DNA of 64,000 nt, from contig JBIIHQ010000004.1 of the NCBI GenBank assembly GCA_044235645.1, positions 185,562-249,561 of the forward strand. Direction: 5' to 3'. Shown here one piece after another: positions 1-64,000 of this stretch. The position numbers and the translations under genes were made by a program. Below the pieces are notes generated by a model. It saw only the letters and a program-made list of their open reading frames with translations. It had not been told where the DNA came from and did no database searches. The number at the start of each line of letters is the position of its first letter. The stretch's first letter is position 1. The DNA comes from Bdellovibrionota bacterium (GTDB lineage Bacteria; Bdellovibrionota_C; UBA2361; OMIW01).

Positions 1-54
1 TTTGTTGATGAGAATGGTCTTTTCCGATGATGTTGGTGGTGGTCGCGCGCTCAT
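1..54 (-). CDS. 5' end of an unidentified CDS running off the left edge of the window (N-terminus MSARPPPTSSEKTILINK...)
   Basis: Open minus-strand frame from an ATG near position 54 to the window edge, immediately downstream of panD. A candidate for panC by operon logic, but the 18 residues visible are not diagnostic. Confidence 0.2.
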   Translation of the reverse strand, partial: MSARPPPTSSEKTILINK

Positions 55-116
55 TGGAGTCTCGGTTTTGATGGTACTGAGCAGCGGCGAATACCGGTTA
101 AAGTTTTCGGGCAGAG

Positions 117-506
117 CTACCTGGTTAAGGGCGGAAACTGCTCAGCTCGAATCTCTTTTATCCGATTGTACTCGTCGACAAAAATGACTTTTGGTTGGTG
201 TTGTCTGGCAAATTCCTCGGGGATTATACAGAAGGCTGCGATGATAATCGTATCTTCTAATTCGACAAGATGAGCGGCCGCCCCATTAACTGAAATGTCA
301 TCGCGGCCCGGTGCGCCAGCGATTACATAGGTTTGGAAACGAGTACCACGAGTGACGTTCCAGACGTGGACCTCTTCATTCGGCAGCAAGTCAGTCGCCT
401 CAATAAGAGGAAGGGGGACGGCGATACTACCCTCATAGTGGATATCGGCGTGCGTGACGGTGGCACCATGTATTTTTGCCCGAAGCATTGAACGAAACAG
501 CGTCAT
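117..506 (-). CDS. panD: aspartate 1-decarboxylase
   Basis: 129-aa ORF. The N-terminus MLRAKIHGATVTHADIHYEGS matches the PanD pro-enzyme, including the self-cleavage region, and the length is typical. Confidence 0.9.
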   Translation of the reverse strand: MTLFRSMLRAKIHGATVTHADIHYEGSIAVPLPLIEATDLLPNEEVHVWNVTRGTRFQTYVIAGAPGRDDISVNGAAAHLVELEDTIIIAAFCIIPEEFARQHQPKVIFVDEYNRIKEIRAEQFPPLTR

Positions 507-594
507 ACGTCTTGATCCTCACCTCTTACCATCGTGCTCGGCATTTTTTGGACAGCCGAGGTGCGAGTTTGTGGCCTTCATTTGTTTGACAACG

Positions 595-1422
595 TCATCG
601 ATCACCATAAGAATGCTCTGGTCCTGGGAATTTCCCGGCGAGAACTTCATTGACGTAGCCAGCCACTGATTGTAGCACCGCCTCCTTCAAGTTTCCAAAC
701 TGCTTTACAAATTTCGGACTCTCTCGCAGTGATAGGCCTAGCATATCATGGGTGACAAGGATTTGCCCGCGACATGAGCTCCCTGCTCCGATACCGATAG
801 TCGGTATCGATACCTCTCTCGATATTTCAGCTCCAAGCTCGCTTGGTACCCCTTCGACCACAAGACAAAAGGCACCCGCTGACTCAACGGCACGAGCATC
901 AGCGAGAATCTGACTGCGAGTGCGGGAGCGGAGGTTCTTCTCTCCCTCCTTACCCTTCCCCTGCACGCGGTATCCCCCCATCCGATTCACGGATTGGGGG
1001 GTTAGGCCGATGTGCCCCATCACCGGTATCTCTGCCCGCACAATAGCTCTGATAGTATCCGCGAAGGGTGCGCCTCCCTCCAGTTTTACCCCCCCCACGC
1101 CGCCTTCTTGCACGAGCCTCCCAGCATTTCTTACAGCCTCCTCGGTGGACACCTGATAGGATAGGAAGGGCATGTCTCCTACAACAAAGGCTCGCTGAAC
1201 GCCAGCAGTTACGCAGGCACAATGGTATACCATTTGATCCATCGTTACTGGGAGGGTGTTACCCTTGCCTTGCATCGGCGATGCGAGTGAATCGCCGACG
1301 AGGACCAGATCGATTCCCGCTTTATCGAGAAGGACCGCCATTGTAAAGTCATACGCAGTGAGGCAGGTGATGGGCCGGGGCGCATCAGCTAGCCATGGGG
1401 CGGTAATTCGGATGGGATGCAT
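595..1422 (-). CDS. panB: 3-methyl-2-oxobutanoate hydroxymethyltransferase (ketopantoate hydroxymethyltransferase)
   Basis: ITCLTAYDF...LVLVGDSLASPMQGKGNTLPVTMDQMVYH...GHIGLTPQS are classic PanB motifs. The ORF is open to 1479; the start at MHPIRI (1422) was chosen by alignment to the ~265-aa PanB length. Confidence 0.88.
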   Translation of the reverse strand: MHPIRITAPWLADAPRPITCLTAYDFTMAVLLDKAGIDLVLVGDSLASPMQGKGNTLPVTMDQMVYHCACVTAGVQRAFVVGDMPFLSYQVSTEEAVRNAGRLVQEGGVGGVKLEGGAPFADTIRAIVRAEIPVMGHIGLTPQSVNRMGGYRVQGKGKEGEKNLRSRTRSQILADARAVESAGAFCLVVEGVPSELGAEISREVSIPTIGIGAGSSCRGQILVTHDMLGLSLRESPKFVKQFGNLKEAVLQSVAGYVNEVLAGKFPGPEHSYGDR

Positions 1423-1640
1423 ATTCGAACTCGTCGATTCGGTGGTTTCCTTGTTCGACCGATGTGGGTGGTTTTCCATAATTTGTCATCCCAACGACAG
1501 TTATCGTACTCTTCACAACGAGGTCCGCGCTGTTTGCTCTTCACTCGGGTCGTCAGCTCGATGGGGGCTTCGGTCCATTTCGAGCGGACGAATTCCCAAA
1601 TCCTGGGGACCCTTCTCTCCGTTATCACAGGAAGTTTATC

Positions 1641-2741
1641 ATGGTTGACCGATCGACACACCCGCGCGACCTTTTCCCCTTCGGAAACCATCTTATCGTG
1701 GGGCTCTCAGGGACCTTTTTATCGGATGAGGACAAAAAGGTTTTGGAGAGCCTTCGCCCTGTTGGGGTGCTTTTGCTTGCGCGAAACTTTGTGTACGGCA
1801 AACCGTACGGCGATTGGATCGATTCACTTGACACTCTCTTGGCTGAGGTGAAGCGGTATGCGGGTCGCTCGCAGATGCTAGTCACCCTCGACCACGAGGG
1901 GGGGACTGTTGTGAGAACTCCCCATCCGATTACTCGATTCCCTCCTCCCTGTCTCCTCAGAGAGCAGTCCTACAATGTAGCGCGCGCGACCGGGAGGGAG
2001 CTGTGCTCTCTCGGCGTAAACGTCTCATGGGCTCCATTGGCAGATATTAACTCAAATCCTAACAACCCGATCATCGGAGTGAGAGCGCTGAGTTCGGATC
2101 CGGTTGAAGTGGCGACATTTGCGAGAGCTTATGCTCGGGGCCTTTCAGACGCGGGGGTGATTGGGTGCGCAAAGCACTTTCCGGGTCACGGGGATACCAG
2201 TACCGACTCTCATCTCGAGCTTCCAGTCCTCCCTACCTCCCGAGAGGTCCTCCTGCAGCGAGAGTTGGTACCGTTTCGAGCTCTGTGCGGGGATGGAATT
2301 CCTCTCGTCATGACGGCTCATGTTTTATTTCCGGCTGTTGACCCATCGGAGCCCGCAACCTTCTCGCGAACGCTCATTCATGACCTTTTGAGAGGCGAGC
2401 TCGGATACGATGGGGTGGTTGTCTCCGACGATCTTGAGATGAGGGCTATCAGTCGCCGCATTGATGAGGAGGGAGCGGTCGTTGAACCATTCATCGCGGG
2501 GTGTGATCTCACGATTGTTGCCCGGTATCTGAGTCCCCGAATTGATCATCTTTTCTCGATGGCCCACGTATTTTCCGAGCGGGTTGATGAGGATGCTAAC
2601 TTTGCCGATCAGATCACAAGAGCTCGGCGGCGGATTGATAGTTTATTAATCAAGACTCCGATGCCGGCGGTAGAGGTGCTGGCTCCGGAGGTTCTTGAGA
2701 ATCACGCTCGACTTTCGATCGAGGTGGCGTTCGGTCGTTAG
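1641..2741 (+). CDS. nagZ: beta-N-acetylhexosaminidase, glycoside hydrolase family 3 (peptidoglycan recycling)
   Basis: Carries the GH3 NagZ signature KHFPGHGDTSTDSHLELP, together with LDHEGG and VVSDDLEM motifs. Length is 366 aa. Confidence 0.85.
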   Translation: MVDRSTHPRDLFPFGNHLIVGLSGTFLSDEDKKVLESLRPVGVLLLARNFVYGKPYGDWIDSLDTLLAEVKRYAGRSQMLVTLDHEGGTVVRTPHPITRFPPPCLLREQSYNVARATGRELCSLGVNVSWAPLADINSNPNNPIIGVRALSSDPVEVATFARAYARGLSDAGVIGCAKHFPGHGDTSTDSHLELPVLPTSREVLLQRELVPFRALCGDGIPLVMTAHVLFPAVDPSEPATFSRTLIHDLLRGELGYDGVVVSDDLEMRAISRRIDEEGAVVEPFIAGCDLTIVARYLSPRIDHLFSMAHVFSERVDEDANFADQITRARRRIDSLLIKTPMPAVEVLAPEVLENHARLSIEVAFGR

Positions 2742-2793
2742 GAGTGCCCGCTGACAATCGGTATCAAGAGGGCACCGCGGAAGAGAGGGGAAG

Positions 2794-3447
2794 GTGGTAG
2801 ACGGTGGCTTAGTGCAAGAGTTTTCCCGGCAAAAGCGGGAACGTTTGATGAAGCGGTTGGAGGCGGCATACCCTAATCCAAAATCCGAGCTGATCTTCTC
2901 AGATGATTACCAGCTTGTGGTGGCAGTAGTGCTGTCAGCCCAATGCACCGACAAGAAAGTCAACCAGGTGACTCCAACTCTCTTTGAGAGATATACTACC
3001 TTCTATTCACTGGCTTCAGGATCAGTCGCAGAGATTGAGGCCATTATTAGGCCGATCAATTACTATAGGACGAAGGCGCGTAATATTCGGGCCCTCGCAG
3101 AGCAAGTCGTTGAACATTGGGGAGGGCGGCTTCCTGCGGCAATTGATGACCTCCAGACTTTGCCCGGAGTGGGACGCAAGACGGCAAACGTGGTAGCGAG
3201 TGAGCGGGGAACCGAGGCTGGCCTTGCGGTGGATACACATGTGTTCCGGGTGTCTCGAAGGCTGGGTCTTGCTCGGGGAAAGGATGCAAGGGAAGTTGAA
3301 GAGGAGTTACGAAGGCAATTTCCGAAGAAGCGATGGCGAGATCTTCACCATAGTTTGATTCTTCACGGACGGGCGGTGTGCACTGCCCGGAATCCTCGGT
3401 GTAATGATTGTGTGCTTAGCTCTCTGTGCGCGTTTAATATGAGATAG
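2794..3447 (+). CDS. nth: endonuclease III (DNA glycosylase/AP lyase)
   Basis: HhH-GPD motif LPGVGRKTANVV and a C-terminal 4Fe-4S cluster loop CTARNPRCNDCVLSSLC. The N-terminus aligns with E. coli Nth. Confidence 0.9.
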   Translation: MVDGGLVQEFSRQKRERLMKRLEAAYPNPKSELIFSDDYQLVVAVVLSAQCTDKKVNQVTPTLFERYTTFYSLASGSVAEIEAIIRPINYYRTKARNIRALAEQVVEHWGGRLPAAIDDLQTLPGVGRKTANVVASERGTEAGLAVDTHVFRVSRRLGLARGKDAREVEEELRRQFPKKRWRDLHHSLILHGRAVCTARNPRCNDCVLSSLCAFNMR

Positions 3448-3471
3448 GTAGATCTTTTCAAGGGTCGATTT

Positions 3472-4209
3472 GTGGCAAGAATCAATTTTTTTCACCTTCT
3501 CCTGCATCCAAAAAAAAGTTTTTACGTTATTCCCCGGTTTGCGACGGCATTCTTAATTTTGTTGATGCTAGGACTATCGGGGTGCGGTTCCGGTCGTCAG
3601 AATGCCGATCGTCGGACAAATTTGCGAGTGATTAATGGAAATGCCCAGATAACTGCTATCGATGTCCTCCTAGATGGGCGATCTTTTCTAGAAAGTATGG
3701 GCTACCTCGAGAGCACTGGATACGTAAATGTCCGAAGTGGTCAGCGAGAGATTCGTGCACTGGTTTCGGGTACCCTGACGACGATAGGGGGCACGAGCTT
3801 CAATCTGAGCGACGGGAACGATCAAACCCTGCTTGTATTTGGTACCGCGGAAAATCCTCGAAGTAACCTTCTTCGGGATGATACTGACGGAGCGCCGAAA
3901 GGTTCAGTCAAGTTTCAGGTCATCAGAGTTGCCGAGGCTGCGCCACGTGCTGATGTGTACATTCTGGATTCGGGCAAGAGTGTGGAATCGGTGGGGCCGA
4001 CCGTGCGGAGCATTGGATTGGGAATAAATGGCGGATATTTTGAGGGATTACCGGGAACCTATACTGTATGGGTCACTGTCGCGAACTCCAAGGAGGTTTT
4101 AGCGGTTGAGCGAGATTTAGTATTCGAGGAGAGGGGATTGTATACGATACTGATTGCTGATGCTCCTGGCGGAGGCGAGCCGATCACGATAGTCCAATTA
4201 AAGGGCTAA
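3472..4209 (+). CDS. lipoprotein with repeated DUF4397-like beta domains
   Basis: Signal peptide with lipobox LLMLGLSGC. Repeated ~80-aa units resemble DUF4397. The ORF starts at a GTG. Confidence 0.55.
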   Translation: MARINFFHLLLHPKKSFYVIPRFATAFLILLMLGLSGCGSGRQNADRRTNLRVINGNAQITAIDVLLDGRSFLESMGYLESTGYVNVRSGQREIRALVSGTLTTIGGTSFNLSDGNDQTLLVFGTAENPRSNLLRDDTDGAPKGSVKFQVIRVAEAAPRADVYILDSGKSVESVGPTVRSIGLGINGGYFEGLPGTYTVWVTVANSKEVLAVERDLVFEERGLYTILIADAPGGGEPITIVQLKG

Positions 4210-4257
4210 ACAAAGAGGGAGTTCAGTCTCTCGTCGCTCATGCCCCCTCGAGTCCTT

Positions 4258-4620
4258 TTAGGGCTGCAATCGCATGTTTCGGATGATGTTCATGATCATT
4301 TCGTGAACATTCTTCATGAAGGTCTGGAATGCGGAGAGCGTTTCAAAAGATCTATTTACTCGTTGTTGCTGGGCATCAATCAGGCCTCGCAGATGCTCTT
4401 GCATAGTTCCTGGGCCGGCTTTTGGGGGAAGGTCCAACGCTTTCAGTGCATCATTAATCTGTTTGTCGCTCTTACCACCAGATGATAATCCATAGAGGGT
4501 CATCAGTTTTTCCTGCTCAGCTTGGGCTCGGCTGCCGACGGTTCTCGCGGCTTTTTCCGCATCGGAGGCACTAATTGAAGGAGATAAAAAACTAGTCAGG
4601 GAACTTGTTGCAATTTTCAT
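4258..4620 (-). CDS. hypothetical protein (120 aa, predicted helical)
   Basis: ORF only, with no recognisable domain. It is convergent with the lipoprotein gene. Confidence 0.4.
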   Translation of the reverse strand: MKIATSSLTSFLSPSISASDAEKAARTVGSRAQAEQEKLMTLYGLSSGGKSDKQINDALKALDLPPKAGPGTMQEHLRGLIDAQQQRVNRSFETLSAFQTFMKNVHEMIMNIIRNMRLQP

Positions 4621-4783
4621 AAATCAAATGTCCGCGTTAGTTAAAAAAAATACTCAGCCGCTGGAGGAGCTTGTTTATTCGCCTATCCTTCAGCAGAAGA
4701 TTTCGACGATCCCTGTATCGGATATTTGATGGGAAAGTTGCTTACAGGAGACTGTTGAGAAGAAATTTGTGGGAGATATAAGC

Positions 4784-5203
4784 TCAACCGATCCGCCGAA
4801 CTCGAACCTTTGCGACCCCAGCATGTCGCATACCTAGGCGAGCGGCCGCTCCCTCTGCCAAATCAAGATCTCTTCCTCGAATAAAAGGCCCTCGATCATT
4901 AATTCGTACCGTGACTGTTCTACCGGTTATTGGATAGGTAACTCGCAAGATGGATCCGAACGGGAGGGTTCGATGAGCTGCGGTCCATGCGTGACGGTTA
5001 AAAATCTCCCCGTTTGCGGTGGGATGGCCATGAAAAGCAGCGCCGTAATATGACGCACGCATGAAGCAGGATTCCCCAACTGCAGGGGAGGGAGACGTGA
5101 GCTGATCTCGTCTCTCGCGGATAAATGAGCATGAAGAGAGGCAAGCTATCCCCAAGAGCATGGTCATGACAAACAGACGTGGGTGTGCCAAATTGCTCAA
5201 CAT
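4784..5203 (-). CDS. rlpA: septal ring lytic transglycosylase RlpA-family lipoprotein (DPBB domain)
   Basis: Lipobox CLSSCS followed by the double-psi beta-barrel region ASYYGAAFHGHPTANGEIF...TVRINDRGPF. Confidence 0.8.
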   Translation of the reverse strand: MLSNLAHPRLFVMTMLLGIACLSSCSFIRERRDQLTSPSPAVGESCFMRASYYGAAFHGHPTANGEIFNRHAWTAAHRTLPFGSILRVTYPITGRTVTVRINDRGPFIRGRDLDLAEGAAARLGMRHAGVAKVRVRRIG

Positions 5204-6501
5204 CCTGAAAACATCAGATCCTCAGCGTCTGCGATTCGATTGCAGATGGTACCACCTAGTGCCGCAATTTTTTCCTCTAGTCGCTCGTATCCTCTGCGAA
5301 GGTGGTGTGGCTCACTGATAAAGGTGGACCCTTCTGCAGCCAAACCCGCGACCACAAGGCTGGCTGCTGCCCTAATGTCATGACCTTCGACTGCAGCACC
5401 ACTCAGTTTCGGCGTTCCAATAATTCTGGCGCAGCGATCAGATAGCTCAATGTGGGCTCCCAGTCGCCAAAGCTCGGCCACATGTCGGAATCGAGCCTCG
5501 TAGACCGTTTCTTCGACCGAGCTTTCTCCCTCGACGGTACAGAGAGCAGCTAGCAGGGGAGCCTGTAGATCCGTTGCAAGCTCTGGAAATGGCCCTGTGG
5601 TGACAGATACCCCTCTGAGGTCGCGCCGAGCATCAACGGTGAGCGAATTTTCGGCTCTCTCAATCTCACATCCCATCTCTGAAAAGATATCGAGTAGCTT
5701 ACCAACATGAGCAGGACGGACTCCATTCACGGTCACCTTACCTCGAGTGGCTACTCCGGCGCAGAGGTAGGTACCCGCTTCAATACGGTCCCCGATAAGG
5801 TTAAGGGAGGTGCCTGAAAGGTGCGGGGTACCTGAAATGAGAATTCGTGATGTTCCAACTCCCTCGATACTCGCCCCCATCCTGGTCAAAAGTTCGGCCA
5901 TCGACTCGATCTCTGGCTCCCTTGCAGCGCCCTCGATAATCGTTGTACCGGAGACCCGAGCTGCAACCATGAGGATCTGGTGCGTCGCACCAACAGATGG
6001 ATATCGAAACGTAATGTGAGCTGGACGCAGGCCGTGGGGTGCCGTAGCAAACACAACGCCATGTTTTAGTTCGATATTGGCACCCATTGCAGTGAGTGCT
6101 TCAAGGTGAATATCGACGGGTCGGGCACCGATGATGTCCCCCCCGGGAAGCGACACTTGGGCTTCGCCACAGCGAGCGAGGAGAGGACCAAGGATCCAAA
6201 ATGAGGCCCGGAGGGCCTTGATGAGGCTATGGCTCGCAGAGTGCCGCGAGAGTTCCTTCGTTTGAATAGTTACGGTTCCGCCGTCGAGACCAATTCGGTG
6301 CAGATCCATCTGTGACCCAAGAGCTTCGAGCAGTTGGCGGACGTGGGTTATGTCTTCGAGTGCTGGAACATTTGACAGTGTTACCGGTTCATCGGTTAAC
6401 AAGGTCGCCATCAGAAGGGGCAGAGCGGCGTTTTTTGCGCCTCCAGCGACTACCGATCCTTTGAGAGATCCACCTCCAACCACCTCGATACATTCGTACA
6501 T
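5197..6501 (-). CDS. murA: UDP-N-acetylglucosamine 1-carboxyvinyltransferase
   Basis: Full-length alignment to MurA (GAKNAALPLLMATLL...). The start at MYECIEV was chosen by alignment; the ORF is open to 6516. Confidence 0.9.
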   Translation of the reverse strand: MYECIEVVGGGSLKGSVVAGGAKNAALPLLMATLLTDEPVTLSNVPALEDITHVRQLLEALGSQMDLHRIGLDGGTVTIQTKELSRHSASHSLIKALRASFWILGPLLARCGEAQVSLPGGDIIGARPVDIHLEALTAMGANIELKHGVVFATAPHGLRPAHITFRYPSVGATHQILMVAARVSGTTIIEGAAREPEIESMAELLTRMGASIEGVGTSRILISGTPHLSGTSLNLIGDRIEAGTYLCAGVATRGKVTVNGVRPAHVGKLLDIFSEMGCEIERAENSLTVDARRDLRGVSVTTGPFPELATDLQAPLLAALCTVEGESSVEETVYEARFRHVAELWRLGAHIELSDRCARIIGTPKLSGAAVEGHDIRAAASLVVAGLAAEGSTFISEPHHLRRGYERLEEKIAALGGTICNRIADAEDLMFSGC

Positions 6502-6730
6502 AACGTTTTCTCGCAAATTCTTTTGTTATCTATGTCGTATCAATTCTCATCGAGGTTTAGTCGGAGTTTTGGTCGTGAAACGATAGCACAACGGGAGGAA
6601 GGTACAAACGAGAGGTAACAGTTTATGCGGTGGAGCGCTAAAGAACGAAAAAAGGGTCAAGAGAGCACGAGAACATCACGTGCCTTCTTACCCTTTTTCC
6701 CCCAGTATTAAACCGGACGTATAGGAGATG

Positions 6731-6769
6731 AAAAGACTCAGATGGGAACGGACTGCTAGCCCATCTGAG
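6731..6769 (-). terminator. rho-independent terminator downstream of groEL
   Basis: A 10-bp perfect stem CTCAGATGGG/CCCATCTGAG with a 13-nt loop, followed on the minus strand by a T-rich run (TCTTTT). It begins 10 nt after the groEL stop codon. Confidence 0.5.
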
Positions 6770-6777
6770 CTGTATTA

Positions 6778-8439
<1,662 letters not shown>

Positions 8440-8538
8440 TCAGAGATACGCTTTCTAGGGCTTCTCGAGCGTTTTAGTTCTGAAGTCGCTTAGTCCTGTC
8501 TGTCCCCCGTACCCGTTGGTCGGGATCGGCACAGAGGT

Positions 8539-8859
8539 CTAGGCTTGGAGAACGCCCAAAACATCATCTTCGCGCATGATGAGGAATTCTTCCCCTTCAA
8601 TCTTCACTGCAGTCCCTGAGTACTTACCGAACAGGATCTTGTCACCGGGGTTAAGGTCAAGAGGCTGTACGGTGCCGTCTTCCCGAACCTTACCCTTTCC
8701 GCGGGCAACAACTACTCCCTGCTGTGGCTTTTCTTTGGCGCTGTCGGGAATGAACAACCCGGAAGCGGTTTTTTCCTCGCCATCGAGCACCTTCACGATC
8801 AACCGGTCCTGTAACGGACGGATCTTTGCATCAAGCGTTCTGTCTGTTTTTTCGCTCAT
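8539..8859 (-). CDS. groS: co-chaperonin GroES (Cpn10)
   Basis: [11 protein letters not shown]...[27 protein letters not shown], located upstream of groEL. The ORF carries a ~10-aa N-terminal extension, so the start is uncertain. Confidence 0.92.
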
Positions 8860-9335
8860 ACGACACTATCTCCTTTAAGTGATAACTCCTTCCTCGTGGT
8901 AATGCTCACTACCGAACCATCGTACCTTTCCATGGAGCTCCCGTGAGCAATTACAGCTCTGACGAGGACTAATGGCGGCTCAAGGCGTCACCCCCTTTTG
9001 GGAGGTGAATTGCGCCAACGATGAGTGGTTTGCTTGACCGATAGAGCTGCCGTTTGCCTATCCAGCGCTAGCTGTGCATCTCTCTCGGATGGGCCGACCT
9101 TTTACTACCAAACGGTATCCCCCGCAAACCCGACCCCTTAATGGACACCCGATCGGCGTAATTCAAGGGCAGGAGAGAATTTTTTTTCTGGTTGGGTGTC
9201 CAGGGGGGTGAATTGCCTCTCGGGGGCTGAACGATCAAGAATGGGGATGCTACAGGAGTGGCCAATGGGCACGGTGCCGGACAGCCGTGAAGACTATCAT
9301 GTGGTGCGACGGTGCCGACGGGCTAGGGTTGAGCT

Positions 9336-10409
9336 ATGTTAAACGAAAAACTACAGGCAGTTGAGGAGCGTTACGAGGAGATAGGACAGATGCTCTCTCA
9401 GCCCGATATTGTTTCCAACAGGGGCCTTTTTCAGAGGTACTCTCGGGAGCATAAAGAGCTGACGGAGATTGTGGCAACCTTTCGGGCGTTTAAGAAGGTG
9501 CTTGATGAAATTCGAGGAAGCAAGGAGCTTGTCGAACGAGAAAGCGATAAGGAGCTCGCAGCCCTTGCCGAGGAGGAGTTGGCACTGCTCCAGCAGGAGT
9601 CAGAAAAGCTCGAGGAGCAGCTCCAGTATCTCTTGCTTCCGAAAGACCCGAATGATGCCAAGAATGTTATTCTCGAGATCCGGGCAGGGGCCGGTGGGGA
9701 CGAGGCAGGTCTCTTTGCGGGTGAGCTCTTTCGATCGTATACCCGATATGCTGAGGCTCGACATTGGCGGGTTGAGTTAATGGGGGTGAGTGCGGCGGCC
9801 GTCGGCGGGTTCAAGGAGGTCATTGCGATGATTACGGGAGATGGGGCCTTTAGCCGATTTAAGTTTGAGCGGGGGGTGCATCGCGTTCAGCGTGTACCCG
9901 CAACCGAGGCGCAAGGGCGCGTACACACGAGTACCGTGACGGTAGCGGTCCTGCCAGAGGCAGAAGACGTCGAGGTAGAGCTACAGGAAAAGGATCTCCG
10001 AATCGACGTTTACCGGTCGAGTGGTCCAGGTGGCCAAAGTGTCAATACCACCGACTCGGCGGTTAGAATTACCCATGTCCCGACCGGCATAGTTGTAGCG
10101 ATGCAGGATGAGAAGTCGCAACTCAAAAATAAGGAGAAGGCGCTGCGAGTACTCAAGGCGAGGTTGCTTGAACAAAAACAGGCGGAGGCAGATGCAGAGA
10201 GGCGAGCCGACCGGCGAAGTCAGGTAGGGGCCGGGGATCGATCCGAAAAGATCCGGACATATAATTTCCCTCAGTCTCGGGTCACTGACCACCGGATCAA
10301 TCTCTCGGTTTATGCGCTCGACCAAGTCATGGAGGGAGATTTGGATCAATTGATAGACCCCCTCATCGCGGCGGCCCGCGCGGAAGCTTTACAGCGTGGC
10401 GATGCGTAG
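9336..10409 (+). CDS. prfA: peptide chain release factor 1
   Basis: GGQ motif (SGPGGQSVNTTDSAVRITHVPTG) and the RF1-specific PxT region. Confidence 0.95.
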   Translation: MLNEKLQAVEERYEEIGQMLSQPDIVSNRGLFQRYSREHKELTEIVATFRAFKKVLDEIRGSKELVERESDKELAALAEEELALLQQESEKLEEQLQYLLLPKDPNDAKNVILEIRAGAGGDEAGLFAGELFRSYTRYAEARHWRVELMGVSAAAVGGFKEVIAMITGDGAFSRFKFERGVHRVQRVPATEAQGRVHTSTVTVAVLPEAEDVEVELQEKDLRIDVYRSSGPGGQSVNTTDSAVRITHVPTGIVVAMQDEKSQLKNKEKALRVLKARLLEQKQAEADAERRADRRSQVGAGDRSEKIRTYNFPQSRVTDHRINLSVYALDQVMEGDLDQLIDPLIAAARAEALQRGDA

Positions 10410-11313
10410 CGGTGGTTCGATAGCGGGCCTGCTCGAGGAGGCAAGGCGCCAGCTGTGCACGACGAGTGAAACCCCGCAGCTTGATGCTGAAGTGTTATTG
10501 AGTTTTGTGCTGGGGTGCTCGCGACTGCATCTGGTCGTCCATCACGCGACCGAAGTTGAGGTTGATTTCATAGTCCGATTTCAGGAGCTCGTTCACCGTA
10601 GAGTCCGATTTGAGCCTGTTGCTTATCTCACGGGAACCAAAGAGTTCTTCGGACTTTCATTTCGGGTGGCCCCTGATGTGCTTATCCCACGACCTGATAC
10701 CGAGGTGCTCGTTGAGGAAGCGGTACGGCTGTTGGTAGCCATGGATCGCAGAGCACACGCAGAGAAAAATGAACGTGGAGTGACACCGGAGGCTCTCCGG
10801 TTCCTCGATCTTGGAACGGGAAGCGGTTGTATCGCGATTTCGGTACAGCACGAGGTCGGTCGAAGGGGGGTGTCCGCCTCGGGATGTGGTATCGATAGGT
10901 GTCAAAGAGCATTGACGATTGCTGCTGAAAATGCGGAGTGTCTGGGCGTTCCTCTGGAACTTCGACATGGCTCGTGGTTTGAACCGTGCAAACCTTGGGA
11001 GGCGTACGACCTGATTCTTTCAAATCCCCCCTACATCAATAGGGTCGACAAAGAGCTGTCGCCAGAAACAGCGTACGAGCCACAACAAGCCCTTTTCGCC
11101 GACGAATGTGGGCTATCAGATATTCGGAATATTTTAGAGAGGGCACCCGCTTTCTTGAAGCCAGGGGGGAGTATCTTGATCGAGGTTGGAAGGGGGCAGG
11201 CCATTTCTGTGATAGAACGGTTCGCTCCAAGCGGTTTTAGTGGGCGAATCATCGCTGATCTGGCCGGAATTGAGAGAGTGGTAGTGTTTAAACGGTTAAC
11301 GGAGGAAATCTAA
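10396..11313 (+). CDS. prmC: release factor glutamine N5-methyltransferase
   Basis: Class I SAM methyltransferase with an NPPY motif (ILSNPPYIN) and LDLGTGSGCIAI. It is translationally overlapped with prfA. Confidence 0.88.
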   Translation: MAMRSGGSIAGLLEEARRQLCTTSETPQLDAEVLLSFVLGCSRLHLVVHHATEVEVDFIVRFQELVHRRVRFEPVAYLTGTKEFFGLSFRVAPDVLIPRPDTEVLVEEAVRLLVAMDRRAHAEKNERGVTPEALRFLDLGTGSGCIAISVQHEVGRRGVSASGCGIDRCQRALTIAAENAECLGVPLELRHGSWFEPCKPWEAYDLILSNPPYINRVDKELSPETAYEPQQALFADECGLSDIRNILERAPAFLKPGGSILIEVGRGQAISVIERFAPSGFSGRIIADLAGIERVVVFKRLTEEI

Positions 11314-11852
11314 CACGATTGATGAGATCCTTGATGGCACCGTTGACACACTCCTTCGATTCGAAGAAGTGAAGATGGGGGAAGATAAGAGCCCTTTTGA
11401 GTCATGAAAAAAACAAGAGGACTCAATAGCTCGATTGGTACCGTTGTTTCCTCCGCTTTTTCACAGGAAGGGCAGGTAATGATCACGTGTGAGTGCTCTT
11501 CGCACCCAATATGGGTGCAGAGGATATATCCTCCCGAGGGGTGAACCCGGTGAACGACCTGAATCTGTTCGAGGTCGGCGATAACTCGATAGATTGATAC
11601 TTTGCTAAGCGGTTGTTTGCCGCGAGGTAGTTCACCCAGCGCATCAAATAGCTCGGCGATGGTGGCAGGATTTCCCTGCTTTGCGAGAAAAGATATCACC
11701 GACCTCCGGGGGGCGGTAACCCGAAGGCCGTGCCGGGTTAGGATGGCAAGGCACCTATCGATGTAGTGGGCTACCGTCACGGCGGAACGGCAGTGTTCAT
11801 GCGATGTGGGAGAGATTGAGACTGGCTCGGCACCGGAAGGTTTTTTCTGCAT
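11310..11852 (-). CDS. Fur-family metalloregulator (Zur-like by context)
   Basis: Winged helix (GLRVTAPRRSVISFL) followed by HxH/CxxC metal sites (HIGCEEHSHVIITCPSCEKAEE...CQRCH). It is divergent from a His-rich TonB-dependent receptor. Confidence 0.78.
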   Translation of the reverse strand: MQKKPSGAEPVSISPTSHEHCRSAVTVAHYIDRCLAILTRHGLRVTAPRRSVISFLAKQGNPATIAELFDALGELPRGKQPLSKVSIYRVIADLEQIQVVHRVHPSGGYILCTHIGCEEHSHVIITCPSCEKAEETTVPIELLSPLVFFMTQKGSYLPPSSLLRIEGVCQRCHQGSHQSC

Positions 11853-11866
11853 AAGGAGGAGGGTCT

Positions 11867-11888
11867 AATTGTTATAAATATACATTAA
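11867..11888. promoter_or_regulatory. candidate Fur/Zur box in the divergent promoter region
   Basis: AT-rich near-palindrome AATTGTTATAAATATACATTAA, with TGTTATA and TATACA half-sites resembling Zur/Fur operators. It lies between the regulator and the receptor genes. Confidence 0.35.
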
Positions 11889-11960
11889 GATTGACCTGTA
11901 ACTTTGGTCGTGATACCAATGCACCACTCAAATAGCGCTTTGCAGCCTTAGATTCAACGC

Positions 11961-14189
11961 ATGGAGTGCGTCATGGTCGTTATTTATTGCAAAAGTATAA
12001 CAAATCAATTCAAGGCCACACAACCGCCCGGAGCAGCCAAGAATGTTTGCTTATTGCTACTCATTGGCAGCTTCCTTGGTATTCATTCCTCGAGCTCTCT
12101 CGCACAGGAGGGAGTAGGGGAATCGGAGAAAAAGGCAGGCGTAGCGGAGCTCCGAGAATCGGGCGACATTCCCACGATCGTCATAAAGGCAGACCCTCTT
12201 TCGCAGAGTCTCCTCGAATTCAGTCGGCCAGCAAGTGTTTTGCACGGAGAGCGGCTTCAAGAGCGTTTGCGCAGTACAGTGGGAGAAACGGTCGATCTGC
12301 AGCCAGGGGTTCGGAGCTCATTTTTTGGTCCAGGTGCAAGCCGTCCTGTGATCAGGGGATTCAGCGGCGAGCGGGTGAGGACGCTGCGCAATGGGGTGTC
12401 GACCGGTGATGTGTCGAGCTTGAGCGACGATCATGTTGTTGTTGCGGACCCGCTACAGGCCGAGCAGATAGAGATCCTACGAGGTCCCGAGACGCTGCTG
12501 TATGGAAGTTCAGCGATTGGTGGTGCGGTGAATGTGAACGATGGATCGATTGCTGAATCCTCTCTTGGAAGGCCTTTTGAAGGAGCCGTTTTGGGGCAAT
12601 TTGGAAATAGTGCAGACAATGAAAAATCAGAGGCGGTAAGGCTGAGGGGGGAGAGCGGCTCAGTCAACTGGTACGGGGGATTTTTTTCCAGAAGAACTAG
12701 CTCTTACGAAATTCCAGGGCTTGCGGAATCAGAGCAGCTGAGAGAGCGGGAGGAGTTGGCCGAGGGTGGTGAGCAGCTCGAAGATGAATCGCACAATGAA
12801 TATGAGGCTGGAGGGATTGTTTCGAACAGCGATTCTCAGACGTATGGCGGCACTATCGGGGCGTCGCATATTTTTGAAGAGGGCTTTGTTGGTCTCGCAC
12901 TGAGTGGATTTGATAGCGCATACGGTGTTCCGGGTCATGGGCATGGGCACGAGGATTCGAAAGATGAAGGGTCTAGTAGTGACGGCGAGGGGCATGGTTC
13001 TGATGATGTCAGAATTGATGCGAAGCAGCTTCGCGCTGACCTTCGAGGCCGATACGATTTCGATGCTTCAATTGAATCAATAAAATTTCGCGTTGGTGCA
13101 ACAGACTACGAACACACTGAATTTGAGGGAGGAGCGGTCGGCAACCTCTTTGAAAAGGACGGAATTGAGGGGCGCCTTGAATTTATTCATCAGCCCATAG
13201 GACCGGTGACGGGAGTCTTTGGAATTCATTCAATTTATGATGACTTCTCGGCCCAGGGAGAGGAGGCATTTATTCCTGCAACGAAGAGTAACACCGAGGC
13301 ATTATTCTTCTTCGAAAAAGTGCAACTAACTGAGCCGTTTTCCCTCCAGGGGGGAGGACGGTTTGAGTCGGTTTCTCATGATCCGATAACTGGCGACCCT
13401 TATAAAAGTAATCCCATGAGCATTTCGGGGGGATTCAGGTGGGAACTTGATACCGAGGGAGTATATTCAATCGGTTCGTCGCTGGATTATGCTGAGAGAG
13501 CGGCATCTCCGATTGAGCTCTATGCCGATGGTATTCATTATGCGCGACGAATCACGGAACGGGGTAACTCTGCTCTGTCAAAAGAGCGATCTACTGGCCT
13601 TGACCTCTCATTTCACAAGACTAAAGGAATGCTTACGGCATCAATAACTCCCTTCTATCAACGATTCGCCAGTTATTTCAACTTGCGGGGAGTGGGCGGG
13701 GCCGAGGAGGAATTTCCCCTATTTGTCTACGATGATACTGGAGCGACTTTTTGGGGGGGCGAGTTTTTGTCATCGCTTCATGTCGATCAGATTGTTCCGA
13801 TGTTCGGACATCGACTGACGCTCGATTTTCAGGGTGATTTAGTCCGCACGCGTGATCGAGACGGGGATAGCTACATTCCCCGAACACCGCCGTTGCGATA
13901 CATCCTTCGTGGTCGTTGGGAGCTTCCCGAAGCTGTTGAGATGATGGTTGAGGCGGTGCGTGTAGAAGCACAACGACGGTTGGCTGCCGGAGAGATCCCT
14001 ACTGATGGGTATTCTATGTTCAATACTGAGGTGAGTTATCGATGGGGGGATGAGCCACGATCATTGAGACTTTTTGTCCGAGGAACCAACCTTACTGATG
14101 AGGAAGCACGGGTGCACTCCTCTTTTCTAAAGGATCTTGCACCGCTGCGTGGACGATCATTGCTCTTCGGATTTCGGGGAATGTTCTAG
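11961..14189 (+). CDS. TonB-dependent outer-membrane receptor with a histidine-rich loop (ZnuD-like by context)
   Basis: Plug-domain motif IEILRGPETLLYGSSAIGGAVNV and a C-terminal beta-barrel ending in F. It contains an internal GHGHGHEDSKDEGSSSDGEGHGSDD stretch. Confidence 0.82.
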   Translation: MECVMVVIYCKSITNQFKATQPPGAAKNVCLLLLIGSFLGIHSSSSLAQEGVGESEKKAGVAELRESGDIPTIVIKADPLSQSLLEFSRPASVLHGERLQERLRSTVGETVDLQPGVRSSFFGPGASRPVIRGFSGERVRTLRNGVSTGDVSSLSDDHVVVADPLQAEQIEILRGPETLLYGSSAIGGAVNVNDGSIAESSLGRPFEGAVLGQFGNSADNEKSEAVRLRGESGSVNWYGGFFSRRTSSYEIPGLAESEQLREREELAEGGEQLEDESHNEYEAGGIVSNSDSQTYGGTIGASHIFEEGFVGLALSGFDSAYGVPGHGHGHEDSKDEGSSSDGEGHGSDDVRIDAKQLRADLRGRYDFDASIESIKFRVGATDYEHTEFEGGAVGNLFEKDGIEGRLEFIHQPIGPVTGVFGIHSIYDDFSAQGEEAFIPATKSNTEALFFFEKVQLTEPFSLQGGGRFESVSHDPITGDPYKSNPMSISGGFRWELDTEGVYSIGSSLDYAERAASPIELYADGIHYARRITERGNSALSKERSTGLDLSFHKTKGMLTASITPFYQRFASYFNLRGVGGAEEEFPLFVYDDTGATFWGGEFLSSLHVDQIVPMFGHRLTLDFQGDLVRTRDRDGDSYIPRTPPLRYILRGRWELPEAVEMMVEAVRVEAQRRLAAGEIPTDGYSMFNTEVSYRWGDEPRSLRLFVRGTNLTDEEARVHSSFLKDLAPLRGRSLLFGFRGMF

Positions 14190-14230
14190 CCTTACAACGC
14201 CTCACTTTGGTTGAAGGACGTAAGGGGTTA

Positions 14231-15622
14231 TCACCCTCTTGATATGAACAAACCGATCGTTTCGACGTGCTCAGTGTGGGGGAACATATCGGCAACCCGG
14301 ACCCTTGAAAGTACAAATCCTCTTTGTGCGAGAATCGCCGCATCAGATGCAAATGTTATCGGGTTACACGAAACGTAAAGGATCCTTTGAGGCGAGAACC
14401 TATCGATCTGGCGGAGAAAAGAGGCAGCTCCACTCCGGGGCGGGTCTAGCAGAATACCGTCGTAATCGAGCTGAGCCCAAGATTCATCCGAAATATCGGC
14501 TTCTAGATTAGCTGAGTAAAATTTCGCATTATCAATCTTGTTGAGAAACGCATTCTGTTCAGCCCGATTGGTCATTACGCTACTGCCCTCGACACCTGTG
14601 ACCGCGCGGGCGTATCTGGCAAGCGGGAGGGAGAAATTTCCGAGCCCACAAAAAAGGTCGAGAAAGGTTTCGCTCTTACACGGCTGCATCCATTCAAGGG
14701 CTGCCGCGACGAGCTTCTTATTGAGTCGACCGTGAGGCTGAATAAAATCGGTTGGGGCAAAACGGAGGGTGAGGTCAAATTGCTCCAACGAGTAGGAAAG
14801 GGGTGCAGGTGGGGTCGGGGTAGTGAGAGGAGAGCAGAGTAGTTGAATGGTTTCTGGCCCCCCTGATTGAACGTAGAGGAAAATCCCTGAGTTTAGCGCA
14901 AACGTGCGAAGTTTATTTTCATCAGTGTCATCAAGACGAGTAAGGTGTCGGAGTATCAGGGCAGCTCCCTCCTCACCTACGGCAAGTTCGAGTTGAGGGA
15001 TTGATGCCCGGACTGACAGAGAACCAAGAAGGGCTCTCAGAGGAGTGATGAGGGTATCAAATGGGGGCGCGAGAATCGCGCACTCGGTGACATCCGCGAT
15101 AAATCTTCCAAAGCGATTTTTGAACCCGATAAACTGAGTGCTCGATTTTGCATCCCAGCGAGCACGTAATCTCGCCTTGCGCCGGTATTGCTCGGTTTCT
15201 CCTTGAAGGGGGGGATCCCATTCGGCTGAATATGCGAGATCGCCCACTAAGTCCCGAACTAATCTCTCCTTGAATTCTATCTGCCAATTCGCCTTGGCGT
15301 GCATAAATGTGCATCCGCTACAGTGAGGGAATGCAGAACACGGACTAGCCTGGCGATAGGGGGAGGATTGAATGAGGCGAAAATCGGGGATGGGAGTGAT
15401 CCCCCTCGTAGTCGAGCTAACCTGGGGCCTGAACACTTGGTCCTCGACAGCAGAGACTCGTTCGGCAATTTGATGAGAGACAGTCGGCTTGGAGCCGCCC
15501 TTAAGAGGTTCGACTATATCCCCAGGGAGCGAGAATGGAACCGCGATGGCCCCTGTGTGAGGCTCACCGATCCCCCAACCGATGCCGTGAACGGAAATGT
15601 CTGTTACTGAAATGCGGCTCAT
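14231..15622 (-). CDS. 23S rRNA (uracil-C5)-methyltransferase, RlmD/RumA family
   Basis: N-terminal TRAM-like region, a 4Fe-4S Cys cluster (CSAFPHCSGC), SAM-binding motifs FLDLFCGLGNFSLPLA and DPPRSG, and the catalytic motif SCNPITFA. Confidence 0.8.
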   Translation of the reverse strand: MSRISVTDISVHGIGWGIGEPHTGAIAVPFSLPGDIVEPLKGGSKPTVSHQIAERVSAVEDQVFRPQVSSTTRGITPIPDFRLIQSSPYRQASPCSAFPHCSGCTFMHAKANWQIEFKERLVRDLVGDLAYSAEWDPPLQGETEQYRRKARLRARWDAKSSTQFIGFKNRFGRFIADVTECAILAPPFDTLITPLRALLGSLSVRASIPQLELAVGEEGAALILRHLTRLDDTDENKLRTFALNSGIFLYVQSGGPETIQLLCSPLTTPTPPAPLSYSLEQFDLTLRFAPTDFIQPHGRLNKKLVAAALEWMQPCKSETFLDLFCGLGNFSLPLARYARAVTGVEGSSVMTNRAEQNAFLNKIDNAKFYSANLEADISDESWAQLDYDGILLDPPRSGAASFLRQIDRFSPQRILYVSCNPITFASDAAILAQRGFVLSRVRVADMFPHTEHVETIGLFISRG

Positions 15623-15694
15623 GACCGTGAGGATAGCCGATTTTTTGGTGAGGTGCGAGATGGTGTGGCTGCAAGTTCGTTGCGCTCATCAGAA

Positions 15695-16789
15695 TCAGGG
15701 TAACATCAGGAGATCGCAGATGTACCGATAGCTTCGATACATGAAAATGAGAGGAAATCCGAGGAATAGAGCGGAGCCGAGCAGCCCGGCGAGAATTTCC
15801 GCTCTCCTCTCGCGCTGACGCTGGGTGATGAGAGCCATCATTTCAGCCTGCTGCATTCGACGGGATATCGCAATCTTTGAGGACTCCCTCCGTTCGAGAT
15901 GATGTATGTGGGTAGATGGACTGTGAGATGCGGAGTGGGAATCGAAGCGAATCGTTTGCTGCTCTTTGAGCATTTTGAGTGCAAGATTAGCCGACTGAAT
16001 TCTCTCCCGAGGACTTTTTGTTAACAGCTTCATTGTGAGATGGGATAGCCACTGCGGAGTGTCGGTCCGAATGGTTGAGGGGGGAGGCACATGCTGCTCC
16101 ACGTGCGCAAGGAGAAGTTTGCCAGGATTTGAGACGTCGAAAGGCAGTCTTCCGCAGATCATTTTGTACAGGAGGCATCCCGCGCTGTAGAGATCTGCGA
16201 GGTGAGTGACCGGATGCCCCAGGATAAGCTCCGGAGCAAGGTATTCAAGAGTGCCCAAAACCGCCCCATGCTGGGTAAGTTGACTCATCTCTGACTGCTG
16301 GTATCGAGCAATTCCGAAGTCAGTTATTTTTACGACATCACCCGGAAGGATAATTATATTGCTCGGTTTAAGATCACGGTGAACGATATCAAGGGAGTGG
16401 ATAGCATCAAGCCCCTCGAATATTTGAACTGCAAGATGAGAGATTCGCTCGATAGGAAGGGGATTTTGTGGGTCGATCAGGACATCCAGAGAATGTCCAT
16501 TAAGATACTCCATAGAAAAAAATATCAGTTCATCATCTTGTCCTACATCAAATGTTCGTGCGATCGAGGGATGATTTATTTTGTTCATCACCTCAACTTC
16601 ACGAAAAAAACGCTTTATTATGTCGTCGCTGTTCGAATGGCCCTTTATGAGAACTTTGAGTGCTACCGAGTTGTTTCCGAGGAGGGTATCGTGGGCGAGA
16701 TAGACAACCCCCATCCCCCCCTCTCCAAGTGGACGGACAACTTGGTACCGATTGTTAACAAGTTCACCAGGCTTTAGTATATTTCTCAT
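15695..16789 (-). CDS. Ser/Thr protein kinase with a C-terminal transmembrane anchor
   Basis: Hanks-type kinase motifs VALKVL, HRDLKPSNII, DFG and GTLEYLAPE, followed by a C-terminal hydrophobic helix LGSALFLGFPLIFMY. Confidence 0.88.
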   Translation of the reverse strand: MRNILKPGELVNNRYQVVRPLGEGGMGVVYLAHDTLLGNNSVALKVLIKGHSNSDDIIKRFFREVEVMNKINHPSIARTFDVGQDDELIFFSMEYLNGHSLDVLIDPQNPLPIERISHLAVQIFEGLDAIHSLDIVHRDLKPSNIIILPGDVVKITDFGIARYQQSEMSQLTQHGAVLGTLEYLAPELILGHPVTHLADLYSAGCLLYKMICGRLPFDVSNPGKLLLAHVEQHVPPPSTIRTDTPQWLSHLTMKLLTKSPRERIQSANLALKMLKEQQTIRFDSHSASHSPSTHIHHLERRESSKIAISRRMQQAEMMALITQRQRERRAEILAGLLGSALFLGFPLIFMYRSYRYICDLLMLP

Positions 16790-16874
16790 CTATGGATCTC
16801 CCGAACGAGGGTGACCTTTGGTCTGGGTCACTTCGCATCGCCCCCCAGCAATGTACCTTTGGTAGCTCCTTCCC

Positions 16875-18020
16875 TCAAACCTTACCCATCAGAATACGCT
16901 CCTTGGTCAAGAGACGTGATAAGTCGCGAGGAGTGGATTGCACTTCTTCCGAAATCGTAAAACCAACAGAAAAGAGTTCTGAGGCGCGAGCTCGAAGAGA
17001 TGAATCTTGCTCATTCTCGCCCACTGAGGGCAGTAGCTCGCGACCAGAGGAGAACAGGTCCGCAATCAGACGGGCAGATTCAGGTCCGAAAATTCGAGAT
17101 AGAAAATAGCCATACACCGCATAGCGGACCGCCAACTCGGAGGGAGATAGGGAGGATTGAGCTGGTTTCAGTGTATTCGCAACAAGCTGATGGGCGTACT
17201 GCTCTGCAGCAGTCCTGAGCAGGATAACATAGCAAAAGGTGAGGGGTGACAACTCGAATGCATCTATCTCGGCTGATGACAGAGGATCTCGAATTTTAAG
17301 AGAACTAAGTTTTTCTCTCGCCAGTGAGAGCCTAAAAAGATTTTTCTCACCTTTTACGATGAGAGGTACTGTTTCTCCAATGAGGGGAATAGATACTCCG
17401 CCTGTTACGGTTATTGCATGGGGAGTTCCCCCTTCTTCGATAGCCCTCATCAGGATATCAAAACCCAAATTGAGGGATTCCCTCGGCTTGGCTCTCGCAT
17501 TGGGCAGGGGGACTACGACTGTATCGAGAGCAAGCACGGGAACATTGTCGTAAGAAATGGCCTGCTCCTCTGAAAGCTGCCGTTCTCGGGTCGAATGAGC
17601 CACTGGAGATATGTTGATTTTTCCTCCCCGAAGAATACCACCGCTAGGGTCGGTGCTACTTGATGAGATAAGAAAGGCGTCTGCTGATGCTTGAAAAGTC
17701 GCAAATTCTCCTCCGGCAAGGGTGGACTCACGGGTGAACAAAAGGGTTGGCTGAGATATCTTAACGGTCAGAGGAGTAGGCCCCCGGCCACCAAAGAGAA
17801 GATTCCCAACCTCTAGTGAGTTGAAGGACGCCGATAAAAGCGATAAATTTCTCCACGATTGGGGTTGAGCAAGATAGGTTATCAATTGCTCGCGACACTT
17901 CGACTCGACGAGCGTGGGCACGCTATAAAAGAACGCGATACACGCTATCGCCCCGATCAAGCAGGTTGTTGCGAAAATACGCAGCACAAGGGATCTCCTC
18001 AGCAGTCTCTCAGCCCTCAC
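16875..18020 (-). CDS. hypothetical membrane-anchored protein (381 aa)
   Basis: Single N-terminal transmembrane helix (IFATTCLIGAIACIAFFYSV) and no recognisable domain. It sits between the MoxR and kinase genes on the same strand. Confidence 0.45.
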   Translation of the reverse strand: MRAERLLRRSLVLRIFATTCLIGAIACIAFFYSVPTLVESKCREQLITYLAQPQSWRNLSLLSASFNSLEVGNLLFGGRGPTPLTVKISQPTLLFTRESTLAGGEFATFQASADAFLISSSSTDPSGGILRGGKINISPVAHSTRERQLSEEQAISYDNVPVLALDTVVVPLPNARAKPRESLNLGFDILMRAIEEGGTPHAITVTGGVSIPLIGETVPLIVKGEKNLFRLSLAREKLSSLKIRDPLSSAEIDAFELSPLTFCYVILLRTAAEQYAHQLVANTLKPAQSSLSPSELAVRYAVYGYFLSRIFGPESARLIADLFSSGRELLPSVGENEQDSSLRARASELFSVGFTISEEVQSTPRDLSRLLTKERILMGKV

Positions 18021-18224
18021 AGAGAGGCTGGCTTAGAGGGATTTGGGCCAATCTGTTGAAGACAGGGTAGGTATCGGCAAGGGAGGTAGCAAAACCTTAG
18101 CCCTATTACTCAGCAAGGCTCAGACTACCGTTCACTCGGGGTGCGGGCGGCAGAACCACATGAAAATGTTCGGTGTTATTGAGGGACATGCAAAGATGCT
18201 GAAATACAAAGACCAAGTAATTCA

Positions 18225-19202
18225 TCATCTTATGACCTGAGATGCTATTAGCTTCTCGAGAATTGGTAGCATTAGTCGCTCAAGAACAGAGCTGGGGTCT
18301 TGAGGTCCAGGATGAAACTTCATGCGATGGAGGAGAACGGGACGGTAGAGAGCCTTGAGGTCATCCTCCGTCACATAGTCTCGATCATGAACGACCGCCC
18401 ACGCCTGAGCCGCAGATTGCAGCATCAGTGCGGCTCGGGTTGAGGCACCGAATTGTATCGCAGGAGATGTTCGCGTTGCCTGCACCATACTAATGATGCA
18501 ATGCCGAATCGCCGGCGAAATATGGACTGTTTGTGTCTCACGGCGAGCGGCTAAAATAGCACTACGCGTGACTATGGGACTGAGAGTCTCAAGTTCATGG
18601 TGGATGCTCACAGCATCCCGAAGGATCTCCTCTTCATAGGATGGGGAAACATAGGGCATCGGTATCTTCATGAGGAATCGATCGAGCTGTACGATTGGGA
18701 GAGGATAGGTTCCAGCGATATCAAGAGGGTTTTGCGTGCCAAGGACAAAAAAGAGGTCATCGATGGGGCGAGTGACATTATCGATAGTCACCTGTTTTTC
18801 TGCCATACACTCGAGGAAGGCAGCTTGTACCTTCGGTCCTGTTCTATTTATCTCATCTGCGAGGACGATGTGAGCAAAGATGGGTCCATGCTGAAATCTA
18901 AAGTTTCCGGATTGGGGCTCAAAAACGGTAACGCCGAGGACATCTCCTGGGAGTAGGTCGGGTGTAAACTGGATTCGGCGGAAGGGAAGACAATCTTGAT
19001 TACTCCCTTCATCCGCTGCAATGAGTCGTCCAAGGGTTTTTGCAAGCGTAGTCTTGCCCGAGCCGGGATAGTCCTCAAGAAGGGCATGACCATCGGCTAA
19101 AATAGCTGCGACGACGAGGGCAATTGTGTCATCACGACCCCGAATCACCTTACTGAGTGAGGTTCGTAATGTTGAGGCGACAGTGAAAGCTTCCTGAACC
19201 AT
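18225..19202 (-). CDS. MoxR-family AAA+ ATPase
   Basis: Walker A YPGSGKTTLAKTLG, Walker B ILADEINR and the GTQNP...LDRF MoxR signature. The start was refined to MVQEAF, which has an AGGAG RBS; the ORF is open to 19289. Confidence 0.88.
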   Translation of the reverse strand: MVQEAFTVASTLRTSLSKVIRGRDDTIALVVAAILADGHALLEDYPGSGKTTLAKTLGRLIAADEGSNQDCLPFRRIQFTPDLLPGDVLGVTVFEPQSGNFRFQHGPIFAHIVLADEINRTGPKVQAAFLECMAEKQVTIDNVTRPIDDLFFVLGTQNPLDIAGTYPLPIVQLDRFLMKIPMPYVSPSYEEEILRDAVSIHHELETLSPIVTRSAILAARRETQTVHISPAIRHCIISMVQATRTSPAIQFGASTRAALMLQSAAQAWAVVHDRDYVTEDDLKALYRPVLLHRMKFHPGPQDPSSVLERLMLPILEKLIASQVIR

Positions 19203-19239
19203 GGATTTGGTGCTCCTATGTTCGAAATTTTGGCATCCA

Positions 19240-21252
19240 TTAACCGTTTTTTCGGTCACTCGACAACGAAGCAGAAAAAACCGCCTCATTTAGATTATTT
19301 ACGAGCGCGATTGATGAATTACCACGCGCCGTTAGCCGCCTCGATACTCCAGATGTGGGAGTATACACTAGTGATATTTCTCTGTCCTGACTACCACTTA
19401 CTTGCACCGAAAAAGGACTCTTCATCCCCTTAGCGAGTTCAAAACCACCCTGCTCAAGGGTGCGAATGAGCCCTGTATCAATACCTGAGACTATGACGGG
19501 TAGGGAGATTCCGGCATTGCGCAGAGCCGGGGGAGAGATCACGAAGATTGCTTCCACAAGCTCTATGAACCTAGCGGAGGAGGAGGAATGTCGAGATGCT
19601 AGCAATGTTAAGATATGGAGCCTGAGTCCGTCGTCGTATTTAGCCCGACAACCTCGAAGGGCGTCCTCAAGATTGGCGATTCCCTGGGAAGACGCCCCAT
19701 TTTTTAACTGATTCTCACCAAGGTAGGCGGTGTAGTATACCTGCGCTATGGAGCGTGTATCACGCTTTTGCTCGTCAGATAGTCGTCGCTCAAAAGGAAC
19801 CTTGGGAATGTAAGACAGTACCTCCCCAAATGTGCTGTATTCGATTAAACTGTCGGTATTCCTCACTGTCAGGTCTTCAATATTTCGAAGCCGTTCTGCA
19901 AGGAGTCGAGCTGCCTTCCGATAAAGCCACCAACTAGTCATCTGAGCTCTCAGAATCGTAGCCCTGTCGCGAATCGATTCGAGAATGCTCTCAGCAACAT
20001 GGACTGATAGACGATTGGCTAGTGCTCTCCAGGACTGCGCTTCTGTGATAATAATGCCAATCTCAAGGTCGTCCTGATTTGTCCCGATTTTGCCGAACCA
20101 TTGAATATATTCATAGGCATCGCTTAACCGGGATAACGCTTCGAGAGGTTTTCCGAGATGAAGATCAAATCGCCCCCGAGCAAGGCCGACAAGAGCTCGG
20201 TGCTCTTCATCGCTTCGGAGCGAGTATTGAGCGACACACGACAGGAACGATGAAATCGAATCATTTGCTTCCGTAACCTTGAGTTGTTCTAGGTAGAGGA
20301 GAGCTAGGTTGAGACTGGGCAGGACATGTTCGCAGCCGTCATGATACGACTTCGCTTTGATCCATGATGCCTCGGCTTTATCGTCCTCGAACAATTCCTC
20401 ATAAACCTCCCCCATGTTATTTACTGGCGTCGCAGGTTGTCCCTGTCTCCCGAGACTTGTCTCAATCGCGGAGGCTTTTTTTAATGCTTCGATTGCTGGC
20501 TCGGGTTGACCGTTCATCGAGAGAAGTATCCCGAGCATATTGAGGGTTCGTGCCGGCTCAGCCCGCATGAGAAGTCCAATGCGCGCCTCTCGAATCGCCT
20601 CCTCGAGTCGACCAAGCTTCATCAAGACCCAGGCTCGAGAACCGGCATAGGAAGGGGTGAGATATCCCCGTGATTGGATCTCATCGAGAACGGCAAGCGA
20701 GCCTGAGTAGTCATCGAGATTAAGTCGAGCCTGAGAGAGAAGGTAAAGAATCTGTGCATGTCGGGATTCAATAGCGGGATTAAGATAAGGGGGACTTCCA
20801 TTTTGCTCTCGGAAGAGACGCTCGGCCGCTTTGATATACTTCATTGCCAGGCGAAAGTGTGACACGTGAGCAAGGTAGTAATAGCTCAGACTCACATAAG
20901 CAGGGTAGTAGGAGGGATCCTTCTTTAGGGCGTTCAGCAGCTTTGTGCGTGCCTCGAGAAGGTGGCTATCGTCGGAGAGAAGGGATTCAGCCTCCTCCGT
21001 TAACTCTTCCGCTGTCTCATCGGACGGTGCTATCTCCGAGGGGTCTTCGACGTTGTTACCCCATGGATCGGATACATCAGGCAGAAGGGGTTGTGCGGAC
21101 GATGATGCAAGTAGGCAGACGGTCAGGCCGAGGGGGATCGCCACTACAGCGAGGGATCGATGGAGAGGCGATGGCTCATTTTTTTTAAGGTAGCCGGTCT
21201 GAGAATTTACCCGACTCAGTGAGAGATGTGGAGAAAATTTAACCGGTTTCAT
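19240..21252 (-). CDS. secreted/periplasmic TPR-repeat protein
   Basis: Signal peptide followed by multiple TPR-like repeats. The start ATG overlaps the stop codon of the upstream transglutaminase gene (ATGA), which suggests translational coupling. Confidence 0.65.
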   Translation of the reverse strand: MKPVKFSPHLSLSRVNSQTGYLKKNEPSPLHRSLAVVAIPLGLTVCLLASSSAQPLLPDVSDPWGNNVEDPSEIAPSDETAEELTEEAESLLSDDSHLLEARTKLLNALKKDPSYYPAYVSLSYYYLAHVSHFRLAMKYIKAAERLFREQNGSPPYLNPAIESRHAQILYLLSQARLNLDDYSGSLAVLDEIQSRGYLTPSYAGSRAWVLMKLGRLEEAIREARIGLLMRAEPARTLNMLGILLSMNGQPEPAIEALKKASAIETSLGRQGQPATPVNNMGEVYEELFEDDKAEASWIKAKSYHDGCEHVLPSLNLALLYLEQLKVTEANDSISSFLSCVAQYSLRSDEEHRALVGLARGRFDLHLGKPLEALSRLSDAYEYIQWFGKIGTNQDDLEIGIIITEAQSWRALANRLSVHVAESILESIRDRATILRAQMTSWWLYRKAARLLAERLRNIEDLTVRNTDSLIEYSTFGEVLSYIPKVPFERRLSDEQKRDTRSIAQVYYTAYLGENQLKNGASSQGIANLEDALRGCRAKYDDGLRLHILTLLASRHSSSSARFIELVEAIFVISPPALRNAGISLPVIVSGIDTGLIRTLEQGGFELAKGMKSPFSVQVSGSQDREISLVYTPTSGVSRRLTARGNSSIALVNNLNEAVFSASLSSDRKNG

Positions 21253-23462
21253 GACAGTTCTCCCCTTAGAAAGGCTACAGCGGATCGGAGAGAGCTGAAA
21301 GATCGCCATCGTCTTTTTTTAAGATGAGCCCGGATGACTTCGAGATCTCGGGTTCGTAAGCGATCGATCTCGGATGAGGATAATCTGTAGAGAGTACCCT
21401 GTGGTCCATAAGTTGTCCGAAGGAGAACGGGACGGAGGAGAAAACAGGGGGATCCGAGGATACAGGTGATGCGTTCCTCATATTCGGAGTATGTTTCTCC
21501 CTCGTGCCGGGGAAGGCCCGCATCACGGAGAATGCTGATGACCGCCCGGAACGAGGCCCGCAACCGACCCTGGCAGGAGCGGTAGCCCATCCAACCGAAA
21601 CGAAGGAAAACTTTCACCATGAGGAGAAATACCAAGGACATTGAGAGTCCCCAAAGCACGATCTGGGGAGAAGGCGGGGACCAGCGTGACCTTGTATCCT
21701 CCATTCCGGGCTCGTTTGAAATATCAGAGGGGGCGAGAATTTCCTCGTCTGGTCCGATCATTCCCATCAGCTCTTCAAGCGCTTTTACGTCAACCGGCGA
21801 GTCGGCGTGACTCTCAACTTGTTCGGGTTGAGTATCAAAGGGAACCCAGCCTGCGCCAGTCACGTACACTTCAGCCCACGAGTGACGATCGCTCATACGA
21901 AGAAGGATATGGCCGTCTTTTGACTGGCTAAGATCCGTCATATATCCCGTGGCGATTCGGGAGGGAATGCCTAGGGAACGGAGGAGGTACACAGTGGCAT
22001 GGGCGAAGTGAACACAATAGCCCCGAAGATCTCCGAAGAGGAAAGGCTCGACCGGATCACCCCCCGTCGGAATCTCATGATTTGGTTGGAGGGTATAAAT
22101 TGCGTTTTTTGATAGCCAATCGGCTATGGCAAGTGCTTGAGAAACTTTCCCAGTAACTCCCGCGGTTATTTTCTTTGCAAATTCGGCGTACCTATAGTCA
22201 GGATGGTAAATTGTGTAATGTAATCTCTCATCATCACTCCATCGCGGATCGCCAACATCGCGACTCGCTAGATTCTCAATAGAAAAAGTGGGAGCGAGTG
22301 AGAGTGCCCGATAAGCCGATTTAAAACGATCCGGGCGCGGATTCTTCAGCGGTACCATGCTCGTTGGGTAATCAACCGCGAAAGGGTTTTCAGCCATCGC
22401 GATGAGAAATATTGATTGTGGGAGCTCTATTCTTCCGTCGAGAGAAGTGTCTTTATCCCGGTGAAAGGGCTGGTGAGGAGAGCCACGGAACACATCTTGG
22501 TCGAATTGGGTAGAAGCCATCACCAAGGCGTTATCGGCGAGCTGAGAAAGAGCAGATTCGCGGAGATAAAGCTTTTTTGTGAAGGGATTTTCCGGATAGT
22601 CCCCATCGAGTCGAACGAGTGCCGCCGGTTGAGCTGTTCCTCCAACAGCAGAGTGAAAATTCAAGGGACTAATACCCTCCTGGTTGGCCTGGCCTACACC
22701 GTTTGCTGCTCGAGATCCCACCGATTTTTTCATTGAATGATACAGGCCTTCGCCAAGGCCCCAAAGGGACAGGATAACAATAATCGGGGGAATCAATCGC
22801 GATAATCTTCGAAGTGGAGTTTGCTTGGCAGCAACTGCACTGACCACGTCGGCGCGTCCCAAATTGAGCGAGAGCGCAGTAATGTAGCTGAGGACACCTC
22901 CGAGACATACCGCTGCGATCACGAGAAAGGTGGAAAGATACTCAAGGTTAAGATCCCAAGCTAAAGATGCAATGAACTTCGGCTTGTCGATGTGAAGATT
23001 CCGGTGGGCTGCGAGAAGGCAGACGACTCCTGAGAGAAGGGCGAACAGCTCAGAGGTGACCGCCCAACGATGACGGAAGACGATGACGGAGGACAGGGTC
23101 AGCGCGAGGAATGTCCACGTAGCAAGGGTGGCGTGCTCTGCAATGATGTAGGGTGTTAGTGGTGAGTCGGCCCCAAATGGAGGGAGACGAAGAAACGTTC
23201 CGAGCACAACATGGAAGAGCAAGAGAGCGATGATGGTTACTGTGGCAATGCCACGAGAGGTAACTCGGCAGGGAGTGATTATTACCGCCGAACCGATACC
23301 CATCGCACCTGCAGTAATAAGGAGGTAGGGATAGCTTGCCAGATCGATGAGATTGTCGACGAGAAAAAGAGTCGCTACAAAAAGGAAAAACCGCGCCAGC
23401 GCCGCTATAAAGAGGGCTCGATGTAAGGATACCGATGTTGGGTTGAGTATCTTGAAGGGCAT
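21249..23462 (-). CDS. transglutaminase-like membrane protein (DUF3488-type N-terminal transmembrane domain plus a transglutaminase core)
   Basis: At least six N-terminal transmembrane helices, then the catalytic triad context GYCVHFAHATVYLLRSLGIPSRIATGY...HSWAEVYVTGAGWVPFD. Confidence 0.8.
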   Translation of the reverse strand: MPFKILNPTSVSLHRALFIAALARFFLFVATLFLVDNLIDLASYPYLLITAGAMGIGSAVIITPCRVTSRGIATVTIIALLLFHVVLGTFLRLPPFGADSPLTPYIIAEHATLATWTFLALTLSSVIVFRHRWAVTSELFALLSGVVCLLAAHRNLHIDKPKFIASLAWDLNLEYLSTFLVIAAVCLGGVLSYITALSLNLGRADVVSAVAAKQTPLRRLSRLIPPIIVILSLWGLGEGLYHSMKKSVGSRAANGVGQANQEGISPLNFHSAVGGTAQPAALVRLDGDYPENPFTKKLYLRESALSQLADNALVMASTQFDQDVFRGSPHQPFHRDKDTSLDGRIELPQSIFLIAMAENPFAVDYPTSMVPLKNPRPDRFKSAYRALSLAPTFSIENLASRDVGDPRWSDDERLHYTIYHPDYRYAEFAKKITAGVTGKVSQALAIADWLSKNAIYTLQPNHEIPTGGDPVEPFLFGDLRGYCVHFAHATVYLLRSLGIPSRIATGYMTDLSQSKDGHILLRMSDRHSWAEVYVTGAGWVPFDTQPEQVESHADSPVDVKALEELMGMIGPDEEILAPSDISNEPGMEDTRSRWSPPSPQIVLWGLSMSLVFLLMVKVFLRFGWMGYRSCQGRLRASFRAVISILRDAGLPRHEGETYSEYEERITCILGSPCFLLRPVLLRTTYGPQGTLYRLSSSEIDRLRTRDLEVIRAHLKKRRWRSFSSLRSAVAFLRGELS

Positions 23463-23486
23463 GGGAGACTTGAAAACGAAACAAGA

Positions 23487-24851
23487 CTAAAGCGATCCAC
23501 AAATGACAATGCGTCCACCCAGCCCACTGGCCCGCACTTTCACCGAATGAAGCATCTCTTGGGGATCGGTTGTATCTTCCATATTTGGATTTGGTTTAAG
23601 AAACCACCATACTCCTAGTTTGCGGGGGAGGGGCGTTCTCTCGGAGCGGGAGGTCAAAGTCGCCGCGGGCTCGGCCAGAGCTTCGGGAGTAATGTACCAC
23701 ACGGGTTCTAGTCCATGCGAACCCAGTAATTCGGAAACAACGCTCAAAAGGTCTGCTCTTGACGAGTCAAGCAGGCGGCGGCTGCTAATGAAAAGGGCAA
23801 CCTGGTAAGTCTCCCCGTTTGAGCTGTCTTCGGTCAGCTCGGAGATAAAGTGTTGAAGATCGGGAATAAGTTGTCGGTCAATCGCGTCCCACGTGCTCTC
23901 GAGGATGAGTCGCTCGATATCGGGAATATTTCGTGCCAAATGACGGCCAGTTGTCATGCCGAGACATCCGCATCGGACCTCCATGCCGAGGGACACCGAA
24001 CGAACCAGGTATCTACAACCTGCTGCAGCAACTCTGTCCTCATTTTTCTCGGCAATGATAAACGCAACAGTCTTTCCCTCAGGCTGACTGTGGTGTTCGG
24101 GGTGTCGGGCAACTAATTCTCCCGTCCTCGCAAATATTTTCCAAACTATTCGTCGAATTCCATCCGAGGGGTCGTATCGTTTGAGGTCGAAAAGTTCACC
24201 CTCTGCGGGTGAGTCGGAGGGAGTAACCTCTCCTGAACTTCGCCGAGTTGAGACAATAGGCAGTTCTTGCTCCAAGGAAGGTGGAGGGTAAATGGTAAGC
24301 CGTAGAGGGAGCGCGAGAGGGCACTCCCACCGGATAGAGGTAAGCCCAAGGATGTCCGAGCAGGTTACCCGAAGTTTGGTTACGGACCATTCGCCCCGAT
24401 GAGGAAGAATGACCGGGAAAGGGGCACTAAAAAGGCCACCCCATGCGGAACTCAATTCAGCAACGGGATGCGATATACGTGCTTCGGGCCAGAGAGGCGT
24501 GATGCGGAGTCTGAAAAAAGGAAGACGGGCTCCTAGTCGGGCCGACGCGATGAGGGATATCGAACGACCCGAAACAAAGTAACCATCTGATGTAGGCAGA
24601 GAATCGAGGGAAACCGTGGCGGTGCGTGAGAATCGTGCTCTTGACAAAAAGCCTCCCACCACACAGTAGGTGAGGAGTAGAGAGGCGCCAAATCCGAGGT
24701 ATCGAGCGACAATATCGAACGCTGCAGCTGGTGGTCCTCCCAAAAAATAGGCGGCTACACTGGCGAGGCCCAAGCCCCGTATCGTGACCGGGCTGCGAAC
24801 GTTCAGGCGGTTGAGGAGAGGAGGTGCATGTGGATGTCGGACAGAGGGCAT
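23487..24851 (-). CDS. DUF58 (vWA-like) protein, the usual MoxR partner
   Basis: Two N-terminal transmembrane helices and the DUF58 core motif GELFDLKRYDPSDGIRRIVWKIFARTGELVARHPE. Confidence 0.72.
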   Translation of the reverse strand: MPSVRHPHAPPLLNRLNVRSPVTIRGLGLASVAAYFLGGPPAAAFDIVARYLGFGASLLLTYCVVGGFLSRARFSRTATVSLDSLPTSDGYFVSGRSISLIASARLGARLPFFRLRITPLWPEARISHPVAELSSAWGGLFSAPFPVILPHRGEWSVTKLRVTCSDILGLTSIRWECPLALPLRLTIYPPPSLEQELPIVSTRRSSGEVTPSDSPAEGELFDLKRYDPSDGIRRIVWKIFARTGELVARHPEHHSQPEGKTVAFIIAEKNEDRVAAAGCRYLVRSVSLGMEVRCGCLGMTTGRHLARNIPDIERLILESTWDAIDRQLIPDLQHFISELTEDSSNGETYQVALFISSRRLLDSSRADLLSVVSELLGSHGLEPVWYITPEALAEPAATLTSRSERTPLPRKLGVWWFLKPNPNMEDTTDPQEMLHSVKVRASGLGGRIVICGSL

Positions 24852-24923
24852 GACTTAAGGATCGAAACGGGGATAAGGGGTGAGGTGGTTGTGTCTAATT
24901 GAGTTCTCTATTGTACACTTCTG

Positions 24924-26894
24924 GTGGTCAGTGAGGTAGGGTTGTGTTGGATATTACACCTTCATTGTTTTTTTGATCCAATAGGTCATGTGAGACAGTA
25001 TTCCGAAACACCCTTCATTCTCCGATTCACATCTCGCTTGGAACAATGTGTTCTCCTCGAAGGCTCAGACGTTTGGCGAATCTCGTCCATATGGGAGGCA
25101 TTTCGGCAGAGAGCCCGTTCGCAACGAGGTGATTGCATAGGGGGCAGAGGAGCGAAAAGCCGGTGTCACACTCCAGTCTCTATCGAGGGCTTCCGGTGGA
25201 TTGTTCCGCTTGATATTCTCGAGTTAGTCGGCTCAGGTCGAACAGTCGGACATCTTTTTGGACTTGAGCAGCTCCTGCTTGAGCTTGTAACCCTCATGGG
25301 TTCTTGGTCGTGTACTGGGTGCGGGGGGATGGTTACGCGGGATACAGCCTCCCAATTAGCGATGAAATTCGCAATGGCCGAGAAGGGAATCGCAGTTTGC
25401 GTGGTTCCGCGGGCGCCAAATGATCCCTGCCTCGAGGAGCTCAGCTCATTTTTCGGTGTTACTCGAGTTTTAATCGGTGATCGTTTAATGCGGAGTGACG
25501 ATCGAAGGGTAATGGGAAAAGATGGTTCAGTTAGCGAAGGGGTGGTAGTTGCCTCTCTTAGTGTGCCGGTGGATATACACGAGGGGGTGCACTGGCTTCG
25601 GGATGTCCGCACTCGATACCCAGGACATCTTGATATCGGGCTGGTCGCGACTGAGGGCACGGACTTTCGAAGGCTCGGGGCATATGGTGAATCAATCCGT
25701 TGTCTTGAGTGTGGAGTGATGTCTCTCGCTCCCACGCTCCGAGAGCTAAGCCAATCGGTCATCAAAGACGCTCAAACCCGATCATCGATTCAGCGGAATT
25801 TTTTCTTGGGTGGACAATCGCTCAAAGAGCTGCTCGCAGGAAAGCTCCGCACAGTGGCTCAAGCCATTCTTGGTATTGCGCAGGAGACGGGAGTTGAGGG
25901 CATTGACTTGGCTTTTTTGGAGAGGATTGTCAAGTTAAACCGACGAATCGGGGAAACTATGCTCGAGAGTCAGATGAGCTCTCTTTGTCCAGCGGATGTG
26001 GTCGACTTAGCCGTTGCTCGAATAGAGTGCGCCGGATTGTCGGGCCTACAGGTTATCGTTAATGAATTAAGCCGACAGGATGTGAGGGAATGGTGGAGGC
26101 GAATTGAGGAGAATGATTCTGCACAGTCAGAGGTGAGCCTTCTTTTTTTGACCCGTACTGATGAGGTCAGAGATTGTTTGGTTACCGAGTGTTCGATCCA
26201 AGATGCTTTTCGAAATAGTGAAGTAATAGCTCCCGAGAGTCAGTGGGGAGTCCCTGAAGGTTGGACGACGATATGTGCGGGCTCAGTTGTCAAAATTCGC
26301 GTTGATGCTGAATCTCACCGAGATTCGGGCGATTTGTCCAAGCGGGTTGAGGTTCTGGTTCGAGCCAAAGGTGTGAGGGGGGCAGTTATTACGTTGTCTC
26401 CTCGAGAGATCGCGGGCCAGAAAGGTCAGGTGGGTGAAGTCTCAGGTGTGTTTCACCATCTGGCTGAATTGGGAGCTCGACTCCCGATTGCTCGAGCGCA
26501 AGGTATCTCGACTCGGCAGATAAGTGAGGGATTTCAGGGGTATCGAACCCTTCCGCCATTTTTTGGTCTGTCAACCCACGAGTTGAGGAGGATTCCGCTG
26601 GAGCAACTAGTTCTTCGAGTGCCGAGGGTGGGGTATGCTCACGAATTACTTCGAGCCATAATTGCAGCGGGGGGGGGCGGAGTTTCGCTATCGGAGGATG
26701 TATCAACGCATCCCGCCGGTCTTCGAATCATTTACGGATTGTGTGGCGAAATACCTCTTAAGAAGAGGTGTTTGGTCGTCGCTCGGGTCCGCTGGCTCCT
26801 ATGTAAGTCGCAGGAGGATGTTTTAGATGCCATGCTGCAGGAAGAATTACTGAGAGCCGGTTCATGCCCCACCGTTGTGTGGCTGGATCGATGA
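24924..26894 (+). CDS. large hypothetical protein (656 aa) with CxxC pairs and no recognisable domain
   Basis: Long ORF on the same strand as the downstream pssA and separated from it by 13 nt. It contains the Cys pairs CTGCGG and CLEC. The N-terminal ~90 aa are of doubtful coding quality. Confidence 0.45.
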   Translation: MVSEVGLCWILHLHCFFDPIGHVRQYSETPFILRFTSRLEQCVLLEGSDVWRISSIWEAFRQRARSQRGDCIGGRGAKSRCHTPVSIEGFRWIVPLDILELVGSGRTVGHLFGLEQLLLELVTLMGSWSCTGCGGMVTRDTASQLAMKFAMAEKGIAVCVVPRAPNDPCLEELSSFFGVTRVLIGDRLMRSDDRRVMGKDGSVSEGVVVASLSVPVDIHEGVHWLRDVRTRYPGHLDIGLVATEGTDFRRLGAYGESIRCLECGVMSLAPTLRELSQSVIKDAQTRSSIQRNFFLGGQSLKELLAGKLRTVAQAILGIAQETGVEGIDLAFLERIVKLNRRIGETMLESQMSSLCPADVVDLAVARIECAGLSGLQVIVNELSRQDVREWWRRIEENDSAQSEVSLLFLTRTDEVRDCLVTECSIQDAFRNSEVIAPESQWGVPEGWTTICAGSVVKIRVDAESHRDSGDLSKRVEVLVRAKGVRGAVITLSPREIAGQKGQVGEVSGVFHHLAELGARLPIARAQGISTRQISEGFQGYRTLPPFFGLSTHELRRIPLEQLVLRVPRVGYAHELLRAIIAAGGGGVSLSEDVSTHPAGLRIIYGLCGEIPLKKRCLVVARVRWLLCKSQEDVLDAMLQEELLRAGSCPTVVWLDR

Positions 26895-26991
26895 TTGAGA
26901 GGAGTGAGTGGTGAAAAGGGGACCTGTATTTCCGCTTAAATTGAGGTCGATTGTGCCAGAGTTTGCGGAAGTTGAGAGTGGGAGTATCGGA

Positions 26992-27798
26992 ATGAAAAAA
27001 TTATCTCCGCAAGAGAGAGATGCGCGTAGGGAACGGCTGCGGGGGCGGATTGTTCGGAGTCGTTTTTTGGTACCGAATGCGGTGACCGTTGGTAATATGT
27101 TCTGTGGCTTTCTTTCTATTGTCCACAGCTCTTCAGGACGATTCAAGGAGGCGGCGCTGGCGGTGCTCTTCGCCATACTCCTTGATGGGCTTGATGGTCG
27201 GGTTGCGCGCCGGCTTAACGCGACTTCTCCCTTTGGGGTCGAGTTTGATTCTTTCAGTGATCTTGTTTCCTTTGGCTTGGCACCAGGACTGTTGGTTTAC
27301 AACTGGTGCTTCAAAATGCAAGCCGACGAGGTTGGGGTCTTGGTGGCATTCCTTTATGCGGTATGTGCAGCAGGAAGGCTTGCTAGGTTTAATGTAGCAC
27401 CTCCGACATTGCGTGCATTCGTCGGTTTGCCATCACCGGGAGCAGCAGCAGCCATGGCGTCGATGGTATACGCGATACCGGAGCCTGTGATGAGCTCATT
27501 TGCGGTTGGATTAGTCGCGCTTATCACCCTTGTTCTTGGGGTCTTAATGGTTGCTTCGATTCCCTACACGAGCATAAAGATGCTCAAATTGAGTCATTTA
27601 CATCTCCCGGAGGTCGTGGCGATAGCCGCTTTCATCGCGCTTTTGTGGTATAGCGCTCGCATAGGGTTGCTCGTAGTAAGTTTTGGATATGCCTCATCAG
27701 GGGTCGTCCTATGGACTGTGGGGCGTCAACAACGGGAGCGAAGCGATGGTGGCGAATCTACGAGCTGTGTCTGCCCGCCTGAAGAGATTGAGAAATAG
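26992..27798 (+). CDS. pssA: CDP-diacylglycerol--serine O-phosphatidyltransferase (CDP-alcohol phosphatidyltransferase family)
   Basis: Motif DGLDGRVAR...G...EFDSFSD matches D-x2-DG-x2-AR...G-x3-D-x3-D. The start at MKKLSPQ was chosen by alignment; the ORF is open to 26908. Confidence 0.8.
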   Translation: MKKLSPQERDARRERLRGRIVRSRFLVPNAVTVGNMFCGFLSIVHSSSGRFKEAALAVLFAILLDGLDGRVARRLNATSPFGVEFDSFSDLVSFGLAPGLLVYNWCFKMQADEVGVLVAFLYAVCAAGRLARFNVAPPTLRAFVGLPSPGAAAAMASMVYAIPEPVMSSFAVGLVALITLVLGVLMVASIPYTSIKMLKLSHLHLPEVVAIAAFIALLWYSARIGLLVVSFGYASSGVVLWTVGRQQRERSDGGESTSCVCPPEEIEK

Positions 27799-28036
27799 AT
27801 ATTCCATGGTCAGCGAGCAGCAACGGTATTCCACCCCTCACGAGATATCCAACGGCTCCATCCTCCCGTACGAGGATATCTTCGAACTCTGACGGCGACC
27901 CTTTCCCAGTGACTGTTTGCAACAATCCATTCTCAGCCATATCCTTTAAGCGGGCTACCGTGCACACATCCGCTCGTTTCAGAGGCTGTCGGGATTCTGG
28001 GCACACAAGAAGGGTTAGAATTTCATTGGTGATCAT
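27758..28036 (-). CDS. Trm112-family small protein (UPF0434/YcaR-like zinc-ribbon-like)
   Basis: ILTLLVCPESRQPL...DGAVGYLVRGGIPLLL matches the Trm112 fold signature. It overlaps both neighbouring genes by a few codons. Confidence 0.55.
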   Translation of the reverse strand: MITNEILTLLVCPESRQPLKRADVCTVARLKDMAENGLLQTVTGKGSPSEFEDILVREDGAVGYLVRGGIPLLLADHGISISQSLQAGRHSS

Positions 28037-30113
28037 GGTTTTCAGTCTCCACGGGCTCCTCGTTGTCCGTAGTATAGGCATTAACGAGGGCAGAGTGGAA
28101 CCCTGGGAGCCGGGGGGATGGTTGTTCCCAGCTAATCACGCATAGCTCATCCTGTGCTCGAGTCGCTGCCACGTAGAGAAGATTAGCCGAAAGGGGTGAG
28201 TCGGGGAGCCTCTTTTTACTAGGATTCCAGAGGGCAACGGATGAGAACTCCAGCCCCTTCGCAAGTGATATGTCACTCACAAGGATTCCCTCGTCGAGGG
28301 TAAAGGCGCTTGGGTCGGCTAATTCGAGCAAATTACCGAAAGTAGGTTTCAGGAGAGATGCGGCTATTCTCGCCTCCTCCCGCGATGCACAGAGCACTGA
28401 ACAGAGTGTACCCGGATGTACCTGCAATGCGTGGGTGAGCCACTGAATCATCTGAGCGTGCCCAATTTCCTCCCGCTTGCATCGAACCCAGAGGGGACGA
28501 GGTCCAGTGCGACCTTCTGCGGGAAGCTCATCGCCACGGCATGCAGCCGCGAACTGCATGATGGGCAGGGTGCATCGGTATGGAACCGTCAGGTGTATCA
28601 GAGATACCTCAGGTTCGTTTGGTTTACGAAGGACCTCGCGAACAAATGACCAGCCGGGCAGGGAGTCCGGACGCTCGGTTTGTTGTGCTGAATCTCCTAC
28701 GAGGGTAAGCCCTCGGGAATTTTTTGCGGCGAGCGCGATGCATGACAGCTCAACCCCATTTAAATCCTGTACTTCATCAGCAATGATGGCATCATAACGA
28801 ATCGGCTCGAAGGGTAAATCTTTTCCGATGCGGAGTGCCTCAAGTTGAATCCAGAGGGCTAGCATGAGGTCGTGCCGATCGAAATCGTCGGCTTGAACGG
28901 AAGAGTAGTAATCGATTGATTCCCCGATACCGTCCATGTGCGGAGATGGCTTTCTTGAGCCTTTGTGGTGTGGATTCCAATCTGAGGAGAGGGCAGCTAT
29001 CAAGAGAGAACGAATACTTTCAAGGAAACCTTTGCTGAGGGAGCCGATTTTTTCTCCTGGATAATCATCTAAAAATTTATGATCGCGGATCAGAGGTTCC
29101 AATTGTCTGAGAAGGGTAACACTCGTTCTCACAGCTACGCTTGCAGCGGAGCCGTTCACGGCGGTCGTGGCACGAGATTCTCCGCCAACATTAAGAGTTT
29201 TAGAGGTCCATTCTGGTAGTGTGTAAACCGTCACGCCCGGTATAGATAGTTTTTCGAGAGAATTCCTGATGTAGCTTCTCAGTAGCGGATTGAGTACGAC
29301 GATCGCACTTCTGTCGGGAGAAATTTCTTCTCGACACTCGCTGAACAGCCAGGCTGCCCTATGGAGAGCTACGGTGGTCTTTCCAGACCCCGCCACCCCT
29401 TGAATGAGGACAGGAGATTGTGCATCTCGAGTTATTGCATCGAATTGGGCCGCTGAGATAAAAGACAGGACATCAGGGAGGCTCGAAGATGCAGAGAATG
29501 GTGCAGATGACCTGACAGCCGGATCGCCCGCCTTGCGCCAGCCGTCGTCTGTTAATACCAAAGCACCTTGTGAATGGGTTATTCTCCGCAGTATTCCGTG
29601 TTCAATTTCGACCTGACGTCTCAAGATCACGGTACCGTAGCGATCCGTGCCCTGAATTTCCTCTGCGAACTCATCCCCCTCTTTGTAATGGTAGTACAAC
29701 TTCGAAAGAGGAGCCTTTTTCCAATCGACGATACGACAGTCGCCGTTCGGGTGGTGCCCTACCTTGAATTCTCGCTCGACGGGTCCTGTATCGGATTCCT
29801 CTCGGATTACAAGCCGTGCAAAATAAGGCCTATTGAGAAGGGCATGGAGCCGCTCGACCTCTTCCTCGCTCCGTTCCTTCAGCGTGTGCGAAAGCCGTTC
29901 CTGATCCCCGAGTGAAGCCTTTTCCTCGAACCTTCGGGATGCGACTAGTTCATGAGTAAGCCTTCGAGCCCGATTCGTCTCCACAGTGAGTCGCCGCGTT
30001 TGATCGGCCTCTTGGAGTTGGAGACCGATGATTACCGTTCGGAGAACGGCCTCCTCTTCGGCAACAATCGCGAGTTCCTCGGGAGTTAAAAAGGATTTCA
30101 TACAGCCAGGCAA
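28023..30113 (-). CDS. UvrD-family helicase, HelD-like (helicase IV type)
   Basis: Walker A GVAGSGKTTVALHRAAWL, the HelD-like N-terminal region KVGHHPNGDCRIVDWKKAPLSKLYY, and a helicase C-terminal part (LYVAATRAQDEL). Confidence 0.78.
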   Translation of the reverse strand: MPGCMKSFLTPEELAIVAEEEAVLRTVIIGLQLQEADQTRRLTVETNRARRLTHELVASRRFEEKASLGDQERLSHTLKERSEEEVERLHALLNRPYFARLVIREESDTGPVEREFKVGHHPNGDCRIVDWKKAPLSKLYYHYKEGDEFAEEIQGTDRYGTVILRRQVEIEHGILRRITHSQGALVLTDDGWRKAGDPAVRSSAPFSASSSLPDVLSFISAAQFDAITRDAQSPVLIQGVAGSGKTTVALHRAAWLFSECREEISPDRSAIVVLNPLLRSYIRNSLEKLSIPGVTVYTLPEWTSKTLNVGGESRATTAVNGSAASVAVRTSVTLLRQLEPLIRDHKFLDDYPGEKIGSLSKGFLESIRSLLIAALSSDWNPHHKGSRKPSPHMDGIGESIDYYSSVQADDFDRHDLMLALWIQLEALRIGKDLPFEPIRYDAIIADEVQDLNGVELSCIALAAKNSRGLTLVGDSAQQTERPDSLPGWSFVREVLRKPNEPEVSLIHLTVPYRCTLPIMQFAAACRGDELPAEGRTGPRPLWVRCKREEIGHAQMIQWLTHALQVHPGTLCSVLCASREEARIAASLLKPTFGNLLELADPSAFTLDEGILVSDISLAKGLEFSSVALWNPSKKRLPDSPLSANLLYVAATRAQDELCVISWEQPSPRLPGFHSALVNAYTTDNEEPVETENHDHQ

Positions 30114-30462
30114 AAACTACACTGCAAAAAACTTCAAAAAAATAAACGCAGTTCTAAGATATGCAGGGGTTCGGCTAATCGAAGAGAAAACTTAAGGGTC
30201 GTGTGCGCAAAAGGGTATTTTTTGTTTTGACCGGTGCCGCTGGGTCGAGGCGAAATTTGGGTGTAGAGACATGGCCATATCTTGCTTCGGCGGAGCTGTT
30301 CATATAAAAGGGTAGTGTTTCAGGCCACTCAGTGCGGCGAGAGAGCCGTACCGAGGTGATGATGGCTCTGGGGGGGCGGATTTTCTGGGGCGTCCCCACT
30401 TGGGATGCAAGTTCTGGGATGCTCCTAGGGTGGACATCCGGCGGAGAAGGCAAAGGGGGGGA

Positions 30463-31080
30463 TACATGGGTTCTCAGTCGGGGTGGGCGAACAAAAATTC
30501 GCCGGAAGAGGTGCAGGTGGCGATGGTCGCCCTTAAGCACGATGGGGCCCCCTTGGTGAAAAGGTCGAGGGTTCGGCTCGGGGACCTCGAAGTGTGGTGT
30601 GAACGAGTTCACCAGCGTAGATTTTTGGAGGAGCTGAAATCACATCCGACTTATCGCTTCGATATGTTCGTCTCGGTAACGGTTGTTGATTGGATGGACC
30701 GTGCGGAAGAGCGTTTTGAGGTCGTTTATCACCTTTTGTCTCTCTCCACGAATGCTCGACTAAGATTGAGGGTTTGGGCACCAGAGGGCGATCCAGTTGT
30801 CGACTCGGTATCGGACCTGTGGCCAGGTGCTGACTTCATGGAAAGAGAGGCTTGGGATATGTACGGCGTAGTGTTCCGGGGACATCCTAACCTTCGTCGA
30901 ATCCTCATGTACGATGAGTTTAAGGGGTATCCCCTACGGAAAGATTATCCCGTCCAAGGCAAGCAACCGCGCATTCCCCTCCGGGCTCCGGAGGTTCGCA
31001 ATACGGCGGTCGATATGAAGCGACCCGAGCTGGTAGCAATTAATCCTCGCCGAAAGTGGACGGAATCGGCAAATCGATAG
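30463..31080 (+). CDS. nuoC: NADH-quinone oxidoreductase subunit C (30 kDa)
   Basis: DLWPGADFMEREAWDMYGVVFRGHPNLRRILMYDEFKGYPLRKDYP. The start is uncertain (30463 or 30523); the ORF is open from 30400. Confidence 0.85.
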   Translation, partial: YMGSQSGWANKNSPEEVQVAMVALKHDGAPLVKRSRVRLGDLEVWCERVHQRRFLEELKSHPTYRFDMFVSVTVVDWMDRAEERFEVVYHLLSLSTNARLRLRVWAPEGDPVVDSVSDLWPGADFMEREAWDMYGVVFRGHPNLRRILMYDEFKGYPLRKDYPVQGKQPRIPLRAPEVRNTAVDMKRPELVAINPRRKWTESANR

Positions 31081-31165
31081 ATTTACCATGGAGAGAAGGT
31101 TCTGGTCGCAGCCCTTCCCCAGGACTGAGATATTCCCCGCAGACGATTCCCCGAAAGAGATACCT

Positions 31166-32413
31166 ATGAGCGATCTTCTGAATGTTGATTACGGAGCAGG
31201 AGGGGTAACCACCCATATGCGACCCCGACCACTCGGGGATGACCTCCACTCCGAAACGATGATTCTCAACATGGGGCCGGCCCATCCGGCAACTCATGGC
31301 ACGGTTAGGTTGGTCGTCGAACTTGAGCATGAAAAGATTATCGATGCAGATGTTGAGGTCGGCTACCTGCACCGCGGTTTCGAAAAGATGTGTGAAACCG
31401 TCGATTATAACCAGGTAATGCCGTATGCCGATCGGCTCAATTACGTTTCGCCGATCATCAACAACGTAGGATGGTGTCTCACTATAGAAAAATTAATTGG
31501 TATCGAGGTGCCGAAGAGGTGTCAGTATGTCCGGGTGGTGATGTCCGAAATATCGCGGATCTCCGACCATTTGACTTGCCTTGGAGCATCGGCGATGGAG
31601 CTTGGTGCCTTTACCGTGATGCTGTACCTCATGCAGGCTCGTGAGGCTTTGTGGGAGCTTGTTGAAGAGGTTACCGGTGCTCGGTTGACGATTTCATATG
31701 GGCGAGTAGGAGGTCTTAAGTCTGATCTGCCGGATGGATTTGCAACTCGAATGGCAGCGGCGTTTAAGCAGGTCAGATTCCAGATGGAGCAAAGTGATAA
31801 GCTCTTGAGTCGAAATCGGATCTTCATTGACCGCATGTGCGACGTGGCGGTGCTCTCGGCTGATGAGGCGATAGCCTACTCGATTACAGGTCCTCTGCTT
31901 CGTGCCTCGGGAGTTTCGTATGATGTGAGAAAGGCATTTCCATACTCATCCTACGAGGATTTTGATTTTGAGGTCCCGGTGGGCACGAAGGGTGACAATT
32001 ACGATCGATTTCAGGTTCGGATGGCGGAGGTGGAGCAGTCGATGCGTATCTGTGAGCAAGCGATGGCTCGTTTGCCAGAGGGGCCGATATCAGTCGATAA
32101 TCCGAGAATCGTGCTTGCCCCGAAGGATGAAGTATATGGATCTATCGAGGGTATGATTAGCCATTTTGAGTTGGTCATCAAGGGTATTGAACCTCCAGAA
32201 GGTGACGTCTACCAGATGGTCGAAGGGGGGAATGGAGAGCTCGGATTCTTTGTGGTCTCTGACGGAACTGGAAGACCCTATCGAGTTCATGTGAGAGCGC
32301 CGAGTTTCATCCATATGGGTGCAATGAAGAAGATGCTCGTCGGCCAGTCGGTGGCGGATATTGTGCCCACTTTTGGCATGATAAATATGATTGGAGGGGA
32401 GTGCGATAGGTAG
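31166..32413 (+). CDS. nuoD: NADH-quinone oxidoreductase subunit D (49 kDa)
   Basis: ETMILNMGPAHPATHGTVRL...GYLHRGFEK and the C-terminal region VRAPSFIHMGAM. The start at MSDLL was chosen by alignment; the ORF is open from 31088. Confidence 0.9.
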   Translation: MSDLLNVDYGAGGVTTHMRPRPLGDDLHSETMILNMGPAHPATHGTVRLVVELEHEKIIDADVEVGYLHRGFEKMCETVDYNQVMPYADRLNYVSPIINNVGWCLTIEKLIGIEVPKRCQYVRVVMSEISRISDHLTCLGASAMELGAFTVMLYLMQAREALWELVEEVTGARLTISYGRVGGLKSDLPDGFATRMAAAFKQVRFQMEQSDKLLSRNRIFIDRMCDVAVLSADEAIAYSITGPLLRASGVSYDVRKAFPYSSYEDFDFEVPVGTKGDNYDRFQVRMAEVEQSMRICEQAMARLPEGPISVDNPRIVLAPKDEVYGSIEGMISHFELVIKGIEPPEGDVYQMVEGGNGELGFFVVSDGTGRPYRVHVRAPSFIHMGAMKKMLVGQSVADIVPTFGMINMIGGECDR

Positions 32414-32516
32414 AGGAAGCGGGATAGCGCTGAACTTTTTTCGTATAAGTGAGGTTTTTCCTGAGAAGCAAGGAAAGATGCCTCGAAGAGATTTTAAGCA
32501 TAGGTAATGGGACTGT

Positions 32517-33074
32517 ATGGATGTCGATTTGCCAGCCGATTTTGAGGCAAAATTAGTCGAGGTAAAGAAGCAGTACCCGCAATCCCGTTCGGCTATCATG
32601 CCAGCGCTGTACCTAGCTCAGCAGCATTTCGGCCACATATCGCAAGAGGCGGTGCGGTGGGTCTCCTCTCGGCTGGATATTCCTCCGGTTCATGTAATGG
32701 AGGTGGCATCGTTCTATACGATGTACTACAAAAAGCCGATCGGCCGGTACCATGTTCAGGTTTGTCGTACTCTTTCGTGCGCGGTCAGGGGAGCTCCCGA
32801 ATTGACGTCGTGTGTAAAGAGACGATTTGGCACCAAAGCTCACGAGCCGACCTCCGATGGGCAGTGGAGTTTCGAGGAGGTTGAGTGCCTCGGATCGTGT
32901 GGTACGGCTCCGATGGTCCAGATAAATGATTTTTATTTTGAAAATCTTGACCCTGAAAAGCTGGAAGCATTGCTTGATCGAATTGAGAAGGAACAGCCCG
33001 ATCTTCGTTTGTCTTCAGTAACCGATGCCATGTCAGGGGGACTGCCCGGTTGTCCAAAGTCGGAGGTAATATGA
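32517..33074 (+). CDS. nuoE: NADH-quinone oxidoreductase subunit E (24 kDa, 2Fe-2S)
   Basis: CRTLSCAVRG...ECLGSCGTAPMVQIND, the thioredoxin-like 2Fe-2S ligand pattern. Confidence 0.88.
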   Translation: MDVDLPADFEAKLVEVKKQYPQSRSAIMPALYLAQQHFGHISQEAVRWVSSRLDIPPVHVMEVASFYTMYYKKPIGRYHVQVCRTLSCAVRGAPELTSCVKRRFGTKAHEPTSDGQWSFEEVECLGSCGTAPMVQINDFYFENLDPEKLEALLDRIEKEQPDLRLSSVTDAMSGGLPGCPKSEVI

Positions 33075-34795
33075 CAGTGACTCCTTCCGATATCTCAGCG
33101 AATCCTACGTCTGGGCAAGGTGGACTCGCCTCGGAGGAATCGCCGGTTGTGACGCAATGTGGTGTGCCTGAAAGCGATTTGGTCACGGTCACGATCGATG
33201 GTTCTCAAGTCCGGGTTCGAAAAGGAACCAATATCATTGAGGCTGCCCGATTACTGGGCAAGGAAATTCCTCATTATTGCTATCATCCCGACCTCTCAAT
33301 AGCTGGCAACTGTCGGATGTGCCAGATTCAGGTGAAGGGGGTGCCTCGGCTGTCGATCGGGTGTAATACCAGTGCAACAGAAGGAATGGAGGTCACGACC
33401 CAGGCCACCGATTCGGGGGTCGTGGATGGCCAGGCCTCAGTCCTCGAGTTTATCTTGGCGAACCATCCCCTGGATTGTACTGTCTGCGATCAAGCAGGTC
33501 ATTGTAAGTTACAGGACTATCACTACGAATATAACGGTCGTCCCAGCCGATTTCTCGAAGATAAAGTCCACAAGGTTAAGGCGGAACCTCTCGGACCGAC
33601 GGTCATGCTGGATGGTGAGCGATGCATCATGTGCTCGCGATGTGTACGGTTCTGTGATGAGATAACGGGGACTTCAGAAATCGGGCTCCTCAATCGGGGA
33701 GATCGCACCGTTATTGCAGTTAGTCCTGACCGACCGCTTGACAATCCACTCTCGGGGACCGTGGTGGATCTTTGTCCGGTCGGTGCGCTGACTCATCGGG
33801 AGTGGCGTTTCAACTCTCGGATATGGTTTTCCAAGCAGACTGATGCAATTTGTCCCGGATGTTCAACGGGGTGCAATGTTCGGGTGGCCGTTCGGGACGC
33901 ACACGAGGTCGTTCAGGTCAAGGCTCGTTATAATCAGGCCGTGAATAAGGAATGGCTCTGTGATGAGGGCCGGTACGGGTTTGGGCGATTTCTCCCTCGA
34001 GATAGGCTTACATCACCATCAGTAGGGGGAAAGTCGGTAACGTTATCTGAGGCGCTCCGAGCTCTTCCCAAGTCTTCCGAAGATGAGGTAGCAATATTTG
34101 TTGCGCCCGACCTCATCCTTGAGGAGTACATTATCCTTCGTCGCTTTATCCAGGCGCGGATGCCTCGCGCTTTTGTCGCTCTGGCATTTCGAGAGCGGGA
34201 ACTAACTTCAGTTGAGAAGATTCTTATCAGCCCTGATTATGCGGCCAACTTCAGGGGAGTGCAAATTGGGCAGCTTTTTCGTCGTGAAGAGGGAGGCGAA
34301 GCGGCTGGAGATGGCTCGCTGGGAGAGAAGTTCTTGGGGGATCGATATGAGATGGCGCTTCGCAAACTTCGGGGCGGAGTGTTTTCCCGAGTGTTCTTCA
34401 TCGGAGAGCGCGCGATAGCAGGTAATGATCTTGATGCCGAGATATTATCTGCGGTACGGGCATGTCAAACATCGCTATTCATTGGCACGGATGAGACGAA
34501 TCCTTTGGTTTCAGCGGTCTCTGTGGTAATCCCGGGGCGCAGTATCCTCGAAAAAAGTGGCTTGGTCGTTAACCGCGCCTACCACCTCCAGTACACCGAG
34601 CGGGTGGTTGAGCTACCTGAGGGAACCATGCCTGAATGGAGAGTGCTCAATGAATGGGCTACGATCTCAGGGGGTGCATTGGTTGCTTCTCAAAACGATC
34701 GGGAGCTTACATTGGAGATTCTGTCCTCAGAGGAGCGGCTCAAGGGCTTGCGCCTAAAAGATATCAAGGCTGGTGGGGTTTCACTCGCGACTTAG
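33050..34795 (+). CDS. nuoG: NADH-quinone oxidoreductase subunit G (75 kDa), short form
   Basis: N-terminal 2Fe-2S ferredoxin-like region, the N5 cluster motif HPLDCTVCDQAGHC and the 4Fe-4S motif CIMCSRCVRFC. At 581 aa it lacks much of the long molybdopterin-like C-terminus. Confidence 0.85.
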   Translation: MSKVGGNMTVTPSDISANPTSGQGGLASEESPVVTQCGVPESDLVTVTIDGSQVRVRKGTNIIEAARLLGKEIPHYCYHPDLSIAGNCRMCQIQVKGVPRLSIGCNTSATEGMEVTTQATDSGVVDGQASVLEFILANHPLDCTVCDQAGHCKLQDYHYEYNGRPSRFLEDKVHKVKAEPLGPTVMLDGERCIMCSRCVRFCDEITGTSEIGLLNRGDRTVIAVSPDRPLDNPLSGTVVDLCPVGALTHREWRFNSRIWFSKQTDAICPGCSTGCNVRVAVRDAHEVVQVKARYNQAVNKEWLCDEGRYGFGRFLPRDRLTSPSVGGKSVTLSEALRALPKSSEDEVAIFVAPDLILEEYIILRRFIQARMPRAFVALAFRERELTSVEKILISPDYAANFRGVQIGQLFRREEGGEAAGDGSLGEKFLGDRYEMALRKLRGGVFSRVFFIGERAIAGNDLDAEILSAVRACQTSLFIGTDETNPLVSAVSVVIPGRSILEKSGLVVNRAYHLQYTERVVELPEGTMPEWRVLNEWATISGGALVASQNDRELTLEILSSEERLKGLRLKDIKAGGVSLAT

Positions 34796-34882
34796 GCTCT
34801 AGGTAAGCATTGAAACTGAGGGCATGAAAAGGGCGAATGTAACCAGTAACGAATTAGGCCGAGGGCGCAAAAAGAGGAATGT

Positions 34883-35974
34883 ATGGAATTGTTGATTCTT
34901 GGGGTCAAGGTTTTCGTCCTCTTTAACATAATCATGGGCCTTTCATCCTTTTGTACGTGGTTCGAGAGGAAGGGATCCGCTCTGATTCAGAATCGCATTG
35001 GTGCCAACCGGGCGGGAGCGTATTTCACAACCTCGGTTGCACCGCTTCGTCCAGCGTTCTTCGTCGTTCGCTGGCTTGGTATTCTGGGGGTTATTAACAC
35101 TCTTTTGTGTGACGCTGTGAAGGCTTTACTCAAAGAGGATTTCGTTCCCGAGGGGACCTCCACGGTCATGCATGCGCTGGGCCCTCTTCTCGCGGTTCTG
35201 CCGGTTTTCGTCGCGTTCGCGGCGATTCCAATGGCACCAGCCTTCGCCGTTGGCGGGATCACGATCCTTCCTCAGGTCGCACCTATTGATTCGGGACTCT
35301 TATTTATCCTTGCGATGGGTTCGCTTTCAGTTTACGGCGTAGCTATGGCAGGATGGACGGGGAACAATAAGTTTTCGCTCCTCGGTGGATTGCGAGCGGC
35401 GGCTCAAATGGTTTCCTATGAACTCGCAATGGGACTCTGCTTCGTTACCGCTGTTGTCATTTTTCAAACTCTCGACCCATATCAGATGGTTCGCCAGCAG
35501 GCGGGATCAATCACCAATTGGGGAATATTTTCGCAGCCGCTCGGATTTTTCATACTTTTTATAGTAGGGATGGCCGAGACTAAGCGAGGACCATTTGATC
35601 TGCCTGAGAGTGAATCAGAATTGGTTGCGGGGTATTTCACCGAATATTCAGGGATGAAGTTTCTGATCTTTTGGTTGGGGGAGTTTGCGGAAATTGGCCT
35701 TTTTTCCCTCCTTCTAGCTATCCTCTTCTTCGGTGGTTGGGAGATCCCGTTTATCACCCTTCCGGAGGGGCTTTGGTGGGCTGCCCTTGTGGGGCATGGA
35801 GTATTGATGGGTAAGGTAATCGTCCTTTCGATGCTCCAGATTATTATCAGGTGGACGCTTCCCCGCTTTCGGTTCGATCAGTTGATGTCGCTTGGTTGGA
35901 AGGTGTTGCTGCCGCTCTCCATGGTGAATTTGATGGTCACGGCGGCCGTTCGATTGGCAATCGCGCACCGATGA
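34883..35974 (+). CDS. nuoH: NADH-quinone oxidoreductase subunit H
   Basis: Polytopic membrane protein with NuoH/ND1 motifs (QNRIGANRAG...SLLGGLRAAAQMVSYE). Confidence 0.9.
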   Translation: MELLILGVKVFVLFNIIMGLSSFCTWFERKGSALIQNRIGANRAGAYFTTSVAPLRPAFFVVRWLGILGVINTLLCDAVKALLKEDFVPEGTSTVMHALGPLLAVLPVFVAFAAIPMAPAFAVGGITILPQVAPIDSGLLFILAMGSLSVYGVAMAGWTGNNKFSLLGGLRAAAQMVSYELAMGLCFVTAVVIFQTLDPYQMVRQQAGSITNWGIFSQPLGFFILFIVGMAETKRGPFDLPESESELVAGYFTEYSGMKFLIFWLGEFAEIGLFSLLLAILFFGGWEIPFITLPEGLWWAALVGHGVLMGKVIVLSMLQIIIRWTLPRFRFDQLMSLGWKVLLPLSMVNLMVTAAVRLAIAHR

Positions 35975-36046
35975 TTGAGGAGTTCTTCCCTTCAAAGGGC
36001 TCTTAAAGGCTCGGAAATTTCCATACAGGGTATCGGGAGATAGTAG

Positions 36047-36553
36047 ATGATGTCGGTAACGATAGCGATTTTATCCGTGTGTATGCTGACCACAGCGGTC
36101 TCCGTTGTTGCGGCGAAAAGCCCGATTGTGAGCGCACTCGCCCTTGTTGGTAATCTTATAACGGTAGCTGCATTGTATGCGGCGATGAATGCACATTTTC
36201 TTGCGGCTGTTCAGATACTCGTGTACGCCGGCGCAATAGTCGTTCTCGTTCTTTTTGTCCTGATGTTGCTGAATATAAAGGGCGAGGCGGGAAGAAGAAG
36301 TGATTTTATCCTGCGGGTGGCGGCTTCGATCATCGCGGGGTTTTTTCTGCTTACAGTGCTTCCTCTCTGGGATGAATGGCTTGGTTTAGACAACCTCTCA
36401 GCACCAGAGGGAACGGTACGAGCGATAGGAAAGCTCGTTTACACGGACTATGTATACTGTTTCGAGGTCGCCTCAATTCTAATTCTCATTGCAGTTGTCG
36501 GAGCGGTAACGCTAGGACGACGCGCTCGAATTCCGAATATCGCGAGCGAATAG
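36047..36553 (+). CDS. nuoJ: NADH-quinone oxidoreductase subunit J
   Basis: ND6-like N-terminal helices (AAVQILVYAGAIVVLVLFVLMLL). It comes immediately after nuoH, with no nuoI between them. Confidence 0.85.
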   Translation: MMSVTIAILSVCMLTTAVSVVAAKSPIVSALALVGNLITVAALYAAMNAHFLAAVQILVYAGAIVVLVLFVLMLLNIKGEAGRRSDFILRVAASIIAGFFLLTVLPLWDEWLGLDNLSAPEGTVRAIGKLVYTDYVYCFEVASILILIAVVGAVTLGRRARIPNIASE

Positions 36554-36599
36554 AGGGGATTAAAGAGAACTCGGGGGCCCTTAGATTAAAGGAATCGTC

Positions 36600-36902
36600 A
36601 TGGAGCCGATACATACCATACTGGCGATAGCCGCTATAACGTTTGCGATTGGAGCTGTTGGAGTTATTGTCCGTCGTAACGTAATCGTCGTGTTCATGTG
36701 CATTGAGCTCATGCTGAATGCGGTGAACCTCTCATTTGTGGCTTTTTCTCAGTCGGTGGGAAATCTTACCGGTCAAGTGGCGGTCTTTTTCGTAATGGTC
36801 GTCGCTGCAGCTGAGGCCGCGGTAGGGCTCGCCATCTTTATTGCGCTGTTCCGCACTGCTCGTTCAGTTGAATCCACCTCGGCTACCGAACTAAGGCTGT
36901 AA
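36600..36902 (+). CDS. nuoK: NADH-quinone oxidoreductase subunit K
   Basis: 100 aa, three transmembrane helices, with the ND4L signature [19 protein letters not shown]. Confidence 0.9.
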
Positions 36903-36905
36903 CGT

Positions 36906-38810
36906 ATGGACACTCGGCAGGTTATTACCTCCCTCGATCCCGCACTTATTCCATTAGCACCGCTCGTAGGGGCCGTTGCAGCGTATGGATTAGGTCGGAA
37001 AAACCGAGTTTTTTCGGGATTAATTGCTACCTTTGCGGCACTCGTTGCGTTTGCCTTGACCATAAAGGGGATTTTTGATCTTGCTCCTTCAGGAATCAAA
37101 GAGGCGCATCTGTGGCGATGGTTCGGGGTGGGGCAAGTTGCCTTCGATATGACGCTGCGTTTAGACCGACTTTCCGCGGTCATGTGTCTTGTCATCACTG
37201 GCATCGGCTCGCTCATCCACCTGTATTCAACCGCCTATATGGCCGATGATGACGGTATGCCCCGATTCTTCTCGTATCTTAATCTGTTCCTCTTCTCAAT
37301 GCTCGTTTTGGTCTTGGGAGGGAATCTATTGGTTCTTTTTATCGGATGGGAGGGGGTCGGGCTCTGTTCTTACCTCCTCATCGGTTTCTGGTTCCGCAAT
37401 TTAGATTATTGTGGAGCGGGTCGAAAAGCCTTCGTGGTAAATCGGATTGGAGACGCGGGAGTGCTCCTCGGCATATTTCTATTGCTCAAGCACTTTGGAA
37501 CGGTCGATTTTCTCGCTCTCAATGATCGTTTGGGTGAGGCAGCAGCCCTCTTTGACCCCTCACTTACGGCAGTCTGTACCCTAATCGGTTTCTGTCTATT
37601 CGTCGGCGCGACGGGAAAGTCTGCTCAACTCCCCCTCTTTGTGTGGTTACCCGATGCAATGGCAGGTCCCACTCCGGTGTCAGCACTTATCCATGCGGCC
37701 ACGATGGTTACCGCCGGTATTTATCTATTTGCTCGGGCGAACGTCGTTTTTGATGCGGCCGGTGCTGAGTTGGGTCTTATCGTCGTTGTCGTCGCCGCTT
37801 TGACAGCCTTTATCTCAGCGACAATCGCGGTCGCTCAGAATGACATAAAGAAAGTTCTCGCCTACTCGACCGTAAGTCAGCTTGGGTTCATGTTTCTTGC
37901 GGCTGGAGCGGGAGCCTATTGGGTCGCGCTCTTCCATGTCATAACCCACGCATTCTTTAAAGCGTGCCTCTTTCTCGGAGCTGGCTCGGTCATTCATGGT
38001 TGTCATCATGAGCAAGACATGCGGCAAATGGGTGGTTTGCGACGTTTGATGCCGGTGACCTTTATCACCTATTTTATCAGTACTTTGGCAATAGCTGGGA
38101 TATATCCGTTTGCCGGCTTTCACTCAAAACACGCTATTTTGGCATCGATAAGTGAAAGTCCAAATAACCTCATCGTGGCATCCGCTCCGATAATTGTCCT
38201 CATTTCGAGTGTGACTGCGGGCTTAACAGCTTTTTACATGACTCGATCACTTGTATTGACGTTTTTCGGTGCTTATCGAGGCCATGCTCACCCGCATGAA
38301 TCACCTTGGAGGATGACGGTTCCTCTTGTTGTCTTGGCGGTGTTAGCGGTGATTGGTGGTATTGGGCTTGAGCATTCACTTCCACATTATCTGGAGGCGG
38401 TCCTTCCCCGGGCTCATGCCCACGACTCCCTCAGTCCAATTGATTCGTTGGGGGCCTCCTGGATTGGAGTTCTCGGTGTGCTCATTGGAGTAATTCTTTA
38501 TGGTCCGTTGGCCAGCCTTCCTCCAGCCATTGCGAAGGCAATCCCCCATCTTTTGAAGCTTTTGCAGGGTAAGTACTTCATCGATGAGGTGTATCAGATT
38601 TTCATCGTTCGGCCCTTAGAGGGACTATCGAGAGTCTTATGGCGAGGCGTCGATCAAGGGGTTATTGATGGTACAGTAAATGGGACCGCTGAAGTCGTAG
38701 AGGTTTCAGGGGAGCTCGTGCGCTCGATGCAAACGGGAGACGTCAGGCACTATGCTCTCTATCTTTTTGGGGCGATCGCGACGATGGTAGCGGTCTATCT
38801 CGTCTGGTAA
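36906..38810 (+). CDS. nuoL: NADH-quinone oxidoreductase subunit L
   Basis: 634 aa antiporter-like subunit with motifs such as GWEGVGLCSYLLIGFW and the long C-terminal lateral helix region. Confidence 0.92.
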   Translation: MDTRQVITSLDPALIPLAPLVGAVAAYGLGRKNRVFSGLIATFAALVAFALTIKGIFDLAPSGIKEAHLWRWFGVGQVAFDMTLRLDRLSAVMCLVITGIGSLIHLYSTAYMADDDGMPRFFSYLNLFLFSMLVLVLGGNLLVLFIGWEGVGLCSYLLIGFWFRNLDYCGAGRKAFVVNRIGDAGVLLGIFLLLKHFGTVDFLALNDRLGEAAALFDPSLTAVCTLIGFCLFVGATGKSAQLPLFVWLPDAMAGPTPVSALIHAATMVTAGIYLFARANVVFDAAGAELGLIVVVVAALTAFISATIAVAQNDIKKVLAYSTVSQLGFMFLAAGAGAYWVALFHVITHAFFKACLFLGAGSVIHGCHHEQDMRQMGGLRRLMPVTFITYFISTLAIAGIYPFAGFHSKHAILASISESPNNLIVASAPIIVLISSVTAGLTAFYMTRSLVLTFFGAYRGHAHPHESPWRMTVPLVVLAVLAVIGGIGLEHSLPHYLEAVLPRAHAHDSLSPIDSLGASWIGVLGVLIGVILYGPLASLPPAIAKAIPHLLKLLQGKYFIDEVYQIFIVRPLEGLSRVLWRGVDQGVIDGTVNGTAEVVEVSGELVRSMQTGDVRHYALYLFGAIATMVAVYLVW

Positions 38811-38862
38811 GTTCTCTCTTTTTTACAGAATCGCAACACAAGAACGGCGGAAAGGCGGAGAG

Positions 38863-40506
38863 GTGGAGGAGAAAATGAGCATGGCGTTACTAGACGGATT
38901 TCCGCTGTTGAGTGCACTCGTATGGCTACCTTTGCTGGGAGCCGTTCTTCTCTACGCAATCCCCGGGGGGAACTCTGCAGAGGGGCGGTTGCGATCAAGG
39001 GGATTGGCTCTCGGATTCACCGTGGTGACTCTGATTTTGTCATTGCTCGCTCTGAGTCGATTCTCGCCGAATCAGCCCGGTTATCAGCTGGTGGAGTCGT
39101 TTCGTTGGATTGAGTCTCTCGGTGTCCGATACGAGTTGGGCATCGATGGGGTAAGTCTAGCACTGATTCTGCTCACGACGATTCTCATGCCCTTGATAGT
39201 CCTTTCTTCCCACTCAATTCATGAGTCACTGCGTGGGTATCTTTCCTGTATGCTCGTTCTCGAAACTGCGATGCTGGGCACACTAGTTGCTCTAGACCTT
39301 TTTCTTTTTTATCTTTTCTGGGAGTTCATGCTTGCTCCGATGTATCTCATCATTGGGATATGGGGAGGGAAGCGCCGAGTTTACGCGAGTATGAAGTTCG
39401 TCCTTTATACCGCAGTCGGAAGTGTTCTCATGTTCGTAGCGATACTTTATACGTCTTGGATGGCGTATGATCAGGCGGGTGTTCAGCTTCCCTCGTTTCT
39501 TCTTGGCGATCTCTTGCAGGCTCGATTCACTCTTCAGGAGCAGATGTGGCTCTTTGCAGCATTTGCGCTTGCGATGTGCATAAAGATACCTCTTTTCCCG
39601 CTCCATACATGGTTGCCAGATGCGCATGTCGAGGCTCCGACTGGAGGGTCTGTTGTATTGGCAGGTGTTCTTCTGAAGATGGGCCTTTATGGACTTTTTC
39701 GATTTGGATACCCGCTGTTCCCTGATGGGGCGGCCGTTTTTGCGCCGTATCTGGCAGCGCTTGCGGTTGTCGGAATAATTTATGGCGCTTGCATTGCGTG
39801 GGTTCAGATTGATATCAAAAAGCTGGTCGCGTACTCCTCAGTATCTCATCTGGGATACTGCGTACTGGGAATGGTCGCCGGTACTAGTCTCTCGGTGACA
39901 GGGTCGACAGTTCAGATGATTAATCATGGAATCTCGACCGGAGCTCTCTTCCTTCTTGTCGGTGTGCTTTATGATCGGACTCACACGAGGCTAATAGCCG
40001 ATTATGGGGGCATTGCAGCGAAAGTACCGGTCTTTGCAACGCTATTTTTACTATTCACGCTGAGCTCGATAGCCCTTCCTTTAACCAACGGGTTTGTCGG
40101 AGAATTTATGATCTTGGCGGGTAGCTTTGAGACCTATCCCATGCTCACCCTTTTTGCTTTGGCCGGTGTTGTACTCGGAGCCGTATACATGCTCACGCTG
40201 TACATGAAAACCATGTACGGAGAGGTTAATCCGGCGAGGGAAGGATTGACGGATATTCGCCTCATCGAAGCGGTTACCCTGACCCCGTTGCTAATCCTGG
40301 TATTTTGGCTCGGGTTGTTTCCTCAGCCTCTGGTTGATCTAATCGAGCCCTCCGTGGTGCGTTCGCTCCAAATAACGAGAGAGCGAGCGCATGTGCTTCG
40401 GGAGGCTGAGGTGATCCGAGAGGCTCTCATCCCTGAGGATATGACGCCTCGGGGTGTTTCTATGAACAAGCAAAGTGAACAACATTCCCACCGAATGTCG
40501 CTCTAG
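38863..40506 (+). CDS. nuoM: NADH-quinone oxidoreductase subunit M
   Basis: 547 aa antiporter-like subunit (WLPDAHVEAPTGGSVVLAGVLLKMG). Confidence 0.92.
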   Translation: MEEKMSMALLDGFPLLSALVWLPLLGAVLLYAIPGGNSAEGRLRSRGLALGFTVVTLILSLLALSRFSPNQPGYQLVESFRWIESLGVRYELGIDGVSLALILLTTILMPLIVLSSHSIHESLRGYLSCMLVLETAMLGTLVALDLFLFYLFWEFMLAPMYLIIGIWGGKRRVYASMKFVLYTAVGSVLMFVAILYTSWMAYDQAGVQLPSFLLGDLLQARFTLQEQMWLFAAFALAMCIKIPLFPLHTWLPDAHVEAPTGGSVVLAGVLLKMGLYGLFRFGYPLFPDGAAVFAPYLAALAVVGIIYGACIAWVQIDIKKLVAYSSVSHLGYCVLGMVAGTSLSVTGSTVQMINHGISTGALFLLVGVLYDRTHTRLIADYGGIAAKVPVFATLFLLFTLSSIALPLTNGFVGEFMILAGSFETYPMLTLFALAGVVLGAVYMLTLYMKTMYGEVNPAREGLTDIRLIEAVTLTPLLILVFWLGLFPQPLVDLIEPSVVRSLQITRERAHVLREAEVIREALIPEDMTPRGVSMNKQSEQHSHRMSL

Positions 40507-40568
40507 AGAACTGAGCGGCGAGCAAGGGTGAGGGAAGAATAAATAATACACCACAAAAAAGGGGTGTC

Positions 40569-42062
40569 ATGACAAATGTCACGGAATGGGTCCCGGTGAT
40601 ACCGACAGCGGTGCTCGGATTGGGTGGAATGGTGCTAGCTTTAGCGCCTCGAGGAGGAGAGCGTATTCCAGCGTTTGGGGCTCTCGCTCTCGTGGTGATC
40701 GCCCTCAGCGTGGCATTACTATTTGATGGTGGATACACCGTCAGTGTCGGAGCTTCTCGCATCCCAGATGCAGGGTTGTTTGGAGCGGGGTTTCTTTCTG
40801 ACCCCTTTACGTGGTTCTTCACTGTTCTTGTTCTGGTGGGAACCCTCGTCGTTGTGGCAATGTCGTTCGGTCGGCTCGCATCGCTCGGGATATCGTCGAG
40901 TCCAGAATATTACGGTCTCTTGTTGATGACTTCGGCCAGTGCGATCGTGTTGGTTGGGGCGGGTGAGCTAATAACCCTCTTTGTCGGCCTTGAAGCGTTA
41001 TCGTTAGGTCTTTACTGTCTCTGTGGGTCTGCGGTTAGTTCTCGAAGGAGCGTCGAGGGGGCTCTCAAATATTTTATTCTTGGGTCCTTTAGTTCTGCAT
41101 TTCTGCTTTACGGGATGTCGGTTTTATATGGGGTCACCGGAAGCACTGAACTTGCGGTGATTGCCCGAGCGTTGGTCTCGGTAAGACAAATTCCGGCTAT
41201 TTTTGGAGTGGGACTGATTCTTGTAGGAGTCTTCTTCAAGCTTGGGGCGGTTCCGTTCCATTTCTGGGCGCCTGATGTGTACCAAGGAGCACCTACTCCG
41301 GTCACAGCCTACATGGCAAGTGTGGTCAAGGCTGCAGCGTTGGCGATGGCAATGAGGCTCCTTTGGGTTGGCTTTGGTCATATGGAGGTTGCGGGTTGGT
41401 GGCTTGGTAGTGCGTGGACCGTCGCGCTCTTGACCATGATAGTCGGTAACATAGTTGCCGTTCGGCAGCGTAATGTGAAAAGGCTGCTCGCGTATTCAAG
41501 TATCGCTCATGTGGGATACATGATGGCAGCGCTTCTGACTCCAGGGGCGCGAGCAGCCGGGGGGGGAGCTCTTCTCTTCTATATCGTTGCGTACTCCGTG
41601 GTTACCTTCGGTGCATTTGCGGTTACAATGGCTGTAACTGGCGACCGTGTTGAACATCCATCTGCCGACGATATAAGTTCTTTTGCTGGGCTCTCACAAA
41701 CTAATCCACGAATTGCTGCTGCGATGACCCTTTTTCTGCTCACCCTGGCGGGGCTTCCTCCGGGGATTGTCGGTCTTGTTGGAAAGTTCTATCTCTTGAG
41801 CGTAGTTGTTCAATCTCATTTTGTGGGGCTTGCAGTGGTGGCCGCGCTATGTTCGGCCATTTCATGTTACTTCTATCTGAGGGTCATAACTGCCATGTAT
41901 GTGCACCAAGTAACGGATGTAACGCCTGCCCACTTTGTCTCTCCCTTGGGTACCCGGATTGTGATCGGGTCGATGGTCGCAGCATCAATTATCCTTGGGG
42001 TATTGCCCTCATTTCTTTACAACAGGGCCCAAGCGGTTGCTCACGGAGTTTTTGTCAGATAG
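40569..42062 (+). CDS. nuoN: NADH-quinone oxidoreductase subunit N
   Basis: 497 aa antiporter-like subunit (FHFWAPDVYQGAPTPVTAYMASVVKAAAL). It is the last gene of the nuo cluster. Confidence 0.9.
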   Translation: MTNVTEWVPVIPTAVLGLGGMVLALAPRGGERIPAFGALALVVIALSVALLFDGGYTVSVGASRIPDAGLFGAGFLSDPFTWFFTVLVLVGTLVVVAMSFGRLASLGISSSPEYYGLLLMTSASAIVLVGAGELITLFVGLEALSLGLYCLCGSAVSSRRSVEGALKYFILGSFSSAFLLYGMSVLYGVTGSTELAVIARALVSVRQIPAIFGVGLILVGVFFKLGAVPFHFWAPDVYQGAPTPVTAYMASVVKAAALAMAMRLLWVGFGHMEVAGWWLGSAWTVALLTMIVGNIVAVRQRNVKRLLAYSSIAHVGYMMAALLTPGARAAGGGALLFYIVAYSVVTFGAFAVTMAVTGDRVEHPSADDISSFAGLSQTNPRIAAAMTLFLLTLAGLPPGIVGLVGKFYLLSVVVQSHFVGLAVVAALCSAISCYFYLRVITAMYVHQVTDVTPAHFVSPLGTRIVIGSMVAASIILGVLPSFLYNRAQAVAHGVFVR

Positions 42063-42528
42063 CCATAAGAAATCGTGGGACGGCCGCAAAAAAAGTAATT
42101 TCTGCGGAGAATCCGGGGGTTTTCGTTTTTTTTTCCGTTGATTGTTCTGAGCTGTATTCTTATAGTTATCGAGTGCAAGCCGAGAAGGGCATGCAACAGG
42201 TATCGAGTCGATCAGAGAAGGGGTGTATTTCCTGAAATCTCGCCGGAAATTTCGGGATTACTCTGGTCGGCAAGGGGAGAGCTGTCTTGTCGTTATGATC
42301 GGAAAGCAGAGAACTGTAGGGTTCCTGTTCAGGTCCTCAGTGGCATCACTTGTGATGTTCCGCTGGTCGACGAGTTTAACCATGTCATCTGAATTCACGT
42401 GACCATACCGTCGCAAAGTGCGCGCAGCTTTTGTCATTTTGCCGCCCATTTCCCGGTCGGTAAGGTGGGATCCGGTGCGAGAATCCGGGGGGCAAGTGAT
42501 GAAGGATTTTTTTATGAGGGATAGTACC

Positions 42529-43035
42529 ATGGCCGCAAAGCCCGCAAAGAAAGGCAAAGTAGAAAAGAAAGTTGCAACTAAGAAAGCGCCCGTTGCTAAG
42601 AAAGCTGCAGCAAAACCCGCGAAGATAAAGACAGTAAAGAAAGTTGCAGCTCCCAAGGCTGTGAAGAAGGTTGCAGCTCCTAAGGCTAAGAAGGCCGTTG
42701 AAGGAGGTTCGAAGGTTCAGCAGATCGTAAAGCCCAAAAATACAAATGGTAGCTTCACTCAGTCTGAGTTCCTCGAAAATCTCCGTTCCTACTGTGGCTT
42801 GCAGAAGCGTTCACAGGCAAAGGAGCTCGTGGGCGATGTTCAAAAGCTCATCCAGGATTCTCTCATGAAGGGCTACAAGATACCCTTCTTTGGTCTTGGT
42901 AAGCTCTATGTGCGAGCCACAAAAGAGCGCATGGGCCGAAATCCGCAGACGGGCGCGCCGACCAAGATTCCCGCGCGTAAGCGAGTGCGGTTCACCCCTG
43001 CGAAGGCTCTCAAGGAGGCTATCCTTAAGAAGTAA
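42529..43035 (+). CDS. HU/IHF-family DNA-binding protein with a lysine/alanine/proline-rich histone-H1-like N-terminal extension
   Basis: The C-terminal ~90 aa form an HU fold with the DNA-binding arm GLGKLYVRATKERMGRNPQTGAPTKIPARKRVRF. The N-terminal ~70 aa consist of AKPAKK/KKVAAPKA repeats. The start at MAAKPAKK has a GAGGG RBS; the ORF is open from 42418 (GTG). Confidence 0.8.
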   Translation: MAAKPAKKGKVEKKVATKKAPVAKKAAAKPAKIKTVKKVAAPKAVKKVAAPKAKKAVEGGSKVQQIVKPKNTNGSFTQSEFLENLRSYCGLQKRSQAKELVGDVQKLIQDSLMKGYKIPFFGLGKLYVRATKERMGRNPQTGAPTKIPARKRVRFTPAKALKEAILKK

Positions 43036-43254
43036 GGGGGGAAGAGGGGGGACACCTCCTCTACTCCCATAGTGCAGTTAGTGGGGGCCAGTAAGAGGTC
43101 GCCATTTGTGTACCCCGGTGGAGTCCAGCTATATCAGTTGGGCATCATCGGGCTTTTTGTTATCCACGAGCAAAATAATTCAATGGAAGGTCCCCACTCC
43201 CATCCAGGGGCGAGCGGTCATATGAAAACTCTGAACGGTAACGGAGTCTTGCTG

Positions 43255-43719
43255 TTAGTCGGTCTTTGATTCAACAAGTTTAATGGATTCTTTTCTTAGT
43301 CTGTCAGCTTCCTTGTAGTTGTGCTCCGCGATCCGCCACAGATCAATCGTTTCTTCCAACCGAGCTCGTAAGTTGCTCTCCGTTTCTCCGTCTAGCCCGG
43401 AGTACGTCTGAGGAGGAAGGATCTTTTCGACAGGTGGAATTTCTTCCAACTTACCCAGGAGGCGAAATAGCTCCCCCACCACCTGTTCATCAACGGGGAA
43501 GCCCGGCACACGCTCGATAATTCCCTCGACCCGCTCTATCTGGTGAGCTAGAAATCCTTCAAGATAATCCCTCTCCTCCAGGAGGCTCGGTGCTTCTCCC
43601 TCAATCTTGATCTGCGATGCTCGGCTCCACGTCGTTAAGCGATTGAGGGTAAGTATCGGCTCTAAAATCTGAGAGGCTTGTTTTGATGTAATCATTTTGG
43701 TCGTTCCGTCAAACACCAA
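43255..43719 (-). CDS. hypothetical acidic protein (154 aa)
   Basis: ORF only, with no recognisable domain. It lies between the HU-like gene and the HdrD-like oxidoreductase. Confidence 0.4.
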   Translation of the reverse strand: MVFDGTTKMITSKQASQILEPILTLNRLTTWSRASQIKIEGEAPSLLEERDYLEGFLAHQIERVEGIIERVPGFPVDEQVVGELFRLLGKLEEIPPVEKILPPQTYSGLDGETESNLRARLEETIDLWRIAEHNYKEADRLRKESIKLVESKTD

Positions 43720-43820
43720 TAAGTTTTTGCTTCCGCATCAGGGGCAGCGAGAGCAAAGGGAATGCTGACAATTAATTCCCCCGAGAGCCCCCATGCAATC
43801 AATAAATTTCTGCACTCCAA

Positions 43821-46040
43821 TTAAGCACCCTCGGGTGTCAAATGTTCAACCAAAACTTCTGCTATATCCCTTACCTGAAGAGTAGCCTCGCGATTAGTGA
43901 GCTTTACGCCGTCTTCAAGCATTTGGTGGCAGAATGGACAACCAGTCGCCACGGTCGTTGCGGCCGTTTCGGCAGCTTGATTTACCCGAAGGACATTCAC
44001 CCGTTCGCCCTGTTTGAGGTCCATCCAGAAATGTCCCCCGCCCGCTCCACAGCAGAAGCCCTTTTCCCGGGAGCGTTCCATCTCCACAATCTGAAGACCT
44101 CGAATCGCTTTGAGGGGTTGGCGTGGAGCCTCATATTCGTCATTGTACCGACCGAGGTAACAGGGATCGTGAAAAGTTATCTTTTCGGCCCCTTCGCTCA
44201 GCCGGAGTTTTTCCTCGGCAACCAATTTCTTGAGAAGTTGGGAGTGATGAATAACCTGAGGACCGCCGTTCGTGCCAAAGCCGAATTCAGGGTACTCATT
44301 CTTGATCGTGTTGAAGCAGTGAGGACAATTCGCCACGATATAGCGACATTTGATTGACCGCAACAGCTCGATATTTGATTTGGCGAGGGTCTGGTATAGA
44401 TTCTCTTCGCCAAGTCGACGGGCGGGATCGCCGGTACAAGATTCTTGGTTGCCGAGGATTCCGAACGATAATCCCGCCGCTCGCATTAAGGCGACCAGGC
44501 TTCGCGCAATATTTTGCTTCCGTGGGTCAAACGCAGAAAGGCATCCTACCCAGTAAAGGTAGTCGACATCGTCACCCGGCTGAACAATTGGAATGTCGAG
44601 ATCTTTCGCCCATGAGGCGCGACTGTTGGGGTCGCCGTAGGGGTTGCCCCGGTTTTCAAGGGACCGCAGGGTTGCCTGGGCCTCAGCAGGTATCTCTCCA
44701 TGCATGAGCGCCATGTTGCGGCGATTGCCGATTATTTGGTCGATATGGTCTATGCCGACCGGACATGCGGTAACGCAGGCGCGACAGGTGGTGCATGACC
44801 AAAACACCGCAGGGTCCATTACATCGCCAGCAATCCGATCGTCCCAGGAGCCTCCCAATCGTCGAGCGGTTCTCTGCACGGCCTCATTGCTCCCCCGGTA
44901 ATCTCCGACGCTCGAATACCCTGTACCGTCGGTGTGCGGAGTAACTCCGCTGCGAGGAAGGAAGATGCCGGTCAGAAGAGCGCTGTCAACTGCTCGCAGA
45001 GGAGCGGGAACAATTGATGAATGTGGGGGTGCTGAGGAATCTTGGGCATGGAGCGCAAGCATGTGGTTACGGGAGTCGAGAATGAGCCATTTGGGCGAGA
45101 GTGGCTTACCGCTCGCATAGGCGGGGCAGAGGTCCTGACAACGTCCACAGCTGGTGCAAGCATCGAGATCGAGGAGGTGCTTCCATGTATAGTCTCGGAG
45201 CGAGCCGAGGCCAAATGTCGGTTCCTCGTCTGAGGACATGATTGCCTCGATGTCGCCGATGGCAGTGAGTGCGCCCTTAGGTTGGTTTGATTCTCGAAAA
45301 AAGAGATTCAGAGAGCTCGACACGATATGAAAGAGTTTGGAATAGGGGAGGAGAGCAATCCCTGCGAAGACGGTAATCGTATGCCACCACCAGATGATGC
45401 TGTGAAGAATGCGAGCAGCGTGCGGGGATATCGGCCAAAAGAGACGAGCTGTTACTAATCCAATTGGTGAATAGGGAGCCCATGGATCTCGAGTAACGTG
45501 AATGCGCAGCCCCTCAAGGAGAAAGCCCTGTATCACCAATACGGCAATTATCAGCAGGAACACCCAATCGGCAACTCGAGAATGAAGCTTGTCCGGTCGA
45601 TCAAGATACCGACGCTTCGCTGCAAGAGCGACCCCAATCAGGACTGCGAAACCGAACAGATCGCTCAGGATTGTCAGAGCAATATAAAAGGATCCACGAT
45701 AGATCGGGATGCCGAAATCGTGATCGAGCATCACCATTGTTGTTGTTACCGTCAGAACAACAAAGCCGGTAACTATCAGGGAGTGAAAGGCGCCAGCCCG
45801 TCGATCTCGATTTGTCAGTCTTTGCGAGAGAAGCCTTGATGTACAGAGAAGGGTGCGCTCAATCCAGCTTCCCGAGCGGTTTGGATCGGGTCGCCCCGTT
45901 GACCATAGCTCGAGGCGGCGGATGATGCCAACCACCACGACTCCAAGAGTAGCCCCAAAAAGAAGGTAAAGTAAAACAACGTTATGCAGAGATGATACGT
46001 TCCAGAGGATTTCACGCGAAGCGGAGGAGAATTGATTCAT
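43821..46040 (-). CDS. membrane-anchored Fe-S oxidoreductase: NarI/DsrM-like cytochrome-b transmembrane domain fused to an HdrD/DsrK-like module (two 4Fe-4S motifs plus two CCG domains)
   Basis: N-terminal transmembrane helices, the 4Fe-4S motifs CTSCGRCQDLCP and CTTCRACVTACP, and two CCG domains (VGCLSAFDP...CPHCF and DPCYLGR...CCGAGGG). The start is uncertain; the ORF is open to 46217. Confidence 0.72.
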   Translation of the reverse strand: MNQFSSASREILWNVSSLHNVVLLYLLFGATLGVVVVGIIRRLELWSTGRPDPNRSGSWIERTLLCTSRLLSQRLTNRDRRAGAFHSLIVTGFVVLTVTTTMVMLDHDFGIPIYRGSFYIALTILSDLFGFAVLIGVALAAKRRYLDRPDKLHSRVADWVFLLIIAVLVIQGFLLEGLRIHVTRDPWAPYSPIGLVTARLFWPISPHAARILHSIIWWWHTITVFAGIALLPYSKLFHIVSSSLNLFFRESNQPKGALTAIGDIEAIMSSDEEPTFGLGSLRDYTWKHLLDLDACTSCGRCQDLCPAYASGKPLSPKWLILDSRNHMLALHAQDSSAPPHSSIVPAPLRAVDSALLTGIFLPRSGVTPHTDGTGYSSVGDYRGSNEAVQRTARRLGGSWDDRIAGDVMDPAVFWSCTTCRACVTACPVGIDHIDQIIGNRRNMALMHGEIPAEAQATLRSLENRGNPYGDPNSRASWAKDLDIPIVQPGDDVDYLYWVGCLSAFDPRKQNIARSLVALMRAAGLSFGILGNQESCTGDPARRLGEENLYQTLAKSNIELLRSIKCRYIVANCPHCFNTIKNEYPEFGFGTNGGPQVIHHSQLLKKLVAEEKLRLSEGAEKITFHDPCYLGRYNDEYEAPRQPLKAIRGLQIVEMERSREKGFCCGAGGGHFWMDLKQGERVNVLRVNQAAETAATTVATGCPFCHQMLEDGVKLTNREATLQVRDIAEVLVEHLTPEGA

Positions 46041-46275
46041 CTGAAGTGCCAGGGGTCGAAGGGTGCGGATTGATGCCGGAAATCGTGATGAGTTGGACGA
46101 GTCACCCAGATTGGGGGAATAAGCCCGCAATCTCTCGCGGTGTGTCTTTCGATACCATACCTCAAGCTGGCTGAATAATAATCCCCTTATCGTCAACCAA
46201 ATCCTCTTTTTTCGCACCAGGAGTGAAATTCATCGCATCGTATCGTGGAATGTCGTCAACACTTCGGGAGAAAGC

Positions 46276-47070
46276 ATGGGCGAAGGGCGAAAACCGGGAA
46301 GGCCACAAACGCGTTCTCTCCGTGAGCAGATTGAAAAACAGGCGACACGGCGGAGCTGCCTCGTTGACTTGCGCGTTCATAATCCCGCAGTGGTCGGTTA
46401 TTCGGGTGTGGATGGTATTGATCCAGCGCGTGCATTAGTCAGCCTCGCTCGGGTGAAAGGTATTGATATCATGGCGATATCTGACCTCTACGCGACGGAC
46501 TTTATTGACCGGGTCCAGCTCGCGAAGGGAGACCAGCCGATTATCATTATTCCGGGCGTTGATCTTCGGTGTCGTCTCGGGAATTGTGACGACATCGTTC
46601 TTTCGTGTCTTTTCCCGGAGCAAAATGGCTCAGCAGCTCTCTCAGAGTTTCTTTTTCAGCTGGCAATCCCACGTTCTGCCGCAGGTAACGAGCAGATCAT
46701 CGTCAATCGACCGATTGATACGATAATAGCGCTGACCGAGAAGCGTCAGGGGGTCGTGCTTCCGATTCGAGTGGACAAAACTCCGCATCGTGCTCAAGCA
46801 ATTCCTGATATGGTGGAGCGATGGGGGTTTAGAGCCTTTGACCTCGCCTATGGAGAGTCTGCGAGAATTTTCTCCGACAGGTGGCCGAAGGATAAGTTTC
46901 ATCTATTTAATTTTTCGAACGCGTACGCGCTCGCTCAGGTGGGCACAAGGAGCGTTCGACTAAAGTTAACCAGTCCAGACTTTGCTGGTATTAGGGAGCT
47001 CCTCATGCGACGGAGCGATCGAACTGACGCCGGGATTAGTTCCATTGATGAGCTGCGAAAAGGGGGCTAA
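46276..47070 (+). CDS. PHP-domain-like protein (degenerate metal-binding motif)
   Basis: The N-terminus VDLRVHNPAVVGYSGVDGIDPARALVSLARVKGIDIMAISDLY resembles the PHP (polymerase/histidinol phosphatase) domain start, but the canonical HxH is replaced by HNP. Confidence 0.45.
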   Translation: MGEGRKPGRPQTRSLREQIEKQATRRSCLVDLRVHNPAVVGYSGVDGIDPARALVSLARVKGIDIMAISDLYATDFIDRVQLAKGDQPIIIIPGVDLRCRLGNCDDIVLSCLFPEQNGSAALSEFLFQLAIPRSAAGNEQIIVNRPIDTIIALTEKRQGVVLPIRVDKTPHRAQAIPDMVERWGFRAFDLAYGESARIFSDRWPKDKFHLFNFSNAYALAQVGTRSVRLKLTSPDFAGIRELLMRRSDRTDAGISSIDELRKGG

Positions 47071-47263
47071 TCTGAATAGGCTGCGAAGTCCCCAATGACC
47101 CTGATTAGCTCTTCTTCACAACCCGGAGGAGCGCTCAGGCCTTGAGCAGACATCCGCAATAATTTGATGTGTCTCTGATCAAGAGGTTTACTATTCGTCA
47201 GAGTCTATTGAACCTGGTGATCGAATCCCATCCCCACTTTTCCCGGTTGGTGAAGATGACCCT

Positions 47264-48178
47264 ATGGATAGCACATTGCTTATTGGCTCTGCCTCAGCAA
47301 TCCTTGCGGCATTTATCTGGGCTGTCGCCAGTGGTACCTACAGCAGAGCGGCGCTCAGCCATCCCCCATTCGTCGTTAACGCCACGAGGACTTTGGTCTG
47401 CGTCATGGTTCTGTCCGCAATCAATACTATCCGACCGGACGGATTCTCCGGATTTTCTGCCGTCACAGCCAGCCATCTGAATTGGATGGTGCTAGCAGCT
47501 TTTTCTAGTTATAGCTTCGGTGATGCACTGTTTTTGAAAGCCTCACACCATATCGGGATATCAAATGCACTGACGATTGGTTCAAGTTATCCAGTAATCT
47601 CCGCCATCGTAGGAGTCCTCTGGTTTCGTGAAAAAATGAGTCTTGCGTTGGGATGTGGAGTGGTGCTGGTTGTTCTGGGTATGGGATGTGTATTGCGTAG
47701 TCCAAGGTCGAGCACGTCTCGAGCGAAAAGCGAAGCTCAAACGGAGGTTCTTTCAGCGAAGGGGTTGTGTTATGCAGTCGGGGCGACTTGTTGTTGGGCA
47801 TTCCTGACCGTTGCCACGCAAAGGGCAGCATTCCAGATTGATGGTGTCGTGGCGACAATTTTGAAGGCATCTATCGGTTTTTTCCTCTGTGTAATCGTGG
47901 GATTCCTGATGGAGCGCTCAATCCGTTACCCACTCCTCCCTCGGGTTGAATTTTGGTCAATCTTTCCTATTTGTGCGATTGAGATGGGCATTGGATCGCT
48001 CTGTTACACATATGCATTCCAATTCGCTCCGCTCGCCGTCGCAGCTACGCTTTGCTCAATCCACCCGATATTCTCTCTTGTCATTGCAGTACGAGCTGGA
48101 CAGGAGCGCCTTTCCTTACGAAAAATTATCGGAATGATCCTTGTCATTTCGGGGATAGGAAGTGTGGTGTCCAGTTAA
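47264..48178 (+). CDS. DMT-superfamily (EamA-like) transporter
   Basis: Ten predicted transmembrane helices arranged as two EamA-like halves. Confidence 0.75.
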   Translation: MDSTLLIGSASAILAAFIWAVASGTYSRAALSHPPFVVNATRTLVCVMVLSAINTIRPDGFSGFSAVTASHLNWMVLAAFSSYSFGDALFLKASHHIGISNALTIGSSYPVISAIVGVLWFREKMSLALGCGVVLVVLGMGCVLRSPRSSTSRAKSEAQTEVLSAKGLCYAVGATCCWAFLTVATQRAAFQIDGVVATILKASIGFFLCVIVGFLMERSIRYPLLPRVEFWSIFPICAIEMGIGSLCYTYAFQFAPLAVAATLCSIHPIFSLVIAVRAGQERLSLRKIIGMILVISGIGSVVSS

Positions 48179-48334
48179 ATATCTACCCCAGAGAAGAACA
48201 ACGTCGTCCCATGAGCGGTATCTGAGGGGGCACAACGAACGGAAGCTGTGGGCGTTCGGGGGGCAGCAAATCGAACTCTTGCCCCTGTACTGGGTGAGTG
48301 TTACTCATAATTCACTTATGCTTTCCTCTGAGAT

Positions 48335-49282
48335 ATGCCAAGTGTCCTCTGTCATACCCTCATCTGTCGTGATGTAATCCGCTCCGCTGATTCAGGAGAG
48401 ATTACTTCTTGGTCGCCGCTAGAACAGCATGCCTTTATCGCTGGCTCATGGGGGCCCGATCTAGGGGTCTTTCCGGGAACCGTTCCGTTTCTGACCGATA
48501 TCGCCCACTATCTTGGTAGTGGGCGACTGGGTCGGGCCTTGTGGGTGAGTGCTCAGAGCCCTCAGGAGCGGGCGTTTGCTGCCGGTTGGTGTCTCCATGT
48601 GATGGCTGATGCCCTCATTCATCCGCTTATCAACGAAAGTTGTGGTGAACGTATTTGGGGGGACCGTTCGCGGCCTTGTTCTTGGGGCGAGGCTGCTGCC
48701 TGGCATCAGCGTGTTGAGATAGGTCTTGATGGATGTGAGTGGGTGTGGCGTTGTGGTGCGGAATTCCCTGCCTCGGTCCCGGAGCAGGTCAGAGGGGTCG
48801 CGGAGCGCTTAATGATTATTGCCTACCAAAAAAACTATCCGGGTGTTGATTTCAACAAAGAGGACTTTAAGAAGACCGTTCACGCGGGATTTCGAGGAGT
48901 GCGACGACTTGCCAAATTTTCGATCGTAGATGGTCATTGGCACCTGCATAGGTTTCCCCCTTTGAATCTATGGCCTGCAGTAGTCACTCTTTACGGTCCA
49001 ATTAAGATCGCTACCTGGATCCTCGGGAAACGGTTTCGGTTTCATCCCCTCGCAGAGACGGTTGCTCCTACCCCATGGCTCGAGGAGGAATATCGCGCAC
49101 GGGTTGATCTTCTCAAACCTCGCTTTTTGGAGGCATTGGCGGAAGATTTTTCTCGCCTTATTGACTACAATCTCGACACTGGGGCCATTTGTGGGATTTC
49201 GGGATACGACGAAACATACCCCGGGGCGGTAGCAGCCTATCGAGCTCTCTGTGCTCGCGGTGGCAAGATATTGGAGTGGTAA
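48335..49282 (+). CDS. putative zinc-dependent phospholipase C-like / metal-dependent hydrolase family protein
   Basis: Motifs GSWGPDLG, DIAHYLG and LHVMADALIHPLI resemble the Zn-dependent PLC/P1-nuclease fold signatures (H...D...H-P-H). This is a weak call. Confidence 0.4.
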   Translation: MPSVLCHTLICRDVIRSADSGEITSWSPLEQHAFIAGSWGPDLGVFPGTVPFLTDIAHYLGSGRLGRALWVSAQSPQERAFAAGWCLHVMADALIHPLINESCGERIWGDRSRPCSWGEAAAWHQRVEIGLDGCEWVWRCGAEFPASVPEQVRGVAERLMIIAYQKNYPGVDFNKEDFKKTVHAGFRGVRRLAKFSIVDGHWHLHRFPPLNLWPAVVTLYGPIKIATWILGKRFRFHPLAETVAPTPWLEEEYRARVDLLKPRFLEALAEDFSRLIDYNLDTGAICGISGYDETYPGAVAAYRALCARGGKILEW

Positions 49283-49413
49283 ACGAGTTTGCTGAGATTT
49301 GCCTTCCCAGTCAGAGGGACAAAAGGACTCGTCAAGTGATTTGCGATATATGTCTTGATCAGAGATAAAAAACAAAGATTTCAAGATGGACTGAACTCTC
49401 AAAGGATTCGCAT

Positions 49414-50742
49414 ATGAATTCCCTTTTCGAACCACGGTCTCTGCTCCAGCCGCCTCAGGGTATGAGGAGTGGATCTCTTGGTGCTGAGCGGACCAGTTTC
49501 TCTGTAACTCAGCTGCTGGACTTTAGCGCCGCAGTGCTTGATGACTATATCGGAACTGTATCATTTCACGGTGAAATTCATGAGGTCAAGGTTGCAGGAT
49601 CGGGCCATCTGTATATAACCATAAAGGACGATGGCGAAGGAGCACAGTCGGCGGTGTCTTGCGTCATGTGGAAAAGTGCGGCTGCTCGCCTTTCATTCCG
49701 ACCTCAGGTCGGGGCTGCAGTGACCTGTGTAGGTAAGCCAACTCTCTATCGAGCGCGAGGACAATTTCAGATCGACGTTCGGAGTATGTCTGTCGCGGGC
49801 GATGGTGCGCTGCGTAAGCAATATGAAGATTTGCGGATTAAACTTGAGAGCGAGGGTTTATTCGATCCCTCACGTAAGCGCTCGATACCGAGGATAAGTC
49901 AATGTGTCGGAGTTGTTACCTCTGCTGCGGGAGCGGTTTTGCATGATATCTCTGCAACCGTTCAGCGGCGTATGCCAGCACTAAAAATAGTATGTGTTGA
50001 CGTGCGGGTTCAGGGGAAGGGGGCTGCGGAGGAGATAGTTCGAGGTATTCACCTTCTCAACTCCCTCGACGAGGTCGAGGTGATCATTGTTGCTCGAGGT
50101 GGTGGATCGCTAGAGGATTTGTGGGCGTTTAATGAGGAGGCGGTTGTTCGGGCCATCTTTGGCTCTCGTAAGCCAATCATTTCGGGTGTTGGTCACGAGG
50201 TTGATATTACCCTCGCCGATTATGTCGCAGATCTTCGAGCTCCGACACCAACCGCAGCGGCGGAGATAGTTGCCCCTGATAACAAGGAGCTTCGGGCGGG
50301 GCTCGATCGATTGGTGCAGCGATTGAAGGGGGCCGAGCGATGGTTGCGGGATAGAGAGCGATTCCTCGACAATTCAGAGGGGTATTTTGTCAGGGGAGTC
50401 GACAATATGGTTCAGCGACGTTCCTCTGCTGTTCTCACATTGGGGCTTATGCTTCAATCGATGCAGCCAGACCGACGCATTCAACACTCACAGGATAATC
50501 TCCACCGCCTTGGCTCAGAGCTTTCGCGAGCAATGGCCCTGTATGCATCTGCGCGCCATCGCAGGCTCGATGTGTCGCTCGGGGTCCTGAATGCGGTGAA
50601 TCCCCAACGTGTGCTCGAGCGCGGGTACGCCCTGGTAACGATTGGAGGGCGGATCATTGATAGCGTTTTCAAGATACCCGAAGATCGGCCTGTGAAGGTC
50701 CGCCTTCGAGATGGGGAGCAGCAGATGCAGGTCTGTGGCTGA
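49414..50742 (+). CDS. xseA: exodeoxyribonuclease VII large subunit
   Basis: N-terminal OB fold (VSFHGEIHEVKVAGSGHLYITIKDD), the catalytic core CVGVVTSAAGAVLHDI...ARGGGSLEDLWAFN...GVGHEVD, and a coiled-coil C-terminus. Confidence 0.88.
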   Translation: MNSLFEPRSLLQPPQGMRSGSLGAERTSFSVTQLLDFSAAVLDDYIGTVSFHGEIHEVKVAGSGHLYITIKDDGEGAQSAVSCVMWKSAAARLSFRPQVGAAVTCVGKPTLYRARGQFQIDVRSMSVAGDGALRKQYEDLRIKLESEGLFDPSRKRSIPRISQCVGVVTSAAGAVLHDISATVQRRMPALKIVCVDVRVQGKGAAEEIVRGIHLLNSLDEVEVIIVARGGGSLEDLWAFNEEAVVRAIFGSRKPIISGVGHEVDITLADYVADLRAPTPTAAAEIVAPDNKELRAGLDRLVQRLKGAERWLRDRERFLDNSEGYFVRGVDNMVQRRSSAVLTLGLMLQSMQPDRRIQHSQDNLHRLGSELSRAMALYASARHRRLDVSLGVLNAVNPQRVLERGYALVTIGGRIIDSVFKIPEDRPVKVRLRDGEQQMQVCG

Positions 50743-50755
50743 TGACGGAGTTAAG

Positions 50756-51700
50756 ATGATCGATTCTGCTCCGGTTCGTGGAAGAAATTTCTGGTGGGTC
50801 GCGTGTACTGACTCGTTGGTCGCAGTCAGCTTGCTTATTTTTGCAAAAATTCCCCATCAGATACGAGTCGCTATGATCGCTCTGCTGTATCGGCTGATTT
50901 TGATCATAAGTGCTCGGTATCGCCATATAGCCCATCGAAATATCGCTCTTGTTTTCCCAGATAAATCACTCCAAGAGCGTCGTGCGATTTTGAGACGTTC
51001 GGCGATTTCGTTCGCTCGGATGGTGAGTGATATCTTTCGACTTGCTCATCTTTCGCGGGAATGGTTTGAACATCACGTTCAGATTGACCGAATAGAGGAG
51101 CTCAAGGCGCTCGTAAAGGGTCGGTCGGTACTCTATCTCGGCGGACATCTCGCAAGCTTTGACCTCATGGTTGCGGCTTTCGGCGTATTGGTCCAGCCGG
51201 TGGATTTTATCGTTCGAGAGAATAAATCACAGATTTTTGAGCAGTGGTCGACCATGGTACGTACCCGGTTCGGGAATGGTGTAATATCGCGGACTGGAGG
51301 ATTGCGGAGGATTCTCACGCAGATGAAACGGGGTCGGTCGGTGGGATTTCTTTTCGACCAGAATGTTACGAGAAATCATGCAGTGTTTGTGCCTTGGTTC
51401 GGACGCTTAGCAGCGACGACGGCGGCTCCTGGCATGGTGGCAGAACGAGTTCGGTGCCCCGTGATAATTGTGACAGGACGATTCGAGGGGGACGATCGGT
51501 ATTCGGTATTTTGGGAGGAGCTTGACTTGGCGGCTCTGTATCGCCAAGAGAGCTCTCCAGAGGAGGTCCGGCGAACGGTTTGTGAGTTCGCGGTGGCGGT
51601 GCTTGAGCGAGTGATAAAGGAACAACCGGAGGACTGGTTTTGGCTTCATCGAAGGTGGAAGACCGCTCCGGAGGGGCTCAGCGAGGATTTTTATTGCTGA
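50756..51700 (+). CDS. lipid A biosynthesis (LpxL/HtrB-type) lysophospholipid acyltransferase
   Basis: N-terminal transmembrane helix, the HX4D acyltransferase motif (GGHLASFD), and the LPLAT family layout (FVPWFGRLAATTAAPGMVAERVRCPVI). The ORF is open from 50711 and overlaps the end of xseA. Confidence 0.78.
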   Translation: MIDSAPVRGRNFWWVACTDSLVAVSLLIFAKIPHQIRVAMIALLYRLILIISARYRHIAHRNIALVFPDKSLQERRAILRRSAISFARMVSDIFRLAHLSREWFEHHVQIDRIEELKALVKGRSVLYLGGHLASFDLMVAAFGVLVQPVDFIVRENKSQIFEQWSTMVRTRFGNGVISRTGGLRRILTQMKRGRSVGFLFDQNVTRNHAVFVPWFGRLAATTAAPGMVAERVRCPVIIVTGRFEGDDRYSVFWEELDLAALYRQESSPEEVRRTVCEFAVAVLERVIKEQPEDWFWLHRRWKTAPEGLSEDFYC

Positions 51701-51829
51701 ATTAAGCTTCTCGTGAGCCGCTGTCTTTGAAAACAGAATTGTATTTGCGGTCTGCTGTACACGGAAACTGCTTTTGTCTTGAGCTTCGGGCATTCTCTGC
51801 CGACCTCCTAGGGGGGCGACCGATCTCCT

Positions 51830-54346
51830 ATGTTAAAATTCTGTCAGAAGAAAGGTCTTCGGGGCGACCAGATGCGTAAGGCGATAAAAGCGCGATACAC
51901 CAAGCTCTCCCTCCAAGCCAGAATATTAGCCCTTTACTGCGTAGGGATGACGGTCGTCCTTGGTTCGTTGCTCACTATCTTCTTCTTCTACGAACAGGTC
52001 CGGATTCGCAGCGATGCAAGTGAGGTACTGAAGCGGGCAGCCCATTTCATCGGCCTCCATGCGGCACCCCACCTTCAGGACGGGACTTATGCCCCAATTA
52101 GTGAAGCGATAGAAAGTCTGAAATTAGACCCCGATATTAAAGGAGCCTGGGTTCGGGATAGGAGCGGAAAACTAGTAGCGGGTTTTGGTAATCCATCTCC
52201 CAACGAGGATAGCGCGGAGATTCCGGCACCATCAAGGAACTTTACGGTATCTTTTCGGGGTAGTTTTGCCGAACTTCAGGGCCACATAATCGCTGATTCG
52301 AATAGTGTTGGAAGCTTAAGGCTACTATTAGACTTTACGAAACAGAGAGAGAGACTTTTGCTCGCCATCTTGGTTGGGTTGATCTCGATCCTTTTATCAA
52401 TACCCTTGTCCGAGTTCATCTATCGTCGATTTGAGAGTTTCATCATGGAACCAATCATCGATCTGGTCCGGGTGATCAGGAAAGTTTCTCTTGAATCAGA
52501 CTACAAAATTAGGGCAGAGCGAAAGAGTGATGATGAAGTGGGATTACTCGCTGATTGTTTTAATCTCATGTTATCAGAGATACAGCTCCGTGAGTTGGAG
52601 CTTCTAGAATATCAAAATCATCTCGAAGCAGAGGTTCGTCGGCGCACAACACAGCTTGCGGATCAAAATCGCGAAATCGATGCAGCGCGGCTCGCCGCGG
52701 AAGCAGGACGAAATGTAGCTGAACAGCTGAGTCGCGCCAAGGGAGATTTCCTTGCAAATATGAGTCATGAAATTAGAACCCCTCTGAATGGGATTATTGG
52801 GATGAGCGAATTGACTCTCGACACACCGCTCACCGAGGAACAGCATGAGTATGTGCAGACCGTCCACGGTTCGGCCAAGATGCTCCTCGACATTATCAAT
52901 GACATATTGGATTTCTCCAAGATCGAGGCGGGAATGGTCGAGCTTGAAGAGGTGCCGTTCTCTATTCGCGAAATGATATCCGATATTATGAGAGGTGCCG
53001 CGGCGGGTGTCACTTCCCAAAAGATTGAACTTTTTGCGGATGTAACGCCCTCTGTCCCAGCTTCTGTCATTGGCGATCCGACACGGCTTCGTCAGGTCCT
53101 GACGAATCTCGTCAGTAATGCCATAAAATTCACTCATCGCGGACAGGTCATTGTCCGGATTAATGCCGTTCAGTCCCCATTGCAAGAACCAGAGATTCAT
53201 TTTGAGGTTCTAGACTCAGGAATAGGTATTCCGGAAGCTAAGCTAGTTGAGATATTTAATCCGTTCGCTCAAGCCGATACTTCAACAACGAGGAAGTATG
53301 GAGGCACGGGACTTGGGCTCAGCATATCTTATAGGATCGTTGAAGCGATGGGAGGACGCCTGAAGGTTGCGAGTCGAGAAGGTGTAGGCAGTAATTTTTC
53401 TTTCTCTCTTAGCTTCCGAGCCAATCCGATACAGAAATTTCCAGAGCAGTCGCGAGTCGATTGTCATTCAAAATGGCAGTACCTGATCATGGATACCAAT
53501 CCAGTAAGCCGTCACATCTTAGAGCGTGAGGTGAGGACAGTGGTACCGGGGGTAATTGTCTCGGCAGATTGTGAGGAACTTGAGGATGCTCTTGATAATC
53601 TTCCTTCGGGAAGCCAGGCGGTAGTAATTCTTGATACGCATCGCGACATGAAAGTGCTGGCGCATGTTGTGGGGTTGCTGCGTTTGAGACAGGGTCTTGT
53701 AGCGCCACGGGCTCTTCTTGCGGCGCCGATTGACGTTTTGAAAACAATTCCCAAGAAAATAAGGGATAAGGTGGTACCCGTTGTTTATCCTGTTTTTTCC
53801 ATCGCGATTGCGAATTCTGCTCCGAGATGTTGGGAGTCTGTCGAGGGGGCAGAGCCAATAGTTTCTGTGCCACATTCGCCACTAGGAGGGGAAGAAAAAA
53901 GCCCGGGGCTCCGCATTCTTGTGGCTGAGGACAATCTCGTAAATCAAAAGTTGATTGGGAGATTGCTCGAGAAGGATGGACATGAGGTTGTGGTGGTTTC
54001 AAATGGAGAGGAGGTCCTCCATCAACTGGATAATCGGGGTCACTTCGCCATTTATCGAGGAGAAAGTAATCCTTTTGATTTGGTGCTGATGGATATCCAG
54101 ATGCCTGTAATGGGGGGAGTTGATGCCACTCGCCTTGTTCGAGAGCGAGAGAGGCATATAGATCGCCATGTACAAATCGTTGCGTTAACAGCGAATGCCA
54201 TCTCAGGGCAGCGGGATGAATATTTGGCGCTGGGTATGGATGACTACCTGAGCAAGCCTATAGAACTGGCTGCATTGAGGAGGTTGCTGCAAAGAATTGC
54301 TGCGGAAAAGCAGCAAGATGTTGGGACAGATAGCGATGACGAGTGA
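51830..54346 (+). CDS. hybrid sensor histidine kinase/response regulator (transmembrane, HAMP, HisKA, HATPase, REC)
   Basis: H-box [21 protein letters not shown], an HATPase_c G-box (GGTGLGLSI) and a C-terminal receiver domain ([12 protein letters not shown]...[10 protein letters not shown]...SKP). Confidence 0.9.
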
Positions 54347-54547
54347 TTAAATGGTACAAACTGGGTTGTCGAAAATTCTCGCGTTTCCTTCGAATATAAT
54401 CAGAATTTTGCCAAAGTAAAGAGCCAGGGAGAAAGGTAAAAATTTCAATGATTATTGATCTGTCTTGGTTTAAATTGAGTAGAAATTCTAACCGCGTCCA
54501 AGTTTTCAAGAAGTTTTAAAGAACGAGATCCTCGCTTTTTCTTCGGC

Positions 54548-56071
54548 ATGACACTGATGCAAGAAAAATCAATTATCTGTCAAAGCGATCGCATCTGTAT
54601 TGATCAGATATCTCGATTGATCGTCAAGATTGCGATATGTCTTCTTCTGATTTTGGTATCTCTTCGCGTACCCATATTCCGCTCCCTGTGGCTTGATGAG
54701 ACAGTAACCGCCTGGGTCGTTTCGTCTGACTGGAGTGAGACATGGAGGCGAGCGACAATCTATCAGGCGCAGTCACCCCTGTACTTTATGCTGATCAAGG
54801 CTTGGCCGTGGAGGGGAGAGAGCGAGTTCCTGTTTCGTGTCCCTTCGGTGCTCTGCGCGCTGGGGACAGTTTTTGGCCTCTCTCAGCTCGCGCGTCAGGT
54901 GTGGGGTAGAGACGCACAACTTATCGCGATTTTGAGCTGCGTCAGCCAGATAGAATTTATCATGGCGGCGATACAGGCTCGACCGTATGCGCTTGGTATT
55001 CTTGCTGCCGTCTGGTCTGTCGTATTTTTATTGTCGTGGGTATCGAAGGGTAACGTTCTCCTCTTGGTAGCGCACTTTGGAATGGCTCTGCTGGCCTTTT
55101 ACTCTCATTATCTTTTCTGCCTTGTGGGGTTGGTTTTCCTGACGATCCTGTTTATTGAGAAGGATCGGTGTCGGTGGCTACCATATTGCATTGGGCTAAT
55201 GTGTGCGACTTTCCTCGCGCTTCCAGGACTTTACCACCTGGCATGGTGGGGAGGTAAGGCCGACGGGGCCCTCTTTGCTGCCATGCCGTCGACAAGCAAA
55301 TTCTTACAGAGAATTATCCCGGGGGAATTACTTGTCTATCTCCTTGGGGGTGGATTCGTAGGCTGTCTTTTTACAAAGCAGAGGTTAGCTCGTCCTCCTT
55401 TAAGAGTGGTGATTCTCGTGGGTGTGTGGATAGTGGGCGGATGTGCCGTCCTCTTTCTAGCAAGTCACCTCTCGGGGCAATCGGTATTTGTCGGAAGGTA
55501 TTTGGGCTGGAGGGTTGGGGGATTCGTACTCGGGACGATCCTCGTCGCATCCCTTTTCTCGGATTTTGTCGGACAAAGGGCATTTTTTGCGGTGTACAGC
55601 TTTCTCGCTATTCAGCAGGCAAGTCAGCGAGTGTGGGAGATAGAGGATTGGAGTGGAACTGCTAAAACTCTGGCAGAGCAACCTCATCTCCCTGTCATGC
55701 TATATTCTGGGCTTCGAGAGAGTGAACAGCTCACTACCGAATCGGGTGATGATTTTCGGTCATATCTTGCATCTCCTCTTCTTGCTTACGAAGTATCCGC
55801 GAGCAGTATCGTTGTCATGCCGGGTAATCCCGAGTCTGAAGGTAGTAGGCGCTTTAGCGAGGGGGCGACCCGCCACATCATCGGTTCCGAAACTGCCTTC
55901 TACCTTGTCATCAACGATCAGCCCATTTACGTCTCGGGTGAGCGGGTAGAACCGGGCAAGCGCCTAATCGGATTTTTCGATAAATTAGGCGTCGCCTGCA
56001 CCGTGATGGCCCAACGACCTTCACGGGGTTTGGTTACGATTCATCGGTGCGAAACTCTGCACTCGCATTGA
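54548..56071 (+). CDS. glycosyltransferase family 39/83 (ArnT/PMT-like) polytopic membrane protein
   Basis: About 11 transmembrane helices and an N-terminal loop with the DE-type motif (LDETVTAWVV) typical of undecaprenyl- or dolichyl-phosphate-sugar-dependent glycosyltransferases. Confidence 0.65.
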   Translation: MTLMQEKSIICQSDRICIDQISRLIVKIAICLLLILVSLRVPIFRSLWLDETVTAWVVSSDWSETWRRATIYQAQSPLYFMLIKAWPWRGESEFLFRVPSVLCALGTVFGLSQLARQVWGRDAQLIAILSCVSQIEFIMAAIQARPYALGILAAVWSVVFLLSWVSKGNVLLLVAHFGMALLAFYSHYLFCLVGLVFLTILFIEKDRCRWLPYCIGLMCATFLALPGLYHLAWWGGKADGALFAAMPSTSKFLQRIIPGELLVYLLGGGFVGCLFTKQRLARPPLRVVILVGVWIVGGCAVLFLASHLSGQSVFVGRYLGWRVGGFVLGTILVASLFSDFVGQRAFFAVYSFLAIQQASQRVWEIEDWSGTAKTLAEQPHLPVMLYSGLRESEQLTTESGDDFRSYLASPLLAYEVSASSIVVMPGNPESEGSRRFSEGATRHIIGSETAFYLVINDQPIYVSGERVEPGKRLIGFFDKLGVACTVMAQRPSRGLVTIHRCETLHSH

Positions 56072-56873
56072 CGAGAGGTTGTAACCAAGCTGCCTCGTCG
56101 CGGCATATCGCATTCCATCCAGAGCGAGTCGCCTGTGCTACTTCATCCGGAAGTGATGAGAAAGAGCACCAACTTCGTTGTACGCCGTCAATCCCAGTGA
56201 ACGATACCCCGAGAGAGTGCAGGAGAAAGGCTCTATTTTGTATGAGCGGGGTACGGTGTGTGCCACCGTAGAGGGTGTCCCCTGCAAGCGGGTGACCGAG
56301 AGACGCTGCGTGAGCCCGAATCTGATGGCGCCTCCCCGTTTTTATCATAACTGCAACAAGAGAAGATTCCGAATCCTCGAAGGTGACGAGAGGGTAAAAG
56401 TGGGAGAGAGCATCCTGAACCGAGTGAAAGAGATGGGCGGAGGAGGTGCTTCTCGCAGGAGAGTCAGGAAGTGCGACGACCTTCGCAGAGTGTCGATATC
56501 GAGAGGCAATAGGCGCGGAACAGGTCATCGGGACGGATAATCGTCCCTCAACGAGAGCAACATACCACTTGAGAACGCGGTCGGTCGAGAAGAGCGATCG
56601 TAAATGCACCCAGCTCTCCCTCGAGCGAGCTGAGACGAGCACCCCACTCGTTTCCTCATCAAGTCGATGAGCCAGCCCACAATCACCATCATTTCCGATG
56701 GATGTCTGATCGGGGAAATTGCGCTCGATCCAGGTCGCGATAGAACGATCCTCAGCAATTTTGGAAGAGGAAAAGACACCTGAAGGCTTAAGGAAAACCC
56801 GATAGAAACCATCTTCCGCGATGAGGCGCACCGACGAGAAGATATGATGGTCAAGGGGGATGTTTTCTTTCAC
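56034..56873 (-). CDS. RluA-family pseudouridine synthase (no S4 domain)
   Basis: Motif II HRLDEETSGVLVSARS including the catalytic Asp, and motif III TGRRHQIRAHAASLGHPLAGDTLYG. Confidence 0.82.
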   Translation of the reverse strand: MKENIPLDHHIFSSVRLIAEDGFYRVFLKPSGVFSSSKIAEDRSIATWIERNFPDQTSIGNDGDCGLAHRLDEETSGVLVSARSRESWVHLRSLFSTDRVLKWYVALVEGRLSVPMTCSAPIASRYRHSAKVVALPDSPARSTSSAHLFHSVQDALSHFYPLVTFEDSESSLVAVMIKTGRRHQIRAHAASLGHPLAGDTLYGGTHRTPLIQNRAFLLHSLGVSFTGIDGVQRSWCSFSSLPDEVAQATRSGWNAICRDEAAWLQPLVNASAEFRTDES

Positions 56874-57862
56874 ATTTCAGACGCCAAATAGGCAGCCCCA
56901 TGAAGCCCCGAGAGGGGATCTTTGACAACGTAAAGAGGGGTTGCCTCAACGAGAGGCGAAAGTCGACCCTTTGCTAGGTAGCTCGATACAACATCACCCT
57001 CTTTGAGAAGACTCAGAATCTTTCCTGGTATACCGCCTGCGATGTAGATTCCTCCCGAGGCCAGATAGGTCAGCATCATGTTGCCCGCGTGCGCGCCCAG
57101 CACGCTCATGAAGATGGAGAGGGTTTCAATGGCGAGAGGGTCCGAACCCTTGACGGCAGCTTGTCCGATCGCCGCGCTTGGATCTCCTAATCGGATCGCT
57201 TCTGCTAATTCCTCTGATTCAGGGGCAAATGCCGTGTCGCGGAGAAACGAGTAGATGTTTAAAATACCGGGGCCAGATATAATTCGCTCGACGCTGACGC
57301 GACCAAACTTTTTCATCAGGTAAGTAAGAAGAGCAATTTCTCTCTCTGAGCGAGGGGCGAAATCGGCGTGGCCCCCCTCTGATCCGAGGAGAATAGTTCG
57401 CCCCGGTTCTCGATACATGACCGCCTGGCCCAATCCGGTGCCCGGAGCTATGACGCAAAAAGCATCTCGCTCATGCACCGCGGCTCCGGGGTGGAGAGTG
57501 ATGTAATCGAGCGAACCGAGGTACGGAAGCGACGCCGCGGTGGCGACAAGGTCGTTGACAAGCCGTACTCGGGGAATTCGCAGATTGTCGGCGAGTTCAA
57601 ATTCCGTGAGTCGCCACGGGAGGTTTGTGGTCCGAACGGTTCCATCACTGACTGGTCCAGGAACGCCGAAGCAAGCAGCCGTTACTAAATGCTTATCTTT
57701 CCCCACGAACTCTCGGGCCATTTCCTGAAGGGTGGGGTACGCCTTGCTGTCATATCGTTCGCTCCGATGAATTGCGACGTGGCCATCTTTCGCATGATAA
57801 AGAGCGAGAAGAGTTTTTGTACCCCCGACATCACCAGCTAAGACAAGAGAAGCTGCAACCAT
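56870..57862 (-). CDS. glk: glucokinase
   Basis: N-terminal LAGDVGGTKT ATP-binding loop and full-length similarity to bacterial Glk. It overlaps the rluA-like start by 4 nt. Confidence 0.85.
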   Translation of the reverse strand: MVAASLVLAGDVGGTKTLLALYHAKDGHVAIHRSERYDSKAYPTLQEMAREFVGKDKHLVTAACFGVPGPVSDGTVRTTNLPWRLTEFELADNLRIPRVRLVNDLVATAASLPYLGSLDYITLHPGAAVHERDAFCVIAPGTGLGQAVMYREPGRTILLGSEGGHADFAPRSEREIALLTYLMKKFGRVSVERIISGPGILNIYSFLRDTAFAPESEELAEAIRLGDPSAAIGQAAVKGSDPLAIETLSIFMSVLGAHAGNMMLTYLASGGIYIAGGIPGKILSLLKEGDVVSSYLAKGRLSPLVEATPLYVVKDPLSGLHGAAYLASEM

Positions 57863-58058
57863 ACTGTTCCTGCTGAATTTAACACAGTCCCCCGGGCTGA
57901 ACTGATCGCACGTGATGCGCGTCCCAGCTCAAAGATGGACAGGTGCCATCTTTTCTTTCGTATACAACAAGTTCGATCTTTCGTCGAACGGTGTATTTAC
58001 AGAAAGGTAAATTTTTTTGACTGTGAGCGACCTTTTGTTCGGCGTTGCATCTATCAAG

Positions 58059-58081
58059 GATTCGAAGGTGAAATTCGAATC
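58059..58081. promoter_or_regulatory. perfect 8-bp inverted repeat GATTCGAA-N7-TTCGAATC in the glk/GT4 divergent promoter region
   Basis: A palindrome seen directly in the sequence. A second 6-bp inverted repeat, GTTCGA-N7-TCGAAC, lies at about 57971-57989. Candidate operator sites for a sugar-responsive regulator. Confidence 0.3.
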
Positions 58082-58311
58082 GGTGAAGAACCTCAAGTGA
58101 TCTCCCGAGTTTGCCTTGTTTGGACAATTTGTTCTGATTAAAGAGGAGTTTTTTGCTGCTGTTGGCATTGAAAATAACGGCTGGCTGTGCTTGACTGCTA
58201 GTATCGGTGGTGAGTCAAGGCGGTTAGGGGGTGGTTGATTTTCCTTAATGGTATTCGGCGGTAAAGGGAGGGTCGGAGTCGTACTATCTTAACTATCTTA
58301 CGTGCGGTGCG

Positions 58312-59646
58312 GTGATGAAGGTACTCATGCTTGGTTGGGAGTATCCGCCCCATATCACAGGGGGGCTCGGTACGGCGTGCGAAGGTCTAACCATGGCCCT
58401 TGCGCGAGGGGGGATTGACATCTCCTTCGTGGTGCCAGCGCTCCTCGGGGGAGAGCGCGCACCTCACATGACGCTCATTGATTCTCGAGAGGGGCCGGCG
58501 AGAGTTGTTCGAGAGGGGAGTTCAGGGAGCCTGTCTTCGTCCGAGGTTACAACGAGTCATATAAAGACGCTTTTTGGGTGTTACGCTCGGCAAGAGGAAC
58601 TAGAGATAGGGTTCAATCAGCTTTCTCAGCGATTTTTAGACGCTCAGGGAACTGAGATTGAGGAAGCGGAAGAGGTTGAAGATGAGGAAGGCGTTATATT
58701 GAAAAAGTCACCTCATGGATCGCGCTACGGCGGTAACATGATGGACGAGGTCTATGGTTTTTCTCAGCGTGTTGCTCAACTTGCGACGAAACTCGACTTT
58801 GATTTGATACATGCGCACGACTGGATGACCTATCCGGCAGGGGTGGTTGCCTCCCGGTTGACGGGTAAGCCGCTGGTGACCCATGTACACAGCCTCGAGT
58901 ACGATAGGAGTGGCCAGACGGTCCATCCAACAATCCACGGCATTGAACGGCTCGGAATCGAAAGCTCGGGAGCGGTTATCGCGGTCAGCGCCTACACCCG
59001 GTCAGTGGTGATTGATCAGCATCCGGTGGAGGGTGATCGGGTATTTGTCGTTCACAACGGCGTATCGGGGAAATATCGTCGATCTCTTCGACGGCGGAAC
59101 GAGAAAAAAAATCGGGGGAAGACGGTACTCTTCCTGGGACGGATAACTTTTCAGAAGGGGCCCGACTACCTTGTCGAGGCTGCCTCTCGGGTCATACGGC
59201 ACATTCCCGACGTCAAATTCATAATCGCGGGTACCGGCGATATGTTGCCCAGACTCGTTGGACGGGTAAACGATTTGGGGTTGCAGGCCCACTTCGATTT
59301 TCCGGGTTTTCTATCGGGTCCTGATGTTGAGCGGATTATGCGACAATCAGATCTGTACGTAATGCCTTCTGTGTCGGAACCATTTGGCATTTCAGCGCTT
59401 GAGGCGATTTCATGTGATACCCCGTGTCTCATCTCCAAGCAGTCGGGGGTTGGTGAGGTTCTTCGCCATGCGCTGAAGGTCGATTTCTGGGATGTCGACA
59501 GAATGGCAGATCTCATGATCAATGCGCTTCTCTATCCGAGTATGCGATACGAGATGGTCAGAAATGCCTCTCGGGAGGCCCAGCGTCTCCGGTGGGGACC
59601 AGCTGCCCGACGGACTGTCGAGGTGTATCGTTCGATTCTTGGCTGA
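58312..59646 (+). CDS. GT4-family glycosyltransferase (glycogen/alpha-glucan synthase-like)
   Basis: N-terminal LGWEYPPHITGGLG (the EX7E-type GT4/GT-B N-terminus) and a C-terminal GT1/GT4 nucleotide-sugar-binding domain (VMPSVSEPFGISALEAI). Confidence 0.78.
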   Translation: MMKVLMLGWEYPPHITGGLGTACEGLTMALARGGIDISFVVPALLGGERAPHMTLIDSREGPARVVREGSSGSLSSSEVTTSHIKTLFGCYARQEELEIGFNQLSQRFLDAQGTEIEEAEEVEDEEGVILKKSPHGSRYGGNMMDEVYGFSQRVAQLATKLDFDLIHAHDWMTYPAGVVASRLTGKPLVTHVHSLEYDRSGQTVHPTIHGIERLGIESSGAVIAVSAYTRSVVIDQHPVEGDRVFVVHNGVSGKYRRSLRRRNEKKNRGKTVLFLGRITFQKGPDYLVEAASRVIRHIPDVKFIIAGTGDMLPRLVGRVNDLGLQAHFDFPGFLSGPDVERIMRQSDLYVMPSVSEPFGISALEAISCDTPCLISKQSGVGEVLRHALKVDFWDVDRMADLMINALLYPSMRYEMVRNASREAQRLRWGPAARRTVEVYRSILG

Positions 59647-59807
59647 GAGGTATTGGCCTTTCGTGGGTATAGATAAGGGGGGATGTGAAGGCGCTTGTAT
59701 GGCTTCTGGGGTGAGTGATTGCTCTCACAAGGTGCGTTCCCCGAGAGGGAGAAAGATAGATTTTATCGGTGTAGGGGTTTCGGCAGCTAACTTCGGAGGA
59801 CTACGGT

Positions 59808-61025
59808 ATGCCATCAGTTTGTTTTTACTTTCAGGTCCATCAACCGTTTCGGCTCCGGCCCTTCTCTTATTTTGACTCTTCTCCCCAGCTATCATACTTC
59901 GACGATCAGAAAAATGGGGAAATAGCCCGTAAAGTAGCGGAAAAATGCTACATTCCGACCAATCGGTTGATGCTTGAACTGATTGACCGGCATCAGGGTG
60001 ATTTTAAGATCTCATACTCGATAACTGGCGTCGCGATTGAGCAGATGGAGCGATACACTCCCGAGGTGCTCGAGCTTTTTTGTCAGTTAGCGAAGACAGG
60101 GTGCGTTGAGTTTATTGGGGAAACCTACTATCACTCCCTGGCGGCGTTATACGATCCAGCGGAATTTCGGGAGCAGGTTGCGCGACATCAGTCAATCACG
60201 GAAGCTCTATTCGGGCAGCGACCGACGGTCTTTCGAAACACCGAGTTGATATTCTCTGACGATATCGCTCGACTAGTGGCCCCGCTCGGATTCAAGGCGA
60301 TTATTGCCGAGGGAGCGGATGACATCCTCGGATGGCGCAGCCCGAACTTCGTTTATGACAGCGCGGCGGCACCGATTAAGTTGCTCCTCAAAAACTACCG
60401 ACTCTCGGATGACGTTGCTTTTCGATTCTCAAATCGGGGGTGGGCTGAATGGCCTCTGACGGCGGACAGATACGCTCATTGGATTCATCAGGTGAGTGGT
60501 AACGGGGACACCGTCAACCTTTTTATGGACTACGAGACCTTTGGTGAGCATCAGTGGAGTTGTACGGGCATTTTTGATTTCATGCGCTCGTTGCCTTCAA
60601 TGGTAAAGCAGCATCCCGACTGGAAGTTTAGCACACCGAGTGAGGTTATCGACCAGTACCCATCAGTGGCACCGATGTCTTTTCATCGGTTGACCTCGTG
60701 GGCAGATATCGAGCGCGATATCACGGCGTGGCGAGGGAACAGGATGCAGGAACAAGCCTTTGATATGTGCTATGATCTCGGGTCTGAGGTCAAATGGCAG
60801 CAGGATGGAGCGTTGCTCGATGCATGGCGAAAGCTTCAGACCTCCGACCACTTTTACTACATGTGCACCAAATGGTTTGCAGATGGCGATGTGCATGCCT
60901 ACTTCAGTCCGTATGCAAGCCCCTACGATGGCTTCGTGAACTACATGAATGTGTTCCGTGACTTTCGTGATCAGGTTGTCGCTCGTGCAGGAGGACGACA
61001 GGTTAAACGGGCGGTCGCAGGGTAG
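59808..61025 (+). CDS. glycoside hydrolase family 57 protein (alpha-amylase/branching-enzyme-like)
   Basis: The GH57 N-terminal signature FQVHQPFRL together with conserved catalytic-region blocks (WDGEN-like MDYETFGEH). Confidence 0.78.
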   Translation: MPSVCFYFQVHQPFRLRPFSYFDSSPQLSYFDDQKNGEIARKVAEKCYIPTNRLMLELIDRHQGDFKISYSITGVAIEQMERYTPEVLELFCQLAKTGCVEFIGETYYHSLAALYDPAEFREQVARHQSITEALFGQRPTVFRNTELIFSDDIARLVAPLGFKAIIAEGADDILGWRSPNFVYDSAAAPIKLLLKNYRLSDDVAFRFSNRGWAEWPLTADRYAHWIHQVSGNGDTVNLFMDYETFGEHQWSCTGIFDFMRSLPSMVKQHPDWKFSTPSEVIDQYPSVAPMSFHRLTSWADIERDITAWRGNRMQEQAFDMCYDLGSEVKWQQDGALLDAWRKLQTSDHFYYMCTKWFADGDVHAYFSPYASPYDGFVNYMNVFRDFRDQVVARAGGRQVKRAVAG

Positions 61026-61079
61026 GATGATAATCATGGGTAGATAGCGAAGAGCTACCAGATGTAAAGGGGGCTAACG

Positions 61080-61319
61080 ATGATCCCGCCGGCAGATGTA
61101 AAAGAAAAACTGGCTCAAGAGTTTCCGGGAGCAGTGATTGAAATAGCTGATCTCACGGGGGGTATGGATCATTACCGCATTGTTATTGAGTGGAGCGGAT
61201 TTTCCGGATTGTCCTCAGTCGCGCGTCATCGTCTGGTACACTCAGCGCTTCGAGAGGAGCTCAAGGGTCCGATTCATGCGATTACGCTTCAGTTGAGTGA
61301 GGGAGCGTTGGCAAGATAG
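61080..61319 (+). CDS. BolA-family protein
   Basis: 79 aa with the BolA core (HYRIVIEWSGFSGLSSVARHRLVHSALREEL...IHAITLQ). Confidence 0.72.
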   Translation: MIPPADVKEKLAQEFPGAVIEIADLTGGMDHYRIVIEWSGFSGLSSVARHRLVHSALREELKGPIHAITLQLSEGALAR

Positions 61320-61363
61320 TCATCATTCGTTAGCAAGCAGGATTACGGGAACGGAGGTAGTGC

Positions 61364-61687
61364 GTGTCGGCAGAGAGAAATGTTCAGGAAGAGATAGAGC
61401 AGATTGTTAAGGGGAGCCGTGTGGTCCTTTTTATGAAGGGTACGCCAAACCGCCCCATGTGTGGCTTCTCGGCGCGAGCGGCTGCGATTCTTGCTGAATA
61501 CGGAGTGTCATTTCGCGCGGTCGACGTACTGCAGGATGAGGAGATCCGGAACGGCATTAAAGAGTTCGCAGATTGGCCGACGATCCCACAGCTTTTCGTT
61601 GCAGCAGAGTTTATTGGTGGTTCCGACATAATGGCGTCGCTGCACGAGTCAGGAGAATTACGGGGATTGTTGATTGAAGAGGGGTGA
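61364..61687 (+). CDS. grxD: monothiol glutaredoxin (Grx4 family, CGFS)
   Basis: CGFS active site (RPMCGFSARA) and the WPTIPQLFV...GGSDI motif. Confidence 0.88.
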   Translation: MSAERNVQEEIEQIVKGSRVVLFMKGTPNRPMCGFSARAAAILAEYGVSFRAVDVLQDEEIRNGIKEFADWPTIPQLFVAAEFIGGSDIMASLHESGELRGLLIEEG

Positions 61688-61693
61688 GCTGCG

Positions 61694-63964
61694 TTACCTC
61701 GTTAAATATCTGGCCACGAGGGCGGTCCATCCAGTTTGGTGGGACGCGCCTAATCCGCGACCGTTGTCGCCATGAAAGTATTCATAGAAAAGGATGAGGT
61801 CTTGCCAATCGGGGTTTTGGTGGTAAAGCGAGCAATCGCCATGTGCGGGAATGCGACCGTCATTTCCTCTCTGAAAAAGGCGAGCGTGTCGTCGTGATAA
61901 TTCTTGAGCGGCGTGTTTAAGAGTAACTCGGTTGCCTGAGCCGGTGGGAAAGTCAACGAGGAACTCATCACCATAGAAGTGATGGTACCGTTCGAGCGCT
62001 TCAATTATTAGATAATTTATCGGAAACCACACGGGACCGCGCCAATTTGAATTACCCCCGAACATGTTAGTACTCGATTCGGCCGGAGCGTAATCGACCC
62101 GAAACTCCTGCGTGCCAAATCGCATGATGTAGGGGTATTCCTGGTGAATCTTGGACATCGAGCGGATCCCGTACGGAGAGAGAAACTGCTCCTCATCAAA
62201 AAGATGGTACAAAACGCGGCGAAGCTGACGCTCGGAAGGGATTGCGAGAAGGTACATTCCGTCAAGAGAACCTGCAACCTCTGAGCGATATGAGAGGTGT
62301 CCGGCTAGATCAGGTCGATTCTCGAGGAACCACCGCATCCTTTTGTCGAAACCGGGTAGCTGCTTGATCACGGCTTCCTCGAGCACTTCGACTGCGAGGA
62401 TCGGTATCAATCCTACCAAGGATCTGACCCGCAACGGGATCGGCTTTCCCTCTGATTGGAGCTGATCGTAGTAAAATCCATCAAGTTCATCCCAGAGTCC
62501 AGTGCCACCTAGTCGATTGATTGAATCGGTAATTGCCACAAAATGCTCAAAGAACTTCGATGCGATATCTCCGTACACTCCGTTGTATGATGCCAGTTCG
62601 AGAGATATCGAGAGCATCGTTGCGCAGTAAAATGCCATCCATGCGGTTGCATCTGCCTGCTCGAGTGACTCTCCCGTTGGTAGGGGGGCTGAACGATCAA
62701 ATACTCCGATATTGTCGAGGCCGAGAAAACCGCCACTAAAAAGGTTATCGCCGTTGGCATCCTTGCGGTTGATCCACCAGGTAAAGTTGAGCAGCAGCTT
62801 GTGAAATGTACGTTCGAGAAATCCTCGGTCCCTTTTCCCCGGTTTTGCGGTCATCTTATAAACCCGCCAACACGCCCACGCATGGACTGGAGGATTGACA
62901 TCGGAGAACGCAAATTCATAAGCAGGTATCTGCCCGTTCGGGTGCATATACCATTCGCGTAAAAAAAGGATAAGCTGCTGCTTCGCAAAGTCAGGGTCAA
63001 TCTTCGCAAACGGGATCATGTGGAATGCCAAATCCCATGCGGCGTACCACGGATATTCCCATTTATCGGGCATGCTGATGACGTCTCGATTGTAGAGATG
63101 TTGCCAGTCACGGTTGCGCACTCCCGCGCGCCCTTTGTCCGGGGGCGGTTGACTGGGGTCTCCTTCTACCCATTCGCGGACTGCATAGTAGTAAAATTGC
63201 TTTGTCCAAAGGAGCCCCGCATAGGCCTGGAGTGTAATTTCGGCATCCTCAGGATTTGTGGGTAGCTGATCTCTGTAAAACCGATCAAGCTCTTGGATCC
63301 TTGTCTCGAAGATGCGATCAAACTGCTCATCAAACAGAGCTTTTCCTCGCTCTGTTGACCTCACTAATCGGAGCCGGAATGTTACAGATTCTCCTGATGG
63401 GATAGTGTGAGAAAGGTGGAATGCGGCTTTTGTACCTTCGTGGGCCGCATTTATGACATCTCTTCGCCCACCGATGACATAATCGTGGAAGGCATCCTTG
63501 ACGTAGCGAGTCACACTGGGGACTCCGAAGAGTCGCTCTGCATTTGTTTCGTTCTCGGTAAAAAGAACGGAGAGGGGCCCGTTTTGAGGGTCTGAGTGAA
63601 ACTCGAACTTTTCAAGTGTGGGGTGATCAGCACGAATACTTCCGTCGGCGGAGAGCGAAAGATGAGGTTTGATGGTATACCCCTCGCCGGTCCTTCCCCA
63701 TGACCAGGTATTGCGAAACCATACGGTCGGGAGAACGTGCAGCGGGGCGGCGTCTGGACCACGGTTATGGGCGGTGATACGAATTAAGATGTCATCGACG
63801 GAGCTTTTTGCATATTCGACGAAAACGTCAAAGTAGCGGTTGTTGTCGAACGCTCCGGTATCGGTAATCTCAAATTCCCGATCGCCACGACGACGATATT
63901 GGTTTTCCTGGAAGAGCCGGGCGTACGGGAATGAGGTCTGTGGATACTTGTAAAGACCCTTCAT
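61694..63964 (-). CDS. (alpha/alpha)6-barrel glycoside hydrolase, GH63/MGH-like glucosidase family
   Basis: 756 aa. Blocks such as DKWEYPWYAAWDLAFHMIPFAKIDP and GLDNIGVFDRS resemble bacterial GH63-like (YgjK/MGH) enzymes. The frame stays open upstream to the window edge, so the true start may lie beyond 64000. Confidence 0.6.
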   Translation of the reverse strand: MKGLYKYPQTSFPYARLFQENQYRRRGDREFEITDTGAFDNNRYFDVFVEYAKSSVDDILIRITAHNRGPDAAPLHVLPTVWFRNTWSWGRTGEGYTIKPHLSLSADGSIRADHPTLEKFEFHSDPQNGPLSVLFTENETNAERLFGVPSVTRYVKDAFHDYVIGGRRDVINAAHEGTKAAFHLSHTIPSGESVTFRLRLVRSTERGKALFDEQFDRIFETRIQELDRFYRDQLPTNPEDAEITLQAYAGLLWTKQFYYYAVREWVEGDPSQPPPDKGRAGVRNRDWQHLYNRDVISMPDKWEYPWYAAWDLAFHMIPFAKIDPDFAKQQLILFLREWYMHPNGQIPAYEFAFSDVNPPVHAWACWRVYKMTAKPGKRDRGFLERTFHKLLLNFTWWINRKDANGDNLFSGGFLGLDNIGVFDRSAPLPTGESLEQADATAWMAFYCATMLSISLELASYNGVYGDIASKFFEHFVAITDSINRLGGTGLWDELDGFYYDQLQSEGKPIPLRVRSLVGLIPILAVEVLEEAVIKQLPGFDKRMRWFLENRPDLAGHLSYRSEVAGSLDGMYLLAIPSERQLRRVLYHLFDEEQFLSPYGIRSMSKIHQEYPYIMRFGTQEFRVDYAPAESSTNMFGGNSNWRGPVWFPINYLIIEALERYHHFYGDEFLVDFPTGSGNRVTLKHAAQELSRRHARLFQRGNDGRIPAHGDCSLYHQNPDWQDLILFYEYFHGDNGRGLGASHQTGWTALVARYLTR

Positions 63965-64000
63965 GTAAGCATGAGAAGGAAGTCCACGAAGGTAGTAATA

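Follow-up and report, generated by a model that had tools for sequence, protein, structure and literature searches.

A conserved MoxR-DUF58-transglutaminase gene module in Bdellovibrionota and the lineage-restricted kinase pair behind it

The region considered here (nt 15695-24851 of the window, by which is meant the whole 64,000-nt stretch of Bdellovibrionota DNA that was analysed) carries six co-directional open reading frames on the minus strand, running from a gene for a DUF58-like protein through to one for a Hanks-type kinase, just as the initial annotation of this sequence had listed them. That annotation also described the gaps between the genes as minimal, which is accurate for the first four (24, -4 and 37 nt) but not beyond them: 204 nt separate the MoxR gene from the gene for a 381-aa protein, or 237 nt if the probable start of the latter is used, and a further 85 nt lie between that gene and the kinase gene. 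A seventh co-directional gene, rlmD (14231-15622), missing from the initial annotation, lies 72 nt past the kinase. Outside the module on its other side, divergent genes on the plus strand (24924-27798) encode an unknown 656-aa protein and the phosphatidylserine synthase PssA (TIGR00473, E 2e-40). The 656-aa protein is matched (E 3.6e-12) by an HMM built from a family of upstream proteins of about 700 aa that is present in 42 loci, and PssA is close by in 48 of 65 loci. With pssA, rlmD, prfA, groESL and nuo, the neighbourhood is one of stable core genome, conserved across species.

The first gene (23487-24851, minus strand) encodes a 454-aa protein whose assignment to DUF58 required profile and fold evidence, because its Pfam-level match to PF01882 falls below the cut-off (12.5 bits against 23.4, E 0.085). 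That match is limited to the signature motif, and of 30 family members just one reaches E <= 0.01 against DUF58. The DUF58 label given to this gene at the outset thus fails at the Pfam level, but it is upheld by profile comparison with hhalign, which aligns the family with DUF58 proteins of Ralstonia, Rhizobium and Thermomicrobium (probability 97%, E 8.9e-11, 158 columns) and places motif KRYDPSDGIRRIVWKIFAR on the DUF58 pattern R-Y-x-P-G/S-D...W-K-x-x-A-R. The architecture is likewise that of DUF58 proteins, with an N-terminal transmembrane (TM) hairpin, a beta-sandwich, the motif FDLKRYDPSDGIRRIVWKIFARTGELVARHPE and a C-terminal, vWA-like alpha/beta domain. As modelled, this last domain matches vWA folds, the vWA domain of BatB being among its top structural matches. 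A MIDAS motif (DxSxS) was sought after strand beta-1 of the vWA-like domain and is absent; the sequence there reads AFIIAEKNED, with a family consensus of VxxFxxAxxxDD. Taken together, profile comparison and predicted fold indicate that the product is a divergent DUF58 protein despite failing the Pfam cut-off, and, its C-terminal domain being vWA-like, a vWA-like partner for MoxR would therefore be present in the cluster.

The second gene (21249-23462, minus strand) encodes a 737-aa, TgpA-like membrane protein of the transglutaminase/cysteine-protease fold, in which the Transglut_core domain occupies residues 427-543 (87.5 bits against a cut-off of 23, E 9e-25). Its hydropathy profile has six N-terminal hydrophobic segments, another TM segment at residues 601-619, after the core, and then a C-terminal tail. 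Across 36 homologues, the catalytic triad keeps C483 and D543 without exception and H527 in at least 90%; the top match among solved structures is 6g49, a protein-glutamine gamma-glutamyltransferase (E 2.5e-14). Likeness to the Ralstonia transglutaminase is found only in the catalytic core (39% over 99 residues). Neither TgpA_N (PF11992) nor DUF4129 (PF13559) matches the window protein at E <= 0.01, and a minority of its 40%-identical homologues match one or the other. The ATGA stop/start overlap reported between this gene and the next is indeed there, at 21252-21249 (...ctg tcATGAaa ccg), with an AGGGGAG Shine-Dalgarno sequence upstream. The overlapping gene (19240-21252, minus strand) encodes a 670-aa protein with matches to TPR families, as have all 27 of its 27 orthologues. 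Hydropathy reveals a signal-peptide-like hydrophobic segment at residues 33-51, followed by SSSA/QP, and outside the repeats C307, H309, C339, E349, E350 and H351 are invariant. The gene holds the same position across related loci, where it encodes a dedicated protein of 630-690 aa, a probable periplasmic partner of the transglutaminase.

The fourth gene (18225-19202, minus strand), which closes the conserved module, encodes a 325-aa AAA+ ATPase of the MoxR family, with strong matches to AAA_3 (176.9 bits, cut-off 27, E 2e-52) and AAA_lid_2 (76.5 bits, cut-off 22.7, E 1e-21). Its ATG start at 19202 is preceded by an AGGAG Shine-Dalgarno sequence, the Walker A (PGSGKT) and Walker B (LADEINR) motifs are both intact in the translation, and identity to orthologues from other lineages is 55-66%. 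MoxR shares a co-directional cluster with the DUF58-like gene, which precedes it non-adjacently, and this arrangement is conserved in related loci.

To assess conservation, 80 Bdellovibrionota genome loci, counted at species level, were compared. Essentially all of them keep the order DUF58-like, TgpA-like transglutaminase, TPR and MoxR, with short or overlapping junctions, so that the four-gene module is conserved in order across uncultured Bdellovibrionota. The genes that follow MoxR in other loci are varied and unrelated, often on the opposite strand, and include those for pirin, IF-3 and glutamate racemase, among others. No match to a Hanks kinase domain was found in the 78 other loci (1.24 Mb), and the 381-aa protein and kinase are confined to the window's own small lineage (loci L010, L007, L011, L096 and L094), the pair being missing from about 96% of module-carrying species. 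Synteny therefore bears out the linkage of the first four genes and not the co-occurrence of the kinase and the 381-aa protein with MoxR, which fails in those 78 loci. The same division applies to the proposal, made in the initial annotation, of a membrane-associated module exceeding a standard MoxR-vWA pair: the four genes in their unusual order fit that description, but membership of the last two, found in a single lineage and set apart by the 204-237 nt gap, is not supported.

The fifth gene (16875-18020, minus strand) encodes at most 381 aa; gene callers and orthologues favour a GTG start at 17987 and a protein of 370 aa (16875-17987). Its description as a domain-less membrane protein holds, with no Pfam match even at E 10, none in NCBIfam or PADLOC, and a single N-terminal hydrophobic segment (residues 11-29). 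By database comparison it is a near-orphan: a search of 5.8e9 proteins gave only 2 clusters, and one of 1.84e9 gave 7 representatives. The AF2 model (pLDDT 75.8, pTM 0.76) predicts a single TM helix at the N-terminus, a domain rich in beta-strands and, at the C-terminus, a bundle of helices, and fold comparison of this model returned no significant match. The cryptic vWA or MIDAS fold that had been suspected here is not predicted; the vWA-like fold of the cluster is instead in the DUF58-like protein. The sixth gene (15695-16789, minus strand) encodes a 364-aa Ser/Thr kinase of Hanks type (Pkinase 184.1 bits, E 4e-54), and the C-terminal membrane anchor ascribed to it is likewise well founded. 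The kinase is considered to be tail-anchored because its sole hydrophobic segment lies at residues 332-350, and the protein ends 14 residues later; it has no extracytoplasmic sensor domain. Six orthologues share the motifs VALK, HRDLKPSN, DFG and APE without change and also retain the TM segment and the juxtamembrane motif ERRESSKIAISRRMQQAE. The kinase gene always follows the 381-aa gene, only 14 nt apart in L094, where the two stay adjacent though the downstream context changes. In members whose upstream side is visible (the window, L010, L007, L011 and L096), the pair lies directly after MoxR despite genes gained or lost beyond the kinase, a constancy that could reflect selection.

The spacer between MoxR and the 381-aa gene holds a candidate sigma-28 (FliA)-like promoter, TAAGGTTT...GCCGATA (18072-18099, minus strand). 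All six lineage members carry its GCCGATA unchanged, 88-91 nt before the 381-aa start codon, and among the 14 copies of this heptamer in the window, that in the spacer is the sole intergenic one. The standard applied for a sigma-28 promoter comprises a -10 element GCCGATAA and a -35 element TAAAGTTT or TTAAG at consensus spacing; in Bdellovibrio bacteriovorus, the attack-phase consensus is TTAAG-N16-CCGATA (PMC3627812). The distance from the -35-like elements of the lineage (TAAGGTTT, TAACGTTT, TAGCGTTT and TACGGTTT) to the -10 exceeds that of published sigma-28 consensus sequences by 2-3 nt. Upstream of the four-gene module, GCCGATA is not enriched (5 of 69 loci, about 6.6 expected). No terminator-like site was found in the MoxR/381-aa gap, consensus scans perform no better than on shuffled sequence, and transcriptional read-through from the module into the pair may occur.

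The MoxR-DUF58-TgpA operon is among the closest known systems. In P. aeruginosa, PA2875-PA2874-tgpA (PA2873) forms one transcription unit with MoxR first, and TgpA is an essential periplasmic protein with in vitro activity (PMC3507681). The MoxR-first order that was taken as canonical at the outset also holds in the annotated examples examined, namely MoxR-DUF58-transglutaminase in Ralstonia, MoxR-DUF58-DUF4129 in Thermomicrobium and MoxR-DUF58 in Rhizobium. The P. aeruginosa unit and the triad on the Ralstonia solanacearum megaplasmid share with the window a MoxR protein, a DUF58 protein and a multi-pass Transglut_core protein with a Cys-His-Asp triad, encoded together and tightly packed. The module is assigned to this transglutaminase system because of the conserved catalytic triad, the best structural match to 6g49 and the gene triads of Ralstonia and P. 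aeruginosa. It differs from them in placing DUF58-like, transglutaminase, TPR and MoxR genes in that order rather than MoxR, DUF58 and transglutaminase, in its extra TPR protein, and in a DUF58 member too divergent for Pfam. The four-gene module is thus a rearranged relative of the known MoxR-DUF58-TgpA operon, its gene order permuted and a probably periplasmic TPR subunit added. Relative to NorQ-NorD and RavA-ViaA, in which an ATPase of the MoxR family is paired with a vWA partner, its vWA-like domain has no DxSxS and, in the DUF58 manner, forms one protein with a TM hairpin and beta-sandwich; a membrane transglutaminase, rather than a metalloenzyme, is the presumed client.

With a probability of roughly 0.6, we consider the six genes to be two units, i.e., a four-gene MoxR-DUF58-TgpA-type operon and a separate, lineage-restricted pair, because what follows MoxR differs from locus to locus, with the pair missing from the 78 others, because the 381-aa protein has hardly any database relatives and because the pair has its own GCCGATA. 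The first unit (23487-24851 through 18225-19202) would be the Bdellovibrionota-wide variant of the operon. By analogy with P. aeruginosa TgpA, the transglutaminase may present its Cys-His-Asp transglutaminase/cysteine-protease domain on the periplasmic side, a placement that the count of six preceding hydrophobic segments does not decide by itself; there the secreted TPR protein could act as a scaffold or substrate adaptor, while the DUF58-like protein, anchored by its TM hairpin, would present the MIDAS-less, vWA-like domain in the cytoplasm. A cytoplasmic MoxR ring would engage that domain and then, by remodelling at the expense of ATP, assemble, activate or reset a membrane transglutaminase complex that modifies envelope proteins. 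We infer this topology, as we do the contact between MoxR and the vWA-like domain and the choice of an envelope substrate; to our knowledge, no experiment in any organism has demonstrated an action of MoxR on DUF58 or TgpA. The second unit (16875-18020 and 15695-16789) would consist of the orphan membrane-anchored protein and the sensor-less, tail-anchored kinase, inserted downstream of MoxR in one lineage and probably transcribed from their own predicted sigma-28-like promoter. The orphan is most likely the kinase's membrane partner, acting either as its regulator or as its substrate, and shared ancestry, rather than membership of the module, best accounts for the position of the pair next to MoxR.

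It might instead be supposed that all six genes cooperate in this lineage, the kinase, aided by the 381-aa protein, phosphorylating MoxR or the DUF58-like protein, so that the cluster would be a transglutaminase machine under phospho-control, analogous by convergence to the PFNA cluster of Bifidobacterium (pkb2-fn3-MoxR-duf58-tgm). There, too, a Hanks Ser/Thr kinase is encoded beside MoxR, DUF58 and a membrane transglutaminase, and the MoxR ATPase is a phosphorylation substrate of that kinase, Pkb2 (PMC8430577; PMC12067865). The pair's place behind MoxR wherever the upstream side is visible and the gap devoid of a detected terminator-like site are consistent with such cooperation, and an abundance of kinases does not account for the adjacency, since Hanks kinases are otherwise absent from the 1.24 Mb around the module in other species. 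We nevertheless regard cooperation of all six as unlikely. The kinase is no conserved core member of the cluster, its linkage being limited to one small lineage; the spacer has its own conserved sigma-28-like element, lacking at the module; and a single ancestral insertion can explain every occurrence. The PFNA kinase, moreover, has a sensory region and is encoded first, whereas that of the window is sensor-less and lies downstream, behind the spacer; the FN3 protein of PFNA has no match in the window, and the TPR protein and the 381-aa orphan have none in PFNA.

Two further readings concern the nature of the cluster itself. Bat operons of Bacteroidota and spirochaetes also group MoxR with membrane proteins whose vWA folds and TPR repeats would make up an envelope complex; one published account describes such clusters, with MoxR close by, as membrane complexes built on vWA and TPR domains (PMC3557215). 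With MoxR, a DUF58-like protein and a TPR protein all in the cluster, the module could be a Bat-type complex for oxidative or other stress rather than a TgpA-type one, although this appears decidedly improbable: neither the cluster nor its flanks hold separate BatA/BatB-type MIDAS vWA genes, the lone vWA-like domain having no visible MIDAS, MoxR comes last and not first, and the largest and best-conserved component is a transglutaminase, which is absent from the description of the Leptospira Bat proteins (PMC3557215). Least credible, and very improbable, is an anti-phage or conflict system made up of a MoxR-vWA-type NTPase module, a PD-T4-6-like defence kinase or both. A link between MoxR-vWA ternary systems and biological conflict is cited in PMC12067865, and the kinase scores strongly against the PADLOC PD-T4-6 and Mad6 kinase models (best E 9e-85); these matches, however, span the generic kinase domain only, the other five proteins match nothing in PADLOC, bpMoxR reaches 22 bits against a cut-off of 27, and the locus sits in stable core genome, not in a variable island.

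Under the two-unit reading, functional coupling of the kinase unit to the module, as in Bifidobacterium PFNA, would be no more than a possibility. It is tempting to go further and speculate, with little confidence, that a sigma-28-controlled (motile/attack-phase) kinase and its orphan partner were recruited beside MoxR for phospho-control of a phylum-wide, trans-envelope transglutaminase machine, in convergence with PFNA. If that were true, phospho-control would link an essential-type and functionally unexplained envelope system to life-cycle signalling.

The region is best read as two units: a variant, four genes long, of the known MoxR-DUF58-TgpA system (the module), and a lineage-specific pair in which an orphan protein is encoded beside a tail-anchored kinase. 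The six co-directional, minus-strand ORFs reported in the initial annotation are all present: a DUF58-like gene (23487-24851), a transglutaminase (21249-23462; Pfam Transglut_core, E 9e-25), a TPR protein (19240-21252; Pfam match), a MoxR ATPase (18225-19202; Pfam AAA_3, E 2e-52, plus AAA_lid_2), a 381-aa protein (16875-18020), and a Hanks-type kinase (15695-16789; Pfam Pkinase, E 4e-54). A seventh co-directional gene, rlmD, directly follows the kinase and had been omitted. The minimal gaps originally described hold within the first four genes (24, -4, and 37 nt), where the ATGA stop/start overlap between the transglutaminase and TPR genes is real and preceded by a Shine-Dalgarno sequence, but 204 nt separate MoxR from the next gene, or 237 nt with the start preferred by gene callers and orthologue alignments. 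An AGGAG lies 10-14 nt ahead of the MoxR start at 19202. By simple hydropathy, the transglutaminase has six hydrophobic segments ahead of its core and one behind, the TPR protein a signal-like segment, and the 381-aa protein a single N-terminal segment; the kinase is considered tail-anchored because its single segment is C-terminal (332-350 of 364 residues). Scans of the whole window for tRNAs and Rfam families gave no match, and consensus scans for sigma-70 promoters and terminators performed no better than on shuffled sequence and therefore do not define operon boundaries.

Against the Pfam DUF58 profile, the first gene of the module scored 12.5 bits relative to a cut-off of 23.4, with an alignment covering the signature motif only, and one of 30 orthologues gave a DUF58 match at E <= 0.01. 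With Pfam support missing, profiles were therefore compared with annotated DUF58 proteins encoded beside MoxR genes in Ralstonia, Rhizobium, and Thermomicrobium, and hhalign returned a probability of 97% (E 8.9e-11) across the beta-sandwich and the motif. The AlphaFold model (pLDDT 72.8), predicted from an input alignment of 11 sequences, comprises a TM hairpin, a beta-sandwich, and a C-terminal domain of alternating beta/alpha structure. Strand beta-1 of this domain is not followed by the DxSxS of a MIDAS metal site, the sequence being AFIIAEKNED. Together, the profile match, the model, and the missing DxSxS identify the first gene as a divergent DUF58 with a predicted MIDAS-less, vWA-like domain, and the module does hold the usual kind of MoxR partner. 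A Bat-type (Bacteroides aerotolerance) reading fails, as the cluster and its flanks contain no BatA or BatB genes with MIDAS vWA domains.

Conservation of the module was assessed by scanning one genome per species, which yielded 80 loci in which ORFs were called and compared with nine window proteins. Essentially all loci of sufficient length share the order DUF58-like, transglutaminase, TPR, MoxR, at orthologue identities of 25-35%, 37-47%, 35-49%, and 55-66%, respectively, and the junctions are overlapping or short as a rule. Precomputed gene calls for three of the 80 loci agree with the ORF-based order. In one locus, L075 of Deltaproteobacteria bacterium UBA2409 (12100-20004), MoxR is not adjacent to the TPR gene and lies ~5 kb downstream, which points to an insertion between the two. 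For the transglutaminase, full-length homologues at 40-47% identity number in the hundreds. Across 36 homologues, C483 and D543 never vary and conservation of H527 is at least 90%. Among solved structures, 6g49 is the closest to this protein (E 2.5e-14). Likewise, residues ~300-470 of the TPR protein hold, outside the repeats, an invariant DGCEH (C307, H309), C339, EEH (349-351), WFGKIGT, and RNTDSL, which suggest a role beyond that of a scaffold, perhaps a disulfide or metal site. With these Cys and His residues and its signal-like N-terminus, the protein is a conserved, probably periplasmic subunit.

The MoxR-DUF58-TgpA triad is widespread. The corresponding genes of P. aeruginosa are PA2875, which we take to be MoxR, PA2874, which we take to be DUF58, and tgpA. 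These three are co-transcribed, and TgpA is a membrane-bound, periplasmic, and essential transglutaminase with activity in vitro (PMC3507681). The module differs from this system in its permuted order, the annotated order in Ralstonia being MoxR-DUF58-transglutaminase, and in its conserved, probably periplasmic TPR subunit. Mechanistically, the DUF58-like protein, itself anchored in the membrane, would be engaged by MoxR through its cytoplasmic vWA-like domain, and this contact would remodel or activate the membrane transglutaminase. The outward-facing domain of the transglutaminase and the TPR protein may then jointly modify envelope proteins. To our knowledge, no study in any organism has explained how the ATPase and the DUF58 protein serve the transglutaminase.

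The window derives from an uncultured bacterium for which identical or near-identical contigs occur in metagenome assemblies only, and at species level the nearest genomes are MAGs that carry the labels Bdellovibrionota, Bdellovibrionales, Oligoflexia, or “Deltaproteobacteria”. Core-chromosome genes flank the region: one flank carries pssA, the nuo operon, and a UvrD-like helicase, and the other rlmD, fur, prmC, prfA, groESL, and a TonB-dependent receptor. Upstream of the module and on the other strand, pssA is found in 48 of 65 loci and a ~700-aa family without a Pfam match in 42; this family is encoded divergently from the module, usually beside pssA. The window's own 656-aa ORF (24924-26894, plus strand), also without a Pfam match, is a divergent member of the family and precedes pssA (26908-27798, plus strand). 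The conservation of this neighbourhood raises the possibility of a link between the module and phospholipid synthesis. In ~14 related loci, the gene immediately ahead of the DUF58-like gene, and co-directional with it, encodes a NarL/GerE-type response regulator (L008, 5641-6339; L009, 7857-8537; L029, 7856-8608; and ~11 more); the window lacks it, and it could be the module's regulator in the species that carry it. Finally, in the window's species the TonB-dependent receptor (11961-14189, plus strand) and fur (11310-11852, minus strand) sit between rlmD and prmC, a position that lacks them in two loci of the same lineage (L007 and L096), indicating that they were inserted recently, downstream of the kinase.

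The 381-aa protein and the kinase are restricted to the window's own lineage. Identities to the window are 86% and 95%, respectively, in L010, and 32-36% and 59-63% in L007, L011, L096, and L094. In other loci, the genes downstream of MoxR are variable, including pirin, IF-3, glutamate racemase, and unknowns, and are often encoded on the opposite strand; a tblastn search with the kinase domain across 1.24 Mb of 78 other loci gave no match; a look-up of the kinase sequence returned near-identical contigs only and was uninformative on synteny conservation. The 381-aa protein is nearly an orphan, with two clusters among 5.8 billion proteins, seven representatives at E <= 0.001 among 1.84 billion, and no match in Pfam (at E 10), NCBIfam, PADLOC, or a PDB profile search. 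Gene callers take a later start for the ORF, so that searching for its exact sequence gave no match. The AlphaFold model of the protein (pLDDT 75.8, pTM 0.76) has a beta-rich domain (59-233) and a helical bundle (249-379) in addition to a TM helix; on this model, a cryptic vWA fold is rejected. In all cases the kinase gene directly follows the 381-aa gene, at a spacing of 14 nt in L094, where different genes (truB, a DHH-family gene, and rbfA) lie beyond. Kinase orthologues retain the catalytic motifs, the juxtamembrane motif ERRESSKIAISRRMQQAE, and the TM anchor. The basic juxtamembrane segment ahead of the anchor (residues 300-326; ERRESSKIAISRRMQQAE...QR.R.R) is strongly conserved in six of six orthologues and could be a docking or autoregulatory element. 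A defence-system reading was rejected because the PADLOC matches are limited to the generic kinase domain.

The pair probably has a promoter of its own, judging from the spacer that separates it from MoxR. When this spacer was aligned across five lineage members, a GCCGATA proved invariant, and the heptamer lies 88-91 nt upstream of the 381-aa start codon in all six sequences (window, L010, L007, L011, L096, and L094/L095). The signal occupies 18072-18099 (minus strand) in the window; across the lineage, the heptamer has a TAAGGTTT-like element ahead of it (TAAGGTTT, TAACGTTT, TAGCGTTT, or TACGGTTT). Of 14 copies of GCCGATA in the window (7.2 expected), this is the sole intergenic one. It resembles the -10 element of sigma-28 promoters; in B. 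bacteriovorus, 92 of 140 attack-phase promoters carry the attack-phase FliA consensus TTAAG-N16-CCGATA (PMC3627812). The spacing to the upstream element is 2-3 nt longer than in this consensus, and the sigma-28 assignment is therefore a lead rather than a demonstration. A similar signal upstream of the module was rejected, with CCGATA ahead of the DUF58-like gene in five of 69 loci relative to ~6.6 expected, i.e., no enrichment. Just one other TAAG-N14-19-CCGATA match occurs in the window (4716-4744, minus strand) and is likewise intergenic; it lies ~96 nt upstream of a 120-aa ORF without a Pfam match (4258-4620, minus strand), which comes after an RlpA-like DPBB_1 gene (4784-5203).

The main rival to the two-unit reading is a functional coupling of the kinase to MoxR. 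The PFNA cluster of Bifidobacterium provides a precedent, as its kinase Pkb2 phosphorylates the MoxR ATPase (PMC8430577), and the pair's place after MoxR is unbroken in those lineage members whose upstream sequence is visible (the L094/L095 contigs end 160-209 nt upstream of the pair). However, comparison of synteny links the pair to MoxR within the window's own lineage only; it is missing from nearly all module-bearing species, it has a conserved upstream element of its own, and one insertion event accounts for its every occurrence. The kinase pair is thus preferably regarded as a lineage-specific neighbour whose membership in the module is unsupported. The observations of the initial annotation are largely right. 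Its interpretation is right in that an unusual, conserved MoxR membrane module exists, but its inclusion of the kinase and the 381-aa protein is wrong or at least unsupported.

Of the two units, the kinase pair carries less weight, its conserved sigma-28-like signal being a hint of motile-phase regulation. The module illustrates that a vWA-like MoxR partner can hide in a DUF58 protein missed by Pfam, and in Bdellovibrionota it offers a four-component parts list with many orthologues, usable for covariation analysis or complex modelling.

Follow-up and report, generated by a model that had tools for sequence, protein, structure and literature searches.

The window analysed here, a stretch of 64,000 nucleotides, carries on its forward strand a long reading frame directly ahead of the phosphatidylserine synthase gene pssA, and the initial annotation had described its product as a Cys-containing orphan with no recognisable domain. 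What kind of protein is this, and what could it do beside pssA? The frame and its start region are as follows.

24924..26894, + strand: candidate UvrA-like pseudo-ATPase gene, the longest ORF, 656 codons; orthologues 99 and 80% identical, plus distant clusters
24942..24992, + strand: probable true start region, TTG 24942 (codon 7, gtgaggt before it) or GTG 24990 (codon 23), both kept in the orthologue

Reading frame, translation start and relatives

The ORF listing of the window gives 24924..26894 (+) as a 656-aa frame with a GTG start, and a frame of this length open in DNA of 52% GC is far beyond chance. Compared with the 80%-identical orthologue, the gene shows zero indels across 656 codons and differences of 72/68/152 at codon positions 1/2/3, which bears out the earlier description of a long, clean ORF. 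The overall dN/dS between the two genes was 0.33, with 0.05-0.20 in the C-terminal third (the last ~170 residues) and ~0.7-0.9 in aa 241-320, 361-400, and 441-480. Since the value of 0.33 is the highest among the neighbouring genes and these stretches reach ~0.7-0.9, parts of the protein are weakly constrained. The interval 24924..26894 is a real gene under purifying selection.

The N-terminal ~90 residues had been suspected of being untranslated, and this stands for the extreme end only. The GTG at 24924 is GTA in the 80% orthologue (L001), and codons 1-22 carry 1 synonymous and 4 non-synonymous changes, so that the real start is probably TTG 24942 or GTG 24990. Codons 23-34 carry 2 synonymous and 0 non-synonymous changes, similarity to the homologous loci L008/L009 begins at residue 23 (tblastn), and gene callers elsewhere predicted 650-aa and 634-aa versions. 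Homologues only 32% identical still conserve residues 44-90, W51, S54, S55, I56, and W57 being invariant, and this stretch is therefore translated. Judged from the sequence, only the first 6-22 codons of the ORF look untranslated.

Searches of Pfam, NCBIfam, PADLOC, and PDB sequences with the single 656-aa sequence gave zero matches, all database copies are labelled “hypothetical protein,” and charge and pI analysis was uninformative. The window protein has two close orthologues (99 and 80% identity) and three distant clusters at 32-36% identity. The latter were found only by an exhaustive HMMER search; a word-indexed protein search recovered only the two close orthologues, even with a five-sequence alignment. 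Clustered at 50% identity, the family amounts to only four groups among 1.8 billion representatives, all of them from metagenomes. It spans five lineages, down to 32% identity, with ~100 invariant columns; the frame is intact in all five and all four zinc-ligand cysteines are invariant. Conservation thus extends beyond the strain, and the five lineages showed no frameshifted copies, two points on which the initial annotation had made its reading depend.

Resemblance to UvrA and domain layout

A fold search, which had been proposed for this protein, was run with Foldseek on predicted structures. With the full-length model, the top 38 PDB matches were all UvrA (best E = 4.4e-16), at low global TM-scores of 0.2-0.27. 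The C-terminal 257 residues modelled alone again gave UvrA as the top 36 PDB matches (best E = 3.9e-4). The two models were built independently and without templates. They are only moderately confident because the alignment held just 5-6 sequences: the mean pLDDT was 59 and 54, aa 1-96 and 372-493 were poor, and the C-terminal region was predicted with lower confidence alone than within the full model.

Profile comparison pointed to the same protein. The family profile was aligned by hhalign with a profile of eight class I UvrAs, drawn from plasmid or mis-labelled chromosome records, and aa 86-209 matched E. coli UvrA 75-204 (Prob 83%, E = 8.5e-6). The eight-sequence profile was needed, as the family against the single E. 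coli sequence was insignificant (Prob 4%). In a PDB profile search the top match was UvrA 3pih_A over the same stretch (E = 0.062). Moreover, aa 492-656 aligned with E. coli UvrA 690-900 at a score of 25.5, compared with 13.4 ± 1.9 for shuffled controls, none of which reached it (0/40). Between these regions, aa 264-414 gave a weak, collinear alignment with E. coli UvrA 399-515 (18.7; shuffled 13.6 ± 2.2, 1/40 reaching it). Sequence-level significance was confined to aa 86-209 and the C-terminal module, and hhalign detected no similarity to UvrA in the N-terminal 63 residues. The NCBIfam uvrA model and the Pfam families UvrA_inter, UvrA_DNA-bind, and ABC_tran matched neither the window protein nor three distant representatives, even with the Pfam E-value cutoff raised to 10.

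The domains follow one another as they do in UvrA, and the predicted models contain two tandem ABC nucleotide-binding domains (NBDs) at the level of fold. The empty single-sequence searches agree with the initial annotation, which recognised no domain, but the orphan status did not hold: by Foldseek and hhalign, the 656-aa protein is a remote, highly divergent UvrA derivative, UvrA-like in folds and sequence. Its parts are laid out as follows.

25053..25127, + strand: conserved N-terminal block, aa 44-68 (..SDxWxxSSIW..), with W51, S54, S55, I56, and W57 invariant
25179..25550, + strand: significant UvrA profile similarity, aa 86-209 (IEGxxxxxxxD / TVG / helix / CxxCG and the first half of the UvrB-binding-type domain)
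25311..25322, + strand: first CxxC knuckle, CTGC, aa 130-133, read directly, aligned with E. coli UvrA C120/H123 (Zn1), family-invariant
25323..25700, + strand: alpha/beta domain like the UvrB-binding domain, aa 134-259, flanked by the two CxxC knuckles
25701..25712, + strand: second CxxC knuckle, CLEC, aa 260-263, 130 residues past the first in 6/6 members
25713..26165, + strand: remnants of signature domain I and of NBD-I (C-terminal half), aa 264-414, by weak collinear hhalign alignment
26166..26279, + strand: variable, poorly conserved linker, aa 415-452, with lineage-specific indels and pLDDT <50
26280..26891, + strand: C-terminal module like NBD-II / signature domain II, aa 453-656, matching UvrA by model and hhalign
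26709..26726, + strand: family-specific motif H-P-x-G-L-R, aa 596-601; H, G, L, and R invariant in 6/6, P in 5/6

The block at aa 44-68 occupies the position of the UvrA NBD-I Walker A without a P-loop, an equivalence that is positional only, at low pLDDT. By eye, SSDPWVLSSIW had been taken for that Walker A, which the profile score did not support (6.9, below the shuffled mean of 8.7). GSGRT (aa 103-107) was considered as a degenerate Walker A and dropped, since hhalign made it the counterpart of UvrA RSTVG (residues 95-99).

The two CxxC pairs noted initially, CTGC(GG) and CLEC, are present and lie exactly 130 residues apart in 6/6 family members. A redox-type role was rejected for them: together they form the paired knuckles of a zinc module of UvrA type, which encloses a UvrB-binding-type domain. 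As in UvrA, this domain sits in signature domain I flanked by zinc module 1. Alignments of the second pair with the second half of Zn1 and with Zn2 were both at noise level. The isolated UvrB-/Mfd-interaction domain of UvrA (PDB 3fpn_A, 4dfc) shows only ~16% identity to its counterpart here, and the UvrA-invariant residues D205, R206, R216, and E222 are apparently not conserved in the family, as read from a by-eye extension past the significant alignment.

Further along, aa 264-414 hold degenerate signature (SLCPAD) and Walker-B-like (QVIVNELS) positions, for which the canonical motif regex was negative, and aa 290-370 reach a pLDDT of 66-86 in the full model. The surroundings of the linker (aa 401-480) have a dN/dS of 0.36-0.77. 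The most conserved part of the protein is aa 453-656, and the chain terminates just past the strand corresponding to the H-loop strand of ABC ATPases. In the model, helix 598-609, strand 617-620, helix 628-644, and strand 651-654 follow the order of the ABC signature helix, Walker B strand, helix, and H-loop strand. On this model HPxGLR may mark the N-terminus of the helix after LSGGE in UvrA NBD-II; hhalign gives a shifted alternative to this mapping.

Loss of ATPase motifs and comparison with known UvrA proteins

Regular expressions for Walker A, GK[ST], [LFYV]SGG, and hhhhD[DE] matched none of the six family members (0/6), while the same expressions found Walker A twice, Walker B twice, and the signature motif at least twice in 8/8 UvrA controls. 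The generic ABC ATPase set of P-loop, Q-loop, signature, Walker B, and H-loop is accordingly not found in the protein. In the models, the H-loop histidine position appears to be occupied by R/H in what remains of NBD-I and by D/E in what remains of NBD-II. The absence of the canonical motifs does not prove that nucleotide binding is lost.

The family has only two CxxC pairs, compared with 4-5 in UvrA. No further pairs that could form Zn2 were found, and the ~120-residue insertion domain is without a counterpart, because the weak, borderline alignment past the second knuckle runs into E. coli UvrA ~404-550. Nor was a Zn3 hairpin found: the C740..C766 stretch of UvrA is mostly gap in the alignment of aa 492-656, and no Cys pairs lie there. 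In UvrA, the insertion domain and the Zn3 hairpin contact DNA and sense damage (review PMC7835731). Neither an ATPase-dead nor a half-size UvrA turned up in the literature searches.

Class I UvrA (E. coli; PDB 2r6f, 3pih, 3zqj, 3uwx, 9gy7) was the top structural and profile match, and the window protein is collinear with it throughout. Both share the IEGxxPxxxIDQ / STVG / helix / CxxCG entry to signature domain I, followed by a ~126-residue UvrB-binding-type domain bracketed by two Cys knuckles, then the signature-I / Walker-B-I region, the linker, and the signature-II / NBD-II module. Unlike class I UvrA, the window protein is ~300 residues shorter, ends just past the H-loop strand, lacks Walker A, signature, Walker B, insertion domain/Zn2, and Zn3 hairpin, and is encoded beside pssA rather than ssb or NER genes.

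Class II UvrA paralogues (D. radiodurans UvrA2 2vf7, Ecm16 7sh1, DrrC) were among the structural matches; they are likewise UvrA-derived with domain loss and are thought to act outside canonical NER. To our knowledge, all of them retain working ATPase sites. They lack the UvrB-binding domain (PMC3167621), and they keep active ATPase sites, insertion domain, and Zn3 (PMC3167621; PMC9328131), with Ecm16 requiring its own ATPase activity (PMC9328131). The present family, in contrast, keeps the UvrB-binding-type domain and has lost the rest. That the protein is a resistance factor of the DrrC / Ecm16 / UvrA2 type, shielding DNA from intercalating natural products, is therefore extremely unlikely: besides this reversed pattern of kept domain and lost ATPase motifs, there is no biosynthetic cluster nearby.

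Linkage to pssA and possible roles

26908..27798, + strand: pssA (CDP-diacylglycerol--serine O-phosphatidyltransferase), the conserved downstream partner; TIGR00473 138 bits (cutoff 107)

The neighbour was identified as pssA by TIGR00473 and by Pfam CDP-OH_P_transf (E = 2e-19), and its start at 26908 lies 13 nt past the stop of the UvrA-like gene on the same strand, as initially described. Conservation of this pairing in related genomes, raised as a check at the outset, was found as same-strand adjacency in 5/5 lineages (window; L001/L002/L003, L004, L005, L006, L009). As called, the two genes are separated by 13-80 nt or overlap by 4-53 nt, the overlaps depending on the chosen pssA start, and no terminator-like site was found at the junction. 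The two genes are thus probably co-transcribed, as the initial annotation had supposed.

Operon membership can be incidental. The window neighbours are MoxR/transglutaminase genes, pssA, a HelD-like helicase, and nuo genes, and because the divergent MoxR/transglutaminase operon is common to all five lineages, the whole block may be inherited gene order in one clade. At loci L006 and L009 the further downstream genes are lipid-related (SDR, amine oxidase, DUF1365, and cyclopropane-fatty-acid synthase).

The likeness to UvrA might be a modelling artefact, the gene encoding an unrelated zinc-ribbon protein of new fold. The shallow alignment, mean pLDDT of 54-59, and global TM-scores of only 0.2-0.27 would fit, but two independent template-free models retrieved UvrA exclusively at the top, the structure-free hhalign match (E = 8.5e-6) falls on the most characteristic UvrA motifs and is joined by the shuffle-controlled C-terminal match, and the domain order is collinear with UvrA; we regard an artefact as very improbable. 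A functional UvrA of the lineage, a fast-evolving orthologue still performing ATP-dependent damage recognition in NER, would explain why UvrA is the sole significant structural and profile match and why the UvrB-binding-type domain is kept. It is hardly credible for a protein ~300 residues shorter than UvrA, unmatched by the curated UvrA models, with Walker A, signature, and Walker B in 0/6 members against 8/8 controls, and without the Zn3 hairpin and insertion domain, the DNA-contacting, damage-sensing elements (PMC7835731).

Loss of every catalytic motif, together with an omega that tops the neighbourhood and stretches at ~0.7-0.9, could also signal a decaying, functionless relic of a duplicated uvrA, open by chance or through constraints from neighbouring expression signals. 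Such a relic is scarcely to be reconciled with an intact frame in five lineages at down to 32% identity, ~100 invariant residues including the four Cys and HPxGLR, and an omega of 0.05-0.2 across the C-terminal 170 residues. More weight, though still on the unlikely side, goes to a protein dedicated to PssA as accessory subunit or regulator and acting on membrane phospholipid synthesis, UvrA ancestry being irrelevant to its present function. The gene order is strictly kept, with overlapping or near-abutting frames in 5/5 lineages, and the downstream genes at two loci are also lipid-related; against this, synteny is the sole support, no membrane-binding or lipid-related feature was identified in the protein, and the shared MoxR/transglutaminase operon suggests mere inherited clade gene order. 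We know of no need for a partner among CDP-alcohol-type PssA enzymes.

We consider it reasonably probable that the gene encodes a lineage-restricted, very divergent UvrA derivative turned pseudo-ATPase, a zinc-stabilised binding or scaffold protein co-expressed with PssA. The UvrA chassis is kept as both ABC nucleotide-binding domain remnants, one four-Cys zinc module, and the alpha/beta domain, while both Walker A motifs, both LSGGE signatures, both Walker B motifs, the Zn3 hairpin, and the Zn2-bearing insertion domain are gone. In UvrA, these missing parts serve ATP binding and the sensing of damaged DNA. With the ATP-using and damage-sensing parts lost, the protein therefore most likely works by binding or scaffolding, stabilised by zinc and without hydrolysing nucleotide; it appears to lack ATPase activity. 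Canonical UvrA holds UvrB and Mfd through the alpha/beta domain, and its counterpart here, together with the strongly conserved helical module at the C-terminus, might contact a partner, the protein and PssA presumably being made from one transcript.

A bolder version, which we think rather unlikely, would make this the first UvrA-derived pseudoenzyme: an adaptor independent of ATP, whose ancestral docking domain for UvrB/Mfd would serve either in sequestering or redirecting a partner of UvrB/Mfd type or in working with the apparently translationally coupled PssA. Membrane phospholipid synthesis would thereby be tied, in an uncultured freshwater lineage, to a partner associated with the chromosome or with transcription.

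The reach of the finding is limited to four 50%-identity clusters known from metagenomes, and it gives an example of a “hypothetical protein” missed by sequence models and resolved by structure prediction. UvrA is among the best-studied bacterial repair proteins. If the proposed reading is true, the family would be a natural “separation-of-function” UvrA, in which both ATP sites and damage sensing were discarded and the zinc stem and docking domain were kept. It would reveal which parts of the UvrA chassis fold and function without nucleotide, and would suggest a role for the UvrB/Mfd-docking domain beyond excision repair.

Distribution, selection and start of the gene

The ORF listing and the sequence itself bore out a 656-residue protein with two CxxC pairs, encoded just before pssA:

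24924..26894, plus strand: the gene under study, 656 codons, GTG start
24942, plus strand: candidate start TTG at codon 7, with gtgaggt just before it
24990, plus strand: candidate start GTG at codon 23
25311-25322, plus strand: CTGC, the first CxxC pair (residues 130-133), read directly in the sequence
residues 260-263, plus strand: CLEC, the second CxxC pair
26908 onward, plus strand: pssA, starting 13 nt past the stop of the gene under study (NCBIfam TIGR00473, 138 bits, cutoff 107; Pfam CDP-OH_P_transf, E=2e-19)

As a single sequence the protein had no match in Pfam, NCBIfam, PADLOC or PDB sequences, in line with the initial annotation, which had recognised no domain. A word-indexed protein search returned two close sequences: P0001, 99% identical, and the 80% orthologue P0002, which comes from 'Proteobacteria bacterium AM_0729' (GCA_900299205.1). 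When 1.84 billion representatives were searched exhaustively with HMMER, just three more clusters turned up (P0003, P0004, P0005; 32-36% identity, E=1e-99 to 1e-112), and a metagenome scan added the homologues L008/L009. About 100 columns were invariant across all family members, and every database copy was labelled 'hypothetical protein'. Conservation outside the strain, which had been in question, extends to five lineages, down to 32% identity. This is a genuine, conserved and rare gene that is confined to one group of uncultured bacteria.

Compared with the 80% orthologue, there were zero indels over 656 codons, and the differences at codon positions 1/2/3 were 72/68/152. Across the whole gene dN/dS was 0.33, and over its last 170 codons it was 0.05-0.20. 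Since the neighbouring genes had values of 0.02-0.21, this gene is the least constrained of its block, yet it is clearly under purifying selection.

The first ~90 residues had been suspected to be untranslated. This stood for the first 6-22 codons only: conservation from residue 44 on at 32% identity, with W51, S54, S55, I56 and W57 invariant, indicates that this stretch is translated. In the 80% orthologue, GTA stands in place of GTG 24924, and the only in-frame starts common to both are TTG 24942 and GTG 24990. Codons 1-22 carried one synonymous and four non-synonymous differences, against two and zero in codons 23-34. The tblastn similarity to L008/L009 starts at residue 23, distant homologues have 13-29 residues ahead of the first conserved block, and gene callers gave 650- and 634-residue versions of other copies. 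The stretch 24852-24990, which comprises the 5' region and the space between the divergent operons, shared 82-94% identity with the locus of the 80% orthologue, a level of conservation equal to that of coding DNA. It contains a T7 run and the stretch ccaataggtcatgtgagacag, and may hold shared promoter or leader elements.

Relationship to UvrA

A fold search, as suggested in the initial annotation, was carried out with AlphaFold2 and Foldseek and placed UvrA on top. The model, built from the five-sequence family alignment without templates, had a mean pLDDT of 59, reaching 66-87 across most of residues 100-370 and 500-600, while confidence was poor for residues 1-96 and 372-493. With the full model, the top 38 PDB matches were all UvrA (best 9gy7_A, E=4.4e-16), and the isolated UvrB/TRCF-interaction domain of UvrA (3fpn_A, 4dfc) matched with a target-normalised TM of 0.55-0.59. 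When the C-terminal 257 residues were modelled alone (pLDDT 54), the top 36 matches were UvrA (best E=3.9e-4), and generic ABC domains ranked after them.

Sequence comparison without structures agreed with the model. UvrA 3pih_A came first in a PDB profile search (E=0.062). With hhalign, the family was compared with a profile of eight class I UvrAs, and residues 86-209 aligned with residues 75-204 of E. coli UvrA (EcUvrA; E=8.5e-6), superposing IEGxxxxxxxD, (R)(S)TVG, the next helix and CxxCG. Residues 492-656 aligned with EcUvrA 690-900 with a score of 25.5, which none of 40 column-shuffled controls reached (13.4+-1.9); this C-terminal alignment begins at the ATYTGVF..IR.LFA motif. The middle part gave a weak but collinear alignment with EcUvrA 399-515, and the N-terminal 63 residues gave no hhalign signal with UvrA. 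These results indicate that the protein is very probably a UvrA derivative, and the earlier view of it as an orphan without a recognised domain is superseded.

Retained and missing UvrA elements

Walker A, a bare GK[ST], [LFYV]SGG and the hhhhD[DE] Walker B were found in 0/6 family members, while all eight UvrA controls had two Walker A, two Walker B and at least two signature motifs. In the family there are exactly two CxxC pairs, with a constant spacing of 130 residues; UvrA has four to five, which belong to the zinc modules Zn1, Zn2 and Zn3. The first pair aligns with C120/H123 of EcUvrA Zn1, and the 126-residue domain between the pairs matches the UvrB-binding domain, which in M. tuberculosis UvrA occupies residues 129-255, on a stem that holds Zn1 and Zn2 (PMC3167621). 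Past the second pair, the weak alignment of this segment resumes in the part of UvrA located after the insertion domain, so neither that domain nor Zn2 has an equivalent in the family; the Zn3 stretch is mostly gap. The insertion domain and the Zn3 hairpin are DNA-contacting, damage-sensing elements of UvrA (review PMC7835731).

The C-terminal model runs through helix 598-609, strand 617-620, helix 628-644 and strand 651-654. We infer that H-P-x-G-L-R, of which 6/6 members share H, G, L and R and 5/6 share P, would sit at the LSGGEAQR position of the second nucleotide-binding domain (NBD-II), with a non-acidic strand at its Walker B position. Because hhalign gives a shifted alternative to this structure-guided mapping, the positions are putative; catalytic motifs are absent in both. 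The family is unusual in composition: its arginine:lysine ratio is ~4:1 (window 24990-26894, P0002-P0005, L009:5983-7902), and the proteins have 11-20 cysteines and 7-13 tryptophans each, compared with 10-14 Cys and 1-7 Trp per 940 residues in canonical UvrAs.

Genomic neighbourhood and possible role

Further features of the window are as follows:

18225-24851, minus strand: operon of a MoxR-type AAA_3 ATPase, TPR, transglutaminase-core membrane protein and weak DUF58-like gene (also in L001, L004, L005, L006 and L009)
27758-28081, minus strand: 107-aa ORF with no family match, adjoining the next gene
28023-30113, minus strand: UvrD-family helicase, best match HelD NF041464 (E=2e-38, below the curated cutoff)
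43821-46217, minus strand: 798-aa fusion of a nitrate-reductase-gamma-like membrane domain, 4Fe-4S ferredoxin domains and two CCG (HdrD-like) cysteine-rich domains

Conservation beside pssA was found in related genomes: pssA is next on the same strand in all five lineages. As called, pssA is separated from the gene by 13-16 nt in the window and the orthologue and by 80 nt in L004, and the two overlap by 4 nt in L005 and by 29-53 nt in L009 and L006. The junction contains no terminator-like site. The MoxR/TPR/transglutaminase/DUF58-like operon lies head-to-head upstream in 5/5 lineages; a possible further member of this operon is an unannotated 381-aa ORF at 16875-18020. Downstream, the HelD-like helicase and the nuo operon follow in the window and L001 (the 80%-orthologue locus), and SDR, amine oxidase, DUF1365 and cyclopropane-fatty-acid synthase genes in L006/L009. 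The helicase (HelD is an RNA-polymerase recycling motor) and the 107-aa ORF converge on pssA in the window and the 80% orthologue, and are not beside the gene in distant lineages. Pfam matches in the nuo (complex I) cluster (30400-42062) cover NuoC, D, E, G, H, J, L, M and N. NuoF is missing between nuoE (32517-33074) and the overlapping nuoG (33050-34795), and nuoH and nuoJ lie too close together to accommodate NuoI; the order C-D-E-G-H recurs in L001. No nucleotide excision repair genes lie within the 64-kb window.

The family is a conserved protein on a UvrA chassis that carries a UvrB-binding-type domain along with a single Cys4 module and lacks all ATP-site motifs, the insertion domain and Zn3. 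Conservation is highest on two surfaces, one formed by the zinc stem and its docking-type domain and the other by the C-terminal helical module, where omega is 0.05-0.2. The protein is likely to be ATPase-dead; the ATP-driven damage-sensing cycle of UvrA would be impossible for it, and it probably acts as a nucleotide-independent binding or scaffold protein. Candidate partners would be a UvrB/Mfd-type module, the ligand of the ancestral domain, or PssA. The tight, conserved coupling to pssA, a matter of synteny, suggests co-expression and possibly a functional link, though a direct PssA-related role is unlikely.

The family shares a collinear architecture with class I UvrA, but not its catalytic and DNA-sensing features. 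Class II UvrAs (UvrA2, Ecm16, DrrC) show the reverse pattern: they lack the UvrB-binding domain and keep the ATPase (PMC3167621; PMC9328131). As no description of an ATPase-dead or half-size UvrA was found in the literature, we regard the protein as a new, degenerate form of the UvrA type, not a functional UvrA family member. The family is rare and known from metagenomes only; in it, nature has taken apart a classic repair protein, and a 'hypothetical' is resolved.

Follow-up and report, generated by a model that had tools for sequence, protein, structure and literature searches.

The window, the 64-kb stretch of DNA analysed here, carries a cluster of nuo genes in which nuoA, nuoB, nuoF and nuoI are missing. 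An earlier note had offered two explanations: either the system is split and the missing genes lie elsewhere, or the cluster is a specialised module whose electron-input parts are borrowed or replaced. We asked which of these the locus represents. The host is an uncultured freshwater Bdellovibrionota bacterium.

Results

Gene content of the nuo locus

Ten co-directional nuo ORFs were identified with Pfam and NCBIfam between positions 30400 and 42062 on the + strand. They encode NuoC, D, E, G, H, J, K, L, M and N, which is the content read by the earlier note. The features of the locus are:

28023..30101/30113, - strand: UvrD-like helicase (Pfam UvrD-helicase/UvrD_C_2), divergent from nuoC
30114..30465, no strand: divergent intergenic region of ~350 nt, without nuoA or nuoB coding capacity
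30400..31080, + strand: nuoC, 30-kDa subunit (PF00329, 1.5e-44; TIGR01961 above cutoff)
31088..32413, + strand: nuoD, 49-kDa subunit (TIGR01962, 499.7 bits against a cutoff of 459)
32517..33074, + strand: nuoE, 24-kDa subunit with N1a [2Fe-2S] (PF01257, 5.4e-50)
33061..33074, + strand: nuoE/nuoG junction, GGAGGTAATATGA, read directly; the position of nuoF in relatives
33050/33071..34795, + strand: nuoG, short form (Pfam Fer2_4, NADH-G_4Fe-4S_3, Fer4_Nqo3, Molybdop_Fe4S4)
34883..35974, + strand: nuoH (PF00146, 4.2e-96)
36047..36553, + strand: nuoJ (PF00499, 3.5e-34)
36600..36902, + strand: nuoK (PF00420; NF004320 above cutoff)
36906..38810, + strand: nuoL, full length (NF005141, 708.6 bits against a cutoff of 556)
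38863..40506, + strand: nuoM (TIGR01972, 583.8 bits)
40569..42062, + strand: nuoN, final gene of the cluster (TIGR01770, 371.3 bits against a cutoff of 332.6)

The longest nuoC ORF (226 aa) begins at a TTG, and the probable start is at 30466 (204 aa, the JGI call). NuoD has 441 aa, or 415 aa if it starts at 31166 as in relatives, and NuoL covers positions 7-610 of the 615 of model NF005141. The helicase is a boundary marker and lies outside the enzyme. Its distance to nuoC is ~290-365 nt, varying with start codon choice, and as described before, this short region has no place for nuoA or nuoB: 30114..30465 contains no + strand ORF of at least 80 aa, and several NuoA baits found no match by tblastn. 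A scan for the sigma-70 consensus detected no site in 30114..30465, and the count over the whole region was not above shuffled expectation. The gap between nuoH and nuoJ, the usual place of nuoI, is 72 nt and is indeed too small for that gene.

Absence of nuoA, nuoB, nuoF and nuoI was confirmed by several searches. No window ORF of at least 100 aa matched NuoA, NuoB, NuoF or NuoI. In tblastn searches of the window at E<=0.01, no match to the missing genes was obtained with E. coli NuoA, NuoB, NuoI and NuoF, with four NuoF proteins of the lineage, or with further NuoA, NuoB and NuoI baits including one Bdellovibrionota NuoI; the sole matches were the NuoC and NuoD portions of two fused baits. 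With 10 kb added on each side of the window (~84 kb), none of the four genes was found, and tblastn detected no nuoF remnant at the nuoE-nuoG junction.

The four absences form two layers

The norm in this lineage is a helicase divergent from nuoCDEFGHJKLMN, found in MAGs labelled Oligoflexia or Bdellovibrionales. Six independent relatives (L015, L016, L019, L021, L026 and L106) carry C-D-E-F-G-H-J-K-L-M-N without nuoA, nuoB or nuoI within 10 kb, and all six have a nuoF of 427-439 aa between nuoE and nuoG; L016 is labelled 'Oligoflexia bacterium' (GCA_019694515.1) and L026 'uncultured Bdellovibrionales'. The UvrD-like helicase lies upstream in most relatives examined, and occupies the same position in L015, L016, L017, L019 and L106. 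In every relative examined nuoA, nuoB and nuoI are missing from the locus while the cluster is otherwise conserved and intact, and nuoF is missing solely in a subclade made up of the window organism, L017/L125, L114 and L121. The earlier note had treated the four absences as a single event, and this view did not hold: they comprise an old, lineage-wide dispersal of nuoA, nuoB and nuoI and a recent, clade-specific and clean deletion of nuoF. Beyond the clusters of Oligoflexia type, L029 is the nearest relative (NuoD 64%).

At the junction, the nuoE TGA and the nuoG ATG overlap by 4 nt (ATGA), leaving no room for nuoF, as the earlier note had seen. A Shine-Dalgarno-like GGAGG lies inside nuoE ahead of the nuoG ATG, so that nuoG is predicted to be translationally coupled to nuoE. 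The junction CCNAARTCNGARGTNATATGAC (GCPKSEVI-stop/ATG) is common to the window, L017, L114, L121 and L125, although the NuoG proteins of the latter four are 67-85% identical to that of the window; because the same junction is kept over this considerable divergence, the comparison points to one ancestral nuoF deletion. The gene was removed cleanly, and nothing points to a rearrangement that would have carried nuoF nearby. No new gene has been inserted at or beside the junction, and since nuoE and nuoG overlap, no replacement gene is present.

The same layout was recovered in more than 15 samples, in JGI, Logan and ENA contigs and in NCBI assembly GCA_041443045.1. As these were assembled independently, the layout is not an artefact. 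Beyond the unusual gene content itself, nothing favours an origin of the cluster by faulty assembly, by a recent partial duplication or by decay, and given the different assemblers, the intact ORFs, the conserved catalytic residues and the low dN, such origins can be ruled out with near certainty.

The ten genes are intact and constrained

Many assemblies carry all ten ORFs in intact form. The four Cys of N1a are present in NuoE and the ligand motifs of N1b, N4, N5 and N7 in NuoG. The quinone-site His and Tyr of NuoD, equivalent to H224 and Y273 of E. coli NuoCD, are residues 70 and 119 of the 441-aa ORF, and in the PDB, NuoD matches the 49-kDa subunits of canonical complex I best and Mbh far less well. 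In the membrane subunits, the equivalents of E. coli E157, D213, E216 and E218 (NuoH) and Y59 (NuoJ) are conserved, as are E36 and E72 in NuoK, E144, K229 and K399 in NuoL, E144, K234, K265 and E407 in NuoM, and E133, K217, K247 and K395 in NuoN. We checked 21 E. coli reference positions, and at 20 of them the window, L017, L019 and L016 all carry the E. coli residue; the lone differing position is NuoL D400, which is His in all four. All ten genes look functional by these residues.

Between the window and L017, identity is 93% for NuoD, 91% for NuoH, 84% for NuoE, 75% for NuoG and 69% for NuoN. For NuoE of this pair dN is 0.098, with dS saturated, and this nuoF-less pair has a dN(E)/dN(G) ratio of 0.5, compared to 0.9-1.0 in nuoF-containing pairs. 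Among positions invariant in nuoF-containing relatives, 55 of 60 in NuoE and 168 of 182 in NuoG are kept in both nuoF-less genomes, a retention that falls in the 85-98% range of the other subunits. Substitution rates and retention alike suggest that constraint on nuoE is not relaxed and that purifying selection acts strongly on the gene in the clade without nuoF. NuoE-type subunits are not known except as partners of NuoF-type flavoproteins, and in line with this, the matches of NuoE among solved structures all belong to multisubunit enzymes of such a type (complex I, Hox/Hyd hydrogenases, NAD-dependent formate dehydrogenase and Nfn). The selection on nuoE therefore argues that a NuoF-type partner still exists.

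NuoG has complete N-terminal Fe-S domains and a reduced C-terminal domain; its PDB matches span residues ~18-340 only. Its shortness had been remarked on before, and the length was confirmed (581 aa from the TTG at 33050, 574 aa from the ATG at 33071), but it is not special to this locus: the best 120 NuoG homologues have 523-596 aa, which indicates that a short NuoG (~550 aa) is a family-wide trait.

Discussion

A probable canonical complex I with dispersed genes

We consider it probable that the locus belongs to a canonical complex I whose genes are dispersed; ordinary operon fragmentation, rather than a new enzyme, is the most likely explanation. The cluster would then provide ten of the fourteen core subunits of the proton-pumping NADH:quinone oxidoreductase. 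The genes nuoA, nuoB and nuoI would have left the main cluster long ago, resulting in nuoCDEFGHJKLMN beside a divergent UvrD-like helicase, and nuoF would have been removed later, in the subclade of the window organism, by the deletion that put the nuoG start on the nuoE stop behind GGAGG. The enzyme would still be built from all fourteen subunits, with NuoA, NuoB, NuoI and a NuoF-type flavoprotein supplied by genes elsewhere on the chromosome. We infer that this same genome encodes the four missing subunits, a step that is most inferential for NuoF. A precedent exists in L051, a closed chromosome on which a canonical nuoF stands alone, surrounded by unrelated genes, and the clusters of other phyla that lack nuoI or nuoB are further precedents. 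Weighing against this reading, the four genes are absent from the ~84 kb searched, and the clean deletion left no trace of a move of nuoF to a nearby place. Between the two explanations offered earlier, the split system is thus favoured over the borrowing or replacing module by the absence of nuoA, nuoB and nuoI in all relatives, by the constrained nuoE and by the Bdellovibrio nuo operon, which has been given as an example of a 'split' operon (Degli Esposti 2015, PMC4758237).

A different reading of the deletion would be that NuoF was truly lost in the subclade, that NuoE and NuoG were kept as a scaffold and Fe-S wire, and that electrons enter from another donor at the NuoF site. Such a donor could be a non-homologous flavoprotein, a flavodoxin or a ferredoxin, by analogy with the Campylobacter complex I. 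The clean deletion persists in four or more diverged lineages, no nuoF lies within ~84 kb, and variants of complex I that use other donors have been described (Spero 2015, PMC4453560). In addition, none of the best 120 homologues of the NuoF of L019, the nearest available, was attributable to the window organism, and candidates P0137 and P0184 both lie inside clusters of other organisms; this negative is weak, however, because the listed matches end at ~67% identity, roughly the level expected for a vertically inherited copy. Against a true loss, NuoE is not known to act without a NuoF-type partner, yet in the nuoF-less clade it ranks among the better conserved subunits; no gene was inserted at or beside the junction; and Campylobacter replaces nuoE and nuoF together, not nuoF alone. 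We therefore regard a true loss as improbable. An N-module of a kind not described so far, with NuoF lost genome-wide, NuoE and NuoG under selection and an input protein docked on them, is equally doubtful.

Another reading is that the cluster belongs to a second isozyme of complex I, which would have NuoA, NuoB and NuoI, and in the subclade NuoF as well, in common with a further nuo operon of the same genome, either complete or of the Nuo11 type. Many phyla have clusters from which exactly the Fe-S subunits of the Q-module are missing (B and I, or B, C, D and I), and the peripheral-arm type cluster D-E-F-G-I of L028, a Bdellovibrionota MAG, shows that other nuo layouts occur within the phylum. 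However, L028 is a different organism, as the xseA fragment on its contig is unrelated to the xseA of the window; no second nuo cluster was present in the DNA examined of the window organism or its close relatives. Clades of complex I are reported to exchange subunits by recombination only rarely (Spero 2015, PMC4453560), and the window subunits show the conservation expected of a housekeeping enzyme, as the NuoD and NuoH identities to L017 illustrate. Sharing between isozymes is accordingly unlikely.

If nuoF of the canonical, dispersed enzyme is simply elsewhere, its departure is a further step in the known trend of nuo operon fragmentation in Bdellovibrionota and it matters chiefly for annotation: a pipeline that judges complex I by how complete the operon is would wrongly call such organisms 'partial' or 'lacking complex I'. 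Clusters without nuoI and nuoB are common in several phyla, which raises the question of how trans-encoded Q-module Fe-S subunits are expressed in the right amounts. If nuoF were truly absent, the clade would be a natural experiment on NuoE and NuoG serving a different electron-input protein.

Comparison with known systems

The ten subunits, with their Fe-S ligands, quinone-site His and Tyr and proton-channel residues, resemble those of E. coli nuoA-N and Thermus thermophilus nqo1-14 by NCBIfam and PDB matches; the window operon differs in that four core genes are missing from it, and NuoG has ~550-575 aa compared to 783 aa in Thermus and 908 aa in E. coli. With the Campylobacter/Helicobacter complex I, the locus shares the loss of the NADH-oxidising flavoprotein gene from the operon. 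In Campylobacter and Helicobacter, two unrelated genes stand in the place of nuoE and nuoF. In the window, nuoE is kept, canonical and conserved, it overlaps nuoG and nothing is inserted, so that the locus is not a modified complex I of the Campylobacter type, for which flavodoxin is the electron donor (Spero 2015, PMC4453560).

Nuo11, NDH-1 and Fpo, which lack the whole N-module (E, F and G), likewise have an electron-input module that is incomplete at the operon level. In contrast, the window carries a constrained nuoE and nuoG and lacks nuoF alone of the three, and whereas Nuo11 operons keep nuoB and nuoI, the window operon has neither; it is therefore not a partial complex I of these types. 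Eroded clusters elsewhere share the missing nuoI, often together with nuoB, but keep nuoA and nuoF. In our gene-order survey, clusters without nuoI, nuoB and I, or nuoB, C, D and I were common in Acidobacteriota, Binatia-like and other MAGs, with the layouts ABCDEFGHJKLMN in Blastocatellia/Pyrinomonadaceae, A-CDEFGHJKLMN in the Binatia-like L029, L041, L083 and L084, and A-EFGHJKLMN in L052, L056, L068, L078, L093 and L100. The closest likeness is to the Bdellovibrio/Oligoflexia-type nuoCDEFGHJKLMN, which has the same gene order, a short NuoG, no nuoA, nuoB or nuoI and, in most relatives, the helicase neighbour; the window differs in the absence of nuoF between nuoE and nuoG and in the predicted coupling of these two genes. 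Since all features match except the missing nuoF, the window represents a derived variant of the Bdellovibrionota split layout.

Gene content and intactness of the cluster

Ten co-directional ORFs, identified with Pfam and NCBIfam, make up the gene content proposed in the earlier note, and the scores of NuoD, L, M and N exceed the NCBI curated cut-offs.

30400-42062 (+): nuoC, D, E, G, H, J, K, L, M and N
33050-34795 (+): nuoG within this cluster, 581 aa from an upstream TTG or 574 aa from the ATG at 33071

Among ORFs of at least 100 aa across the 64-kb window, none matched NuoA, B, F or I. Searches of the window by tblastn (E<=0.01) with E. coli NuoA, B, I and F, with four NuoFs of the lineage and with further NuoA, B and I baits from other phyla and one Bdellovibrionota NuoI confirmed the absence of these genes from the locus, the sole matches being the NuoC/NuoD portions of two fused baits. 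No nuo genes were present in the 10 kb on either side of the window, the flanks being read from other assemblies. The spacing was also as first described: nuoE ends and nuoG begins in a shared ATGA that follows GGAGG by six bases, with no space for nuoF; the nuoH-nuoJ gap is 72 nt (about 70 nt had been noted), with no space for nuoI; and the non-coding region between nuoC and a divergent UvrD-like helicase, put at ~350 bp, measures about 290-365 nt. Promoter and terminator consensus scans performed no better than shuffled controls.

An assembly artefact, which the earlier note had allowed for, was rejected because the layout recurs on independently assembled contigs. The exact NuoD and NuoG with the same neighbours were found in the following assemblies, and further window proteins are recorded on a 305,443-bp contig. 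Two more long contigs with genes of this organism are ERZ27272052 k141_516050 (117 kb) and ERZ27292242 k141_616527 (85 kb).

Independent assemblies carrying the exact NuoD and NuoG with the same neighbours
JGI samples: 3300059688, 3300059473, 3300044628, 3300044631, 3300033996, 3300042906, 3300044971
Logan runs: SRR36526143, SRR19514063, SRR27430719, SRR3184730, SRR27420232, SRR19514065, SRR13425444
ENA assemblies
NCBI assembly: GCA_041443045.1 (181,588-bp contig)

Judged from conserved residues and structure matches, the cluster is predicted to be functional. All four N1a cysteines are intact in NuoE, as are the N1b, N5 (His-Cys3), N4 and N7 motifs in NuoG and the His and Tyr of the quinone site in NuoD. 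The channel Glu/Lys residues are present in NuoL, M and N, both Glu in NuoK and the acidic residues in NuoH. Among solved structures, NuoD and NuoE match canonical complex I subunits best. In complex I, the quinone site and pumping arm depend on NuoB and NuoI as carriers of N2 and N6a/b, and we infer from this established knowledge that nuoB and nuoI must be encoded elsewhere in the genome.

NuoG is indeed short, as had been noted, but this is not peculiar to the locus: the best 120 homologues measure 523-596 aa, and shortness is a family trait. NuoG scores below the TIGR01973 cut-off, with a match confined to the N-terminal ~350 residues. The matched solved NuoG-type chains, by comparison, are mostly 630-910 aa long and align only to its N-terminal ~320-360 residues. 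In the C-terminal domain, residues ~405-420 hold a 15-residue Gly/Glu-rich insertion, EEGGEAAGDGSLGEK, absent from five other aligned NuoG sequences, including that of the nuoF-less relative L017.

Two layers of gene absence

The four absences, presented earlier as one set, are all real but fall into two layers: nuoA, nuoB and nuoI are missing across the lineage, nuoF in one subclade only. In relatives with a NuoG 57-64% identical to that of the window the cluster reads nuoC-D-E-F-G-H-J-K-L-M-N, and in most nuoF-containing relatives the same divergent helicase adjoins the cluster. No nuoA, nuoB or nuoI was found within 10 kb of the cluster in any nuoF-containing relative listed below; absence of these three genes from the cluster is thus the lineage norm.

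Relatives of the window cluster
L015: nuoCDEFGHJKLMN; 1.16-Mb ENA contig
L016: nuoCDEFGHJKLMN; 'Oligoflexia bacterium' GCA_019694515.1
L019 and L106-L109: nuoCDEFGHJKLMN
L021: same gene order, helicase absent
L026: same gene order; 'uncultured Bdellovibrionales', NuoG 47%
L017/L018: nuoF-less; NuoG 72-75%
L125: nuoF-less; NuoG 71%; C-D-E-G-H-J-K-L on a 66.6-kb JGI contig
L121: nuoF-less; NuoG 85%
L114: nuoF-less; NuoG 67-70%

The absence of nuoF is confined to the window organism and the last four entries. The same junction, ...G-C-P-K-S-E-V-I-stop overlapping ATGAC, is present in all of them and points to a single ancestral deletion. A scan of JGI metagenomes for the junction pattern gave 11 matches, two of them real (L121 and L125), and no nuoF was seen near either junction. 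Where nuoF is missing, nuoG begins with ATG ACN, similar to the beginning of nuoF in L016 and L106, a hint that the deletion may have joined the nuoF initiation region to nuoG, lengthening NuoG by ~20 residues. By tblastn no nuoF remnants were detected at the E-G junction, where DNA-level traces are not expected since dS is saturated.

L114 is the most divergent of the nuoF-less relatives. Its nuoE and nuoG, as a pair, are preceded by at least 247 nt without nuoD coding sequence (1-247) and followed by at least 189 nt without nuoH coding sequence (2503-2691), compared with gaps of 103 and 87 nt in the window. This cluster, on a contig of only 2.7 kb, may be further fragmented.

Constraint on NuoE and searches for the missing genes

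Between the window and L017, both nuoF-less, NuoE is 84% identical, above NuoG, L and M (75% each), C (74%), J (71%) and N (69%). With synonymous sites saturated, a dN of 0.098 for nuoE in this pair implies a very low omega, and dN(E)/dN(G) is 0.5 compared with 0.9-1.0 in three nuoF-containing pairs. Of the sites without variation among six relatives that have nuoF, 55 of 60 in NuoE and 168 of 182 in NuoG are unchanged in both nuoF-less genomes, proportions that fall inside the 85-98% spanned by the other subunits. Combined, these comparisons show neither relaxation nor remodelling of NuoE and NuoG in the nuoF-less genomes. To our knowledge, NuoE-type proteins occur only as partners of NuoF-type flavoproteins, and all solved-structure matches to the window NuoE come from enzymes with such a partner.

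There is precedent for singleton nuoF genes. In L051, from a closed Thermodesulfobacteriota chromosome, a canonical nuoF of 418 aa (9995-11251; Complex1_51K, SLBB and NADH_4Fe-4S domains) stands alone: the unrelated genes flanking it are those for a DAO oxidoreductase and a SulP transporter, and gatB, and neither nuoE nor nuoG lies within 10 kb. When the NuoF of L019, the nearest nuoF-containing relative, was used as bait in a protein database search, no NuoF assignable to the window organism by contig or source was among the best 120 matches, which extend down to ~67% identity, roughly where a vertically inherited copy would be expected. P0137 and P0184, considered as candidates, were rejected because each belongs to a CDEFGHJKLMN cluster in another organism. 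The NuoA of L029, the nearest nuoA-containing cluster, recovered only close relatives of the bait (at least 75% identity) among the matches listed, several labelled Candidatus Binatia. L028 was rejected as a second locus of the same genome: its xseA fragment lacks similarity to the window xseA, and identity between the Nuo proteins is only 36-47%.

Possible but less likely are a true loss of NuoF in the subclade and another nuo operon with which subunits are shared. The split system proposed in the earlier note, with the missing genes elsewhere, is favoured by the lineage-wide absence of nuoA, nuoB and nuoI but not proven, the locations of nuoA, B, F and I not having been found. Interest in the locus is modest unless nuoF proves truly absent.

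Neighbouring genes

43821-46217 (-): large fused membrane redox protein just 3' of nuoN on the opposite strand, with NarI-like heme-b, 4Fe-4S ferredoxin and two CCG domains; DsrMK/HdrD-like
42418-43035 (+): HU-like gene accompanying the redox gene
18225-24851 (-): one-strand cluster encoding a MoxR-type AAA ATPase, a TPR protein, a transglutaminase-like protein and a 454-aa protein without Pfam match
56870-63964 and beyond (L112): glycogen/glucan metabolism neighbourhood with glucokinase, GT4/GT5 glycogen synthase-like, GH57, MGH1/GH63-like and debranching enzyme genes and an embedded BolA-glutaredoxin pair

The fused redox gene lies 3' of nuoN in L017 as well as in contigs of the window organism (L007); in relatives that contain nuoF, its place is taken by a peptidase M3 or flagellar gene. 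An interaction of MoxR ATPases with Nuo has been reported for E. coli (PMC3893208).

Comparison with other nuo clusters

A NuoF-alignment scan of species-representative genomes, whose listed matches were mostly from Acidobacteriota and Bacteroidota, was used for a gene-order survey of 80 loci. Among these loci, clusters keeping E-F-G and lacking nuoI, nuoB and I, or nuoB, C, D and I were frequent (L027-L105; Acidobacteriota, Binatia-like, Calditrichaceae and other MAGs), and the Q-module Fe-S subunits were those most often encoded away from the cluster. Apparent fusions were seen in a Calditrichaceae MAG (L041, 7235-8095; NuoA-NuoC, 286 aa) and a Blastocatellia MAG (L027, 7630-9528; a 632-aa ORF combining NuoC and NuoD with a NuoB-like start). 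L028 (42-4928) belongs to a Lake Mendota Bdellovibrionota MAG, in which nuoG encodes 509 aa and is directly followed by nuoI; neither L027 nor L028 has genes for membrane subunits next to the cluster.

Eroded clusters are thus common among the surveyed loci. Blastocatellia and Pyrinomonadaceae have A-B-C-D-E-F-G-H-J-K-L-M-N, without nuoI; L029, the nearest relative outside the Oligoflexia-type clusters (NuoD 64%), and L041, L083 and L084 have A-C-D-E-F-G-H-J-K-L-M-N, without B and I; several Acidobacteriota and others have A-E-F-G-H-J-K-L-M-N, without B, C, D and I; and peripheral-arm clusters read B-CD-E-F-G-I in L027 and D-E-F-G-I in L028. The window layout is the far end of this series. Bdellovibrio has been named as an example of a 'split' nuo operon (Degli Esposti 2015, PMC4758237), with which the lineage-wide absence of nuoA, nuoB and nuoI from the cluster agrees, and the window cluster is a derived variant of this already noted split operon.

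Follow-up and report, generated by a model that had tools for sequence, protein, structure and literature searches.

A single-chain cytochrome b and iron-sulfur protein of a Bdellovibrionota bacterium with the features of EtfD/EMO-type electron-transfer-flavoprotein:quinone oxidoreductases

The 64-kb stretch of DNA analysed here (the window) contains on its reverse strand, at positions 43821..46040, an etfD/EMO-type gene for a single polypeptide of 739 amino acids (plus stop codon), in which a cytochrome b domain, two [4Fe-4S] sites and two CCG (non-cubane cluster) domains are joined. Judged from its sequence, this gene encodes an electron-transfer-flavoprotein (ETF):quinone oxidoreductase of the EtfD/EMO type with a probability of roughly 0.8. 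The fused gene is a typical EtfD/EMO family member rather than a novel type of system; publications from 2021 to 2026 have already described this family together with its partner and structure. In the initial annotation the physiological redox partner was considered not evident. It is no longer a mystery, because the gene belongs to a family that links ETF to the quinone pool; for the source organism we infer ETF as the donor, as well as the identity of the quinone, the downhill direction of electron transfer and the number of hemes.

Gene model and relation to solved EtfD proteins

The open reading frame at 43821-46217 of the reverse strand, as initially annotated, is present in the window, but coding almost certainly starts at ATG 46040 and not at GTG 46217. 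The internal ATG was chosen because homologues of the protein are 725–745 residues long, a database record exists for an identical 739-residue protein, and the in-frame upstream extension is interrupted by a stop codon in a 95% identical relative (L081). Searches against Pfam identify a Nitrate_red_gam (NarI-like) domain, matches to several Fer4 families in two places and a CCG family with two matching stretches, while the hydropathy profile shows five N-terminal hydrophobic segments, corresponding to five transmembrane segments. Together with the reading frame and the cysteine motifs described below, these results confirm the earlier description of a fusion of N-terminal transmembrane helices, two 4Fe-4S motifs and two CCG domains, except that the first CCG domain carries a C-T-G instead of a C-C-G motif. 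None of the NCBIfam equivalog models scores above its cut-off, and that library appears to contain no EtfD model.

A sequence search of the PDB reveals EtfD from Mycobacterium smegmatis (9OJN_A) as the best solved relative, with a score of 402 bits and an E-value of 2.3e-119. The alignment spans residues 68-733 of the query and residues 61-745 of the 9OJN chain, with 37.8% identity over 643 aligned positions; the next matches, HdrC and HdrB, reach only ~23 bits. The initial annotation was thus right in comparing the protein with actinobacterial membrane-anchored HdrD-like proteins, but its view that the substrates of these relatives are unknown is outdated. Mycobacterial EtfD (Rv0338c in M. 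tuberculosis) has been tied to EtfBA and β-oxidation by genetics and co-immunoprecipitation (PMC8593149), its role in connecting ETF to menaquinone has been established by cryo-EM and a membrane-vesicle assay (PMC13083937), and the structure of the Syntrophus homologue EMO has been solved in complex with ETF (bioRxiv 10.64898/2026.08.18.745454). Clear orthology to a characterised enzyme, which the initial annotation would have taken as evidence against its own view, is essentially what was found, but the enzyme is EtfD and not GlpC or LutA.

The window protein and mycobacterial EtfD are homologous over their full length and share the five-transmembrane cytochrome b, the two cubane clusters and the two CCG domains. 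They differ in size (739 versus 1042 residues), since the window protein lacks the C-terminal disordered region of ~13-30 kDa that in mycobacterial EtfD is predicted by AlphaFold3 to touch ETF (PMC13083937). The canonical ETF-QO of mitochondria and many proteobacteria has the same proposed role, transfer from ETF to quinone, but is not homologous, being a monotopic protein with FAD and a single [4Fe-4S] cluster (PMC13083937).

Domains and cofactor ligands

The NarI-like membrane domain (residues ~15-245; 45306..45998, reverse strand) is defined by the Nitrate_red_gam match, five hydrophobic helices in the hydropathy profile and the mapping of ligands on 9OJN, for which +1 was applied to the residue numbers of the window protein to count from Met1. 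In this mapping the proximal heme b ligands are His86 and His238, the conserved 'distal' histidine is His220, and the heme-propionate arginines are Arg144, Arg155 and Arg300. The HdrC-like domain (residues ~290-430; 44751..45173, reverse strand), recognised by its Fer4 matches, contains the motifs C295-x2-C298-x2-C301-x3-C305-P and C416-x2-C419-x2-C422-x3-C426-P. These provide two predicted cubane [4Fe-4S] sites, Cys295/Cys298/Cys301/Cys426 and Cys305/Cys416/Cys419/Cys422, and all eight cysteines align with the D3 and D4 ligands of EtfD, where the meaning of the D1–D4 sites is taken from the EtfD structure (PMC13083937). The two CCG domains (residues ~495-735; 43836..44558, reverse strand) are supported by the Pfam CCG match (116 bits, two stretches) and by the ligand mapping. 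The D1 site comprises Cys500, Cys535, Cys572 and Cys575, with Thr536 replacing the cysteine found in Hdr, so that a linear [3Fe-4S] cluster is predicted, and the D2 site comprises Cys627, Cys663, Cys664, Cys701 and Cys704, together with His574.

Of 27 positions mapped on M. smegmatis EtfD, all cofactor ligands are retained. These include His78/241, His223 and Arg137/150/306 in the heme region (M. smegmatis numbering), the eight cubane cysteines, Cys503/538/581/584 with Thr539, and Cys637/672/673/709/712 with His583. The sole difference is at Phe230: in M. smegmatis EtfD this residue stacks on the menaquinone of the model, and the window protein has a glycine instead; the quinone site itself is disputed. 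Exactly 17 of the 19 cysteines in the window protein are cofactor ligands. These 17, including the eight of the cubane sites, are invariant in all 82 aligned sequences, as are His574, His238 and Arg300; His86 (79/82) and Arg144 (80/82) are retained wherever the alignment covers their columns. The protein therefore displays the characteristic features of EtfD/EMO: a five-helix NarI-like domain, two [4Fe-4S] sites and two CCG (NCB) domains in a single chain, the bis-His proximal heme b ligands with the propionate-binding arginines and, as far as sequence can tell, the variant CCG site with a His574 ligand and Thr536. The signature CT/CPHC is shared by the window protein, M. smegmatis EtfD and 47 other sequences (49/82). 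These residues assign the window protein to the mycobacterial ('CT/CPHC') subtype, from which it departs in having no disordered C-terminal tail.

The EMO of Syntrophus aciditrophicus, an ETF:methylmenaquinone oxidoreductase, has the same three-domain single chain and a similar size (706 residues). Its three heme-ligand histidine positions are conserved family-wide, and a histidine blocks the position of the Hdr substrate site. In contrast to the C-P-H-C sequence and the threonine of the first CCG motif in the window protein, which form the mycobacterial signature, the Syntrophus protein has a glycine after the blocking histidine and a [4Fe:5S] distal cluster. It also differs in containing three hemes and in that its anaerobic host uses it for a reverse redox loop driven by the pmf (bioRxiv 10.64898/2026.08.18.745454); signs of such an anaerobic reverse-redox lifestyle are absent from the window. 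Further EtfD homologues are FadF from Bacillus subtilis and DgcB from Pseudomonas aeruginosa, which are linked to β-oxidation and dimethylglycine catabolism, and in which the tail is short or absent, as it is here. The D1 cluster-binding cysteines are missing from both (PMC13083937). The FadF/DgcB subtype is ruled out for the window protein by the presence of Cys500, Cys535, Cys572 and Cys575.

The combination of a NarI-like cytochrome b with an HdrD-like CCG iron-sulfur protein is the same as in HdrE plus HdrD, DsrM plus DsrK, and HmeCD, with which EtfD/EMO has a common evolutionary origin. In this respect the DsrMK/HmeCD-type architecture proposed in the initial annotation is a correct description of the domain layout, and one may envisage a quinol-linked thiol/disulfide reductase in one chain, in which electrons pass from quinol via cytochrome b and the CCG domains to some disulfide. 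Homology to Hdr is emphasised in both EMO/EtfD papers (PMC13083937; bioRxiv 10.64898/2026.08.18.745454), and the window protein shows weak partial matches to DsrK, TmcB, HmcF and HdrB/C models and structures. The scores of these models are, however, far below their cut-offs (70.6 versus 400 bits for DsrK, 50.8 versus 750 for HmcF, 78.3 versus 735 for TmcB, and 25.7 versus 345 and 34.7 versus 160 for the HdrB/C models). HdrDE, DsrMK and HmeCD moreover consist of two subunits and have catalytic, substrate-accessible non-cubane clusters with a full complement of cysteines, whereas the window protein has C-T-G as its first motif and carries His574 at the ligand position by which the substrate site of EtfD/EMO is closed. 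His574 as a D2 ligand and Thr536 in place of a D1 cysteine are the marks of the fully coordinated, shielded and non-catalytic clusters of EtfD; the likeness to DsrMK/HmeCD is one of architecture. Sulfur-metabolism or methanogenesis genes are absent from the window, and the neighbours of the family are ETF and acyl-CoA dehydrogenase genes rather than Dsr or Hdr genes. A disulfide reductase is therefore very improbable.

Genomic neighbourhood

The genomic partners of such fusions, suggested in the initial annotation as a check, were surveyed in 80 genomes or loci by counting Pfam families among 142 immediate neighbours of the homologues. The commonest are ETF (17) and ETF_alpha (15), and acyl-CoA dehydrogenase domains occur in 5 of the 142. 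In ~18 loci, Bdellovibrionota among them, etfA immediately precedes the gene in the same orientation. The nearest EtfD relatives of the window protein belong to Bdellovibrionota/Oligoflexia MAGs, and the host, a Gram-negative-type bacterium, carries genes for lipid A and TonB receptors. No etfA, etfB or acyl-CoA dehydrogenase gene is found within the 64-kb window, and within 10 kb etfAB does not occur at any of the 15 loci that make up the closest clade (52-95% identity). Four ~58% identical relatives in this clade have an acyl-CoA dehydrogenase gene at the stop codon of etfD, overlapping it in L003, L004 and L007 and abutting it in L002. At such an evolutionary distance the link to ETF therefore rests on the acyl-CoA dehydrogenase neighbours and on homology.

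The absence of adjacent etfAB from the closest clade, combined with acyl-CoA dehydrogenase genes that touch the etfD stop codon, could also indicate that the same wire to quinone is fed by a donor other than ETF. This could be a dehydrogenase that docks directly, as proposed for GlpC, GlcF, LutA, LdhH and DgcB-like systems, or a neighbour-encoded acyl-CoA dehydrogenase acting without ETF. The CCG region is partly similar to LdhH, GlpC and TfrB, and M. tuberculosis EtfD pulled down several proteins besides EtfB (PMC8593149). Such a donor is nevertheless unlikely, since ETF dependence is classical for acyl-CoA dehydrogenases (established biochemistry; PMC8593149), the D1 cysteines that are missing in FadF and DgcB are all present, and in mycobacteria, M. 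tuberculosis included, etfD also lies apart from etfBA and yet depends on it (PMC8593149). The GlpC, GlcF, LutB and LdhH models match the C-terminal part only, with scores below their cut-offs (66 versus 278, 23 versus 333, 17.6 versus 445 and 118 versus 800, respectively), by which GlpC, GlcF, LutAB and LdhH were rejected as identities of the protein; glp, glc and lut genes are absent from the 64-kb window.

On the same strand, 125 nt downstream of etfD, lies a small gene for an acidic, predicted all-helical orphan protein (43255..43695). Its maximal reading frame (43255-43719, reverse strand) begins with TTG 43719, but the product most likely consists of 146 residues from ATG 43695. The neighbour is thus acidic (28 D+E versus 19 K+R) and an orphan, as initially described, but is shorter than the 154 residues then assigned. 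It has no Pfam or NCBIfam match, and its homologues form only three clusters among billions of proteins, with 99%, 84% and 43% identity. Comparison with L081 shows an excess of differences at third codon positions (18/11/37), and the AF2 model is of low confidence (pLDDT 56). The gene also directly follows etfD in L081, L087 and L086, and is conserved in position only within a narrow lineage. A terminator-like hairpin with a T-run after the small gene (43182..43204, reverse strand), a weak site in that the regional count of such sites does not exceed the shuffled expectation, is compatible with a common etfD–small gene transcript.

The divergent neighbour of etfD at 46276..47070 of the forward strand encodes a 264-residue protein with a predicted PHP fold and a degenerate metal site. 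Its AF2 model (pLDDT 83.7) matches PHP-family phosphoesterases such as TM0559 (2ANU), RNase AM and the PHP domain of Pol III alpha; the top 20 Foldseek matches are all PHP proteins (probability 1.0, TM 0.45-0.63). Sequence matches to PHP-containing models are weak, and the Pfam PHP family (PF02811) scores 13.1 bits, below its cut-off of 26.4. Motif I reads D31-L-R33-V-H35-N-P, and D-L-[R/K]-x-[H/N] across 43 family members, so that, unlike in PHP phosphoesterases, the first histidine of HxH is arginine or lysine in all aligned members and the second varies between histidine and asparagine. Fold prediction and motif I hence bear out the PHP-like neighbour with a degenerate HxH (HNP) noted at the outset. 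Homologues number 175 and, in the loci examined, lie within the clade of the closest EtfD relatives; the protein, restricted to this clade, is probably a non-catalytic member of the PHP fold.

These two genes might form one new module with etfD, their products acting as accessory subunits or regulators. Four independent contigs, with identities down to 43%, have the small gene directly after etfD, a terminator-like site is absent between the two and present after the small gene, and in 12 of the 15 clade loci the PHP-like gene is found upstream of etfD at a distance of ≤3.5 kb. However, the same conserved block also includes the complex I genes nuoL, M and N (36906-42062) and the HU gene (42418-43035), whose closeness to the etfD region was correctly noted earlier, and the neighbour pattern is therefore explained by common descent of the gene order. 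In addition, the PHP-like gene and etfD are on opposite strands, with a CNNM transporter gene between them in most relatives, and in relatives of 52-60% identity the small gene is missing or an acyl-CoA dehydrogenase, MFS or other gene stands in its place. A functional module has accordingly little probability. Equally doubtful is the more specific idea that, in this narrow uncultured lineage, the 146-residue acidic helical protein is an EtfD accessory subunit or ETF-docking adaptor that replaces the disordered C-terminal tail predicted to bind ETF in mycobacterial EtfD, with the PHP-fold protein as a further partner. The arrangement of etfD with complex I, HU and the two flanking genes is, as read from the gene order, block synteny inside one clade.

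Proposed electron path and its meaning

As an ETF:quinone oxidoreductase, the protein would receive electrons from soluble ETF that is reduced by acyl-CoA dehydrogenases and possibly other ETF-dependent dehydrogenases. ETF would dock on the cytoplasmic CCG domain and donate electrons one at a time to the non-cubane [4Fe-4S] cluster, to the predicted linear [3Fe-4S] cluster beside it, or to both. From there the electrons would pass via the two cubane [4Fe-4S] clusters to a bis-His heme b within the five helices of the membrane domain, and quinone would be reduced in this domain. The domain may hold a single heme like its M. smegmatis counterpart or three hemes like that of Syntrophus. In this way electrons from β-oxidation would enter the respiratory chain that complex I, encoded nearby, also feeds.

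The assignment replaces the annotation 'unknown Fe-S oxidoreductase' by a specific, testable role and adds another bacterial group to those with the 'linear [3Fe-4S]' sequence signature of the mycobacterial type. Electrons from β-oxidation would enter the respiratory chain of this uncultured bacterium through this protein.

The gene and its match to EtfD

The three ORFs described in this region by the initial annotation are all present. The large one is real and has a maximal extent of 43821-46217 (- strand, 798 codons from GTG), but the GTG at 46217, initially taken as its start, is wrong and has been corrected to the ATG at 46040. The long start was rejected since in the homologous locus L081 (95% identical) a stop codon interrupts the extension that would reach upstream in frame. 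The L082 protein begins at the Met equivalent to ATG 46040, the homologues are 725-745 aa long, and the exact 739-aa product from this ATG is already recorded in public collections. The gene, etfD, therefore spans 43821-46040 (- strand) and encodes 739 aa. Translation of the large ORF reveals hydrophobic helices near the N terminus, a C-terminal half rich in Cys, and two CX2CX2CX3CP motifs. Pfam recognises a NarI-like cytochrome b (Nitrate_red_gam), two sites matched by several 4Fe-4S families, and two stretches of CCG (116 bits), while a Kyte-Doolittle scan places five hydrophobic segments within residues 15-240 of the window EtfD.

A search against all PDB sequences gives a single strong match, 9OJN chain A (E 2.3e-119, 402 bits), deposited under the name 'iron-sulfur-binding reductase'. 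The alignment spans residues 68-733 of the query and 61-745 of the chain, with 37.8% identity over 643 aligned positions; the next PDB matches are HdrC and HdrB, at ∼23 bits. The NCBIfam models DsrK, HmcF, TmcB, QmoC, HdrB/C, GlpC, GlcF, LutB, LdhH and TfrB yield only partial matches, far below their cut-offs. Entry 9OJN is Mycobacterium smegmatis EtfD, solved by cryo-EM (PMC13083937). EtfD corresponds to Rv0338c in M. tuberculosis and is required for beta-oxidation (2021, PMC8593149); its site of action there is the acyl-CoA dehydrogenase step, and EtfB co-immunoprecipitates with it (PMC8593149). In the structure, two unusual clusters in the CCG domains, two cubane clusters and heme b form an electron path to menaquinone (2026, PMC13083937), and butyryl-CoA drives proton pumping in vesicles in an ETF-dependent manner (PMC13083937). 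A further homolog, the ETF:methylmenaquinone oxidoreductase of Syntrophus aciditrophicus (SaEMO), has been solved both alone and with ETF (bioRxiv 10.64898/2026.08.18.745454). The window protein thus belongs to the known EtfD/EMO family; its host is an uncultured bacterium of Gram-negative type.

Cofactor ligands and cluster subtype

The ligand list published for EtfD (PMC13083937) was transferred to the window protein through a HMMER alignment, in Met1 numbering and checked against the Cys positions. The proximal heme ligands His78 and His241 correspond to H86 and H238, the conserved distal His223 to H220, and the heme-propionate residues Arg137, Arg150 and Arg306 to R144, R155 and R300. Cluster D4 is provided with C295, C298, C301 and C426, and cluster D3 with C305, C416, C419 and C422. 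The site of cluster D1, a linear [3Fe-4S] cluster in EtfD, maps to C500, C535, C572 and C575, and that of the non-cubane [4Fe-4S] cluster D2 to C627, C663, C664, C701 and C704. These mapped cluster ligands account for 17 of the 19 Cys residues of the window protein. Across 82 aligned family members these 17 Cys residues, H574, H238 and R300 are invariant, and H86 (79/82) and R144 (80/82) are present wherever a sequence extends over their columns. The sole mismatch among the mapped positions is a menaquinone contact, Phe230, which is replaced by Gly; Phe85 is kept as F93. Both Phe residues stack on the modelled menaquinone in EtfD (PMC13083937), a site that has been questioned by the EMO authors (bioRxiv 10.64898/2026.08.18.745454).

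EtfD Thr539, which stands in for an Hdr cysteine and dictates the linear [3Fe-4S] cluster (PMC13083937), is equivalent to T536, and EtfD His583 to H574. In EtfD these two changes give the clusters a full set of ligands and shield them (PMC13083937). Reduction of a disulfide, as an alternative function for the window protein, appears unlikely from its sequence, because H574 and T536 are the very changes by which the EtfD clusters are shielded. The resulting 'CT / CPHC' signature is common to the window protein, the M. smegmatis protein and 47 other sequences of the 82-member alignment. SaEMO, in contrast, carries a His-Gly and a [4Fe:5S] cluster where the window protein has CPHC. By this signature, shared with M. 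smegmatis EtfD and unlike SaEMO, the window protein is assigned on sequence to the mycobacterial cluster subtype. It differs from mycobacterial EtfD in that it does not have the long disordered C-terminal tail.

Genomic context and the electron donor

A locus scan with one genome per species yielded 596 loci, and the analysis was restricted to the best 80. Among these 80, the closest (52-60% identity) are from metagenome-assembled genomes labelled Bdellovibrionota, Bdellovibrionales, Oligoflexia or 'Deltaproteobacteria', and those at 33-40% identity are from Chloroflexota, Acidimicrobiia, Dormiibacterota and others. Genes were called in the best 80 loci, and their 142 immediate neighbours were compared with Pfam in a single batch. 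The initial annotation had proposed identification of the usual genomic partners as a check, and in this set the ETF families come out on top (ETF 17, ETF_alpha 15). CNNM/CBS/CorC occurs 10 times among the 142 neighbours, always in the closest clade, and five of the neighbours contain the three acyl-CoA dehydrogenase (ACAD) domains. According to a local phmmer search, etfA is the gene immediately upstream, in the same orientation, in ∼18 of the best 80 of 596 loci, including L032, L038 and L051 of a second Bdellovibrionota clade. In four loci with ∼58% identical proteins, which belong to the window's own clade in an unrooted neighbour-joining tree of close homologs, an ACAD gene of 381-386 aa directly follows etfD (L002, 12188-13333; L003, 7400-8560; L004, 12184-13329; L007, 7937-9091). 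In L002 it abuts the etfD stop codon, and in the other three there is a four-base overlap with that codon. With the ETF and ETF_alpha neighbours, the upstream etfA genes and these ACAD genes, gene context joins the literature in linking the family to ETF and beta-oxidation.

Within the window, a Pfam scan of essentially all ORFs of at least 150 aa found neither etfAB nor ACAD genes, and in the 15 closest loci there is no etfAB at a distance of up to 10 kb. The etfD gene of M. tuberculosis is likewise unlinked to etfBA (PMC8593149). A donor other than ETF in the window's clade is considered improbable. Taken together, the homology, the conservation of all cofactor ligands and the gene context of the family favour ETF-to-quinone transfer, with a probability of roughly 80%; electrons would pass from ETF through the non-cubane clusters, the cubane clusters and heme b to the quinone. 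The initial view that a redox partner is not evident is superseded by membership of the EtfD/EMO family.

The metagenome-assembled genomes labelled Bdellovibrionota contain two well-separated EtfD clades. Proteins of the first (L032, L038, L051, L079) share 35-37% identity with the window protein and are encoded in etfA-etfD operons; the second (L001-L009, L019) is that of the window, without adjacent ETF genes.

Flanking genes

The neighbouring complex I and HU genes named in the initial annotation are present. The nuoL, nuoM and nuoN genes occupy 36906-42062 (+ strand), with further nuo genes upstream of nuoL. The cluster as a whole (30400-42062, + strand) has the order nuoC-D-E-G-H-J-K-L-M-N, and over the part covered L081 shows the identical order nuoG-H-J-K-L-M-N. 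There is no space for nuoF between nuoE (32517-33074) and nuoG (33050-34795), nor for nuoI between nuoH (34883-35974) and nuoJ (36047-36553), and upstream of nuoC a UvrD-like helicase gene on the opposite strand is found in place of nuoA and nuoB. Genes for the missing subunits must lie elsewhere, unless the complex itself is unusual. The HU gene (42418-43035, + strand) encodes a Lys/Ala/Pro-rich, histone-H1-like N-terminal extension of ∼75 aa before its Bac_DNA_binding domain, and is located near etfD in most loci of the window's clade. Promoter and terminator counts in 42000-47400 were not above shuffled expectation, and no tRNA genes or Rfam families above gathering score were found in the whole 64-kb window. 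Three ORFs at 16875-18020 (- strand, 381 aa), 23487-24851 (- strand, 454 aa) and 24924-26894 (+ strand, 656 aa) show no Pfam match at E≤1e-4; their neighbours are MoxR-type AAA, transglutaminase-like, TPR and Ser/Thr kinase genes.

Upstream of etfD lies a divergent PHP-like gene (46276-47070, + strand). Its family comprises 175 clusters and, among the loci examined, occurs in the clade made up of the closest EtfD relatives. The protein scores under the Pfam PHP threshold. An AlphaFold2 model from a 43-sequence alignment has a pLDDT of 83.7, and its top Foldseek matches in the PDB are all PHP-family proteins. The first motif of the family is D-L-[R/K]-x-[H/N], in which the first His of HxH is replaced by Arg or Lys and the second position varies between His and Asn. 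The protein thus has a predicted PHP fold that has lost its signature metal-binding HxH, as had been suspected. Many Arg residues are invariant in the family (R98, R172, R186, R225, R245). The protein is a candidate PHP pseudoenzyme or anion-binding protein. Its closeness to etfD is kept across loci, but a functional link is unsupported: the HU and nuo genes are equally conserved in the same block, the gene is divergent, and a CNNM gene usually separates the two. The proximity is read as inherited gene order rather than as evidence for shared function.

Downstream of etfD, at the ACAD position of the four relatives, the window contains a small acidic orphan gene (maximal ORF 43255-43719, - strand), for which gene callers and homologs indicate a start at ATG 43695 and a product of 146 aa. 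The protein has no match in Pfam or NCBIfam and is predicted, at low confidence, to be helical (AlphaFold2 pLDDT 56). A word-indexed search retrieved two homologous clusters and an exhaustive HMMER search of 1.84 billion representatives one more, so that only three are found, at 99%, 84% and 43% identity. Relative to L081, differences at the three codon positions number 18/11/37, and of the codon changes 32 are synonymous and 24 non-synonymous; from this third-position excess and these counts the gene looks real but fast-evolving. In relatives with 52-65% identity the same slot is either empty or occupied by an ACAD gene, an MFS gene or an ORF that is unrelated or not recognisable. A 140-aa ORF after etfD in L082 was rejected as a homolog, its BLASTP match being limited to 28 non-collinear residues and its MAFFT alignment unconvincing. 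Wherever context is available, homologs of the small gene lie 3' of an etfD homolog, ahead of HU and nuoN. This lineage-specific small protein, which keeps its position after etfD, is the one mildly novel lead from the region.
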